From: Hypanus sabinus
Taxonomy: Eukaryota
Length of the DNA: 64,000 bases
Direction of reading: 5' to 3'
Assembly (NCBI RefSeq): GCF_030144855.1
Contig: NC_082722.1
Location: forward strand, 26,412,001-26,476,000
The position numbers were made by a program, and so were the translations under genes. This document shows, one piece after another, positions 1 to 64,000 of the stretch (position 1 is the stretch's first letter; the number at the start of each line of letters is the position of its first letter). The notes under the pieces were generated by a model that had not been told where the DNA came from, did not search any database, and saw nothing but the letters and a program-made list of their open reading frames with translations.

Positions 1-545
1 CCTCTTACCTCCCAGGTTCTTACTTCATGCCACCGCCCAACCGCACACGTTCCTTTCCCCCTCCCTCAAAGCCCCGTCAACCTGGCTTCACCCATCACCC
101 TCATCTCTCTTCTGTTCTCAACTCCGTTCTCTTTTCTTCTCTGCTGTCCTGACGATAACTTCTTCTCTTGTCTCACTTCCTTCCCTTTCTCCCGTAGTCT
201 CCTCTCCTAATGGATTCCTTATTCTCCAGCTCTTTGCATTTTCAACCTCTTACCTCACAGCTTCCTACTTCATGCCTCCGTCCAACTGCACAAGCTTCTC
301 TCCCCTCCAGCCTCCACCACCAAAGTACGCTCAACCTGGCTTCCCCTACCTCCTGCTAAATTGTCTTTGTTCTCACCGCCTTTTTATTCTGGCATATTCT
401 TCCGTCCTTTCCAGCACTAATGAAGGGACTCTGACCGAAACGTTGACCGTTCATCTATTTCTAGAGATGCTGTCTGGTCTGCTGAGTTCACTTTGTGTGT
501 GGTGCTCCAGATTCAAGTATCTGCAGGATCTCCTGTGTTACTGAT
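1..545 (+). mobile_element. Penelope-like (PLE)-derived non-autonomous fragment: CT-rich body plus terminal motif
   Basis: CT-rich tract followed by ctaatgaagggactctgaccgaaacgttgaccg...gatgctgtctggtctgctgagttc...tgtgtg. The same terminal motif follows a GIY-YIG C-terminal remnant at 14075-14762 and 29060-29515. Confidence 0.6.
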
Positions 546-959
546 ACGAATGCTCTTTTATCAATCCTTTGAGAAAACATTCGACATTATCGGAAAACAG
601 GAACACTGGGAGCTAAAGGTAACGTGCTGTATCTGACGGAGAATTGCTTAGACAGCTGCCGCTGAGAGAAGGGAAGACGGAGTACACAGAATGCTGAAAT
701 CCCTTTGGTCTTGTACCCAATCGTCTCAGTATGTTTTCAAAGTCTTGAATGAAGTAACACAAGACCATGGGGATGAATATTGGGTAAGATAGCGCAGTAA
801 TTTCTGGACGTCAACAGCAAAATATTACAAAAATCCGATGTCTGCAAAAACTAGAGGCAACCGAAACATGTCTAAGATTTCTGTTGGTTCCCCCCCCCCC
901 ATGAATGGTTGCAAATTAAGGAACTGATTTTATTTCCCATTCATTGATTCTCCCTGCTC

Positions 960-1595
960 TACCGATCACCATTCACGTTACAGTGTAAGTAGAGTGGAAT
1001 TTGCAATCGTTGCAAGATGTCTGTAAGTACGTTTTATCGATGACAATGTTCCTGATAGCTGGGGAAAGAGTTTATATGATAAAGGGATGCACATAGTAAT
1101 AGTCATATATTGCACAAAATTACTCAATTCGAGGGGATTCACGAATAGTCCGACACGTCTCTTGTGAAAGTCAATCCAATAGCCTTTCGTGTTCAGTGGG
1201 AATGTCAAATCCGCACATTTCGAACATCTGATTTTATTGATAACTGTCAAATCTTCCCAAATCTTCCAAAACGAAAACAAAGAACAAAGATTTAAAAAAC
1301 TTAAAACTCCAAAGAATTGTTTTTTTTCATAGTTATGGATATTTTCAAACAGATTAAACATCGTTTTTAGCAGTGAATAAATTTCAATTATCAAGTATTT
1401 GAGGATTTCAATACAATTTGGCTAATACTTGTAAGGTGAATTTTAAACTGATGACTCATCTGTACTTTGTTTTACCCTCGACTGGGATTCTCATCATTTC
1501 CTTCTATTTATCAGTAAGGAATATTCCCGTCACCTCCAAAAGTCAGGTAGGTAGATTTCCCACACAAATTAATTTCATTTGAGCGGGACAGTTGG
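960..1595. repeat. Duplicated non-coding segment (other copies at 3120-3520 and 15190-15840)
   Basis: Direct sequence match, e.g. gtggaatttgcaatc(g/c)ttgcaagat, aatccaatagcctt, ttttaaact...tgtactt...cctcga, cacacaaattaatttcat. Confidence 0.85.
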
Positions 1596-1665
1596 TTATG
1601 TCATTTGTTGATTCTTTGTCCAGTGAATGCAACTTTTTTCAGCATTTTTACTTGTGTTTTGTTAG

Positions 1666-3032
1666 CCTCAAAAGCAGATTTAGCCAAATTGGAATAATTC
1701 CCTCCAATCTTAAAAGTCTCAATCGGCGTAACTGAATCCATGTTCTGAAAATTTCCAATGCTGCAAGATATGGCAGAAGTTTCGTGGTGAAAGCAGGGGC
1801 AGAAGGTATTTATAGAACCAGACAGCAGGAATCAGTAAAATGTAAAGAAAGGCAGAGGCACATTTACCATCCTGAATGTGAAATACGCAGACGTCCGCGT
1901 GTGTTACTGTCAAGTGCAAAGTCAACAACAAATGTTAGGAAATGGAAGAGGCTCTCAGCGTTTTGTGTTAAGTAAATGCTGTTACACCTGGAAGTGGAAA
2001 ATTTTCAAGGTTTTGCATTCTAGAAAAAGCTAAGATTGCAGAAATGTGGTGAAATTGTATTGCTAGTTTAAACATTTCTGCGACTGATTCGCATTACAGT
2101 TTTTAAGAGAAAGGAAAAACAGTAATTTAGGATGTCCCACTACGTTATGCCTGTATTCCTACACAACGCCCCACCCTGCCCCCGCCTTGACCTATTCCTG
2201 CAGACAAATTGAAAGCGAAGCGTTGTCGAGGTTAAACGATTCCGCCCGTTCTTCAGCCTTCTTTTACACCACCACTAATAGGCTCCTGCAATTGCTTAAC
2301 CGCGTAGCCACAAATATTTATACAAAAGTTTGTAAGTAATTAGTAAATATCGTTCACTCCTCCAAATCCCGAAGAACTTTTGTGGAACGGGGAACATCTA
2401 ACACCGTAATCAACAGTTCAGTATAGTCCCAGAGGAATATATTCACCTTTCAACTAAAGCCCAAAGGGAATCAAAGCCACTTCATTAATGTCAATTGCGG
2501 GGCAATTGCGTTATAACTCTACAGTGAGAAACACAGCTTGACCCGTATGCTGCTCCACAATGCTGATCTCATTGAAACTAGCATAGTTATGTAGATTCAC
2601 TGCCACTCATTTTGCGTGAATACGAAAATAACCAAGAAGGGCAGAGGTAGGAACAAAAATGGTCAATTTTAAGAAGAAATAAAGCCAGTCCTAGCACGCG
2701 TAAATCTGCTAGGTTTATTCCGTTCAGGTGTGCGTTCCCCACCTGTCACCAACACACTTGTTTTGTCATGTTTACTTGCTCCCTGAAACAAATATTAACT
2801 AACAAGCTCAGGGGAATCCAAACGACTGCAGTGAAAGCCATTGAGAGTGGTAGCGTGAGGCGGAGAATACATACGATCAAATAATAGCTAAATATTCGAC
2901 GTCTCCCTTCATTCTGTTGCAGCTCCCCCAACTTCGCTGAAAATCATTCGAGTTAAAGAAACTTCACCCAAGTCCCGGAAACTCACGTGTAAAACTGCAG
3001 CATTTTATCCGAAGAAATTATAGATCTTTTAA
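1666..3032 (+). pseudogene. Copy A of the VJ-C1 IgSF receptor: V pseudo-exon 1666-1971 and 5' part of the C1 exon 2923-3032
   Basis: The V exon has the same 306-nt length and splice positions as 19138-19443, is about 83% identical (53/306 mismatches by hand) and carries four in-frame stops, including B-strand Cys TGC>TGA and Trp TGG>TGA. The C1 remnant reads TPPTSLKIIRVKETSPKSRKLTCKTAAFYPKKL*IF* and then homology ends. No leader exon is present. Confidence 0.93.
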
Positions 3033-3731
3033 CTATGTCAACGATCCCGATGTCTGGGAACGACTTTATGTGAGAAAACCATTGACATGAATTTTATTAC
3101 ATAATTAAAGGGCTGACATCAGTAGTCTGATTCGAAATTTGAGGAAATTAGTTTAATAGTCTCCAGTGTTAACTCGGTCTGTGAAATCGAAATCGATTTA
3201 GAAGGGTGATTCCTTTTTTTTTGGCTAAATTTGAAGCGACCCAAATATTTCATCCCAACGGAGAAATATAAGTTTTTCTTAGTTATCAGTACTTTCGAAG
3301 ACATAAATACATTCTTTCAGCACACATTTCAATTAACAAGCACCAGTAGAATTGAAAACAATTTAGCCAACATTTGTAAAGTGTATTTTAAACTCATAAG
3401 ACATTTGTACTTCGTTTTCCCCTCGAATGCGATTCCCATCATTCTCTTGTTGTCAGCGAATATACCTTGCAGTTCTAAAATCCAGCTCGGTATTTGTGCA
3501 CCGAAATTTATTTCATTGGTGTGGTTCCACTCTTTGCTTTCGGAGCTCCCCTCCCTCGTTGCGTCACAATACTCTGTCCCTTTTTTAGGGAGAGAGAGAG
3601 AGAGATGGGGCATGTTGTATTGGTTGGCTAGGCGATTAGTTTCTTCTGTATTTTCACCAAAGAATTCACAACACACTGTTTCGTCAACGATTTGCACAGT
3701 TCAACATGACGTCCCAGATCCTGTACTCATT

Positions 3732-4285
3732 GCCACAATTTGCATTCAATGTCAATAAGACAAAAGAGATGATTGTGGACTTCAGGATGGGTAAGACGAA
3801 AGACCACACACCAATCCTTATACATGAATCAGAAGTGGAGAGACCGAAAGAAGCGACAGAGGGTCGGAAAATTTAGTCGGCTTCATCTTGGGTATAAGCC
3901 TACAAAGTACTCCGTGCATCTTCAAGGAGAAATGTCGCTGAAAAGCAGTGTCCATTATTAAGAATCCCCAGTGCCCAAGGTATGCCATTTTCCCACTGTT
4001 AACGTCAGATAGGAGGAACAGAAATCTGAAGGCACACACTATGCGATTCAGTAACAGCTTCTTCCCCTCTGTCATCCAATTCCTAAATGAACATTGAACC
4101 CGTGAACACTACCGATTTTTAAATACATATTATTTCTATTTTTATACGTTTTAATCTTTTTAATATACACAAAGTCTATTAGATTCATTTATTTCCCTTT
4201 CTGTAGATTATGTATTTCATTGATCTGCTGCTGCTAAGTTAACAAATTTCACGACACATGTCGGTGATAACAAACCTGATTGTTA
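3732..4285 (+). mobile_element. Rex1/L2-type LINE 3' fragment, internally deleted
   Basis: Translates as AFNVNKTKEMIVDFRMGKTKDHTPILI (NVxKTKEMIVDFR RT C-terminal motif); ends in acaaatttcacgacacatgtcggtgataacaaacctgatt. Confidence 0.65.
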
Positions 4286-4299
4286 TACTGTACTGGTTC

Positions 4300-5060
4300 T
4301 CATTTCGAACCGTCGATTCAATGTTGACAAATAACTTCTTTACCAGCCTGTCCACGTCTGTCGACAATTTTACAAATCAACCTGCCTGTACCTCTCAGTC
4401 ACCGTGTTCTCCTTCAATACCCAGGGAAATCCATTGTGCAATTCCTGCCGTAGCTTAAATAACCAAAAAGCAACGAACCAATATTTGCAAATATCCGAGT
4501 TGAAATCTATCTCTAATTGCTTGGCCCACTTTCCTAGTTCTTTGTCTTAGTTAACTTTCCCTGTCTGGTGGATCACTAATTCCACTGCACCCTGAAATTT
4601 ATTAACAATCTAAAAATACTACTAACTAAATGTTTCAGAGATGTCAGAGAATACTGCAACCAGGGCCTACCTGTTCAATACATTAGTTGCAGGCCTTTAC
4701 TCTTGGTATCAAATCTCCACTATCACCGTCTGATTCCCTAGTAAACCAATGTTGTGCTCCTGTGTTCAGTTGGCTGGCTCACCCTGGCTTCCGTGTCACC
4801 CAGCATTCTATACTAGACTGTCATACGGGACCATGCAACATTTAATTAAGATATTGTCCACTGCCCTCTCCTTAGCAATTTTATGCCCAACCTTTTCAAA
4901 ACAACTGAATCAAATTTGTGAGAGAGAATTCTCCATGAGAAGCCCATTGTGACAGTGACCTTTAGGCTCTTAGCTTTTCCAAATTTTGATAGATTGTGTC
5001 CTTCATTCAGTATCTTTTCCCGGCACCGATATTTGGCTCACTACCTGTACTTGCGTGCCT
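4300..5060 (-). mobile_element. Old CR1-type LINE remnant that is part of the duplicated unit
   Basis: Matches 16640-17350 and 31380-31930 (gggcctacctgttca.tacat...caaat.tccactatcacc); antisense to CR1 RT-like sequence. Confidence 0.6.
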
Positions 5061-5129
5061 GCTTAAATGAATGCGCTTTAGCCACTTTTTAGCGATCCGG
5101 TGGCAAAATCCTGCTTAAAAACGGTACTG

Positions 5130-8100
5130 GTACCTCTGTTATTTAAAACGAGATCTTCCCGGACGTTGGTCCATTGTGCGGGGCCTATCAGCGGCGGCAA
5201 CTGAGCTCGATAAACTAAAGTACAGAATGGTTAAGCGGAGCGGCCATTGCCAGGAATAGGCCAGTGGCGAGAGTAGAAGCAAACGGCTTTGGCTTGTTCA
5301 GGCTTCGGAGGGGTAAGTTGGTAAGTCGACTTCGTTTTTGCCTATTCTTTATATTTTCTGAACATGTTGGTATGGTTAGTATTTTGCTCTGGGTGTCCGA
5401 TATGGGAATCCCGGGAGTCTTGCAGTCTCCCAGATGGCCACATCTGCGCCAAGTGCACCAAGATGTAGCTCCTGACAGACCATATCAGGGATCTGGAGCT
5501 GCGGCTCGATGATCTTCGGCTTATTAGGGAGAATGAACAGGCGATAGATAGAGCTACAGGGAGTTAGTCACCCCAAGGCAGCAGGAGTTAGATAAGTGAG
5601 TGTCGGTGAGGGAAGCGAAGGGCAGAGCTCAGATAATAATGAGCGTCCCAGTGGCCATCCTCCTCTGTAATTGTTATTTCATTCTGGAAGCGGTTGAGGG
5701 GATGACTTGACAGAGGACGACCATGACGATCGGGTCTGTGGTCTGAGAGAAAGAAGATGATGAATGCGGTAGTCATAGGGGGTTCTATAATAAGGGGAAC
5801 AGACCGCAGGTTCTTTTAGCTTGATGTACGTGCCTGCATGGTGTGTTGCCTTCTAGGTACGAGGGTAAGGGTTGTCTCAGATAGGGTGCAGAGTATTCTG
5901 AAGGGAGAGGGTGAACAGCCAGAAATCCTGGTACACATTGATACGAATGACAAATGTAGAAAAAGGGAGGGGTGTGAAGAGAGAATTCAGGGAGTTAGGT
6001 AGAAAGCTGAAAAGCAGGACCTCCAGGGCAGTAATCTCAGGATTGTTGTCTGTGCCACGTGCTAGCGAATGCAAAAATAGCATGTTCAGGCGAATTAATG
6101 TGTGGCGGAGAGACTGGTGTAAACGGCAGGGCTTCAGATTCCGACATCATCGGGGCATATTCTGGGGGAGAAACTTCCTGTACGAAATGGAGGGGTTACA
6201 CCTGTACCCGAAGGCGTCCAATATTCTACTGGGCACATTTAATAAAGCAGTTAGGGAGTGTTTTAGCTCATTTGGCGGGGGGATGGGAACCTGAGTGATC
6301 GGGCTGAGGAAGGGGAAACAGAAATAAATCAAAGATAGCGTGCGACAGAGATAATACAAAAAGCAGGCAGGAGATGAGGTTTAATCACAGCCAGTGGCGT
6401 GAGTTACAGGGCCACAGAGTCGCGGTGTAGTTAAACCAGAAAACAACAAATACTGGACTGAAAGTGTTATATTTGAATGCACGCAGCATAAGGAATGAAA
6501 CGGACAATCTTGAAATTCAGTTGCAGATTGGCAAATATGATATTGTGGCCATCTCTGACGCTTAGCTAAAAGATAGCTGCAATTGGGAGCCTAACGTCCA
6601 ATGATATACAGTGTATCCTAAAGACAGATTAGTAGACTGAGTGTGTGGTGTGGCGCTGTGTATAAAAATCATATTAAAGCATTAGAAAGAGATGACATAG
6701 GAATGGAAGGTCCAGAGAGTGTACTGGTTGAGTTAAGAAATGAAAATGTAAAAGGACCCTAATTGCAGTTGTATTCTGGCCTCCGAACAGCAGCTAGGAT
6801 GTGGATTACAAATTACAGCAAGAGATAGAAAAGGCGTGACAGAAACGCAATGTCATGATAATCGTTGGGATTTTCACATTAAAGTGGGTTGAGAAAGCCA
6901 GCTCAGTACTGGACCTCAAGAGAGAATTTGTAGAATGTCCGAGGGATGGATTTTTAGAACAGCTTGTTGTTGACCCCAGTAGGGGATCGGCTGTGCTGGA
7001 TTGGGTGCTGTGCAATGATCCGGAGGTTATAAGAGAGCATAAGGTTAAGGAGCCCTGAGGCAAGAGTGATCACAATATGAGAGCGTTCACAGTGAAATTT
7101 CAGAGGGAAATGTAAAATCCAATGTGTCTGTATTTCAGTGGAATAAAGGAAATTACAATGGCATGAGAGGCGAACTGGTTGAAGTCGACTGGATAGGGAC
7201 ATTTGCAGGAACGACAACAGAGCAGCATAGCTGGAGTTTCTGGAAAAATGAGGGAAGCGCAGGATAGATATATTCCAAATAACAAGATATTTTCAAAGGT
7301 AATAAGGACACTACCGTGGCTAACAAGGGAAGTCAGAGCCAAAGTAATAGCAAAAGATAAGGCATGCAAGGAAGCCAGAGCTAGTGGAAAGATAGCGAAT
7401 TGAGAAGCTCTTAAAAACTTGCAGAGGGAAGCTAAGAAGTTCATTATGAAGGAAAAGATGAATTTTGAAAGGAAGCTGGCGACTGATATCAAAGAAGTTA
7501 CTTAAAGTTTTTTCATGTACATAAGGGCTGAAAGGCAGTCGAGGGTAGATACAGGACCAATACAAAATGATGCTGGAGATATTGTAATGACAGATGCAGA
7601 GCTGACAAAGGAACTGCATGTGTATTGTGCGTCAGTCTTCACAGTGGAAGACGTTTGCAGTATACCGGACAATCAAGAGTGTCAGGAAAATGAAGTTTGT
7701 GCAGTGAAAATTACGACTGCGAAGGTGTCACGAAGCTTAATGGTGTGAGGGTGGATAAATGTCCTGGACCTGATGGAATGCACCCTTGAGGTCTGAAGGA
7801 ACGAGCTGGAGAGATTGCGGAGGGATTATTGATTATCTTTCAAGAATCGATAGATTCTGGCATTAGAAGCCTGGAAATATAGAAAACCTACAGCACAATA
7901 AAAGACCTTCGACCCACAAAGTTGTAGCGAACATGTCCTTATCCTAGAACTACCTGGAACTACCCAGAGCTCTCCATGTTTCCAAGCTCCATGTTTCTAT
8001 CCAAGAATCTATTAAACGATCCTATCTTTTCCCCCTGCACCAGCGCCGCTGGCTGCCCATTCCATGCACTCACCACTCTCTGTGTAAAAAACTTAACCCT

Positions 8101-9718
8101 GACATCTCTTCTGTGCCATCTTCCAAACACCATAAAACCATGCCCTCTCGAGCTAGCCAGTTCAGCCCTGGGAGAAAGTATCTGCCTATCCACACGGTCA
8201 ATGCCTCTCATTATCTTGTACACTTCTATCAGGTCAGCTCGCATCCTTCGTGGCTCCAAGAAAAAAATGTGCGAGTTCACTAAACCTATTATTAGAAGAC
8301 GTGCTCTCCCATCCATGCAACAACCATGTTGGTATAACATCATTAAACCAGATGACTAGAAAATGGCAAATGCTATTCCGCTATTTAAGAAGGATGATGA
8401 GGGAGCAGAAAGGAAACTATGGATCTGTTAGCCTGGTATCAGTGGTTGGGAAGTTATTGGAATCGATTGTTAGGGATGAGATTAAGATGTATCTGGCGGC
8501 ACATTACAATATAGGCCATAGCCAGAATGGTTTAATGAAAGGAAAATCCTGCCATTTTTTGAGGAATTTACAGGCAGGGTAGACAAAGGATATGTGGTAG
8601 ATGTTGTGTACTTGGATTTTCAGAAGGCCTTTGACAAATTGCCTCACAAGAAGCTGCCTGGCAAGATAAGAGCCTATGGAATTACAGAGAAGTTACTAGC
8701 ATGGGGGGAGCATTGGCTGCTTGGCAGAAAACAGAGAGTGGGTATAACCAGATCCTATTCTGGCTGGCTGCTGGTTACCAGTGGAGTTCCATAGCGGTCA
8801 GTGTTGGGACTGCTGCCTTTTCCGAGGATTTTGAATGAATTGGTCTACGGTATTAATGGATTAGTGACTAAATTTGCCAATAATACAAAGATAGGTGGAG
8901 GAGTGGGTAGTGTTGAGGAAACAGAGAGCCTACAGAGATACTTAAATTGTTTAGGGGAATCGGCAAAGAAGTGGGAAAATAAATATAAATTTGGAAAGTG
9001 TATGATCATGCAATTTGATGGAAGAAATAAAAGGGGAGACTATTATTTAGACGGAGAAAGAATTCAAAATGCAGAGTTGCAAAGGGACTTGGAAGTTCTT
9101 GTGCAAGATACTCTAAAGATTAACCTGCAGGTTGAGTCGGTTGTGAAGAAGACGAATGCAAAGTTTGCATTCATTTCTAGAGGTATAGAATATAAGAGCA
9201 GGGATGTGATGTTGAGACTCTATAAGGCACTCGTGAGACCACACTTGTAATATTGTGTGCAGTTTTGGGCTCCTTTTTTCAGAAAGGATATACTGACATT
9301 GTAAAGTGTTCAGAGATGATTTATAAAAATGATTCCACAATGAAAGTGTTACCGTATGAAGAAAATCTGGTAGCTCTTGGGGAAGTTATTTTGCATGGTA
9401 GGGGAATCCAGGACAAGAGGGCACGAATTCAACATTGCAGGACGTCCATTTGGTACTGAAATGCGGAGAAATGACTTTCGTCAAAGAGTGGTAAATCTAT
9501 GATTTTTTTTTGCCACAAGCGTCTGTGGAGGCCAGGTCATTGGGTGTACACAAGGCAGAGATAGTTTCTTGGTCATACAGAGCATGAAAGGGTATGTGGT
9601 GAAGGCACTGGAGTGGGCATGACGAAAAGAATTGGATCAGCCCATAATTAAGTGGCCTAGCAGGCTTGATGGGCCGAATAGCCTACTCCTACTACTATAT
9701 CTTATGGTCTTATGTTCT
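5130..9718 (+). mobile_element. Near full-length degenerate CR1-type LINE (esterase-like ORF1, APE-RT ORF2)
   Basis: ORF1-like LGRKLKSRTSRAVISGLLSVPRAS...WCKRQGFRF; APE-like tatttgaatgcacgcagcata (YLNARSI); RT motifs VDVVYLDFQKAFDK, VTSGVP, KFANNTKIGG; 3' tail cttatggtcttatg. Many stops and frameshifts. Confidence 0.9.
7878..8346 (-). mobile_element. Inverted CR1 3' fragment nested in the 5130-9718 LINE
   Basis: The minus-strand ORF 7960-8343 reads RRMRADLIEVYKIMRGIDRVD...FFTQRVVSAWN; host LINE sequence resumes after 8346. Confidence 0.85.
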
Positions 9719-10715
9719 CAGCAAGAAATGAGTGAGCAGACCCCATCGGCAAAATTACCAGAATCTCCTCCTATATCTTATGACTTTATTGCTGATTAGC
9801 TTGATCGGCATCCTCGTTTCCCCCCCGACTCGTGACCCCTACAGTCCGCTTGCTGCTTGAAGATTTGTCTGAATGATGGGTGGCTGGGGTAGATTTCCCA
9901 TTGTGAATCATTCATTGGCTTCGTTCACACAGGCCTCTTTGCAGCTCAAATCCCCTCGACCTTTCCACTCGTAAATATTGTTTTCACTTCTCCATTCAAG
10001 TAGAAGTGCCAAATGTAATGTCTTATTATTAGTTGACAGTATATTTCTATTCCTATTTCTCTATTTCGTTTTTCATCTACCAATGAATAAAACTAACAAA
10101 CAACCGATTGTCATTTTCTTGAATCGCAAAGAAACCAAATTGGACCAGTTCAGCAAGCAAATATGAAGTGCTGTTTATATTTTCTAAAATATGCTTTCTA
10201 ACTTATTCATTGACAACTCATTTCATTGTTGTTTCAACCCTGTAGCATTATTTGCTAGCACTGTAGAATATCCTGCATACAAAATAAACAGACCTTTCTA
10301 AAGATGATTGAAAAGCACGTCAGGGCACGACATTGTCAAGCCCTCTTCTGGCAATTGTTTCTTAATGCACTCTATGTAAAAGCAAATTTCAGAATCAGTG
10401 GATACAATAACTGTATATTTCAATATGTATGCCTATTGGAGCACTCATTCACGAATGAATAATGCACATTTTAATAAATATCATTTTGAAATATAGCTTA
10501 CTATTATTTCATCGTTAGTCTGATAAATGTCTTAGGTATTATTTAACATACTCAAAAGGAGAAAAATGTTCAGGTCACAGAGTGATGGAAATAAATATTA
10601 TATTTGTGCGGCCAAGAAACTGAGTGACCCTATGGCAACATAAGAAGGAAAGAACAAATAAGTAATCTTAGCATCTTTTAAGCATTCACTTAATCGTCGT
10701 CTCGCCCACACAGAA

Positions 10716-11302
10716 ACTATAAGGCACTGGTAAGACCTCCCTTGGATAACTGTGTGCAATTTTGGGCTCCTTATTTACAAATGGATGTGCTGACATTGGA
10801 GAGGGTTCAGAGAAGATTCACGAGAATGATTCCGGGAATGAGAGGGTTAACATGTGAGGAACGTTTGACTGATCTGGGACTGTACTCCTTGGAGTTTAGA
10901 AGAACGGAGTGGGGGGGACCTCATAGAAACATTTCGAATGTTGAAAGGCATGGACAGAGTGGATGTGGCAAAGTTGTTTCCCATGGTGGGAGAGTCTGGT
11001 ACGAGAGGACATGACTTGAGGATTGCAGGGTGCCCTATCAGAAAAGAGATGCGAAAAAAAATAGCCAGAGGTTTGTGAATCTATGGAATTTGTTGCCACA
11101 GGCGGCAGTGAAAGGCCAAGTCATTGGGTGTATTTAAGGCAGAGATTGATAGGTTTTCTGAGTAGTCAGGGCATGAAAGGTTATGGTGAGAAGGCATTGG
11201 AATAGGTCTAAAGAGGAGATTGGATCAGCTCATGATGTAATGGCGGAGCAGACTCGATAGGCCGAATGGCCGGCTTCTGCTCCTTTGCCTTATGGTCTTA
11301 TG
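10716..11302 (+). mobile_element. CR1 LINE 3' fragment
   Basis: YKALVRP/CVQFWAPYLQMDVLTLERVQRRFTRMIPG motif with cttatggtcttatgg tail. It interrupts a segment that is continuous at 28290-28660. Confidence 0.9.
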
Positions 11303-12419
11303 GAAACAAATATATACGGATATTGAATTCACTTGTTAAAGCTTCGTAACAGCGCAGTGTGTCACTTAAATATAATAACAGCGAATAAAGTTGCTACCTC
11401 ATAAGGCAAGTTTTTACTCATCCGACCTGCTGGACTGTGAAGGTCGTATTTGATTATCCTTAGGGTAGGGACCTCCGGCGTGGTGACTCGACGTAGATAC
11501 AGGGACCGTACTATATTTACAAATGTGAATGCAGGTTGGAGGGCAGTGAGTCCCCAGTGGCCATCCTTGTACTTTGCACTTTCTGGATGGATCATTCAGA
11601 TGGCGGATTGAAATAACATTGTTTATTCACAGTGAACCCTTTCTGCATGATGATGAAAGACATCAGTTTTTCACAACCAAAGTGTTACATTAGTCTATAA
11701 ACGAATCTATATCGACGATTCAAAATGAAGAGGCTTTCTTCAGAGAGTTATAATCCTCATTTGTAATGAACACAACATGAAGCTCTTGTACAGCAAGATT
11801 TAGCTTTACCATGATTCAAAACTGTACGCAAGTCTCGAATCAATGGTAATAACCAAATGCTGACAGTGGGAGGATGCCTAACACAGAAAAAATGCAGAAG
11901 GTTATGGACTCAGCTGAGTTCATCAGGAAACCAGCCTCCCAACTTTGTCGTCTGTATACACTTGGCATCACTTTTCCCTCTCTTTTGCGTGGGTGCGCCT
12001 CCAACGTGGCAACTGAAAAACTCCCGCACACGTGGCATTTGTTGCTGATATAATTTTGAAATCTATGTAAATATAATTATAAAGTACCCTGTATTTAATT
12101 GTGTTGGTCTATATAATCTGTATGTACCACAACCATCACCGTGTAACATTTTAGAGCTTCAACATATTTACAAGCTGTACATTGTCAGTGTTTAAAGTTG
12201 CAACGCTATTAGAAATTCCAACAATAAGCTCGGAATGGAAATTGGTAGATCATTGTTTATAAACTGCCAGTCCGTACATAATTCTTTTACAAACCATGTC
12301 AAAATTTCCTTCTTGGAGCAATTGTTGGTCCGTGCTGCTGTTAAAAATTAGGTAGAGGGAACGTTACTTCACTCTCCCTCAGAAAAGAAACCAGGCTAAT
12401 TAAGGGCATATCCTCTGCA

Positions 12420-12612
12420 CAGACTGAAGTAGGGTCTCGACTCGAAACGTTGATTGTTTATACCTATCCATATTTCAGGAGTTTCCAACCTTTTCATGCC
12501 ACGGACTCCCACCATTAACGGAGGTTGGCAGCCACTGTCAGAGATGGCGCTTGACCTGCTGAGTTCCACCAGCATTTTGTGTTTGTTACTCTGGATTTCA
12601 GAATCTCCTGTG
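12420..12612 (+). mobile_element. PLE-type terminal motif fragment
   Basis: ctgaagtagggtctcgactcgaaacgttgattgttt...gacctgctgagttccaccagcattttgtgt. Confidence 0.55.
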
Positions 12613-12639
12613 CTCATGATTTTCGCTGCCGTGATTAGT

Positions 12640-13230
12640 GAGAGGATATACTGGAGGGATCTTAAAAGCGTTGATGCAGAAAGGGATTTTAGAGTGCACT
12701 TACCGACGACATATCAGGATCCAGATAAGGAGGAGTTTAGCTTATTTGCCCTCTTGGCAGTATTTTGACAAGAGCTGGAGCAATATGTGGTACTAGTAGA
12801 CAATGGTTATGCCGGTCTTGTAGTGTCTTGTGCTCTTCTGGTCCACAGATAGCACGTAGTAGAGTTAGAAGGATTGTATAAGGAATTATCTGGTACTTTG
12901 CCTGGGATGGAAGGCTTTCGTGGCACGGAGAGATTGGATGGAATGGACTGTTTACTCGGGAGTACAGGTGGCTGAGGGATAACATTATGAATTTGAAAAA
13001 AAATTATTACGGACATTAATATAGAAGTTGCTCGTAGCCCATTTCTCTAGACAGGGCATCCAAATCTAGAAGACAGAGCTGTGAACTGAGAGAGAAAATA
13101 TTTAAAGGGGAGCTGGGCACGGCATGGTTTTCGGACAGAGGACGGTTGGTATATAGAACAAGTTGTTAGAGGAAATGGTACCGTACTGCAGGCATGTATA
13201 AGAATGGCTCCGTAAATATTTCGTTCTGAA
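12640..13230 (+). mobile_element. Degenerate CR1 RT 3' fragment
   Basis: Sequence resembles the CR1 3' region (gagctggagcaatatgtg.tactagtagac; gatggaatggactgtttactc). Confidence 0.5.
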
Positions 13231-14074
13231 TAGATGAAACGGGTGGAAGAGCCGTCTCCCGTGATGCACTCCAGGATTCAATGTTTTCTTGCAGCAAATA
13301 GCAGAGAATAGAAATACACTAACGGGCCCGCTGATGATATTACGGAAAGCCTTTAGTGGTTAAAATTCTGTGATGTCTCAAAAACCGATTTGAGAACTGT
13401 TGGCTCTATTTTTAAAGTTCGACGTTTAGGTTACAAACATAGAATTTTTTTTTGCAAAGTGACTTTAAAGCCTTTTCTTCGCAACTGAATGTTTCTAATG
13501 TTTTTCTGCGATATCCGTCTTTCGATTCTACAGTGTGTGCCTTCTGGAAAGAGAATAATGAGAAGCTTCATCACAATACTAAATAAAACAGAGTTTTATT
13601 TTTTAATCTTTAACCGTTTCACTTGTTGACAGCCTTCCAAGCGTGAATGGTTACACCATGAGCGACTATCTGGAGAATGATTGCTGTTTATTTTCATTTA
13701 AGGTGGAATATAATGAAATACGGTCGCATATCGACATCAGATCGCGCACTGAAACAAAGAAGTGGCCGTTCTATGAATAAAAGGATATGTTTTGTGTAGT
13801 TCACAACCGAGCTAGGTTCTAAACTGACATAGCTATGTAAATGACTTTGAGGTGTTGCCAAACTTGTAGCATGATGGGTGAAGACATTCGCTTTTTTTTT
13901 CGAATCAAGAAATGTAAAACTAAATGGAGGAAAAAATTGCCTGACAGGCGAAGACAACCTGAAAATTATAATTCATTATCTCCACACAGGGCCATTAACA
14001 CTGAGTCAACACTCGACCTGCAAATCGGTTAGCGTCGTCTACTGTAGCTAGAGCTACCGTTGCAGCTTCCTCTA

Positions 14075-14762
14075 CACTGGTGAGACTAGACTTAAACTGG
14101 GGGACCACATGTTCGACCACCTACAGTCCATACCAAAATGCGGAATTTGCTGGAGGCCAGTTATTTTTATTCCAATCCATTCACATTCCAACATTTCCAT
14201 TCATGTTATCTTCTTACGCCTTCATGAGGCTACTCTCAGGGTGGGCGAACAACACCTCGCATTCAGTCTAGGTAGCCTCCAACCTGACGACATGAACATC
14301 GACTTCTGCTTGAATTATTTTTTCCTCCCATGTCTCCTTTCTGTTCCCATCTCTGTGCTCTTATCTTCTCTGCTCTGCTGCCTATAACCTCGTCTGTCCC
14401 AATTCCTGCCCTTTCTTCCATAGTCTACTCTCCTCTCCTGTTATATCCCTTATTCTCCAGCTGTTTGCATTTTCAACCACTTACCTCCCAGCTTCTTACA
14501 TTACCCAACTGCCCAACCGCATACGCTCCTCTTCCCCCCTCCCCCCAAAGCCCCCTCAACTTGACTTCACTTAGCACCTTTCAATTTGTCCTCCATCCAC
14601 CGCCATTTTATTCCAGCATGTTCCTCCCTCCTTTCCACTCCTAATGAAGTGACTCGGGGCGAAACGTTAACTATTCATTCATTTCCATAGTTGCTGCCTG
14701 GTCTGCTGAGTTAATTTTGTGTGTGTTGCTCTAGATTCCAGTATCTGCAGAATCTCTTATGT
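14075..14762 (+). mobile_element. Penelope-like element remnant with GIY-YIG C-terminus
   Basis: ORF 14109 reads LRVGEQHLAFSLGSLQPDDMNIDF, the EQHLIFRLGSLQPxGMNxDF end of the PLE endonuclease, followed by the CT-rich body and terminal motif. Confidence 0.75.
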
Positions 14763-16189
14763 TACTGATATGAATACACTTTTATCAGTCCTTTGAGAAA
14801 ATATTCGACATTATCGGAAATGGCAACACTGGGAGCTAAGGATAACGTGCTGTGTCTGACAGAGAATTGCTTCGATAGCTGCTGCTGAGAGAAGGGAGAG
14901 GAGCACACAGGATGCTGAAGTCTCTTTGGTCTTGGACGCAATCTTCTCATTATGTTTTCAAGGACAAGAATGAAGTAACACAAGACCATGGAGTTAAATA
15001 TCAGGTTAGATAGCACAGTAATTTCTGGACAACAGCAGCAAAATATTCGAAAAAAAACGATGACCGCAAAAGTAGAGGAAACATGGAGATTAACGACAGC
15101 TCATAGAGCGTCAGCGGAGAGCAAAGCAGATCTAAGATTTCTGTTCGATTGCCCGATGAATGGTTGCAAATTAAGGGAGTGATTTTGTTTCCCACTCTTT
15201 GATTCTCGCTACTCTACCAGGCACGTTTTATGTTACGATATAAGGACAGTGGAATTTGCAATCCTTGCAAGATACCTGTCTGTACTTTTTAACTATGAGA
15301 ACGCTCCTTTTGGCTGGGGAAACATTTTATGTGATAAAGTCATGCACATGGAAATAGGCAGATAGTGCTCAATTCATGGGGTTTCCCAAATAGGGCAACA
15401 CATTTCTTGAGAGAAATTAATCCAATAGCCTTCGAGTTAACTCAACTGTCAAATCGAAAACGTTTTATACATCTGATTTTGTTAGGTGAATTTCGAAAAT
15501 TTCTCAAATCTTCCAAGATAAAAACAAAAGTTAAAGATTTAAAAATCTTAAAACTCTAAAGCAATGTTTCTCTTAGTTAATAGTACTTTCAAACAGATTA
15601 AACACCGCTTTAGCAGTGAATAACATTCAATTAACAGGCTTTTGACGATTTACATACAACCTGGCCAATATTTGTAAGGTTCATTTTAAACTCTTCAGAT
15701 ATCTGTACTTTTTTTTAATCCTCGACTGCGATTATCATCATTCCCTTCTATTAAAGGAGGAGAATATTGCTCTCAGCACTAAAAGTCAGGTGGATATTTT
15801 TTCACACAAATTAATTTCATCCGAGTGGGACAGTTAGCTCCAGTCCGTCAGTTCACCCTAACATGCGACCACAATTGAAAAATGCTTTGCTGGCTTACGC
15901 GAATAAATTATACAGGCACAGAACACATTCGCCCGACTACGTCCATGCCGACTATCAAGCACCAGTTACGTAAATCACACAATAACCCTATAGTATTCAC
16001 ACAACAATCTACTATCCCCGGCATTCCAAGGAACACATCCCACCACCATCTAGTTGGATCCATGGCTTCATACGGCACTGCACCAGGACTTCGGTCCATT
16101 TTGCCTATGTAGACCGAGAAAGCTATCCCAGCTAAATCCGTTTTCTTGCGTTTGTAGCTTATCACAGTAAATATTTTCTATCTGTGTAC

Positions 16190-17860
16190 CAGTCCAAATG
16201 TTCCTAACACAATGCAATCGTACCCACTTCTACAGATTCATCCCGTGCTCTATTCCAGTTACCAAGCCCATTGTTTTGGAAAACTTGCCCTAGATCCATT
16301 TAAATGTTTTCTCACTCATCTAGAATCGATAGATTCTCATTCTCGATTGAGTTATTCTGGGTAATATACTGTAGCCATACCCTTGCTTACGCCCCTAAAT
16401 ATATAAGGTCACCACTCAACCACCTGTGCTCTAGGGAAGCGTAACCCCACACTTTCCCTACAGCTAAAAACATGCTGTCCCGCAAATGTATTTGCGAATC
16501 TTTTCCAGACTATTTCAAGCTTCGTCGGGCCTTTTCTATAGCCGGCTGATCAGTAATGCACAGAAAACTCTGATATGCATCACTAACGACCTGTACAGTT
16601 GAACATGACGGCTCAGGTGCTGTACTCATTAAATAAATGTGCCAAGTACCTACCTTCGTCACCAGTGTACTCACCTCTATTACTCGTTGAAAGATCAATC
16701 TACATGTACCCTCAGTCACTTTGTTTTACTTCAATGCCCTGAGCAATCGACTGTGCAATGGTTTAACTAACTAAAATAGAAAATTTCGCAAATGTCCGAG
16801 TAATATACAATTGGTTTCGCAGTTTATCGTCGTAGATACCTTTCACTGTCTAAAATGCTACCAATTTCGTTGCATTCCGAAAGGTATTAACGAAGTTTTA
16901 AAAAATCATCTGAATTTTTCGGAGATGACAAAAATACTGGAAATGGGGCCTACCTGTTCAGTACATCACTAGTTGCAGGCAGTCATTCTTGATATCAAAT
17001 TTCCACTATCACCGTTTGACTCCCTCTAAACCAATTTTTTTTTATTCTTGTGCTCAGGCGGCTGGCTCACCCTGATTCCCATGTCAGCGAGTCTTTTGTG
17101 CAAGTCCACCATACGGGGCCTAACAGAAGTCAATAAGGTTATAGTCCAATTGATGCACTCCGCAATTTTCTTAACCACTTCATCAAAGTACCTCAATCAA
17201 ATTTGTGAGATGAGATTCCAAATGAAAAACCCATTCTGACCGTCACTTTTTCAACCTTTCCCTTTTCAAATTGTGATAGATTCTGCCCCTCCGATCAACT
17301 CTAGTATGTTTCTACGCACCGATGTTGGGCTCGCCACATTCTGCTCGCCTCTTGTCATTGCAGATTTTCTTAAATAAATGCACATGTGCCTCTCTCCAAT
17401 GCAACGGTGACACAATTTACGTTAAAGACGATGCTGATATTTTTGCGATATACCTTACCTTTTTTCCTTTAGCTTCTCACAATGTCTAAAGATACATTTG
17501 ATCAGGTGCCGTAAGCTCATCAAACGGTCTGAGTTCTTAAAACCGAGAACACCCCGTTCCCCCGATGCCTTCATTTTTCTCATGTGGATCTGTTAAAAAC
17601 TAATGTTAATTCCCTTTATTCCCTTAGTTTCCATGATGTTCACCACAGTGATGGGAAATAATAATTTACAGCTCGGACATCTCGGTCGCTATTTCCTCAT
17701 TTCCATGTGCTTTCTATTCAGAAGATCTATCATGCTACATTTGTGCTGTCATGATTCCCGTCAGGTCTGTGATGCAGGTCTCCTTTCTCCAAAACAGTGT
17801 CTCAATGTCCTCGTGAACCGGGCTTCTCTAATCCTTTTGGCCTTGCCATTCTCTTGACCG
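16190..17860 (-). mobile_element. Old antisense CR1 LINE remnant, paralogous to 30780-32560
   Basis: Antisense CR1 3' and RT-like sequence with colinear matches to 30780-32560 (e.g. cggtcgctatttcctca / cagtcgctatttcctca). Confidence 0.65.
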
Positions 17861-18289
17861 ATACCACTCGTGCATTTTAGCGGCAGTTAACGAAGGATAA
17901 CGCCTTGAAATAGGAGAGGAAAATTTAAATGAGGTTGCGAAGCAGGTACATTATGCAGAGAGGAGTAAGCGACTTGACCGTGCTACAAGAGAGTGTTGAT
18001 TTGAACACAACGGTTAAAAGACATTCAAATATGCCCACGAAGAGGCAAAAAAAGAGCGATGTCGACCATGTCCGATGGGATACAATACAAGTTGCATTAT
18101 GATCGATGCAGATATCATTGGTCGAAAGAGATTTTCCTGTGCTGGCTGAAGGGTGATTGATAGGTTCGTGGCCTAAGGTTGGAGGAGATGAATTATACAT
18201 CTCTCGTTACCTGCAAATGCAGGACAACTTTCTAAGTATTCTTTCAGAGAGTTTGAATTTAATGCCTTATCTCCTTCTACCTTAGACCG

Positions 18290-18790
18290 CGAGCTTATCA
18301 ATCACCCCTGATGAGTTATTGACTGCAAGTGGTAAAGGACTGAATAAGAAGGAATCTGATAGGACAGGACATTGGACCATTGGAGAAAGTGAACAAGGAG
18401 CAGCCGATAAGCGAGGTGAGGAGAAGAGAAGGGATAAAATGGGACCCAGAATGGGAAATAGAAAACGATGAAAGGTGTACGGGAGAACTTACTGAAAGTT
18501 AGAGAATTCTATGTTCAGATCAGCAGGTTGGAGGCTATCGAGACGGAATATAAATCCACCTATCAAGTGCCATATATCGACGTCCCCATCCCCCCACTTA
18601 TCACACGACAGTTTATACGACTTTCCCTCCCCTATCTCCTTATTGCGACTTCTTCCCCCCCTCCTTTCCAGTCCTGAAGAAGTATCTTACTCCGAAACAT
18701 CTACTGCTTATTTTTCATCACTGATGCTGAGCTCCACCTGCGCTTTGTGTGTATTCGTCGGGATTTCCTCTATCTGCAGCATTTCTTCTA
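18290..18790. mobile_element. PLE-derived element with inverted halves, about 100 nt upstream of the receptor ATG
   Basis: The minus strand at 18500-18548 reads the GIY-YIG end (ttatattccgtctcgatagcctccaacctg); the plus strand at 18550-18790 is the CT-rich body plus ctgaagaag...ccgaaac terminal motif. Confidence 0.6.
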
Positions 18791-18827
18791 CCCAAGGTAT
18801 AGACGGAGGCTTGACCGTGTAACTTAA

Positions 18828-18836
18828 TATATAAAG
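18828..18836 (+). promoter_or_regulatory. Candidate TATA box (TATATAAAG)
   Basis: Lies about 60 nt upstream of ATG 18897. Alternatively, tttctatctttcag (ending 18876) is a splice acceptor and the promoter lies further upstream. Confidence 0.3.
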
Positions 18837-18896
18837 TGCACTTGATTATTACAGCCCATGAATTTCTATCTTTCAGACAGACCACACTCATTTGCA

Positions 18897-18951
18897 ATGT
18901 CGGTGGATACAACCGTTTGTTTCGTGGCTCTGATCGCCGCGTTTTGGCCAG
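18897..18951 (+). CDS. Exon 1, signal peptide MSVDTTVCFVALIAAFWP
   Basis: Hydrophobic core; donor CAG|gtatgc; phase 1, as is typical of IgSF leader exons. Confidence 0.8.
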
Positions 18952-21900
18952 GTATGCTTAAATTTTTGAGCCCAATCTATGAAACAGACATCTTACAATA
19001 TTTTCCATCATTTACCCGCAGCAAATTTAGCCGTAGGAAGCATCCAATTCGCATGCCATTGTTCTGCATTTTTTGTCTGTTGATTCGTTGTCCAGTGAAT
19101 GCAACTGTTTTCAGCAATCTCACTTGTGTTTTGTCAGCCTCAGAAGGAACATCGGCCAAAGTGGAACAATTCCCTACAATCTTAAATGCCTCAATCGGTG
19201 GAAATGAATCCATGCACTGCAAATTTCCAATACTACAAGATATTGCTGAAATTTCGTGGTGGAAGGAGGGTCAGAACGCATTTATAGAACCAGACAGCAG
19301 AAATCAGTTCAATGTAATCAAAGGCGGCAGCACTTTTACCCTCCTGAATGTGAGATACACAGACGTCGGAGTGTATTATTGTCAAGTGAAAAGTCAACAA
19401 AAAATATTGGGAAATGGAACTGGCTCTCAGCTTATTGTGTTTAGTAAGTGTCTTTTTTCCTGTCCGTGGAAAAGTTTAATCTCTTTGCATTTGAAAAAAA
19501 AGCTAAGGTTGTGGAAATGTTGTGAAATTTTATTGCTAGTTGTAACTTTGTGCCATTAATATGCTTTCCACCTTTTTTTAAAATAGGAAAATATCATTTC
19601 GGATTTTTTCAGATTATTCTGTTATTATTTTGATGAGATTCTGCAGAGTGGCTTTTGTTCCACTTATTATTTGGTCCTTTGATATTTCCAATCATATATT
19701 TGTTATGCCTATATACTTCCACAACTCCTCACCCTCTCCCCGCCTTGACCTATTCCTCAGCCAGCCGATAAGAACATAAGAACATAAGAAATATGAGCAG
19801 GAGTAAGCCATACTGCCCTTCGAGCCTGACCCGTCATTCAATAACATTATAGTTGATCTTCGCATAAACTCAGCTCCATCCATCCTCATAATCGTTAATT
19901 CCGCTACTATGTAAAAATCTATCTAATTGTATCTTAAATATTCAGGACAGAGATTTTCACAGATTCACCGCTCTTTGTGAAAAACAATTTCTCTTCATCT
20001 CTGTCCTGAATCTTTTCCACTATATCTTGAGGCGATGTCCTCTAGTCTTGTCTCATCTACTAATGGAAACAACTTTCCTAATTCTATCTCATCTATCCCT
20101 TTCAAAATTCTCTACGTTTCTATAAGATTCCCTCTCATTCTTCTGAATTCCAGAGAGTATGGTCCGAGGCGACTCAATCTCTCCAGTTCACCTCTGGAAT
20201 CAATCCGGTGAACCTCTCCTGCACTGCATCCATAGCCAATATATCCTTCCTCAAGTCTGGTGAACAGAATTGTACACAGTACTCCAGCCGCAGTCACCTG
20301 AACCCTGTACTGTTGCAGCATGACTTCCCAGCTCTTGAATTAATTACCTCTAGCAATGAAGGCCAACATTACATTTGCGTCTTATTAACCCGTTTCACCC
20401 GCAAGCCAAATTTTTGCTATACACGCACAAGCATTAAAACCATTTAAATAATAATCTGTTCTTCTATTATTCCTTCCAAAGTGGACGATCTGGTACTTAT
20501 CAACATTATATTCCATCTGCCAGACCTTGGCCCATTCAATTAATCTATCTGTATCCCTCTGCAGACTGTCCACATCCTCTATACAATTTGCTTTTCCTTT
20601 CGATTTAGAGTCACCAGCAAATTTTGCTACGCTACACTCAGTCCCCTCTTCCAAATCATCAATGCAAATGGTAAACAACTGCAAGCCCAATAACGACCCC
20701 TGCTGCACCCCATCCAACCACTGACTGCTAACCGGAGAAACGCACATTTAAATCAACTGTCTGCCTTCTATTGGATAACCATTCCACTCTCCACGCCAAT
20801 ACACTTCTTCCGACTCCATGCATCCATATTTATTTTATAAGTCTCTTGTGCAGCATCTTATCGAACGCCTTCTGGAAATCCAAGCATACGTCATCCACCT
20901 GTTCCCCTCCATCCACTGCGCTCATTATGTCCCCAACGAACCCCAGTTAGCTTGTCAAACAGGACCTGCCCTTTTTGAATCCATGCTGCGTCTGTCTAAT
21001 GGAACCATTCCTTTTTAAATGTGTCGCTATTTCTTCCTTAGTGACAACTTCAAGCATTTTCCCGACTACAGATGTTGAGCTAACTGGACTATAATTGCCC
21101 ATCTTTTGCTTACATCCATTACTCAAAAAGTGGCGTGACATTTGCTGCCCAACAACTTTAAGTAATCAAAAGCTTTAAACAGAGGTGAACGGAACCAACT
21201 CATTTTTAGATGAAAAATTTGATTCGGGTTAGATAATGAGAGATAGGGAGCTGTAGTCAAATTCAGTTGAAGGGCAAATCACAAGCCATCTAATTTAAAG
21301 CGAAGCCTTGTTGAGGTTAAATGATATCCGCCCGTTCTTCAGCCTGCTTTTATACTACCACATCTCGACGGATTTCACCGATTTCGATCCTGCAGTTGCT
21401 GAAGTGCACAGCCACAAATATTTATAATAAACATCGGCAAAGGCAAACAAAGCCACTTCATTAATGTCAATTACGGGACGTGTGCGTAAAACCTCCAAAG
21501 AGAGAAACACAGCTTGATCCGTCAGCTGCTCCACAATGCCGATCCCATTGAAACGAGCATAGATATTCAGATTTACTGCCTCATCTTGCGTGAATACAAA
21601 ATAGACCTTCTAGGGCCGAGGTAGGGACAAAAATGGACTGTTGGTAGAAGCAATAAAGTCACGCCTAGCCCGCGCTAAATATGCAACGTTCATTCCAAAG
21701 AGTCGTGCGCTCCCCATCTGTCACCAACACACTTGTTTTGTCATTTTTACTTGCCCCCTGATACAATTAATAACTGGCAAATTCAGGGGATTTCATACGA
21801 CCGCAATGATAACAGTTGAGCGTGGTAGCGTGAGAAGGAGAATGCATAAGTTGAAATAATAGTTAAATATTCTACGTCGCTTTTTATTCTGTTGTAGCTC

Positions 21901-24900
21901 CCCCAACTCCGCTGAAAATTATTCGTGTTGAAGAAACTTCACCGAATTCCTGGAAACTCGTGTGTAAAACTGCAGCATTTTATCCAATGAAATTAGATAT
22001 CTTTTGGCGAAGAAATAATAAGGAAATTCAATCCGTAGAAACGGCAATAAGTGAGACTTCGGAAGGATCTTTTGAGGCTTCCAGTACTTTGGAAGATGCG
22101 CAGCCTGCTCAGGGCAAAGTGATTTACACCTGTCTGGTAACTCACGAAACGCTCAAACGTCCTGCCATTTTCAGCTATATTATTGAACAAGGTAAGACAG
22201 GAAACATTTAAAGCAAGCTCCAACCTGAATGAGAATATCCCTGGAGAGCTGTACAGACACGAGAAAAAATTGTGAAATCTATTTCTTTTTTCAACAGGGA
22301 AAAGTCAACGTGTGTATGGTTTTTACATTATTCACAGCCTTATAACTGCAAGAATATGTGGGTGTCAACGACAAAGGTAGAAAGGGGAAACAGGTTCTAC
22401 TGAGGGAATCTGAGCAGCTAGGAAATGCAGAACGAAAATCTTCTTAATCTCTGGATTACTACCTGTGCCACGTGCAAATTGGCACAGGGTTAAAACGATC
22501 AGAGAGGTAAAAGTGTAGTTCAGCAACTGGTGTGGGAGAACTGGGGTGGCATCCATGGGAAATTGGCACCAGTATTGGGGAACGAGTGAGCTGTTCCTTT
22601 GGGACGGGTTTACCTGAACCGTGATGGGACATGGATCCCGGCGAATCGCATAACTAGAGTTGTGGATAGGACTTTTAAACTAAGTAGCATGGGGGTTGGT
22701 TCAGCAGATTTTAGAAGTATGGATAAAGTAAAAGAGTGAAGTGCGGATAAAGATAAAGAAAACGCAAAATTACAGAAAAAAACAAGAATATTAATGGCGC
22801 CGTGCAGAAAGGGAAAGTGTACAATAGACAAAGATCACAAAACTTTAAAGACACAGAGTTTAACGGCAGTTTCCGCTCAATCCCACATTATCCGTAGTAA
22901 GGTCAGTGAAATTGTGGCACAAATGAGTATAAAGGCGTATGATTTAGTGGTCGATACAGAAATATGGCTGCAGAATGGAGAGGATTGGAAATTAAATATC
23001 CAACGATATAAGGTAATACGAAAGGATAGGCCGGAAGATGAGGGTGATGGGGAAGTATCTTAAATAAGGATGTGATCAGGACGGTAGTGAGAGACAGAGG
23101 CAGGTAAGTATGGAGCATCGTGCAGTTTAACTTGCACATAGACTAGGTGACTCAAGATGGTCGAGACCGACTTGAGGAGGACTTCATAGAATCCATCCGT
23201 GATAGCTTTTTTCAACAGCATGTTACTGAACCTACAAAGGAACATGCTACCTTGGAAAGCAAACACGAGGAGATCTGCAGATGCTGGAAATTCAAGCATT
23301 TGTAAAGGACATACAGTATACTTACACCAACCAAAATCTCAAGCGAGAATTAGACTATGTCGTCAGAATATCAGGAATTATGTGAATATTACCTTCTGTA
23401 CGGTAATATCAGCGTGACCAACAAAAAACATATTTATGGAAGGTTGTTCAAAAGGCTCTGTGAGTTCACAGTGCGATCTAACTATCCGGCTGAGAATATT
23501 AAGTGGCAATTTCTTTCAGTCAGCGATAGATTCCTCGTCATGTAAGAGTCGGTACTGAGAGTTTTGTACATCGATGCAATTGCTCTCTCCTAATATTGTG
23601 CATGTGTATTCATTGGAAACATCCGAGACTGATATTGTTATATTTCGTACCAGTTGAAAATGCAACCATCTGAACCGTACAGGAAAGTGAGAGAGGATCA
23701 AGCACAATTTTGGAAGTTGGTCACGTTTATAAAATATGTCAAATCATAATTATGTTTCAAATACTCATAATGATATTTAAATTCATCCACTATTCCATAT
23801 TCTGTTTTTTTAACTATTTGCGGAGTTAAATATGGCTCCTTTGGCTACTTCTGCACTTAAAGCAGGAATTCTCTTTGCAAGTGTCTTTGTTTTATTACTT
23901 AATGTAAAGCTGCTCGTTTGTCACTCCGGTTTTCACCAAGTACCTGTCACTTCTCCTTATATATCGTTCGGATTGCTCTCTTTAACATTCTGTTAATGCA
24001 TCTTGTGATGATTTATGGAAGTAAAAAGTCATTTTCTCATGTATTCCAATGGAATCTGCTGATGGAGTTTCCCAGTGACAGTCCAGAAATAGAAAAGATG
24101 TCATTTGAAATCTTCGATCAAACTATCTGCAAAGGCATCGTTAAAAGAAAAAAAAATCTCTTATATCAAATGAAAAATACTCACTGTCAAGAACCAAAAC
24201 GCAAAACAAGAGAACACATGTAGCTTCTAGAACTCCAAGCAACACACAGAAAATGCCGGAGGAACTCAGCAGGCCAGGCAGCACTAGTCCAGCCGAAGGG
24301 TCTCGCCCGAAACGTCGACGACTTTTCTCCACAGATGCTGTCTGGCCTGTTGAGCTCCTGTAACATTTTTTGTGTGTTGACCTGGAAAGGACGTCTATGT
24401 AAGGTAATCTGTTCACTCCATAAGTCCGATCATCACCTTAAAACTCGTGTCATTTTGCGTCTCTGGCAAACTTTATTTGTTTAGGTCTGAATTACCAATT
24501 AATATGTTTTACTTTCTTGTCTCACTGTCTTTATATATTTATATATATTTCACAGCTTCCTCTTTTATTTCCAGATGGAGAAAACAGCAATACGCCCCTG
24601 ATTCTCGGTGGTGCATTGGGCGGACTGGCAATTATAATTCTGATTCTAATTTTGATAATAACCGGAGTTAAGGCAAAACGTGGTAAGAACATGAATGCTT
24701 TTACAAGCATTTCCATGTATAACCTCAGCAGATTGAAAAGTCAAATGATAATGAGAGAATCAAGATTTCCAAAGCATTATCCGATTCTCATTCGACAATA
24801 CTAGTTATAAATAACAGGATAATTTTACATTTCAAGTTATCCAATCATTCCTTGGACCCGTCTTTCAGACACCTTTGATTTTCAGGCTGTGACTTCCTGT

Positions 24901-26720
24901 GGCGATTTTACACAAGTACCGCCACTTTGCTCTTCCAATCAAAAATCTAGATGCACCACATTCTTGAAAGATCATGCACAACACATTTCATGGCCACAAT
25001 GTGCGCCATACTATTTTGAATATCTGTCAGGAGTTGAACTTTTAGGCAAGAAATTTGATTGCAATCTAATGCACAACTTCAACTTTTATAACATTATTGT
25101 TATTATTTAATGTGCTGTATTTTTTAATCCATTAGTTATTCAAAGAACCTCTGAGGAAGCAAGTCAGAGCGGAGAACCGGTAGGTGAGACAGTTTTTCTT
25201 TTTGCTTCTCAGAGGGGTATATTGATAGAGGAATATTATGATCAATTATAACCTCAGAATGGACATATCTGTGAGCACATGAGAACCCATGACAACGACT
25301 GAACCGCAAAACGCTGCTTCAATGGCCCGTAGTGCCCGGGGAGTACAAAGGTGACAGTTGTCCCTGCGAAAACTGCTGGGGAAAGGAGGGAAAAGGAAAT
25401 AATTGCGGCAGGAGAAAGATGACGTGAGATGAGAAACTCATCCTATTCGTATAATAGACTAAAAATGGTGCTTGAAAATCAATTTCAATCTTAAACGATC
25501 ATAGAGACTTACAGCATTAGGGAAAACACATTTCGTACCGTTTCTGAAACAACATGCATCGCAATATCGTTTACTGATTTTAGAATGTTATTATGCCACA
25601 TTTAACTCATTTACATTTACCTTTTCAAACTCATTTTCTCTTTATGGAATTGGAATTGCATCAGACTCTCCACTAACAGTGTTAACTACTCTCTGTGCAA
25701 CAGGGTGGACTTACGCCACTTGAACATAACCTTGCCGATGCTACACGAAACGTGAAGGAAAACAAAATATTTCACCAGGTCAGACGCCAGGATGATGATG
25801 TTGTCTATGCAAAGGTAAAGCCAAGGAATTGGGGGCGGAAGAGATACAAAATAAGCATTGTTTTTTTGAAAAAAAACAGTTAATGTCTTGAACTATAAAA
25901 ACACATTGGCCTAATTTTGACCTCATGGTGGTTGGTGGTGATCATCTGTTTGTCCCGAAAGGCAATGGCTGATGATGATTATCATCATAAGCCAGGACGG
26001 AAGGTATGGAGATCCAAAGATTTCCATTCGTCAAAATACCCCTGTCGGCCTCACCAGTGTATTCCAAAGGAAAGCTTATGAAGCAATACGTTTGGCAACA
26101 GCTTGGCTGCAGAAGCTACCGGAATGATATTCAAAAATTTCTGGACGCCTTCGGGGCTCCAGTCCGGATTTGCTGTCCGGGTTTCGATTCTCCCAAGGCT
26201 GCCCCCAAGGCAGTGGAGCTATTTACGCATGGGTGGGATCTGGTTTACGAGCATCAGGACCTGTCCACATGCTGGTGGGCCTGCATGCTACATGTGCAGA
26301 GGCGATGCCTCCTCCCCATCCTCCGCAAGCAGCCCGAGGCCGAAAACAGTTTAGTTTCCGTGTAAAATAATACCTTATACAATAATGTAAAACAGAGCAA
26401 CGGAACTTCAGAGAAGAAAAAAGAAACTGAGGTTTCTCTTTTGTCTCTTTCAGTACAAACTATTTTAAATGGCTATAGTCTGAAAATGAAAATTATTAAA
26501 TACATTACAATTGTATCTTAAAATTTATCGCAACGCTTTTTTGCTGGACAATTGACAAAGTCTGGATATTGAATTATTTCCACAGATTCGAGGTGGCGGA
26601 GATGAAAAGTTGACATATGCCGCTCTGCAGTTTTCCAACAATAAAATATCGGCACTTAAGCACGGCAAGAAGGATACAGTGTACGCAGATGTAAGGCTTT
26701 CACAAGAAGCGAGAAGCTGA
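18897..26720 (+). CDS. Copy B, intact 7-exon model: non-rearranging VJ-C1-TM inhibitory IgSF receptor, about 350 aa
   Basis: join(18897-18951, 19138-19443, 21898-22191, 24575-24682, 25136-25179, 25704-25814, 26586-26720) = 1053 nt. All introns are GT-AG, phases 1,1,1,1,0,0, and there are no stops. The domains are leader, V-set, C1-set, TM, and a tail with ITIM/ITSM motifs. Confidence 0.85.
19138..19443 (+). CDS. Exon 2, V-set domain with germline-joined J-like G strand
   Basis: KVEQFPTILNASIGGNESMHC...ISWW...DVGVYYCQVKSQQKILGNGTGSQLIV; acceptor ttttgtcag, donor A|gtaagt; phase 1-1. Confidence 0.95.
19770..21150 (-). mobile_element. CR1 LINE 3' fragment in intron 2 of copy B
   Basis: Reverse-complement tail cataagaacataagaaat at 19775; minus-strand ORFs GNYSPVSSTSVVGKMLE, QQGSLLGLQLFTICIDDL and RRMRGNLIET. 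Absent from the homologous intron of copy A. Confidence 0.9.
21898..22191 (+). CDS. Exon 3, C1-set Ig domain
   Basis: TPPTPLKII...KLVCKTAAFYPMKLDIFW...GSFEASSTL...IYTCLVTHETLKRP carries the C1 signatures C-x3-xFYP, F-x3-S-x-L and YTCxVxH. Acceptor gttgtag, donor G|gtaag; phase 1-1. Confidence 0.95.
22368..23245 (+). mobile_element. CR1 fragment (ORF1 end and APE start)
   Basis: IKAYDLVVDTEIWLQNGEDWKLNIQRYKVIRKDR (APE-like); upstream esterase-like agaacgaaaatcttcttaatctctggattactacctgtgccacgtgc. Confidence 0.8.
24240..24379. repeat. Inverted-repeat (hairpin) element built from PLE terminal sequences
   Basis: The left arm caacacacagaaaatgccggaggaactcagcaggccaggcagca (24240-24283) pairs with the right arm tgctgtctggcctgttgagctcctgtaacattttttgtgtgttg (24336-24379). 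Confidence 0.85.
24575..24682 (+). CDS. Exon 4, short stalk plus transmembrane helix
   Basis: DGENSNTPLILGGALGGLAIIILILILIITGVKAKR: about 24 hydrophobic residues, no charged residue in the helix, and a basic stop-transfer. Acceptor tcttttatttccag, donor G|gtaag. Confidence 0.92.
25136..25179 (+). CDS. Exon 5, short cytoplasmic exon VIQRTSEEASQSGEP (alternative end at 25183)
   Basis: Acceptor tttttaatccattag; tandem donors CCG|gtaggt and TAG|gtgaga, 4 nt apart. Confidence 0.75.
25704..25814 (+). CDS. Exon 6, cytoplasmic, ending DDDVVYAK (ITIM completed by the next codon)
   Basis: Acceptor ctctgtgcaacag; donor AAG|gtaaag, phase 0. Read-through gives VVYAKV and a stop at 25883. Confidence 0.7.
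26586..26720 (+). CDS. Exon 7, cytoplasmic, with ITIM LTYAAL and ITSM TVYADV
   Basis: Acceptor attatttccacag; IRGGGDEKLTYAALQFSNNKISALKHGKKDTVYADVRLSQEARS*. Too short to appear in the ORF track; found by reading the sequence. Confidence 0.88.
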   Translation: MRGGGDEKLTYAALQFSNNKISALKHGKKDTVYADVRLSQEARS

Positions 26721-29059
26721 AAATCGAAATAGGCTTCGGTTCGGCGGACTGTGAACAAATGTATTCCCAACGGGTTGTTTCCCCTTACTTTCTGCAGAGA
26801 GACTAAAAAACGACGACTGAAATAATACTGAAGGTTAAGACTATGAAAATTGGACATTGTGACATACAGGCGAAATTTCTTTCCGACCCTATCAACAAAG
26901 ATATTTTCAACTACAAAAGAAGTACAGCGATATCTGTGTAAAGAGAATCAATATTCTGCTCTAGTTCATATACGTCATCTTGCTGAACAATTATATCGCT
27001 GGCGATATATCATCACAATTTGTAATGTCTTTTTACGATAATTTGCAGTTCAAAATAAGCATTAATTCTGGTGAAGCAACCAGCTGAGAGTTCAGTAGAT
27101 AAATCAGGTTGCGGAAATCAGACAGAAATAACACAAATATGCGCTTGCATTGTGAGTCAGACAAGAATTTAGTAACATGATTTCTCTACTCTCCTAATTA
27201 GATTTTGCTAAAATTCATTTTCAGTAAGCAAAGAGACGTTCATTTTTCTGTGGGACAAGACAGGCTCTTGCCGTTGAAATTCCATATGAACCAAAAAGGG
27301 AAATCTTGAAAGAACGTTAATATAAACTCTGTATAAAGATGTAGCAATCTGAAATTGATAACTGATGATTACATCACTAATTTATTTTACAATCGTTTGA
27401 TTCAGTTAGTCGCTGGATGCTCGATTTTGAATTATTTTCACAGGCTAAAGCAATGTTGCTCACAAACTGACTTGCACAGCTCTGCAGCTTCACAGTTCCA
27501 CGAGCACATCAGCACGCAAATTTCAACGCAAAAATACATTGAACACAAGTATACAGTAAACACGTCAAAGAAGCTGTGGAGCTGAGAATCCAGTTGTAGT
27601 TCAGAGCTGTAGACCACCAATTAATGCAAACCCAAGGCACTGCTTCGTTTCATTCCTTACATCCAGACAAAGAATGACAATCGATAACATATATCTGAGT
27701 TGGGAAGGTAAAACGTCATTTTCGTCTTCGTCTTTATTCTAATTCGTTGGAGCCAATACATACCGATAAAAAAAAAGTACGAAACTGAAGGATAGTATCG
27801 GTAATAATTCAGAATCCACCATCACGCCTCTCTCTACTGTCCGGCCATTCAATGTGATAATGTCTGATATGCTCATTCATAATCTCCTCTTCTGGTCCAT
27901 TACACACTCTCCGATCATTTCAAGAAAAAGGAATTGCAAATACATCCCAATAATTCTACCTCAACATTCCTCAGATGGTGAAAAAAACGACATTCAGATA
28001 TTCTCCGCCATTGGCGAGACAACATTTGTTTAAATTTAGGTCGAAGCCGCCAAGATTTTATATATATAACTATTCTCGGCCGCTTGCAACCAATCCACAA
28101 CTACAGCTCACAGATTTGTTCGACCTATCACCTGACAGCTACTGTTGCAGACCTCCTTCTCACATTTATTTATTATCTTCCCTCTACACTCAAATCCTGA
28201 GTCGGTATCGCCAAACGTTGACCATTTTCTTGCCTTCACAGGCATGGTATGGTCCATTTAATTCATCGATCAGCTTATTTTTATTTCAGCCCAAAGAATT
28301 CAGAGACTAGATCGTACTATAAGAGGAAAACAACAAATAAGTGATTGGCATCTCGTAAACATTCACCGAATTGTGCTTCAACTCACAGGGAAACCGATAA
28401 ATAGGGGTATTGAAATCAGCTGTAAAATTTCATGGGAATGCAGAGTGTATCTTAACTAAAATAACAGCGAATAAATTTCGTACCTCCTGAGGCAAAATGT
28501 AATTCTTCCTTCGCGTTCGGCTGAGAAGACAGCATTTGCCTATCCTGTTGGCTAAGACTTCCGGTAATTCTACGTCAATACAGGAACTGTGATATATTTA
28601 CAAATTTGAATATAGTGCCATGCAGGAGGTAGGACAATGTGTCCCCACTGACCCTCATCGAAATGTTATTAAAAGTTTCAGGTTTTACGGACTTTGTCGC
28701 TTCATTAAACTTTATGAATGGAACACATAGTGGGTTGTTTATTTTTATACATTGGGTACCTTTTTCTACATGACCAGCTTTTTTAATCCAAGGGAAATAT
28801 TACATTCGTCTCTGGACGAGTAGTTTATCCACGTGTCTATATGGAAACGATATGCTTTTTCGGAGAGTGAGAATTGACGTCTGTAATGATCACAATGTGA
28901 AGTTGTGGTACATCAATATTCTGTCCGGTACTTCCGATGCCGCCAGCTCTACTTTGGTGTAACCCAATATAAATTAGAGGACTGTTTTTCAAGGACCTCC
29001 ACTGCATCCAGAAAAAGTGCAAATTCCTGTCATTTTACTTCTCATCGCGGCATTTTGGT

Positions 29060-29515
29060 CCTTCTTCTGCCAACGTGAGGCTACTCTCTGGGTGGAGGAT
29101 TGACGCCTCATTTTCAGTCTAGGTATCCTCCAGCCTGATGGCATGAACATCGATTTCTGCTTTCATTAAGTTTTCTCTCTCCTTTCTCTCTTCTTCTGTT
29201 CTACACTCTGGACTCCTACCTCTACTCCTCACCTGCCAATATCCTCTCTTTAGTGCCTTTTCTCTCATGGTCTACTCTAAAATCCTATCAGGTTCGTTAT
29301 TTTACATGACTTTTCCTTTTCCATCTAACACCTGCCAGATTCTTACTTTATCTCCCACCACTCACCAGACTTTACCCATGACCTTCTTGTTAGTCGTCGT
29401 TTCCCTCCCCCTTCTTTGTGTTCTTGCGTCTTGCCTCTTCATTTCCAATGCTGATGAACGGTCTTGGCACGAATCATCGACTGTTTATTCCTTTCCATAG
29501 ATGCTTCTTCAGATT
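29060..29515 (+). mobile_element. PLE remnant (GIY-YIG end, CT-rich body, terminal motif)
   Basis: cctcattttcagtctaggtatcctccagcctgatggcatgaacatcgatttc...ctgatgaacggtcttggcacgaatcatcgactg; positional equivalent of 1-545 and 14075-14762. Confidence 0.7.
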
Positions 29516-30056
29516 CAGATTCAGATTTAGTTTATTATCATTTATAAACCACAAATACAATGCAGTTAAAGATGAGACAACGTTCTCTGGAATGATATCA
29601 CGAAAAAGCACAAAATAGACCACACAAGAAAATCCACATAACGTTTGGTAATCCCCAATCCAGAGCCTGGAGAGGCTGCTGCGTATCGATATCGCGCTAC
29701 CGTCTTAGTCCCTTTCCCCGGTAAGGGACTACAAACCCATCAGTCAAAACTAAAGCTACAAGACCTACACGAAACCACAAAGTTACATACAGTTATAGTT
29801 AATATATAGTTTCAACAGTGCAGACAATACCATAATTGATAAAAGACTAACTGACAAAGATCACATAATTATAACACATAGTTTCAACAGTGCAAAGGAA
29901 TGCCGTAATCTGATAAAGAGCAGTCCATGGCACGGTTTAAAAGAAAGTCTCAAATTCCTGACAGCCCATCATCTCACGCAGACGTTAGAAGGAAGAAAAA
30001 CTCTTCCTGCCATGAACCTTCAGCGCCGCAGCTTGCCAATACAGCATCTGGGAGCC

Positions 30057-30192
30057 CCGACCACAGCCAACCCGGAGTCCGTCCGAAAACTTCGAGCCTC
30101 CGACCACAGCCAACCCGGAGTCCGTCCGAAAACTTCGAGCCTCCGACCACAGCCAACCCGGAGTCCGTCCGAAAACTTCGAGCCTCCGACCA
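30057..30192. repeat. Perfect 43-bp tandem repeat, 3 copies plus 7 nt
   Basis: Unit ccgaccacagccaacccggagtccgtccgaaaacttcgagcct at 30057, 30100 and 30143, inside an interspersed element (about 29510-30330) that begins with (ttcaga)n. Confidence 0.95.
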
Positions 30193-30539
30193 GTCCTCAG
30201 ACACCGAGCACCGAGTATCATATCTGCCGAGTGCTTCGACCCTGGCACCGTCCGCCAAGCACCACTCAAAGCCAAGAATTCGGGACCTTCCTCCCGGAGA
30301 TTTTTCTTAAGTTTCTCTACAATGTTGTGTGTGTTGTTCTAGATTTCCAGCGACTCTGCAAAATCTCTTCTGTTACTGAGGTGAAAACTGTTTTATGAGC
30401 ATTTCTAGAAAATGTTTGACGGATGCAGAAATGAGAACACTATGAACTAAAGGTAACGTGTTGGATCCGATGGAGAACTGCTTAGATAGCTGGAGATAAG
30501 AAACTTTCAAAGATTTAATTGAAGAAATACAAGAGCATA

Positions 30540-32560
30540 ACCTCATCCCTAACCCCGTGTGCGTCTCCCAAGTAAATACAAATGCAAAGAATCTATTTAA
30601 GATCTCCTCATTCTCTTTTGGCTCCGTGCACAGATTATTACTCCGATTTCCCAATGTACTATTTTTGTACCTTGCAATCTTTTTGCTCTCAACACTACTT
30701 ACCATACCAATCCAACTGCATTTCACACATTGCTACCGAACCCCCCCCCCCCCCCCCCACTATACGTTCTGGGACATTTTACATTCATTAAGCTCCTATC
30801 TGTTGAAAATCTTACCCTGGACCCATTTTAATTTTTTTTCTCTCACACCATGAATTGATGTATCCTCATATTCAATTAACCTATCCTGGGTTTAAAAATG
30901 TAATCTGGGCCTCCCTATGCCCCTCGTCGCTTTATCTTCCTAAATCATGTCATCGCTCAACCTCTTGTACTCAAGGAAGAATAACCCGAGCCTCTCCCTA
31001 CAGCTAAAACCTTGCGGTCCTCCAAACATACTCGTGAGTCCTTTCTTGCTTGTGTTAAGGGCTGCTGGGCTGGGCGATCAGAAATGCACAGAATGCTCCA
31101 AGTGTTTCACTAACGATATGTACAGAATAACAGTGCATTCCAGACAGTGCACTCATTGCACCAACTGTTGTGTCATGTGTGACAAACACCTTCTTTACCT
31201 TTCTGTCCACTTCCATCGCCACTTGAAAAGATTTATGTACGCATTACCCTCAGTCGCTGTGTTCTACTTCAAGGCCCAGGGCAACTTATTGTGTAATTCC
31301 TGCTTCATTTTAACTAACCAAAACACACCTTTCCGCCATTGTCCAAGTTAAATTACAATATACCTGCACTGGATGGACTGGTTTCCCAGTTCATTATCTT
31401 GGTTAGCTTTCACTTTCTTCAACACCAATAATTTCGTTGCCTCCCCGAAGTTATTAATGATGTTAACAATATTATCCTCTTCAGTGTTTCAGAACTAGAT
31501 AACAAAGAGTGCTGAAACCTATACCACCCTCTCCAGTACATCAGTAGTTAGAGACCTTCATTTTTAAATACCAAATCTCCACTATCACCTTCTGATGTTA
31601 TACTAACAGGATTTGGTGCTCTCCTGTTCAGTCGGCTGGCTATCCCTGGTTCCCATGTCATCCAACTTTCTACATTAGGTCTGCCATGCGGGACGTTGCA
31701 AATCGCAATGAAAGTCCAGTATACTGCCCGGTCTTCAGCGAATTTCTTCCTGACTTCTCAAAACAACTCGAAGAAATGTGTGAGATAAGATTCCCCTTCA
31801 CAAATCCATGCTGACTGCTACCCTTTCAGTCCTCGCCTTTCCAAATTATGAGAGACTGTTTGCCTCAGAATCCACTCCAATATCGTTCCCAGCACCGATG
31901 TCAGGTTTGCCACCCGAAACTCTGGGCTTATCCTTGCACGCCTTTTAAATAAATGCATCTTAGTCACACTCTAGTGTTCTGGTACCACAATCCTGATAAA
32001 TGACGGTCGTCATATCACGCAATTGCCCTTTCAGTTCCTCTCCTAACTTCCCACAATGTCGACCGATACATTTGATCAAGCTAATCAAACATACTGTTGT
32101 TTTACAGTGCTAGAACCCACCCCTCATCCCACTCATTTTCCGCCCTATCACCACCCCTCCCATTTTCTCATGTGGAATTTTGGAAATCATTGGTAATAAT
32201 TCCCCTTAATTCCTTTGTTGGCAAGATTTTCACCACAGCTGTACGTATGAGAAATGATCATGTACAACTAAGAGATCGGTTGTGTCTCCACACATAGATG
32301 ATTACACTGTTCTTTCACAGTCGCTATTTCCTCACTTCCCCTCAATATATCTTTACAAACAATGTCATGCCAATTTGTGCAGTCATGATTTCCCTCGAGT
32401 GTGCTGCAATATCTTTTATAGTTCTGAAGGGGCTCACTAGAACCCGTTCCCTATAGATGATACGGGGCTCCTTTCGCCTGGCCAGTGTCTAAATACGCTC
32501 GTCAACCGGGATTCACCAATTATGTTAGCCTCATCATTCTCTCTGTCACTATAGTTCGTG
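30540..32560 (-). mobile_element. Old antisense CR1 remnants (third unit)
   Basis: Colinear with 16190-17860 and 4300-5060. Confidence 0.65.
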
Positions 32561-32984
32561 CATATTAGTGGCAGTTACTGGAGGGCGTAGTCTTGATATA
32601 AAAGACGAAAAAATAAGTGAGCTTTACGGGGTAAGTATTTTTCAAGGAGAACGGTAGGCGACTTGAACGCGCTACCAGAAAATACTGATATGATCATAAC
32701 CGTTAAAGGCATTCGAATAGTCACATGAACAGGCACAAAATGGAGCGATGCAGACCATATCCAAGCAAGTAGAAATCGATTCAATTTGAAATATGATTGA
32801 TACGGACATCATGGGTACTGTTGGACCATCTGTACTGTTGGACCACGAAAAGATTAAAGACAAATAACGTGCTTTAACGTATGTTATTCAAAAGCAGTGA
32901 ACCAAGAACGGCTAAAATAGAGGAAAAGCAACACACACAAAATGCTGGAAGAACTCAGCAGGCCAGGCAGCATCTATGGAAAAG

Positions 32985-33950
32985 AATACAATCTTCCTTT
33001 ATCAATTTTTTATTAATTAAAATGTACATGTATATAAACAAGAGGAGAATTAGCTCAAGTATCTATATCGATAACAATTCATATACAGGGTAAAATAAAC
33101 ATGATCAAAATCATGCAGAGTATTAACCTAATAGTATATCATAAAATAAGATAATCAATTCTCATCTTATCATTCCATGAAAAGAAGAAAAAAATAAAGA
33201 AACTTTTTATAATTCTTATATATATCAAAGAAAAACACTAAACAAAAAAAAAGAAAAAAAGAAGAAAAATAGAGAAACGAGGACTGGACAGCTCATACTG
33301 AGAGTAAAGGCGAGGTAAAAGAAAGCTTTCTGATCAAATCCAAAGTTTTGGGAAAGTAACTGGAAGACTATTAAATGAAACTATATGAAAATATTGAATA
33401 AAATGTCGCCAGGTTACTTCTAATTTAAAAGATGTTTCAAATGTCCGACTTACTTTTCTAAACTTAGACAGGACATAATGGAGGTAAGCCGATAAAAAAA
33501 CAGCAGGTGGATTAGAGTCCTTCCATTTAAGCAAAATGGCACTCTAAGTCAATAAATTTGTAAAAACTATCATCCGTTGAGTGGAACAGGAATATATCCT
33601 GCTTCCGGTGGAGTGATACAAAAATTGCTGTGAATATATTTGCTTGTACGTCCAAATTCAAACTTTTGATAAGGTTTTAAAGACATCTTTCCAAAAGTTA
33701 TTTATATTGATGCAGGACCAAAACGTATGAGTTAAAGCAACCACCTCATTATTACATCTGTCGCAAATAGGATTAATATTGGAAAAAAATAAGGGTTAAT
33801 TTGTCCTTTGACCGATCTGCCCTATGTACCACCTTGAAGTGTATCAAGGAATGACGGGCACAAATAGATGAAGTATTTACCAGATGAAAAAATTACCTCA
33901 TTGATTATCTGAAAGTGACTCTCGAAATTCCAGTTGACGTTTCTTCATTC
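32985..33950 (-). mobile_element. L1/Tx1-type LINE 3' fragment
   Basis: The minus-strand ORF LKWKDSNPPAVFLS...KVSRTFETSFKLEVTWRHFIQYFH resembles an L1-type ORF2 C-terminus; A/T-rich tail near 32990-33260. Confidence 0.65.
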
Positions 33951-34559
33951 TTCTTCCTAACTTAGTTTGCTAATTTTTTTGTAGAGTGTATGCAATTGTT
34001 TTAAGCATTCTCACTTATGTTTTGCCCACTGTGAAAGCAACTTCGCCCAAAGTGGAACAAACCCACCGATCTTAAACGTCGCAATCGGTGGCACTGCATC
34101 CATGTTATCCAATTTCCCAATTCCGTTTGGTAGGGGCGCATTTATAGAACCAGTCAGCAGAGAACAGTGTTTCAATGTAAAGAATAGCAAGGGCAAATTT
34201 ACCCCCGCGAATGTTCGTAAAGTAGACTTTGGAGTGTGTTGACGTCAAGTGAAAAGTCAGCAACAGCATTTCGGAAATAAAAGTGGCTTTCGGCTAGTCT
34301 GCTAATTGGTGCCTTTGTTCCTGGAAGCAGAAAGTTTTCCTCTCTTTGCCATTTGTCTAACGCCCGCTTACGGGAATGTTGTTGATTGTTATTTCAGCTA
34401 TTACCCTGTCACTGATGATCGTAACAACCTAGGCTTGTTAGCTGACCCTGGCTAACAGCCTCATGACACAGTTTTGCATGCATAACAGTGAGAAGGCCAA
34501 ATTCAATAAGCAACACACGTCAAAGGTCACTATAAGTCAATATAATTCGAGTTCAGATA

Positions 34560-37500
34560 AAAAGGAAATTTCGATTGTTCCATTGAGGGAACGAAAATAA
34601 CGGTGAATGTTCCATCATTGCTGTCCCATGCACAATTATCTTTCACCAGGAAATAACAGATCTTACACAGGAATAAAATTAAAGTGGAAATATATTTACA
34701 GATATTTGAACTATAGTAAACAGTTAATTGAACAATAAAAGTAGAGGGCCCATTATAGTTAAACCAGAAGAGTGTGCACGTGAACGATGCAGATCACTTC
34801 TGGATAGTCGGATGCTTCACTTTATGTACTCACGGCGATGAACCCATGTCAGCAGCTACAGTTTGGAATTCCCTGGAAGATGATTATGAACGAATTGGCT
34901 AACTCAGGAATACTTACATTTCTTCCTCATTCGACTGCTCAAAGCACCTCTTACAGCAGGGTCTCCCCTTCTGGCGTATTCTGCGAGCGCTTCGCTTGTG
35001 CTCATCTGTACACCTCCTTCCTCTTCAAACACCTGTAAACAAAACCAAAATCACCCCATTGTGCCTCCAAGACATCTGATCCCGTACAGCTCTCTCGAAT
35101 GTTGTATAGCATCCCACTGGACAGATGTTACTAAGACAAACCCGATTGGCTGACACAACATTCCTAAGATGAGCAAACGGCTTCTGATCTTGACCGAGAC
35201 CAAAATACTAATCTATAACGCTTAATTAGCAGAATACACTGCGCTTTGCAGAAAATGTGCTGAAAATTAAAATACCTAACAGCATAGCAGTAGAAATGTC
35301 AAAGAACACGTTCTTAACCTGGTCATTACATTCTTCCCCACCAAAAATAGTCACGTCCTCATGAAGTTATAAACCTTAGGAAGTTGTTAATTCATTACTA
35401 GTGTCACAACATTGTAATGAATTTCCACTGAAATCACACTATTGTCAATTGTTTCCTTTCTGTTTTCCTTCTGTGCAGAGATTTCTATTTGGTCCATGTC
35501 AGACTCTGCGGCAACGTGTACTTCCTGCCCTTAGGGTGAAAGATGGTTCTAATGGAAAATATTGACAAGACCATTGCCATTTTTGGGCTTCACCCGGAAA
35601 ACCGGCAAATTTGACATCTGGCTCTCCACTAGGCAAGGCGAAGAAACCCAGTGGTTGGCAAAAAATGCTTCTGCGAGAGTCACAAGTTTATTATTAGAAC
35701 TCTTTCTCGAGGCATCAACTGGGAGAACATCATCCTTTGACCATATCTTTTCCGGTTTCCTTGCTTTTAATTACTAGCAGAAACTGCTGCTAGCTGATGG
35801 GCTTTTTACATTTCTTTCCTCCTGTTAGACACCTACTTCAGATACGTGTTCTGCAGCAAGTTTCCTACCCACACCACCCGGCGGTTCCAAAGAAAACGCC
35901 TACAGGTAACCTCGTTTCGTGCTAGAAAATCAAATTGTATGGGGAGTAGCCAGTGTTTTCATTGTGTGTGCAATTGTAGCAGTGTGTCAAATGTCCAATA
36001 TGTTGGCTGCACTTTCTGTTTCTGTTGGCATCCAGGGTCCCACGCAAGTCTAGCAATGTTCTGTTGAATCTTTCAGGCTGAGGAACACCTTGAAAGTGAC
36101 ATGCTTTGTCTTTGACTTCATAACTCGAAGCATAGTGAGTAACTCATATATGACCTAACTCTTAAAATCCCTTCCCTGGTCACTATGCATCCTTCTCGGG
36201 AGGCCATAATATATAATATATTTATCCCATAACACTTTGGCAACAGTGGATACTCTCTGATCCTTTGTGGAGAAGTTTTGAACATATCTGATGAATTGGT
36301 CTGTAATGTCCAAGACTTTGGCAGTGTTACTGCAATCAGACTCTATGGAGAGGAATTCCATACACACTCTCACACTCTTTGTGAATGGGATGGTAGCAGC
36401 GTCTGATAGACAACTCTAGCAGGCAGCGTCTTCCTCCGAATACATTGAATGCACAACGTACAGTACTTTTCAACTTCAGGCTTCAATCGTGTCCAATAAA
36501 ACTGATCTTATACCAATGCGGAGGTCTTGTCAAATCCCAAATGACCTGAAGTGAATCAGTACAATCTTCGGATACTTCTTTCAGGGAAAAGCAACTGGGA
36601 ATGCCGATGTCTACCTGGGGAAGAGGGAACACCACACGAAACTTTGTTCCTCAACTCCAGTTTGTCCCATTCCCTGATGGATAGTGGTATGGCAGGGTAT
36701 CTTGTCTTCTCAGCTGGGTCCATATCCCCCTTGACAACAGATGACCAGGTGACACTTTTACAATGACCGGCTTGCTGAGTTGCTGCCAATTCCGAAGTAC
36801 TCAAGGTGGGCAGTTGCTTCGTATTCAGCGCCGTCTAGTTGCAATATGCATGTGGAACAGCATGGCTCGAAGCTCCCAAATAATCAACAGCTCCGTCAGG
36901 CTCACGTCTTTGCTCTGATTTCCCAACTGTGGAAAACTGACTCATTGCTTTAACACCAGAGGCAGAGGCGTGCTCCCACTGTTGCCGCACCTCAAGAAAA
37001 ATTCGTGGCAGCGCATCCGCATGATTGCTCTGACTTCCCAGCCGATAGGCAATGCAGAATTCCTAAGTAGACAACGCCGCCAACCAACGATGATCTGTGG
37101 TGTTCATTTTCGCGGAAGTGAGAATATTAGTCAGTGGATTGTTGTCGCTCCTTACCTCGAACTTGGCACCAGGTAGTCACTTACTTTACCCACCACTTCA
37201 CATTTCATGCCAGAAACTCTAATATGTGAGCCGGGTAGTTTCGTTCAGATAGGGACAGATACCGGCTCACCAAGGCAACAGCCCCTTTACCTTCATCTTG
37301 ATATGGAGCACCGCCCAATCCAACACGGCTGGCGTCAGTGTGCAATAAATACGGTAACTAGGGGTTTGCAAAGGTAGCCAAGGTTTCTCCAGTGAATAAC
37401 TCTTTCAGCAGCTGAAATGCCTCTTCACACTTTGCATCCGACCTTTCCTCGAAAGGCTCTGAAGAGCAAAGATGAACCTTGCCTTCTCCCTTTGTTCCCC

Positions 37501-40340
37501 TCCCGTTCTTCACTAAGGGTGTGTGTGTGTGGGGGGGGGGGGGAGTGGGATGTAGCCACAAAGTAATTGGTTCAACTGATGGCTTACTCTGGAGTGGCCC
37601 TTCATAAATATCCGGTAGTACCCACAGACTTCAGGGAATAAACGCACGGCTCTCATATACTTGAGCCTTGACCATGTGGTTACCGCCTGTACCTTCGATG
37701 GATCTATAGCCACTCTATTATAGGAGACTGTGTGAATGACATATTTAACATGACGTCTTAAGGACAGTTACTTTTCCAGTGAGAGTTTTAACCCTTCTGC
37801 TTTCAGGCGGTCTGACACATTAAATCTTCACGTCTCATGCTCCTCCAGTGTTGATACAAACACGATAAGATCATGCAAGTACAGTAGGACCTCAAGCAGC
37901 ATTCATGACCCGATAACAGGTTGGTAAATACCCGGTGCTCCTGACGCCATTTTTTTCTTTATCCAGTGCACACATGGGTATTTGATAATGCCTGCTTCTT
38001 GGTTCTAACACATGGAATCATTTGGCTCCTGTGAGGCAGACGAGAGCAACCTGGATCCATGGAACAGCACGGCTGTTCAGTGTTCGACAATCAACAAATA
38101 TTAGTACATTCCTATTCTTCTTCCTCACCGCCACCATACAGTGGCATGCAAAAGTTTGGGCACCCTGTGCAGTTCGTACTTAATAACACACCCTTTGGCA
38201 AGTATCATGGCTTGTAGACGCTTTCTGTAGCCAAATTCTTGTTTGGGGGATTTTAGCCCATTCTGCCTTGCAAAAGACTTCTAGTTCTATGAGAATCTTG
38301 GGCCGTCTTGCATGTACTGCTGTTCTGAGGTCTATCCACAGATTTTCGATGATGCTTTGGTCGGGGGACTGTGAGGGCCGTGGTAAACTTTCAGCTTGCT
38401 CCTCCTTGTGGATTAATATTCCATTGTGGATTTTGAGGTGTGTTTTGGATCATTATCCTGTTGTAGAAGCCATTCTCATTTTAACTTCAGCTTTTTTTTT
38501 TTACAGGCATTGCTATGTTTGCTTCCAGAATTTGCAGGTATTTATTTATTGAATTCATTCTTCCCTCTACCAGTGAGATCTTCCCTGTGCCACTGGCTGG
38601 AACACAAGCTCAAAGCATGATCGATCCACCCCCGTGCTTAACAGCTGGAAAGGTGTTCTTTTCATGAAATTCTGCACCCATTTTTCTCCAAACATACCTT
38701 TGCTCATTGCGGCCAAAAAGTTCTATTTTAACTTCACCAGTGCACAGGATCTGTTTCCAAAATGCATCAGGCTTGTATTGTTGTTCCTTTGCAAACTTCT
38801 AGCACTGAGTGTTGTGGTGAAGTAGCAGGAAAGGTTTTCTTCTGATGACTCTTCCATGAAGGTCATATTTGCGCAAGTGTCGCTGCGCAGTAGAACAGTG
38901 CACCACCACTCCAGAGTGTGCTAGATCTTCCTGAAGGTCTTTTGCAGTCAAACGGGGGTTTTGATTTGCCTTTCTAACAATCCTACGAGCAGTTCTCTCG
39001 GAAAGTTTTCTTGGTCTTCCAGACCTTAACTTGAACTCCACCGTTCCTGTTAACTGCCATTTAATTACATTATAAACTGAGGAAACTGCTGCCTAAAAAT
39101 GCTCTGCTCTCTTCGTATCGCCTTCTCCTGCTTTGTGGGCATCATTTATTTTAGCTTTCAGAGCACTAGGCAGCTGCTTAGAGGTGCGCGTGGCTGCTGA
39201 TTTTTGGGATAAGATTTGAGGAGTCAGAGTATTTATAAAGCTTTGAAATTTTCATCACCTGGCCTTTACTAACGACGACTGTGAACACGCCATAGCCCTA
39301 ACAAGCTAATAAAGGTCTGAAACCTTGGTAAAAGTTATCTGAGAGCTCAAATCTCTTAGGGTGCCCAAACTACTGCAAGGCGTTCCTTTACTTACTTTCA
39401 CTCTAAAATTGTGCAAAACAGAAATATTACACAAACCTTGCTGAAAATGTTGAAACGAATGTTTAAACCTTTACCTCACGAGTTCTGGATATCAGCTCAT
39501 CTTGTACTCACTTAACTATTCAAAGTAACAGAAATTTTGACCAGAGGTGCCCAAATTATTTTATTGCCACTGTAGATGACGCATATGTAAAGTTGCAATG
39601 TTCCGTTTGGGGAACAAAAATTATAAAGAATGCTGTATCAATACTGCCCTATACAAATTTATTGTTCACCAGGAAATAATTGACATACACCGGCATAAAA
39701 TTAAAGCGGCAGCATATTTGCAGATATTCCAACATTAACGAGCAGTTAATAGAACGACAAAGTGAAGGGGCCAATTACAGTGAAACCAGTCTAAATTTGT
39801 GTTGCAGTGCATTTCTCAGGAGTCGGTACTCAAAGCGCTAATCCCACGTCCCCACCCACAGTTCGGATTTCACCTGAAGACTGTCACAAACGAACTGATT
39901 ATCTCAGCAGTATTTGGAATTCCTCCTTGGACCCATTCGTTTGCACAAATCATTTTTTTATAACAAGCTCTCCCCTTCGGACGGGATTCTTGAACATTTA
40001 CCCTGTGCTCATCTCCGCACCTCCTTCCACTTCCAACATCTCTCTGCAAAACCGAAAAACAAACCACTGTCCCTCAGATGACTGATCCTACCCAGCTCTC
40101 CCGAATGATCCGTGGCATCCCATTGGACAGAATGTTACTACGAGAAACCTGATTGGTTGATGCAAGACTCATAAACCGATCAACCGGCGCGTCATCTTAT
40201 CAGAATCCTAAATGCTGCTCTGTGAAGCTTAATTAACAGAATACACTGCGCTTTGCAGAAAAGCTGCTGAACTAAATTATCTGACAGCATGGCAGTAGAA
40301 ATGCAATACATCATATTCTTAGCCAGGGCATTTTACCACG
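34560..40340 (-). mobile_element. Degenerate Gypsy LTR retrotransposon with two related LTR-like repeats (about 34560-35330 and 39590-40340)
   Basis: Integrase core RVCMEFLSIE...VLWDKYIIYYGLPRRMHSDQGRDFKS (36155-36373); RT-RNaseH linker DPSKVQAVTTW...GYYRIF; minus-strand PPT ggtggggaagaa abutting TGTAATG at 35330. Confidence 0.85.
38139..39572 (-). mobile_element. Tc1/mariner transposon, degenerate, inserted in the Gypsy element
   Basis: TA|CAGTGGCATGCAAAAGTTTGGGCACC ... GGTGCCCAAATTATTTTATTGCCACTG|TA; transposase SGRPRKLSERTARRIVRKANQNPRLTAKDLQ...RRKPFL; an inner repeat of the TIR motif at about 39359 (IR/DR type). Confidence 0.93.
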
Positions 40341-41043
40341 GTGATTTATTATGTTATTATTTACTTTGCACTTTGTTTAGAAGAAATGGAAACCGGGTTT
40401 ATTTCATCGTTCCGTCCATGTTTGATGTCATTCTGGAGACTGGCTGCTTAATTTTTTGGACCTTTGAAATTTGCGACCCAACCAAGTATTTCCTACAGTC
40501 CCAACGTCATCCCCAACACCCCGACTACATTAATTCATCACCCCATTCCAATACAGTGAAAAGGTTTAAACGGCGAGTGGGGCAAACCACTGAAATTTTA
40601 GAGAAATAGTTTGATTAGGGCTAGCTATTAAGAGACAGGGAGCTGCAGAAAAATTGTGTTGAAGCACAAGTCACACATCATCTAAAATCAGGAAGCATGA
40701 TCGAGGTTAAACGATATTCTCGTGTCCTTCAGCCTTCATTTAGACAAACACTTGCCCTTATTTCACCGATATCGGTTACCTAGCAGTTTAAATACACATC
40801 TACCAATATTTATAACTGATGAATATTTCAGAAGGTGTGCGTTGGCAGCGGACCCAAATGGAAGACACAGACACTGAACTACCAGGAACAGGACTAGGTG
40901 TGAGAAAGAAGCAAGGGAAGTGGGGAAGAAAGGACGCAGATAATAACACAGGCCCTGGACGAGGCAAGGATTCCGGGCCAGGTCTAGGACTTGACCAGGA
41001 TAGCGGAACCAGGACATGGAACTGGGAGCTAGAAACTTGGAAC

Positions 41044-41958
41044 TGTTACGTACCCGTAACTGGTTTACAGACCAGCAGAAATAGAAGAATCCGTTGGAGT
41101 CTGGTGGTACCAAAACTGTTTAATTGTAAACAACACAATACAGCATCAAAAATGCAAATATACATATAAAACAGCTTATCAATAATAAACATAGAAGTGT
41201 AGGGATAATAATCAACAATAATAAACAAGTTCTATCAGTGTCTAGGGGTAAATGAATTGTCATAAGAAAATATAGAGTTCAGTTCAGTTCATGTATGCTG
41301 AGGTCTTTGTGGTTGCTGCTTTTTAAGTTATTGGAGAGAGAGAGACAGCGAGCAAGAGACTGAGCAGCTGCAACCAGCAAACCTTCTGTTGTATTCTGAT
41401 TCCGTCGTACCGTTGTAGTCATTCTGTTATGACCCCTCTGTTCTTCGGCTAGACCGTTTTTCTGTGGTGGACTCGTCACTCTGGCACGCATGGACGCACA
41501 CAGAAGTCCCCACCGGCCCTGCCGTCACACTGTGAGCTTTGTTGACCGATCTCCTGATTCGTTCCTCGAAAGCCCCCACCTTCCTGTGGGTGCACAACAC
41601 TCGGTCAGTGTTCACTGGTGTCTCTGACGGGTGTCTCACCACACCTGTCTTTTATCCCCACTGACGGGGTATCAGCAATCCATTTCTATCAAATCAGGCC
41701 ACTTCTGCTGTCTCCTTAGCAATGTTAACGAGTAAAGTAACGTCCTTGTAGTGAAAGGTAAACAATCCAGGAAGAAGCCATAGAACATAAATCAGCTTTT
41801 GTCTTTCTCTCTCTGTTATCTGTAGCAGATGTTCCTGCCACTGTGCTGCATCTCTCTCTCTCATTAGTAGCATAGCAATAGCAATAGTTCATAGTTCTCG
41901 GGGGGGGGGGAAATGGTTCACTCTGCACCCAATTTCCATCAGGTCTGTTCAGCACTCA
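41044..41958 (-). mobile_element. Solo LTR of the same family as the LTR at 63629-64000
   Basis: Begins TGTTACGTACCC-GTAACTGG, as at 63629, and ends ...CACTCA. Flanked by a possible 4-bp TSD, GAAC (41040-43 and 41959-62). Confidence 0.75.
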
Positions 41959-41962
41959 GAAC

Positions 41963-44900
41963 AGAACCATATAACCATATAACAATTACAGCACGGAAAC
42001 AGGCTTTCTCGGCCCTTCTAGTACGTGCCGACGCTTACTCTCACAGACTCCCACTGGCCCGCACTCAGCCCATAACCCTCTATTCCTTTCCTGTCCATAT
42101 ACCTATCAAATTTTACTTTAAAAGACAATACCGAACCTGCCTCTACCACTTCCACTGAAAGCTCATTCTACTCAGCTACCACTCTCTGAGTAAAGAAATT
42201 CGCCCTCGTGTTACCCTTAAACTTTGCCCCCTAACTCTCAAATCAGGTCCTATTGTTTGAGTCTCCCCTACTCTCAATGGAAAAAGCCTATTCACCCCAA
42301 CTCGATCTATCTCCCTCATTATTTTAAACACCTCCATCAATTCCCCCCTCAGCCTTCTACGCTCCAAAGAATAAAGACCTAATTTGTTCAACCTTTCCCT
42401 GTTACGAAGGTGCTGAAACACAGGTAATATTCTAGTAAATCTTATCTGCACTCTCTCTATTTTGTTGATATCTTTCCTATAATTCGGTGAACAGAACTGT
42501 ACACAATACTCCAAATTCGGCCTTAACAATGCCTTGCACAATTTTGACATTACAACCTAACGCCTGTACTCAAAGATCTGATTTATAAAGGCCAGCATAC
42601 TAAATGCTTTCTTCACCACCCTATCCACATGAGATTTCACCTTCAGGGAACTATGTACCATTATTCCTAGATCACTCTGCTCTACTGCATTCTTCAATGC
42701 TCTACCATTTACCATGTATGTCCTATTTGGATTTTTCCTACCAAAATGTAGCACCTCACACTTATCAGCATTAAACTCCATCTGCCATCATTCTGCCCAC
42801 TCTTCTAAATGGCCTAAATCTCTCTGCAAGCTTTGAAAACCTACATCCTTATCTACAACCCCACCTACCTTAGTATCATCTGCATACTTACTAATCCAAT
42901 TTCCCACCCCATCATCCAGATCATTAATGTATATGGCAAACAACATTGGACCCATTACAGATCCCTGAGGCACACCACTAGTCACCGGCCTCCAACCTGA
43001 CAAACAGTTATCCACCACTACTCTCTGGCATCTGCCATCCAGCCATTGTTGAATCCATTTTACTACAAAAGCACTTCAATACTAATACCAAACAATTCAA
43101 CCTTTTTAACTAACCTTCCGTGTCGAACTTGTCAAAGGCCTTACTGAAGTCCATATAGACTACATCCACCGCTTTACCCTCGTCAACTTTCCGCGTAAAC
43201 TGTTCAAAAAATTCAATAGGATTTGTCTAAATGACCTTCCACGCACAAATCCATGCTGACTATTCCTAATCAGACACTGTCTATCCAGATAATTATATAT
43301 ACCATATTTAAGAAAACTTTCCATTAATTTACCCACCACTGACGTCAAACTGACAGGCCTATAATTGCTAGGCTTACTCTTAGAACGCTTTTTAAACAAT
43401 GGAACCACAAGAGCAATACGCCAATCCTCTGGCACCATCCCTGTTTCTAATGGCATTTGAAATATTTCTGTCCGAGCTCATTTTATTTCTATACTAACTT
43501 TCCTCAAGGTCCTAAGGAATATCCTGTCGGGATCCGGAGATTTATTCACTTTTATATTACTTAAAAGCACCAGCACTTCCTCCTCTTTAATCGTCATAGT
43601 TTCCATAACTTCCCTACGTGTTTCCCTTACCTTATACAATTCAATATCCTTCTCCTTAGTGAATACCGGAGAAAATAAACTGTTCAAAATATCCCCCATC
43701 TCTTTCGGTTCCACACATAGCTGTCCACTCTGATACACTAAAGGACCAATTTTATCCCTCACTATCTTTTTGCTATTAATAGTACTGTAGAAACCCTTCG
43801 GATTTATTTTCACCTTTCTTGCCAAAACAACCTCGTATCTTGATTTTGCTTTTTTAATTTCTTTCTTAAGACTAGTTTTACTTTCTTTATATTTCTCGAG
43901 GACCTCATTTACTCCATGCTGCCGATATTTATTGTAGATCTCCCTCTTTTTCCTAACCAAGTTTCCAATGTCCCTTGAAAACCATGGCGCCCTCAAACTT
44001 TTAACATCTCCTTTTAACCTAGCAAGAACATAAAGATTCTGTTCCCTCAAAATTTCAGCTTTAAATTACCTCCATTTCTCAATTACATCCTTCCCATAAA
44101 ACAAATGGTCCCAGTCCACTCCTTCTAAATCCTTTTGCATCCCCTCAAAGTTAGCCTTTCTCCAATCCTCCAATCAAAAATCTCAACCCTGGGTCCAATC
44201 CTACCCTTCTCTATAATTATATTGAAACTAATGTTATTGTGATCACTTGACCTGAAGTGCTCCCCAACACATACGTCCGTCACCTGACCTATCTCATTCC
44301 CTATCAGGAGATCCAACACTGATCCTTCTCTTGTCGGTATCTCTATGTATTGCTGCAGAAAACTATCCTGCACACATTTTACAAACACCAAACCATACAG
44401 GCCTTTTACAGAATGGGCTTCCCAGTCTATGTGTGGAAAATTAAAATCGGTCACAATCACAACCTTGTACTTAGTAGAAGTATCTGCTATCACCTGACAA
44501 ATTTGCTCCTCCAATTCTCTCTCCCCATTAGGGGGTCTATTATACACACCTTTAATTATAGTACACCTTTCCCATAACTCAATTCCACCTAAATAGCATC
44601 CCCAGATGAGCTCTCTAAACTATCCTGCCAAAGCACCATTGTAATAATTTCTCAGACAAGCAATGCAACACCTACTCCTCTTGCCCTTCCGATTCTATCA
44701 CACCTGAAGCTACGAAATTTAGTTGCCAATCACACCCCTCCTGCAACAATGTTTCACTAATATCTACCACATCATATTTCCAGGTATCAATCCATGCTCT
44801 AAGCCCATCCACCTTTCTTACAATGCTCCTAGCATTAAAATAGATGTTTTTAAGAAACTCTCCACCTCTTCCTCTCTGTTTTTCCCAAACGATGCGATCA

Positions 44901-45310
44901 ACTTTATTATCTTTTTTTTCCTTCTCTCCTACATCTTCAGTCTGAACGCTTCCCTTCTCTATTACCTGCCTATTCTCCCTCACACACTGTCTATTAGCTT
45001 TCTCTGTTTGTGAACTAACCTCCTCTCCCCTAGTCTGTTCAAATATATTCCCACCCCAATCATTCTAGTTTAAAGTCTCCCCAGTAGGTTTAGCAAATCT
45101 CCTCGGTAGGATATTGATCCCGCTAGGATTCAAGTGTAACACGTCCTTTTTGTATAGGTCACAACTGCCCCAAAAGAGGTCCCAATGATCCAGCAACTTG
45201 AATCCCTGCCCCCTGCACCAATCCCTCAGCCAAGCATTTATCCTGCACCTCATTCCATTCCTACTATCACTGTCGCGTGGCACAGTCAGTAATCTCGAGA
45301 TTACTACCTT
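41963..45310 (-). mobile_element. Long CR1 LINE (ORF1 esterase end, APE, RT), degenerate
   Basis: Minus-strand ORFs RINAWLRDWCRGQGFKLLDHWDLFWG, YFNARSI, NYRPVSLTSVVGKLME, VTSGVPQGSVMGP...YADDTKVGG and ERRRLRGELMEVFKIM; (ccatataa)n tail at about 41967. Confidence 0.93.
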
Positions 45311-47489
45311 TGTGTTCCTGTGTGTCCTTTGTGGACAAGGTCTCCGAGCCAGAGACTGGGCAAGGGCCCAAAACCTGGCTCTTGACTCGGGCTCGTACTT
45401 AGGATCCAGGCGAGCACAAGACGTGACTACAGGACGAGAAGAGGCAACAGAAATCGACGTCAGACTCTTGGACAGGACCAGCGAACCCCCGCACAGGACG
45501 AGGGAATCTCAGCACCGGGATGGGAAAGGTACTCCTGGTTGGGCGAGGCACATGGAAAGACGAGAACACAATGCCGTGGTTTGGACAGGATATGGTGCTT
45601 GTATGTGACTAGGACTGGACGAGACCCCGAAGCCTTGACTTGGTCGAGGAAGAGACAGAAATCCAGACCCTTGGTCGAAGGAGAGACAGGAAAGTAGAAC
45701 ACAGAGCCGGGTCACCTTGGGTACAGGACGTGGGGCCGGGACTCATTACACAGCATGCAGAATACAATGAGACGGTTCCAAAACCAAGATAGCGGCAGAC
45801 GGCCGGACCTACCTAGTGAAGGCGTGGACACAGACAGTTCCCAACACTAGGTAGCGGCAAACCTACCTAGCGAAGGCGTGGACACAGAGACAGTTCAAAA
45901 CAAAGAAAGGCAGTTCCTTATCTTGCTCCGATGGTTGAACTTGACAGCAAAGAAGGGAAGGGTTACAGGCGAGGCAAGGCTCCAGACGAGGCAAGACGAG
46001 GCAAGGCTCCAGAAGGAAAGTGAAGGGAAGGGATGCAGAAAGGGGGGGTTGGACAGGAACAATCCAGCAGCGAGAGACTGAATGCTGAAGATATTTATGA
46101 AGCCAGCCCAAGCGAGAATCAGCTGCTCAACGGAAACTGGGAAAAACCAGAAAACTTGGAGTAAGGAAAATGGACTGGACCGTGAACCAGAATTAGGATT
46201 TCACAGACCAGACCATAATAGAATAAATAGTATTTGCTCTGCCGAGCTCTCGAAGAACTTTTGGGGAACATGAAAAATGCTTACGCAGCATTTCAATAAA
46301 TTCACAGAAGATTAGGTTGTCCTTCGATCTTAAACATCTGTCGCCCAAAGGCAAACAAAACCACTTCACTGATGTCAGTTATGCGATGTATGAGTAATAT
46401 CTATACAATTTAGAAACAAGGCTTGATCAGTGTGCTGCTCCACAGTATCGACACCATTGAAGCCAACAAAGTTGTGCGGATTCACTGCCACTCACTATGT
46501 GTCAATACAAAATGTACCTCTGAAAGGGCAGAAGAAATGGTCAGTTTGAAGGTGATACGAAGGGCTACTCTTAATTCTAACCCGCGCAAACTCTGCTACG
46601 TCCATTCCAAATAGTCTTGCATCACTCGCCTATCGCGAGTTTTTCCTTGTTTGTGTTTTGCCTTGTGCTCAGTTGCGTCATGTTTACTTGTCCGCTGAAA
46701 CAAAGTATTAAATGACAATCTCAGTGGTATTGAAACGACAGCAATAAAAGCAATTGCGAGTTGCAACGTAACACTGTTCGACAGAGAACACATGCGTTGA
46801 AATAATAACTGAATATTCAATCTGGCGTTTTATTCTGCTGTAACTCCTCCAACTCCTCTGCAAGTCATCGGTGATAAAGGGACTTCACCGAACGCCCAGA
46901 AACTCAAAAGTAAATCTGCAGCTTTTACCGAGATAAATCAGAAATCATTTGGACAAGAAATAATACGGAAATTATAACCGAGATAAAAGCCGCAATAAAC
47001 GGAACATCAGAAGGAGTTCATGAGGCTACCAGTGGACTGGAGATGCAAAGCCTTTCAGGGCAAAGTTGCTTTCACCAGATTATCGCACAAATCGTGAACG
47101 TTCCTGCCAGATTCATCTATATTGTCTGACAAGATAAGACTGGAAACCTTTAAAGGAAGCTCCCGAGTGCATGAGAAATGAAACTGGACAAAATGTGAAA
47201 TCCATTTTTCCCCATGGGCTGTTTCTCCATTATTTACGGTCTGCCACAATTTGTTCGTAGCGTATGACGTAGCAAACTTTCCAATATGTTTTAAAAAGCG
47301 TAAAATGAAAAAAGTACGACGAATGAAGAAGGAGGCATTTGGGTTCAGTGTTAATGAAGTAGATTTTAGCATTGTGATGTAAAATCGCGATTTTGGATAG
47401 CTGTCGGGAGTTACAACTTTAGTCAATCAATTTGATTGCAATAAAATGCGAAAGTTCGACTTCGCTAACAGCAGTACTATTATTACACC

Positions 47490-48830
47490 ATACGAGTATG
47501 AAAAATCTGAGCAGAATTAGGACATTCCGCCCATTAAATCTGCTCCGCCATTTCATCATGAGCGATCCAATTTTCCACTCAGCCCCAATTTCCTGCCTTT
47601 CTTCGTATCTCTTCATGCTATGACCAATCAAGAACATTTCAACTTTTCCCTTAAGCATACCTGTACATAAAGAAGTCGAGTCCACAGTTGCCTGTGGCAA
47701 CAAATTCCACAGAGTCGCCGTTCTCCAGCTAAATGTATTCCTCCTCATCTCCATTCAAAAACTACACCCATTATTTCTAAGGCTTCTGGTCTTAGACACT
47801 GCCACCATGGGAAACATTCTCTCCACATCCAGACTATCAGGGCCTTTCATCGTCCGATAGTTTTCAATTCGGTCACTCTTTATTCATTGGATTCCACTGA
47901 ATACAGGCCCAGAATCTTCAAAAAGCCCTCATATGACAGGCCATTCAATTCTGGAATCATTTTGTGAACCTCCTTTGAACACTCTCCAGTTTCAGCACAT
48001 CCTTTTCAAGATATGAGGTGTAAAACTGCTCACAATATGCAAAGTGAAGCCTCACCAGTGCTTGATAAAGTCTTAACATTACATTATTGCTTTTTCATTC
48101 TTGTCATCTTGAAGTGAATGCTAATATCACATTTGCCTTCCTCATCACAGACTCAACCTGCAAATAACCATACACCTCCCGACACTGCATGCCATCTACC
48201 AGTACTTTGTCCATTTTCCAAACCTGTCTAAATCATACTGTAGCTTCGCTACTTCCTCAAAGCCACCCGCTCTCCACCTATTTTCGTAACGTCTAGAATA
48301 TTTGCAACTAAGCCATCAATTCCATTATCGAAATCATTGGCATATAATGTAAAAAAGAATCCACCCAACCCAGACTTCTGTGGCACACCACTTTTCACCC
48401 GCAGCCAACTAGAAAAGGCTTTCTTTATTCACACTCTTTGCCTTCGACCAATCAGCCACTGCCTTATCCATACTCGTACTATATATTTCTTGTAACTTCA
48501 TGTGTTCGTAGATTGCAGCCTCTTGTGTGGCACCTTCAGAAAGTCCAAATACACAACATCAACCGATTCTCTTTTGTCTATCTTGCTTGTTATTTCTTCA
48601 AACAGTTCCCCTAGTTTCATCAAGCATGATTTTCCTTTGAGTAAACCATGCTAACTACGGCCTGTTTTATGATGTGTTTCCAAGTAAACCGGAACCACAT
48701 CCTTAACAGTCGGATCCAATATGTTCCCCACCACTGACGTCAGACTGGCTGATCTATAATTTGCTTTCTTCTGCCTCTCACCTTTCCTGAAGAGTGTGGT
48801 GACTGGATGAATTGACATAACAGAACACAA
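47490..48830 (-). mobile_element. CR1 LINE 3' fragment, degenerate
   Basis: Antisense EMRRNTFSWRTATLWNLLPQ...; antisense RT motifs (tccaaatacacaacatcaacc; aaaccatgct.actacggcc). Confidence 0.8.
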
Positions 48831-50719
48831 GCCAGTTGAAAGAAAAGGGTGAATGTTATTCCTTCTTTTATAAGGGGTAACCAGAGGAGTCCTTCATCTG
48901 GTGACTCTATGACTCCAAAACAGAACTAGGTCTCGATACTGTGTATAAACCAAGGACAATATCTAACTTGACCTTGCAAGAGGAAGATGACTTTCAGTCA
49001 ACAGTATTGTCCTACAGACCTTGGTGTGCAGAAGAAGATGGTACTCGTGAACAAAGCAATTAAAATCAGCATTCTTTAGACGGCTCACAAAGGCACTTCT
49101 TTCACTTCTTTCGAATATAATTCTGCTCCTGTTGAAGTCTGTAATTTACAGTTCGTTGATGTGTTTTTTGGTGGATGGAGCGATCTGGTGCTGTGCTGTC
49201 TCAGACAGAGTTGATGAGATTTTGATGAAATGGTACCCAGCCTGGAGGACTAGAAGCCTACAAAGTTGTAAACCTGAATAGCATTCAGATTTCAGACAGT
49301 AAACTAAAAGAATCAAAAATCAATTAATTGCATGGGAATGTGCATGGGAGATAATTTATTTTAGAATATTTATGTGTAACATGATAAAACAATTTTAGGT
49401 TAGCATTTCCAAAGGGGGTGCATCTAAAAAAAGTTGTAATTTGAAATTTATTCTACATGGTTTTATTTAGTATCGAATGGCTGAAAGTGAAGATTCTTGC
49501 AGTGAACAAACGCAGGCATTTGGAGCCTGACTGAATTGGAATAGAACTTTTCTATTCCAGAAAGGCCATCTGATTAATGTGTTTGATCTTTTTCACTTAA
49601 CATTTTTTGAAATCCTGTAACTTTAAGGAAAATTTCCAAACATTGTCTTCTGACATAACTATAAGAACAAGCTAATCCTCTTACTTTTACAATCTGACCA
49701 TGTAGTATCAATCAATTTAAGGGATATGTTTGTCAAAACGTGGCCATATAGCATCACCTTCGTTTGTTCATATCTGACCTTATTCCAAAAATTTGATGAT
49801 GTTATTTGTCCAAAACGCAAGTCTGGCCACGCAACATGTATGCTGAAGAGCCGTTTTATTGTAGCAACTGAGATTTCTGATAAAACACATCAGTGGCTAG
49901 CTTGGCATCTTCCACTTTGACAGATTCTCGGCTTGGTATTTTAGCTGAAATAATTAAAGAATACCAATGAAGTGGTGGAGCTGAGTGATAATGGGGCAAA
50001 ACGACGACTCGTTTTTTTGCATCATCCGAAACTGGTTATTTCTATCTTTGATATCTCTTTTATTTCCCTGTCAAGGTTGTTTTGAAGACCCTGACCAGGA
50101 GTTCCACTCTGACTTCGATTCCTTGCTGGAATGCAACCTGCTCGGAGCGCCTCTCCACCGGGCACTCTTTTATATGCCAAGGACATGGCCTGGAAGGCAA
50201 GCGCCTTCAATCTGTTGGATTTTCATGGCGCTGGCCGTGGGGGTCTGATTCAAAGCTTGGAAATTTTACAGTTAATTCCCATCACCAAATCATTAGCATA
50301 CGCTGTGAATAACTAGGAAACATTTTGTCTGTTTATTGTTTTACAAGCTACTTTGTGTTCTTTCATTTCTCTCAAGGCGTCAATGGAAAAATTGTGCAAG
50401 CATGTCTAGAGAAAAATGGATAAGGAGAGAAAATTATTTAAATTCAAAAGGGGTAAGTGGACAGCAGATCCATTCTATTCAACAAAGAAGGAAATGATAT
50501 TAACATAATTTTAATGTTCTCTAACGATGAAGCTGCTTAAGGTATGTGTTCCAAAGAAATTTTAAAGTTTTGGGCAATTTGCCAATAATAGTTTGAAAAT
50601 TAATCAATATCCAAATTTCATGCCAAATATTAAGCTCTTAGGGGTTCATATTTGCTGCCTTTTCCTAGTTTCTCATAGGTGAAATATGTGTCTACTACAT
50701 CCATCCATGAAAACAAGAA

Positions 50720-51320
50720 CGAGTAAAAAGAGGATGTTTGTATTGTTCAGAATCTCTTGTCAAAACTACTTGAACGACACGCCATTGGGAAGCTGAACCA
50801 CATTGTAAGGTTGGATTCTTTAAACAAAGCTCATTGACAGGAGATGTACAGCGTTTTGTTCTATGGAATAGTGGTATTGAAAGAAGATTACCTTACATTA
50901 CTGAGGCCAGGATTGACACCTTACACTCTAACCACCACGAGGCGGTTACCCTCCACTGCTGAACAACATCAAAGCTGAACTTCAGAGAGTGAATGTAGCT
51001 GGCATCATAAATTGAGTGAATGGATCTACCAGTTGGTGTGCGGGCACTGTTCCTGTTCCAAGCCAGAAGACACAGTAAGGGTCTGTATTGATCTAACAAA
51101 ATTGAATAATGTAGTGAGGCGGTAGAAGTTTATGCTTCCCATAGTGGACTCTATGCCATGAACATTCCCTTTTAGCAACTCATCAGATTCCGAATTCTTT
51201 CAGATGAGTATTAAGCAAATTATGGAGGGATTCAAAGGAGCAATCTGCCACGTGCAGTCTGCTGCAGAGATGGTGATCAGAATTTATATATAGGGAATAA
51301 AACAGATCATTAGTGACACA
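50720..51320 (+). mobile_element. Gypsy RT remnant
   Basis: Translates with breaks as ELQRVNVAGII...SWCAGTVPVP...VRVCIDLTKLNNVVRR.KFMLP (WCAxxVPV / RxCxDLxxLN RT motifs). Confidence 0.7.
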
Positions 51321-52089
51321 GCTGGGCAACACCACAAGATGAAACTTCCTCCAAACTAGCGATAGTGCGAGTAGACCGTACTCTTAAATAAAAGATGTCA
51401 GACGGTAACCCGAGCTATTCGAAATAAACGTAACAAGGCAATATAAACAATTAACGAATCTCGTTAAACAGTAATTAGCCATTTCAGGTGCTCTTCAAAC
51501 CTGGTAACCCAATGGTCTGCATGCACAGGCCAAGAGAGCCATTGCAAGTCCAAAGCTACTGTATATATCTCTTCCTGTCATATGACTGGTTGAAGAGTTT
51601 AAACCTCAAAAGTTCGAAGTCGAAAGTAATTTTACTTTCAAAGTATGTTTACTGTATATCACCATATACAACCTTGAGATTCATTTCCTTGGCGGCATTC
51701 ACAGGAGAACAGGGAGATACAATGAAATCAATGAAAACTGCACAAAATATTGACAGGTAACCAATATTCAATATAATATAATTAAAAATAAAAACAAATA
51801 AATAGTAAATTAATCGATAGGCTCAATTTGTAACTATACATGAGTGCTTTTGAGTTTGACTACTTTAACTGCCTTTAGGGACAACAATGCTCAAATACAA
51901 AAGAAAAGAAAGAAATACATTATGGTTATGCATTTATATATACATTATGTATTTTGAGCAATCTACAAATGGAAAACAAAACTCTGGTCGTTAACTATCG
52001 ATTCGACGGATTTTTTACGATTTTATAATCCCTTCAAAGACTTTTCATAAGAAAGTTTAATTGGTTTAATGACGCTTCGAAGTTCTGAG

Positions 52090-53150
52090 GTGACCATAAA
52101 AACATGAGAACAGAGGAAGTATTGAGAAATTTAGATAATCAATTCTGGTCCGCCCTTGAATCCAGGTAGACTTTTTAAAAATCCCATTCTCCCGTCTTCT
52201 CCTTGTAATCTTAAATTGCCTTACAAATCAACAACATTTCAATATCTGCCTTAATACGCCAAGTCCCGTGGCCTCCACAGCCGTCTCCGGCATCGGATTC
52301 TACAGATTCAACATCTTCTGCCGGAGAAATAGTTGCTTTTTTTGAAGGAATATCCCTTCAATGTGCACATGTAACCTTTGATCCTAGGAGCTGCTACAAG
52401 AGGGAAATTCCTCACCGTGCCAAATCTCCATGGCCTTTTCAGTATATGACACGTTTCATATACTTGGACCCCCTCCCACTTCATATGAAGAGCGCTTGAT
52501 GCCTCTGCGCCAGCATTAACTAGAATTCAAAAGGGTGAGGGTTACTTTACTGAAACTTCTCAGATAGTGAAAGGTCTTAATAGAGCAGCTATGGAGAGGA
52601 TATCTTCTATGATGGGAGAATCTACAATTAAAGGACACAGCCTCAGCAAAGAGGGGCGTCCTTTAGAATGGAGACGAGGGAGAACTTCCTTCAGCCAGAG
52701 TATGGTGAATCTGGGGTATTATTGTGCTTAGACTGCTGTGAAGGAGAAGTCTTTATGTATATTTAAAGTACTAGTTGATAGATTCTTAAATAGTCAGGTC
52801 ATGAAGGATACGGGTTGAAGGCAGAAGACTGGAACTCAAAGCAAAATCAAATGACCCTTGAGGAAATAGCAGAGCAGGCTCAATCAGCCAAATGGCCTAA
52901 TTCAGCCCGTCTGTCTTATGGTTTTATGATCTTATGAACTCTCACCACTTCAGGTACAGTGACATCCAACGCCATCGTTGTTAATCGTTTTGTTTTGGGG
53001 ATCATTTTCGCGCAGCTGTTCTGGACCCTCTCCAGGCCCAGGACATATTTCATTCTATATCGATCAAAATAGCTCACAATATTACAGATGTGGACTGATG
53101 AACACCTGATAAAGTGTCAGTAGAGAACTTGCATTTAACAGGCTACTTTG
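52090..53150. mobile_element. Cluster of short CR1 3' fragments on both strands
   Basis: + strand tail ctgtcttatggttttatgatcttatg at about 52915; antisense pieces at 52090-52480 and 52940-53150. Confidence 0.55.
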
Positions 53151-53564
53151 CTAATTTAAAATTTTAGGTAAGGCATCATAATCACTAATTTAGTGGGGAC
53201 GATACCTGCATAGGAAATAGAAAGGTATTATCATCTATTAAATCCTATTAATGCTCTTATCGCCAAGATTTAACAGTATTTGTCGAGCAGAAGGAGATGA
53301 TGCACACCATTTTTAATTCGGCTAAAGATAAATCACAGTTTAGTTCAATTTGAGAGGTAGACTGGATTATACAGCATGGAATTTATGTTCAATCCTTGTA
53401 AAACATCCTTTTGAAATTCGATAGACTCCAGCAGAGAGAATATGCGGTGAATACCACGCACCATGTTTTATTCACAGATCACGTGCAAATATATTTGTAA
53501 GGAAATTATGTAAAAAGCAGACTTATTTTCAGACAAATTAGTGTGATTTCAAAATTATGGGCAC

Positions 53565-53865
53565 CACTCTAGCATAACAGCGCGACATTGTCATATTTCG
53601 GGGCGTTCTGAAGTGTGGAGTACAATTCTGGCGCCATTTGTAAGGAATTTGAAATTTATCTTCTTGAACCGCGTGAGCTTCCTCCGTGTTCCTCTGTTTT
53701 CGCCCACAGTCAGAGAACGTACCGGTTAATAGCACAACGCATCATTGTTCCGTGGTTAGACTGGATTTAACTAAGTGGGTTGCTGGCTGTGCTGCTCATT
53801 GGAGAGGGGGGTCTGTTCTGCGCTGAATCTCTCAGCAAATAAACTAAATATTAAACAAAACTAAA
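53565..53865 (+). mobile_element. tRNA-derived V-SINE-like element
   Basis: tgtaaggaatttg...accgcgtgagcttcctccgtgttcctctgttttcgcccacagtc...acgtaccggtt (V-domain-like core) with an aaataaactaaa tail. Confidence 0.7.
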
Positions 53866-54499
53866 CAGTGCTGCATGTCTCAGTATATCCATTTCTATCT
53901 TTATCATGGTACAAAAGATATTCACCGAGATAATAGGCTGTTACATGGTTCACCGGAACGAATTGGCGAATACTTATAAATCAATCGTACGTATCGTGGG
54001 AGGAGGCACACAAAAACATTGAAGACAGAATTGCTGTGTAATCCAAACTTCGTAACAAGCTACACAAGAGAAAATCTGAGCAGGCAAGTTAACAACCTTG
54101 GAACAATCTGTTGGATGTTATTCCACTCAACATTGTTTTTGATTTCATATCATCTAACTGGATGAACTGTGGCTCTGGTCTGAAAATATATTTCCAGGAT
54201 TACGTCCCTTACATTAAACCTGAGATGATTTGCGCCTCTGTTAACTTGTTGATACTAAATGCTAGTCAACGTAAATGACAATCGCCCAGTTACCTTTAAA
54301 TCTAAATAGTCTTTCTAAGATATAAATTCACGTTTTGTTGTGTACTGTGCTATTCTTAACAGAGTGAATTTTAACTCAATATTGCGGCTACCAAAATTGC
54401 TGTCCCTTAGATCATTCAGGAGGAACACTTCAAGACAGGAGATGCAGCTATTACGTGAAAATATCCAGACAAATTATCACCGAGTAAATTAACTTTATT

Positions 54500-55445
54500 T
54501 AGATGAAGACATTGAGAATAACATCAGCAAGTTTGCTGATGATACTGAGCTGGGTGGCAGTGTGACAAATGATGAGGATGTTAGGAGAGTGCAGGGTGAC
54601 TTGGATAGGCTGAGTGAATGGGCAGATACTTGGCTGATGACGTTTAATGTGTATAAGTGTGAGGTTATCCACTTTGGGAGTAAGAACAGGAAGGCAGATT
54701 ATTATCTGAACGCTGTCGAGTTAGGTAAGGGAGAAATACAAAGAGATCTAGGAGTCCTTGTTCATCAGTCACTGAAGGTGAATGAGCAAGTGCAGCAGGC
54801 ATTGAAGAAGGCTAATGGAATGTTGGCTTTTATTACAAAGGGAATTGAGTACAAGAGCAGGGAAATCCATTCGCATTTGTACACGGTCCTGGTGAGACCA
54901 CAGCTCGAATATTGTGTACAGTTTTGGTCTCCAGGGTTAAGGAAGGACATCCTGGCTATAGAGGAAGTGCAGCGTAGATTCACGAGGTTAATTCCTGGGA
55001 TGTCCGGGCTGTCTTACGCAGAGTTGTTAGAGAGACTGGGCTTGTACACGCTGGAATTAAGGAGATTGAGAGGGGATCTGATTGCAGCATATAAGACTAT
55101 TAAAGGATTGGACAAGATAGAGGCAGGAACTATGTTCCAGCTGCTGGGAGAGTCCAGTACCAGAGGGCATGGTTTGAGAATAAGGGGTAGGTCATTTAGG
55201 ACAGAGTTAAGGAAAAACTTCTTCCCCCAGAGAGTTGTGGTGGTCTGGAATGCACTGCCTCAGAAGGCAGTGGAGGCCAGTTCTCTGGATGCTTTCAAGA
55301 AGGAGCTAGATAGGTATCTTATGGATAGGGGAATCAAGGGATATGGGGACAAGGCAGGAACCGGGTATTGATAGCAGATGATCAGCCATAATCCCAGAAT
55401 GGCGGTGCAGGCCCGAAGAGCCGAATGGTCTACTTTTGCACCTAT
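54500..55445 (+). mobile_element. Young CR1 3' fragment with an uninterrupted 269-aa ORF2 C-terminus (54562-55371)
   Basis: SKFADDTELGG...VQGDLDRLSEWA...LVRPQLEYCVQFWSP...RRLRGDLI...RKNFFPQRVV; no stops; CR1-type 3' end. Confidence 0.92.
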
Positions 55446-56329
55446 TGTCTATTGTATATAACTGTTTCAAAGGGAGTACTTAACTTATGGAAGATGGGTG
55501 TGCACAGTTACCTGATACCATGTTTGGAGAAGCAGTAGCAAGAACAGTGAGCTCATGTAAGCTTTCCAGCGATGTTCAAGCAACGATTTGAAGGAATTTT
55601 CCCTAAAGATCGGATGCTAACGGGGAATAAAATTGAACAGTCAGTAGCAAGGCTGTAGAGCACTGCAATGGCAACGTCAATTATTCGACGGAAGCATCCC
55701 TGATCACTCGGCGCGGGATATCTGGCTATTCACATGAATTGGCAACTATGGTTCTTATATAATTCTGATAACATTAATATTAATACCCATTAACGCATAC
55801 TTCTTGCATTATATCTTGGGTCAAATCCCATCTCGAAAATTTACAAGGAAATGTGAGAACTAAAATTTTAAATTTGAGAAAACACAATGTACACTCAATG
55901 AGCTTAGATTAACACTACTTAGGACAGAAGGGAGTGGATAATAAAATTCATACAACAGTCAGATGAAACTTGTAAGGATTTATTTTCATCAATGAAAACA
56001 GGATTCAGCACTTCAGGTGAGAATGTGCAATTCTGATAAGAATAACACAAATCTAAACTGAAATTAGAGCACAAAACATAAAAATAAAGAAACTATCACT
56101 ATAGAAGAAAAAAAAACAATGGAATAATACGACCGTACTTGGAAGGCATCCCCAAGGAGGAGATTAGTTGTCGTCAAGGTAACGTCGAATGCCTGGCTCA
56201 GAGTTGGAGACATCTTCCCAGAAACAAAGGGGCTCCTCGTGACAATACATGACCCGATGATTAACACAAAGAATTATCAAAAAACACAGAATTAAAACCC
56301 CGCCAAATGTTAGACTATGCATGCAGAAA

Positions 56330-56906
56330 GGCCAAGGGAAGCCCGAAAATATCCAGCACTTTACAGGACCGGGCAACATTTGAAGTCAATCCGTTTACTT
56401 ACAGAGGCACAATTAAGTGGCAAACATTCCTTACCAAAATCCTGCTTTAAATTTAAACTCATAAATGGAACCATATCTTGCGATAAGTGCGTGTCTGGTT
56501 CAGTTTGCCAATCAAAGAGTCTCACAAGCTATATTACAATTAATCCATTCTGACAGATAGGACGATTTATAATATCCTTCCGCGTTTAAATATTACAGGA
56601 CAAACAAGGGAAAGGAACTTATTTAATAGATATAGCGAGTGCAAGTACACACAGTATACAGAAATCAATGAGTGAAAACCACCAAAAATTAAAAGAGAAA
56701 ATTGAAAGACTATGGAACATGAACAGGGTATACTTTGTTCCAATAGTGTTATCTACAACTGATATCATCCCAAAGTACACAAAAACATTAAACAATTAGG
56801 TCTACACATCAGGATTTATAGAAATCTCCAGAAAGCCTCATTGCTAAACATCATTCTGAATGTTGCTAGCACCTAAGAAATTATCTTGTTTGGCTGTGCT
56901 CGTAAC
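56330..56906 (+). mobile_element. R4/Dong-like (restriction-like endonuclease) non-LTR retrotransposon 3' remnant
   Basis: Across frameshifts it reads HKLYYN*SILTDRTIYN...ILQDKQGKGTYLIDIAS...QKSMSENHQKLKEKIERLWNMNRVYFVPIV (RPD..IDI..K..KY RLE motif). Confidence 0.7.
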
Positions 56907-57057
56907 NNNNNNNNNNNNNNNNNNNNNNNNNNNNNNNNNNNNNNNNNNNNNNNNNNNNNNNNNNNNNNNNNNNNNNNNNNNNNNNNNNNNNNNNNNNNNN
57001 NNNNNNNNNNNNNNNNNNNNNNNNNNNNNNNNNNNNNNNNNNNNNNNNNNNNNNNNN
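56907..57057. other. Assembly gap (151 N)
   Basis: Run of N. Confidence 1.
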
Positions 57058-58429
57058 CTTGGGGATTGTATATTTGAAGCACTGGGGCAGCTGAATACGG
57101 GTAGTTTCTAAGCACTGGCGAATAGATCTCGAGGGCATGCCCCGTACTATATCACCTCATTTTGGGGTAACGTAAGTTTATGCAAGAAGCGTGTTAAGTG
57201 TATAGTCAACAATGGGTGCATTAGTATGAAGACGGTACTGTTTCAGAAATCTAGATGAGGGAACATGCTGTGTCCGAGCAAGCAAAGCATCTTTATAATT
57301 CATAACATTTTGTGTCACCGTTACTATGAATATGCGATGATAGTTCGACTTTCTTGGCTATTGTTCTGGTAAGGGAATCGGATTGAACAGTTTCAAGCAG
57401 AGTATTGCAGTCCGAGTAGGTGCAGAAGAAATGTCTGCCTTTGTGCTTCTCTGTGCACTCCTGGACGAGAGGACGTTACTATGGGACTGTATATGCGTGC
57501 CAATCTGGATGACTAACTGTTGGTCTACATCACTGAATAACTGCATTGTGAATTGTGTATACCACCGGTTTATCTGGAATCCCCGCGATCATCGACCCAC
57601 TCTGCCATTTAGTGAAACAAAACACCTATTTTATAACTGTCATTCATCCTTTCAAATATCTCTGTGCTTTTGTCACTCCTGATTCTATCTCTTTTTCAGG
57701 CATAAAACTAAAAGTATGCCTATGCTGATTTGCGGTGTACTCCATCCCCCACCCCGCAATGATCATCTCTTTTCCACGGCGAACAATGCCGAACCTTAAC
57801 TCTGAACTTTACAGTTATTCTTCTCTTTTGTTCAGAACGTGTTTGTTTTTTTTTGCTGTGCTTCATCAAGATATGATAACGATTTACAAATATATCTAAA
57901 TAAACGTCACTCCGCATATATGAACCCTATTGTGCAATATTGTGTGCAGGTGTACTTGTGGTTTCCTTTGTTGTGACGTGATGGAAATGTAAACTATTTG
58001 TCGAAAGAGACACATATTCTGCATGTGAAAAGCGATATCAAATCCGCAAATGCGAACTTCACTACCGTTTCAATGACAAGATGCACCAATTGCAGATATA
58101 TTTGTCAAAGGAGACAGCACACACAGCAAAGTAACTGCACTCACGGTTAGCTGGTGACAAAATGGAAACTCCATGCGGTCAGAAGTTTCACAGCCTCAGG
58201 CGAGTAAGTGGCAAATTCCCACGTTATCACGTTTAACGTTTAAATGAAGAGTAAGGAAGTTAATTTAAGCAAATTACTTGTGAAGCTATTTCTGAAAATG
58301 CCACGATAGATTCAAAAACAACACGTATATCAGCCATTTTTATATCAGTTAAAAACTGGTTTGAAATATTCGACTATTTCTCTAAGAACATAGAATAATT
58401 TCAATTTGCATTTTTAGGCAGGATAAAAT

Positions 58430-58570
58430 TTATAAACACAAGATATTCTGCTACCTCTGAAAATCCAGAGCTACAGTACACCAAATGCTGAAGGAAGTCA
58501 ATACTTTAGGTAGCATCTATGGAATTGAATAAACAGTCGACTTTTCGGACTGAGATCCTGCTTCAGAACT
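58430..58570 (-). mobile_element. PLE-type terminal motif fragment
   Basis: Reverse complement reads ctgaagcaggatctcagtccgaaaagtcgactgtttattc...gatgctacc...ttccttcagcatttggtgt. Confidence 0.55.
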
Positions 58571-60499
58571 CGAGTAGACAAAATAAACTCAATACCGGGA
58601 GAAAAACTCCCTTTAATCCGCCGATCAAATGTGCGATGAAAACGCCCATTTGGAAAAAATAATGTCGATTATTTTCAGCTAAGGCAGTTGCCTCTCAGAA
58701 TTTGGGTGATATCACTTAAGGTTAACATAAGATACCGAGAACAACGAATTGCCAAGCAGAATGTATGCACAAATCCTAAAAAATGCTAGAGAAGTATTGT
58801 TTAGATACAGTATGCATATTATTTTCTGTCCGATCAAGTTCTCAGAATGCTGAATGGTGAATAAAATGTTTTTTACCGTGTTGTCATGTGTGTACTAATA
58901 AGAGCAGAGATCTGGAACGAGGATAAAAGTTTTGAAATCTTTCACTTTAAATACGGAAGAAATATTCGCAATCCGAGTTAAAACAAATGATATCTTGAAA
59001 TATGTGGAGCCATACATTTTATGATTGTCCATTTATATAATACGGCATCGTCGAAGCGTATAAGAATTGTTCCACAGCAGAGTCGATTAATAAAATGAAA
59101 ATTGAAGATAATTTTTGAATTGAATGTTGAAGTGCTTCGAGCGTGAAGACTCGAGAGATGCGATTCAGGATAAAATATTCATATTGTACTAATGGGCTAA
59201 TTGGCGACCATTTGAAGGTTTCTTCTAGGACCACGAACCTAGACCACGTTTATAAATGACAAATGCAAAGAAACACGGCAGTAAAAATACCTTGTGTTAG
59301 TTGGTGAGCGTGAGTTGAGCGTGGATGGAAGCAAATGCCTTAGAAGTTGCAAATTTAGTGTCCACACCAACTCAGGCTGTAACTGTGGAAAATGCCAGAT
59401 TAAATATTTCCGGGTTATTGCGTGGTGAAAGCTCCCGAAACTACTTTTCTCTCGAGAGACAGTGGCAAACTAATCGGGTATTTCCAAAACCGTCTACATA
59501 TAATTTTCTTCCGAGTTTTTCGATTTGTGTTGATTCTGTGTTGAGTTTTAACCGAACAGAAACTATTAGTAATCTTGGTAAGATATCAGAACAATGCTAC
59601 CTGTAGCAACTCTCTGTATTGGAGATCATGGAATATTTGGAAAATACTATAAGATGAAGCCATGTATATTATAAGAGTATACCATTCCATTTTAAGTTGA
59701 TATCCATGCGTTTAGGGTTCATAAATGACCTGCACATATAAAACGGAGAAGTAACTTAAGAAACAATTACTAATCATACCCAGATTCACAAAATATTTCT
59801 TCTTAACGTATTTAAATCATTTATAATGTTTCAAGTATGCAAATATCAATTATTTAAATAATAACAAATATGTAAAACATATGTCAAATTTCAAACAGTT
59901 CTAAAGGGGAAAGCAGGCCAGGGATGAAAATTAGAAGGTTTAATTTCTATGTTCCTTACTGTCTAATTTCCTGGCTGGACAGTGAAGTGAAGATGAAGAA
60001 CCTCGGCCCCAGACGTCTACTGTATATTTCCCTGGCGCGCTGGCGTGCTGGAGTTCCGCCAACGCTTATTTTGTTGTTCCATGTTCCAGTACCGGAAAAT
60101 TCTTGTCTCCACTTTATTGTCAAATGGATCGTTTTTGGAAAGTACTGCCGTGACATTTACGTTATGTTTTGTGTTCAGCCAAGCTTCATTATTTGTAGTT
60201 GTCAAATTATATAGATGTTTGCGGGAATGTTTCACAACCACAGATTTTTATCGAACATTTCAAATGTCAGGAAATCCTTCATATTTTTGGCGTATCGGCG
60301 TGTACGCAAGCAATTAAAGCAGAGCTAATAGTCAAAATACTTTGGTTCACAAATAAAAACAATCGAGGTGACTTTCCTTCAGCAAACAAAATCTAAAGAG
60401 CTGTGATCTCAGCTTACGTGCATACTACAAAAGTTCATGCAAAATACTAGTCTTTATGTTACTTTCAAACTTAACAGTCAAGCTTGTATGGGGGGGGGG

Positions 60500-63400
60500 G
60501 GGTTGTCTTTATTATTCACATGCTTTGTCGAAATCCCTTAAAACCGGCTTCTGCTATTTAAAAATGGCATCCCATTAACCCTCGCCTCTTTTACCCTGGC
60601 GAAATAGGCTTTCGCCCGCTCTTTTCATAGGAGTTATTTTATCAACAATGTGTTCCAAACTTAGACCATCTTCCGAATCTCCACACAATTCTTTAATTTT
60701 ACGCAAGTTGCTAGTTTTCTCTTCGGGACCCTTCAGGCTTTTAGTTTTCAGTTTAAACTCTGTTCAAACAGCAATTCAAATTCTACCCTTTCACACCACA
60801 CTCTGGAATAGCAATAGCGTGTGGGGCTCCTTTACCTTCCAACTCAACCTGTAATTGATTCACAGGCTTTGTGGTACCAAGCCATTGTCTCTGTAGCCTG
60901 GTTGCTGCTTCTGATATCAGTCCAGCCTTTAAATTTTCTTCATTCAATTTGGGAACTACACATTTCCCTTTCCCTTCAATAATAATATTCACCTCACCAC
61001 CTTTGATCTCCTCACTATCTTTTAACACACCTTCGAGCACAAACACCTGGGAACTCTCACTTCACACCGTTACCAAGGTTAACCCTTTCTTCACTGAACC
61101 AAGTCCATCTGACCCACAAGGACTGCATTCCTTTTCAACTGAATCAAATACCTCAGACTTTTCCTGAGCTCCATTACTAGGTTCAGTACCACGTGCATCC
61201 ACATCTTGGACACACTCAAACGGGACATTTACCTCTTCCAGGCTTTCAATACCTGTACCCGGTTCACATTCTAACTTCCCCTTATCCTCCCAGCTACTCT
61301 CTGGACAACTCCCTTCCGGAGTAAACTCGACCCCGCGGGCTGAAACAACTTCATCTGCCAACTCAGTAGACTTCCTCAAGGGATGGGCACCCTTTTCATC
61401 TAGGACTGCCCTCATTTCATTATCGGGAACACCTTTAGAATTTTCAACTTCTTCAAACTGGTCTGCCAAACCAGACAGATCATCCATGTCCAACCCTGGA
61501 CCTTTTAACAGCTTTATCTGTTTCTCATCTTTATTTCGTGCCTCTATAACTTTTCTCCTCGCTAAGGGCAGGTGTACCTCCTCTCCCTTACTCTCTTTCA
61601 CTTTACTACTCTTAGTTTTACCACCCTCTAAACCCTCGTGGTACAGGGTCGGTAAAAACGTCTCGACCAAATCGATATTGGCCGGATTTAAACAGCTTTC
61701 GGTCTCAGCTGCCTTTCACGACATGCTGCGAGTGATCGCGGATGCGGGATAGATCTTGGAATCTAGGGGCGGGACCTCCACCGGTTGTCTCGTCAGCTTC
61801 ATTGCTGACCAAACCTTACCACCGGCTAAATCATTACCCAGAAGGACGTCCGCGTCAGTTCTTGGGAATTCTGACCGCACCCCCATTTCAACTGGTCCAC
61901 AGACTACCTCACAATTCATAATGATTCTATGCAAGGGCACCGTTTCTGTCCCTTTTCCTATTCTTTTCACAGCTACCATTCCCGTCTGGCGACCAAAATC
62001 CAGTACCTTACTGCGAATCAATGACAGTTCCGCTCCCGTGTCTCTCCAGATTCTCACGGGAACTGATGGGTCTCCCTCTCTCACAGACATGGTTCCGTTT
62101 GACGTACAAGTCTCAGACCCTTCTCGTACTCTGTCTACCCGGGGCTCTCTTGTCGATTTACTGATTACCACGGCACATCCGATAGGGACGGCTGCTTTCC
62201 ATTTTCCTGTCTCCTTCCTCGGAGCAAAGCACCTAGATGCAATATGCCCCCCTTTCCACAATTAAAACATGTCAAGCCCGGAATTCTCTGGCCGTCTTGC
62301 CTCTCCTCCCCAATCTTACCACTAGCTCCCGGCGGGACCTCTGCCTCAGACGGCGGGCTTTCTCTATCGTTCCCACGGTCTCTCTGGTAACTTTTATTCG
62401 AGGAAAACTTTGTCTTGTGGGTTAGGGCATATTCATCTGCGAACCTAGCAAATTCGGAGATGGACTTATTCGGCTTCTCATTCAAATACATCCGGATATC
62501 ATTCGAAACACAACCTTTAAATTCCTCAATCAGAATTAACTCCCTGATAGCCAAAAATCCTCTTCCACTGTTTCTGCTGTACACCAACGATCCAAGAGCA
62601 CACCCTTCTCACTGGCAAACTCGGTATACGTCTGATTCCACCCTTTCTTTATATTTCTGAACTTTTGTCTATGCACCTCAGGTACCAATTCTTAAGTCCG
62701 GAGAATGGCCTCCTTTACTTTGGCATAATTCTCCGCCTCTTCCTCCTCCATGGACAATTCCGCATATGCTCGTTGTTCCTTCCCTTTTAACACACTTTGT
62801 TACAGCGGCACCCACTGCTCTTTGCTCCACTTCTGATTCACTGCCACCTTTTCAAAAAGCAAGAAATCACTATCAACATCCGTCTCCTCGAAAGGAGGTA
62901 CTAACCTCATCTCCCGACTAATATTAAACTGCTCCTCTCGGTCTGACCCTTGAGCTCTTCGCTCTTGCCTTAACTTCTCCATATCCAAGTCCTGTTGCCT
63001 CTGTTTCTCTGCCTACTCATACTCTCTCTCCTTCTCGGCTCTCTGCCTCTCTTTCTCAGCTGCTTCCAGCAGTTTTCACCACATTTCATGATCTCTTTGT
63101 TTCTCAGCCCTGCCCTGCTCTTTTTCAGCTCTTTCCTGTTCTTTTTCTGCTCTTTCCTGCTCCCTTTTCACCTCCAACTCCTTTAGCTGTACCGCATGCT
63201 CTCTTTGCTTGTCGGCCCTTTCTTTTTTTCCTTCTCAGCTGCTTCCAGCTGCTTTCAGCTGCTTTAATTTAGTTTCATGTTCCAACCTTAATTTCTCCAA
63301 CTCTAACTGAGCCGTCCTGGTACCTTTTCAGGGATATTTTCCAATAACTCACCTGCAAACACATTCTTCTCAATATAATACTGAATTATGGCCCTTCGCA

Positions 63401-64000
63401 CCTCCCGCTATTTCATTGACAACCTCACTGTTTGCGAGGTTTAGCCCCCACCATATTTATCAAGTCCGATTTTGCACCTGTAGAGTCGGGGTTTCTATAA
63501 ATTCATCCACGTCCATCTTTGCTGGTTTCCCGTCTGGCTACCCGCGTACCAGATCCAAGATTGGACTTAGAAGCCCCATTCACTGGCCTCCCAAATTGGT
63601 GCCAAATCTCGAGACAAGAACCCCAAATTGTTACGTACCCCGTAACTGGGTCACTTACCAGCAAAGATAGAGAAGTCCGTTGAAGTCTGATGGTACTATT
63701 TTTAACAGTGTTTATTGATAAAAATACACACAAATAATATCAATGCTAACATACAGATAATATACGTCGTCAATAATAAATCTAAAAGCGCGAGTATAAT
63801 AATAATCAATAAGAAATAGCTCTATCGTTGTCTAGGGGTATTTGTATTGTCCAATGGAGATATAAAAGTCACTCAAGTTCATTCAAACCGCAGCTTTTGG
63901 TTGGAGAGAGAGACGATGTTTTTAGAACTTGTCCGTTATCTTTATATGATGTCGATCCTTCGAAATGTCGTCGGTGGTGATCTCTTCTTTAGCTAAGCCG
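60500..64000 (-). mobile_element. Gmr1-like Gypsy element: 5' LTR end (63629-64000), degenerate tRNA-Pro-like PBS, SCAN-type gag with CCHC knuckle, protease; no RT or integrase seen
   Basis: FLLFEKVAVNQKWSKEQW; LILIEEFKGCV...FADEYAL; TCFNCGKG/GHIASRC; protease VRIWRDTGAELSLI...DVLLGNDLAGG; after the LTR the minus strand reads CA-atttggggttcttgtc. Frameshifted. Confidence 0.85.

What the first reader, a model, noticed from the sequence alone, without database searches (positions are those of the whole stretch)
18897..26720. Intact non-rearranging VJ-C1 receptor with an ITIM/ITSM tail: antigen-receptor ectodomain, checkpoint-type signalling
Seen in sequence: a clean 7-exon, ~350-aa frame encoding leader, one V domain whose J-like G strand (GNGTGSQLIV) is in the same exon with no RSS, one true C1-set domain, an uncharged TM, and VVYAKI, LTYAAL and TVYADV motifs. 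Established: C1-set domains are largely confined to Ig, TCR, MHC/B2M, tapasin-like and SIRP-like proteins; germline-joined VJ domains occur in NKp30, the CD28/CTLA-4 family and SIRPs; ITIM plus ITSM recruit SHP-1/2, as in PD-1 and SIRP-alpha. Inference: this is a multigene inhibitory receptor family of cartilaginous fish with the architecture proposed for the pre-RAG antigen-receptor ancestor. It may relate to SIRP, PRARP-type V-C1 genes or shark non-rearranging UrIg-like genes, or be unnamed. I cannot assign orthology from sequence alone.
Basis: partly seen in the sequence, partly recalled or inferred. Interest (0 to 1): 0.9.

Follow-up and report, generated by a model that had tools for sequence, protein, structure and literature searches.

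The report
Stingray SIRP-like V-C1 inhibitory receptor gene
This is an intact gene for a cell-surface immune receptor of a stingray, with one antibody-like variable domain, one constant domain and an inhibitory tail. It belongs to a large, unnamed gene family found only in sharks, rays and chimaeras, and looks most like mammalian SIRP-alpha, though it has not been shown to be the same gene.

Summary
Seven exons with AG/GT borders at 18897-26720 (+) splice into a 350-aa open frame. It encodes a split leader, a compact V domain with an in-exon J-like GNGTGSQLIV strand and no RSS, a Pfam-confirmed C1-set domain, and an uncharged TM. The tail carries VVYAKI (Y304), LTYAAL (Y317) and TVYADV (Y339).

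The exon 5 donor must be 25180, not the nearby 25184. An annotated full-length Hypanus sabinus paralogue uses the same CCG|GTAGGT donor.

The window is collinear, at 83-86% nucleotide identity including introns, with the H. sabinus locus LOC132407123. That gene is its orthologue in a related stingray.

Exhaustive and profile searches place the gene in a family of well over 100 predicted proteins. All confirmed members are chondrichthyan (rays, sharks, chimaera). NCBI gives them contradictory automatic names: SIRP-alpha-like, NCR3LG1-like, Ig-lambda-like, tapasin-related-like, TCR-beta-like.

SIRP is the most consistent resemblance outside the family, in architecture, tail and language-model features. 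Orthology is unproven. UrIg and UrIg2 differ in architecture, and PRARP could not be tested.

The other copies in the window are pseudogene relics. First-stage notes of this scan record many further copies elsewhere in this genome.

It is a solid, moderately interesting, uncharacterised family. It is not shown to be an antigen-receptor ancestor.

The parts
18897..18951 (+). Exon 1: start codon and most of the split leader (MSVDTTVCFVALIAAFWP...), phase 1 donor
   Evidence: The orthologous leader is in H. sabinus L001 at 34524-34578. An in-frame upstream ATG at 18858 is an alternative start.
19138..19443 (+). Exon 2: end of the leader plus a compact V(J) domain (Cys46-Cys100). NAS, NES and NGT sequons; J-like strand GNGTGSQLIV at 19410-19439.
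   Evidence: Pfam Ig_3, I-set and V-set. AF2 pLDDT 92 with strands A A' B C D E F G and no C''. No RSS. 82% aa identity to the H. sabinus orthologue.
21898..22191 (+). Exon 3: PPTPLKI linker plus the C1-set domain (Cys143-Cys199, YTCLVTH motif)
   Evidence: Pfam C1-set 42.6 bits, cut-off 21. PDB sequence hits to Ig C, MHC, B2M, SIRP and UrIg2. AF2 pLDDT 92. Fold hits to MHC II beta2, SIRP-alpha d3 and B2M.
24575..24682 (+). Exon 4: short stalk, uncharged transmembrane helix (aa 226-250, 24595-24669) and KAKR stop-transfer
   Evidence: 95% nt identity to the H. sabinus orthologue.
24683..24804 (+). In-frame read-through of the exon 4 donor: a 40-aa extension ending in TAG. Candidate ITIM-less short-tail isoform.
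   Evidence: The same extension ends the Gnomon models P0001 (H. sabinus) and P0171 (Mobula hypostoma).
25136..25179 (+). Exon 5: juxtamembrane tail (VIQRTSEEASQSGEP). The donor is the GT at 25180, not 25184.
   Evidence: Paralogue P0161 uses the identical CCG|GTAGGT donor.
25704..25814 (+). Exon 6: degenerate first tyrosine motif (LADATR at 25731-25748, where relatives have xAYAxL), and VVYAK of the VVYAKI ITIM (Y304)
   Evidence: The H. sabinus orthologue keeps LAYATL here.
26586..26720 (+). Exon 7: the final I of VVYAKI, LTYAAL (26610-26627, Y317), TVYADV (26676-26693, Y339), stop TGA 26718-26720
   Evidence: The tail aligns with Mobula, Hypanus, Narcine, Heterodontus and Callorhinchus proteins.
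1635..3029 (+). Upstream pseudogene relic of the same family: V exon 1635-1973 (59% aa, 4 in-frame stops, first Cys lost) and a truncated C1 start 2916-3029 (76% aa, 1 stop)
34006..34302 (+). Downstream degenerate V-exon relic (41% aa; deletion, stop, both Cys lost)
46843..47135 (+). Downstream degenerate C1-exon relic (about 39-61% aa in two frames; frameshift and stops)

Best explanation
The locus is an intact, germline-joined (non-rearranging) gene for a 350-aa type I membrane protein. It is a member of a large multigene family, known only from chondrichthyans, of V(J)-C1 receptors. The family evolves by birth and death.

The ectodomain has two parts. The first is a compact, glycosylated VJ-type domain with no C'' strand and an NGT sequon in the J-like GxG bulge. 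The second is a true C1-set domain.

The TM is uncharged, so no adaptor pairing is expected. The tail keeps three of the family's four conserved tyrosine motifs: ITIM VVYAKI, ITIM LTYAAL, and the ITSM/ITIM-like TVYADV 22 residues further on.

The most likely mechanism is inferred from motifs, not shown. Ligand engagement by the V domain leads to tyrosine phosphorylation by Src-family kinases. The tandem SH2 domains of SHP-1 or SHP-2 then dock on pY317 and pY339, which damps activating signals in a leukocyte.

Short-tailed relatives, some with Arg or Lys in the TM, and read-through isoforms without ITIMs suggest a paired inhibitory/activating or decoy system, like SIRP-alpha/beta. In architecture and tail layout it works like SIRP-alpha. 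Whether it descends from the same gene is open.
For: Gene model. The model is supported end to end by annotated relatives and by the identical exon 5 donor in P0161.

Domains. No RSS.

Orthologous locus: the window is collinear with H. sabinus CM057990.1 at 83-86% nt, with exons at 89-95%.

Family range: 346 HMMER hits, with single-domain hits of 220-420 aa at 37-82% identity. Every looked-up hit of the V-C1 type is chondrichthyan. In the profile search all 49 hits are chondrichthyan, 48 of them at 147 bits or more, and the one remaining hit has 54 bits.

Tree: the window gene groups with H. sabinus, Mobula and Narcine genes (SH-aLRT 95-99) inside a ray-only clade. Several older sublineages are shared by sharks, rays and chimaera.

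Tail and pairing: the four-tyrosine tail module is conserved across the family. Charged-TM short forms are P0181, P0014 and P0163.

SIRP likeness: the ESM Atlas nearest named clusters for the full-length paralogue P0161 are PTPNS1-like (0.97) and SIRP-alpha (0.96). The family profile aligns over V+C1 of SIRP-alpha 2wng at 102 bits. SIRP-alpha d3 is among the top fold matches of the C1 model. V-C1-C1 members exist, such as P0177.
Against: There is no transcript, protein or phosphorylation evidence for this gene.

dN/dS against the H. sabinus orthologue is high (V 0.84, C1 0.73). That fits a fast-evolving immune receptor but also relaxed constraint.

The H. sabinus orthologue has a stop and an indel in the last exon. 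The window gene has lost the first tyrosine motif. Its neighbours in the window are pseudogenes.

The SIRP link is weak. The tail-only search found only chondrichthyan proteins. The orthologue's ectodomain without the tail has no specific SIRP signal in the Atlas. UrIg2 and Ig chains score as high as SIRP against the family profile.
Confidence: 0.72

Rival explanations
1. The family is the chondrichthyan SIRP family proper. It would be a co-orthologue of tetrapod SIRPA/B/G that has lost one C1 domain in most members and shortened the V domain. The window gene would be a SIRP-alpha-type inhibitory member whose ligand would be a CD47 homologue.
For: NCBI's pipeline most often names members PTPNS1-like or SIRP-beta-like. 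The Atlas nearest named clusters for P0161 are PTPNS1-like and SIRP-alpha at 0.96-0.97 with more than 200 shared features. The family profile aligns across V+C1 of 2wng. V-C1-C1 members exist. The four-tyrosine tail, as an alternating ITIM/ITSM-like pair of pairs, resembles the SIRP-alpha tail as I recall it (from memory, not tested). Short-tail forms with a charged TM recall SIRP-beta.
Against: No sequence search linked the family to any non-chondrichthyan SIRP. The window gene has one C1, not two. The V lacks the C'' region that SIRP V has. Similarity to SIRP is not higher than to UrIg2, Ig or MHC C1 domains. Without the tail the Atlas signal is generic. Synteny was not tested. ITIM/ITSM pairs recur by convergence in many receptor families.
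Confidence: 0.3
2. The gene is a surviving relative of the non-rearranging VJ-C1 precursor of Ig and TCR. It would be in the same class as UrIg, UrIg2 or PRARP, and closer to antigen receptors than to innate paired receptors.
For: It has a germline VJ in one exon with a split leader, followed by a true C1 and a TM. UrIg2 is the second-best PDB hit of the family profile, at 126 bits, with its best stretch aligned over V-C1. Fold neighbours of the V model include shark VNAR, TCR V-alpha and IgL V. The family is confined to the oldest jawed vertebrates.
Against: The UrIg2 score sums three aligned stretches of a four-domain chain, so it is inflated relative to shorter chains. UrIg and UrIg2 have many C domains and no ITIM tail is described for them. 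The V is a compact type whose neighbours equally include CD79b, NKp30, CD8-beta and PD-1. The MHC notes for this genome lie on other pieces (unchecked), whereas UrIg and PRARP are reported as MHC-linked. No PRARP sequence was available to test.
Confidence: 0.1
3. The open frame is a recently inactivated or never-expressed family member: a gene on its way to the pseudogene state of its neighbours, with no present function.
For: It is flanked by three or four decayed copies. dN/dS is 0.73-0.84 against the orthologue. The orthologue's last exon is broken in H. sabinus. The first ITIM is lost here. Gnomon models of the orthologues in H. sabinus and Mobula end in read-through tails and do not use exons 5-7.
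Against: All seven exons are open and all twelve splice sites are canonical over 7.8 kb. Exons (89-95%) are more conserved than introns (83-86%). Both Ig domains keep every invariant family residue. The Narcine orthologue is annotated with the full tail.
Confidence: 0.12
4. It is a B7-family ligand (B7H6/NCR3LG1-like or PD-L1-like) rather than a receptor. Many automatic names suggest this.
For: Several relatives carry the NCBI names 'NCR3LG1-like', 'PD-L1-like' or 'CD276 homolog'. The V-C-TM layout is shared with the B7 family. Atlas structure rows include CD80, PD-L1 and butyrophilin clusters at TM 0.62-0.67.
Against: The C domain scores C1-set at 42.6 bits. It scores below the cut-off (25.1 against 27) for the butyrophilin/B7-type C2-set_3 model. 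The V has a J-like GxGT bulge strand typical of VJ receptors. The tail carries a conserved four-tyrosine ITIM/ITSM module.
Confidence: 0.05

Closest known systems
SIRP family (SIRP-alpha/PTPNS1, SIRP-beta, SIRP-gamma)
   Same: N-terminal VJ-type domain followed by C1-set domain(s), and a single-pass TM. Inhibitory members have an uncharged TM and a tail with several ITIM/ITSM-type tyrosines. There are short-tailed relatives, some with a basic residue in the TM. It is a multigene cluster. It is the nearest named cluster by language-model features for a full-length paralogue, and the commonest automatic name.
   Different: The window gene has one C1, not two. Its V is compact and lacks C''. It keeps three tyrosine motifs, not four. 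No sequence search connects the family to bony-vertebrate SIRPs. Ligand and synteny are unknown.
UrIg / UrIg2 (elasmobranch non-rearranging VJ-C genes; PMC12227049)
   Same: Single-exon VJ domain with a split leader, C1-type constant domains, non-rearranging, and found in cartilaginous fish. UrIg2 (PDB 9dmx) is a top sequence hit of both the C1 exon and the family profile.
   Different: UrIg2 has 9-11 C domains in sharks and forms disulfide-linked dimers. UrIg is MHC-linked and conserved. The present gene has one C1 and an ITIM/ITSM tail, and sits in a large tandem family.
[quoted passage not shown] 2019, cited in PMC10751288)
   Same: It is cited as a non-rearranging gene with a VJ domain, discussed as an antigen-receptor relic.
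   Different: No bird or bony-fish protein appeared among the family-level hits. PRARP is cited as MHC-linked, whereas this cluster is not known to be.
NKp30/NCR3 and CD79b-type compact VJ domains; shark IgNAR V
   Same: These are the best fold matches of the V model: VNAR and Ig-beta in PDB, and CD79B and NCR3 in Swiss-Prot models. They share the J-like bulge strand and the missing or short C'-C'' region. A frog protein labelled NCR3 and reptile receptors made of several VJ-type domains are the only non-chondrichthyan V hits, at 25-30% identity.
   Different: As I recall (not tested here), none of these is followed by a C1 domain plus an ITIM tail. Sequence identity is only about 20-30%, and E-values do not separate them from IgL and TCR V domains.
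Teleost NITRs and other paired Ig-like receptor families (KIR/LILR, CD300, skate MDIR)
   Same: The functional logic is the same: rapidly evolving tandem gene families with ITIM-bearing inhibitory members, short-tailed members with a charged TM, and pseudogenes. NITRs also have a VJ-type first domain (from memory).
   Different: As I recall (not tested here), those families use V/I or C2-type second domains, not C1-set. No sequence-level link was found here.

Membership tests
SIRP family | N-terminal V-set domain with a J-like G strand | tested here: met
   GNGTGSQLIV lies in exon 2, and the model shows a G strand with a GxG bulge. The domain lacks C'', unlike SIRP V.
SIRP family | Two membrane-proximal C1-set domains (V-C1-C1) | tested here: not met
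   The window gene has a single C1 exon. Some family members, such as P0177, have two.
SIRP family | Sequence or phylogenetic grouping with bona fide SIRPs | tested here: inconclusive
   The profile hits SIRP-alpha 2wng at 102 bits, but UrIg2 and Ig chains score as high. The Atlas features of P0161 are nearest to SIRP-alpha clusters, but this fails for the orthologue's ectodomain without the tail. No SIRP reference sequences were available for a tree.
SIRP family | Four-tyrosine tail that recruits SHP-1/SHP-2 (alpha type), or a basic TM residue that pairs with DAP12 (beta type) | tested here: inconclusive
   Three ITIM/ITSM-type motifs are present, at Y304, Y317 and Y339, and the first motif has degenerated. 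Binding is not testable here.
SIRP family | Conserved synteny with the tetrapod SIRP locus; CD47 as ligand | not tested
   The window holds no other gene.
Rearranging antigen receptors (Ig/TCR) | V segment ends in an RSS, with separate J (and D) segments joined by RAG | tested here: not met
   V and J-like parts are one open exon, and there is no RSS-like element in 18800-22300.
UrIg / UrIg2 | VJ domain followed by multiple C domains; grouping with UrIg V and C | tested here: not met
   The gene has one C1 only. UrIg2 has 9-11 C domains in sharks. UrIg2 is a good hit but not a distinctive one.
PRARP | Homology to chicken PRARPA/PRARPB; MHC linkage | not testable with these tools
   The paper and sequences are not held. 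No bird or teleost protein appears among family-level hits.
B7 family (B7H6/NCR3LG1, PD-L1) | B7-type IgV without a J motif, plus a B7/butyrophilin-type IgC | tested here: not met
   C1-set scores 42.6 bits. C2-set_3 scores 25.1, below its cut-off of 27. A J-like motif is present.
C1-set Ig domain (Pfam PF07654) | Score above the gathering threshold and a C1 strand topology | tested here: met
   42.6 bits against 21. The model has pLDDT 92 with seven main strands, and its top folds are MHC II beta2, SIRP-alpha d3 and B2M.
ITIM-bearing inhibitory receptors (functional class) | Uncharged TM plus at least one cytoplasmic [SIVL]xYxx[ILV] motif, ideally a tandem pair about 20-30 residues apart | tested here: met
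   VVYAKI, LTYAAL and TVYADV are present. Y317 and Y339 are 22 residues apart, and the TM has no charge. Phosphatase recruitment itself is not testable here.

The most novel reading that the evidence does not exclude
The family is an ancient lineage of germline VJ-C1 receptors kept only in chondrichthyans. It would be sister to both SIRPs and the rearranging antigen receptors. Its compact V, which lacks C'' and is VNAR-like, would be close to the kind of cell-surface receptor domain from which the IgNAR V domain, or the RAG-invaded V exon, was drawn.
Probability: 0.08. Interest if true: 0.85.

Novelty: new variant of a known kind. Interest (0 to 1): 0.5.

Why it matters
C1-set domains outside Ig, TCR and MHC are rare, and genes with a germline VJ domain followed by C1 are central to arguments about how antigen receptors arose.

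This family spans the chondrichthyans and runs to dozens of copies per genome. It combines a VJ-C1 ectodomain with ITIM/ITSM tails, has putative activating and decoy partners, and carries no curated name. That gives immunologists three things:
- a candidate NK- or myeloid-type paired receptor system in the oldest jawed vertebrates;
- a test case for whether SIRP-type receptors predate the split between bony and cartilaginous fish;
- further VJ and C1 sequences for rooting antigen-receptor trees.

It also shows that current automatic names for these genes (TCR-beta-like, Ig-lambda-like, NCR3LG1-like, tapasin-related-like) are unreliable.

Tried and rejected
1. Exon 5 donor at 25184 (TAG|GTGAGA). 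It breaks the frame. Homology and the paralogue's donor favour 25180. No '2-nt deletion' needs to be assumed.

2. Tail-only database search (P0074 residues 262-368), meant to link the tail to SIRP-alpha. There were only 42 candidates, and all four hits were chondrichthyan.

3. Profile searches of the whole family, the V domain and the C1 domain against PDB sequences. The rankings are dominated by multi-domain Ig chains, titin and contactin, whose scores add up over domains, so they cannot settle the nearest family.

4. Literature searches for PRARP, VJ-C1, SIRP with shark, NCR3H, and ITIM families of elephant shark. Nothing described this family. The PRARP and UrIg J Immunol papers are not held.

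5. Looking for other genes in the window for synteny. Only a LINE endonuclease fragment was found, and no other Pfam domain.

7. The spliced 350-aa product was never sent to the large databases as one query, because it has no reference. Exons were searched separately, and full-length comparisons were made in the sandbox against fetched proteins.

Full report
**Observation**

The exons are 18897-18951, 19138-19443, 21898-22191, 24575-24682, 25136-25179, 25704-25814 and 26586-26720. Every acceptor is AG and every donor GT. The Ig exons are phase 1. The product is 350 aa and ends at TGA 26718-26720.

One detail matters. Two GT dinucleotides lie four bases apart after exon 5, and only the first (25180, CCG|GTAGGT) keeps the frame. 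The second gives stops within ten codons.

The product reads as follows:
- a split leader;
- an Ig domain with Cys46 and Cys100, and GNGTGSQLIV at aa 110-119;
- a PPTPLKI linker;
- a second Ig domain with Cys143 and Cys199;
- a short stalk;
- an uncharged TM (aa 226-250) followed by KAKR;
- a 96-aa tail with VVYAKI (Y304, split over exons 6 and 7), LTYAAL (Y317) and TVYADV (Y339).

No RSS-like heptamer-spacer-nonamer lies anywhere in 18800-22300.

**Domains**

Exon 3 is a C1-set domain by Pfam, at 42.6 bits against a gathering score of 21. By sequence it hits Ig constant domains, MHC alpha3/beta2, B2M, SIRP and UrIg2 in the PDB. Its AlphaFold model (pLDDT 92) is closest to MHC class II beta2, SIRP-alpha domain 3, B2M and HLA-DM.

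Exon 2 scores at the Pfam thresholds for Ig_3, I-set and V-set, and only its C-terminal half matches V-set. Its model (pLDDT 92) has strands A, A', B, C, D, E, F and a G strand with a bulge. C' is a single bridge residue and there is no C''. It is therefore a compact VJ-type domain.

The best fold matches of the exon 2 model are shark IgNAR V domains, human Ig-beta (CD79b), TCR V-alpha and IgL V in the PDB. Among Swiss-Prot models they are CD79B, Ig-kappa V, NKp30/NCR3, CD8-beta and PD-1. The E-values are too close together to pick one.

**Orthologue and gene-model support**

An exhaustive HMMER search with the V exon gave 346 hits. The best is H. sabinus XP_059849401 (LOC132407123, 'uncharacterized'), at 82% over the V exon.

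Its locus (L001, CM057990.1 at 21.20-21.26 Mb) is collinear with the window at 83-86% nucleotide identity over about 20 kb, including introns. Exons are 89-95% identical. The window therefore comes from a related stingray and holds the orthologous gene.

Annotated full-length relatives from Hypanus, Mobula, Narcine, Heterodontus, Heptranchias and Callorhinchus align with the spliced product from leader to C-terminus. The H. sabinus paralogue P0161 (350 aa) uses the same CCG|GTAGGT donor after its exon 5. This confirms the tail exons and the 25180 donor.

**The family**

Look-ups of about 40 hits show that every V-C1 protein at family-level similarity is chondrichthyan:
- Rays: Hypanus, Hemitrygon, Mobula, Narcine, Pristis, Amblyraja, Leucoraja.
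- Sharks: Heterodontus, Heptranchias, Mustelus, Scyliorhinus, Chiloscyllium, Hemiscyllium, Stegostoma, Carcharodon, Pristiophorus.
- Chimaera: Callorhinchus.

A 24-sequence profile searched against 5.8 billion proteins returned 49 hits. All are chondrichthyan; 48 score 147 bits or more, and the one remaining hit (a Narcine protein) scores 54 bits.

NCBI's names for the members are mutually contradictory: SIRP-alpha-like, SIRP-beta-like, NCR3LG1-like, Ig-lambda-1-like, tapasin-related-like, TCR-beta-like, MHC II DP-alpha-like, PD-L1-like, CD276 homolog, or uncharacterized.

In a tree of 61 ectodomains the window gene groups with the H. sabinus, Mobula hypostoma and Narcine genes (SH-aLRT 95-99). 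This is a one-to-one lineage across batoids, inside a ray-only clade next to an 18-member ray expansion. Other sublineages are shared by sharks, rays and chimaera.

The only non-chondrichthyan V hits are a frog protein labelled NCR3 and reptile receptors built of several VJ-type domains, at 25-30% identity.

**Tail and partners**

Across the family the tail is a conserved four-tyrosine module: xAYAxL(N/D)x, then ERTVYAQTK, then LTYAALxL, then TxYAE(V/I).
- In the window gene the first motif has decayed to LADATR.
- The second is a consensus ITIM here (VVYAKI).
- The last two are intact and 22 residues apart.

As I recall from other receptors (not tested here), that spacing falls in the range seen for tandem SH2 docking in PD-1, PECAM-1, BTLA and SIRP-alpha.

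The H. sabinus orthologue keeps the first motif (LAYATL) but has a stop and an indel in the last exon. The tail is therefore evolving quickly.

Many relatives have short tails, and some carry Arg or Lys inside the TM (P0181, P0014, P0163). That is the usual mark of adaptor-coupled activating partners.

Reading through the exon 4 donor gives a 40-aa extension (24683-24804). The same extension ends the Gnomon models of H. sabinus P0001 and Mobula P0171. It is a plausible isoform without ITIMs.

**Local context**

The window holds no other recognisable gene, only a LINE endonuclease fragment. It does hold decayed copies of the same family: a V exon at 1635-1973 (59% identity, four stops), a truncated C1 at 2916-3029, a V relic at 34006-34302 and a C1 relic at 46843-47135.

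First-stage notes of this scan (unchecked) record more intact copies:
- 31 kb, 187 kb, 398 kb and 547 kb downstream;
- about 6.0-6.5 Mb and 24.7 Mb upstream on the same piece;
- further copies on other pieces.

So the scan has met this family before, on other DNA of this genome. Notes that mention MHC class I, W-category and tapasin genes are all on other pieces.

dN/dS against the orthologue is 0.84 for V and 0.73 for C1. This is typical of birth-and-death immune receptor families, but it does not exclude relaxed constraint.

**What it is like, and what it is**

In working terms it is a SIRP-alpha-like inhibitory receptor. It has a VJ-type ligand-binding domain on a C1 stalk, an uncharged TM and tandem ITIM/ITSM motifs. 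It sits in a family with putative activating and decoy members.

Membership of the SIRP family is not established.
- For: the commonest automatic name; the Atlas language-model neighbours of the full-length paralogue P0161, which are PTPNS1-like at 0.97 and SIRP-alpha at 0.96; a 102-bit profile alignment over V+C1 of 2wng; V-C1-C1 members.
- Against: one C1 only; a V without C''; no sequence bridge to any bony-vertebrate SIRP; and equal or higher scores for UrIg2 and Ig chains. The Atlas signal is also generic once the tail is removed.

UrIg and UrIg2 share the single-exon VJ, the split leader and C1 domains, but have many C domains and a different biology. PRARP could not be tested, because the paper and its sequences are not held. 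B7H6 and the B7 family are disfavoured by the C1 against C2-set_3 scores and by the J-like strand.

**Mechanism and confidence**

Shown:
- an intact spliceable gene;
- the domain identities;
- the absence of an RSS;
- orthology to an uncharacterised H. sabinus gene;
- a family known only from chondrichthyans;
- the conserved tyrosine module.

Inferred:
- surface expression on leukocytes;
- ligand binding through the V domain;
- phosphorylation of Y317 and Y339 (and Y304);
- recruitment of SHP-1/SHP-2;
- an inhibitory output;
- pairing with activating relatives.

I put 0.72 on this overall reading. I put about 0.3 on true SIRP co-orthology, about 0.1 on a special relation to antigen-receptor precursors, and about 0.12 on the copy being functionally dead.

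**Novelty**

The genes are already predicted, but misnamed, in public annotations. The receptor logic is familiar. I found no description of the family in the searchable literature, though subscription journals are not covered.

I class it as a new variant of a known kind, of moderate interest (0.5).

Noticed in passing
window 1635-1973 and 2916-3029: A partial tandem duplicate of the gene's 5' half has decayed to a pseudogene. The V exon has four in-frame stops and has lost its first Cys. The C1 exon is cut off after about 38 codons, apparently by a repeat insertion.
   Followed up: partly
window 34006-34302 and 46843-47135: Older V and C1 relics of the same family lie 12.5 kb apart, with stops, a deletion and a frameshift. 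They may be one dead gene or two.
   Followed up: partly
window 24683-24804: Reading through the exon 4 donor gives a 40-aa open extension ending in TAG. The same extension terminates predicted proteins in H. sabinus (P0001) and in a distant Mobula paralogue (P0171). This suggests a conserved short-tail isoform without ITIMs.
   Followed up: partly
L001 45251-45367 and 46141-46260 (Hypanus sabinus orthologue): The orthologue keeps the first tail motif (LAYATL), which the window gene has lost (LADATR). Its last exon, however, has an in-frame stop and an indel, so the two species have damaged different parts of the tail.
   Followed up: partly
window 19413-19421 (NGT within GNGTG): The J-like GxG bulge carries an N-glycosylation sequon that is conserved in most of the aligned family members. 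From memory, NKp30 has GNGT at the same place. A glycan there could hinder an antibody-type V-V pairing.
   Followed up: no
window 18858: An in-frame ATG lies 13 codons upstream of the start at 18897. Homologues start at the position equivalent to 18897. The Gnomon models of the Hypanus and Mobula orthologues carry long, non-conserved N-terminal extensions that are probably artefacts.
   Followed up: partly
window 54497-55459: A 963-bp element is present twice in the H. sabinus locus at 91% identity, higher than the 83-86% of the surrounding DNA. It is probably a young interspersed repeat. A 269-aa ORF inside it (54562-55371) has no Pfam match.
   Followed up: partly
window 44125-44544 (-): A LINE-type endonuclease/reverse-transcriptase fragment (Pfam Exo_endo_phos_2, 39 bits).
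   Followed up: yes
window 56907-57057: A run of 151 N (assembly gap or masked). I left it as it is.
   Followed up: no
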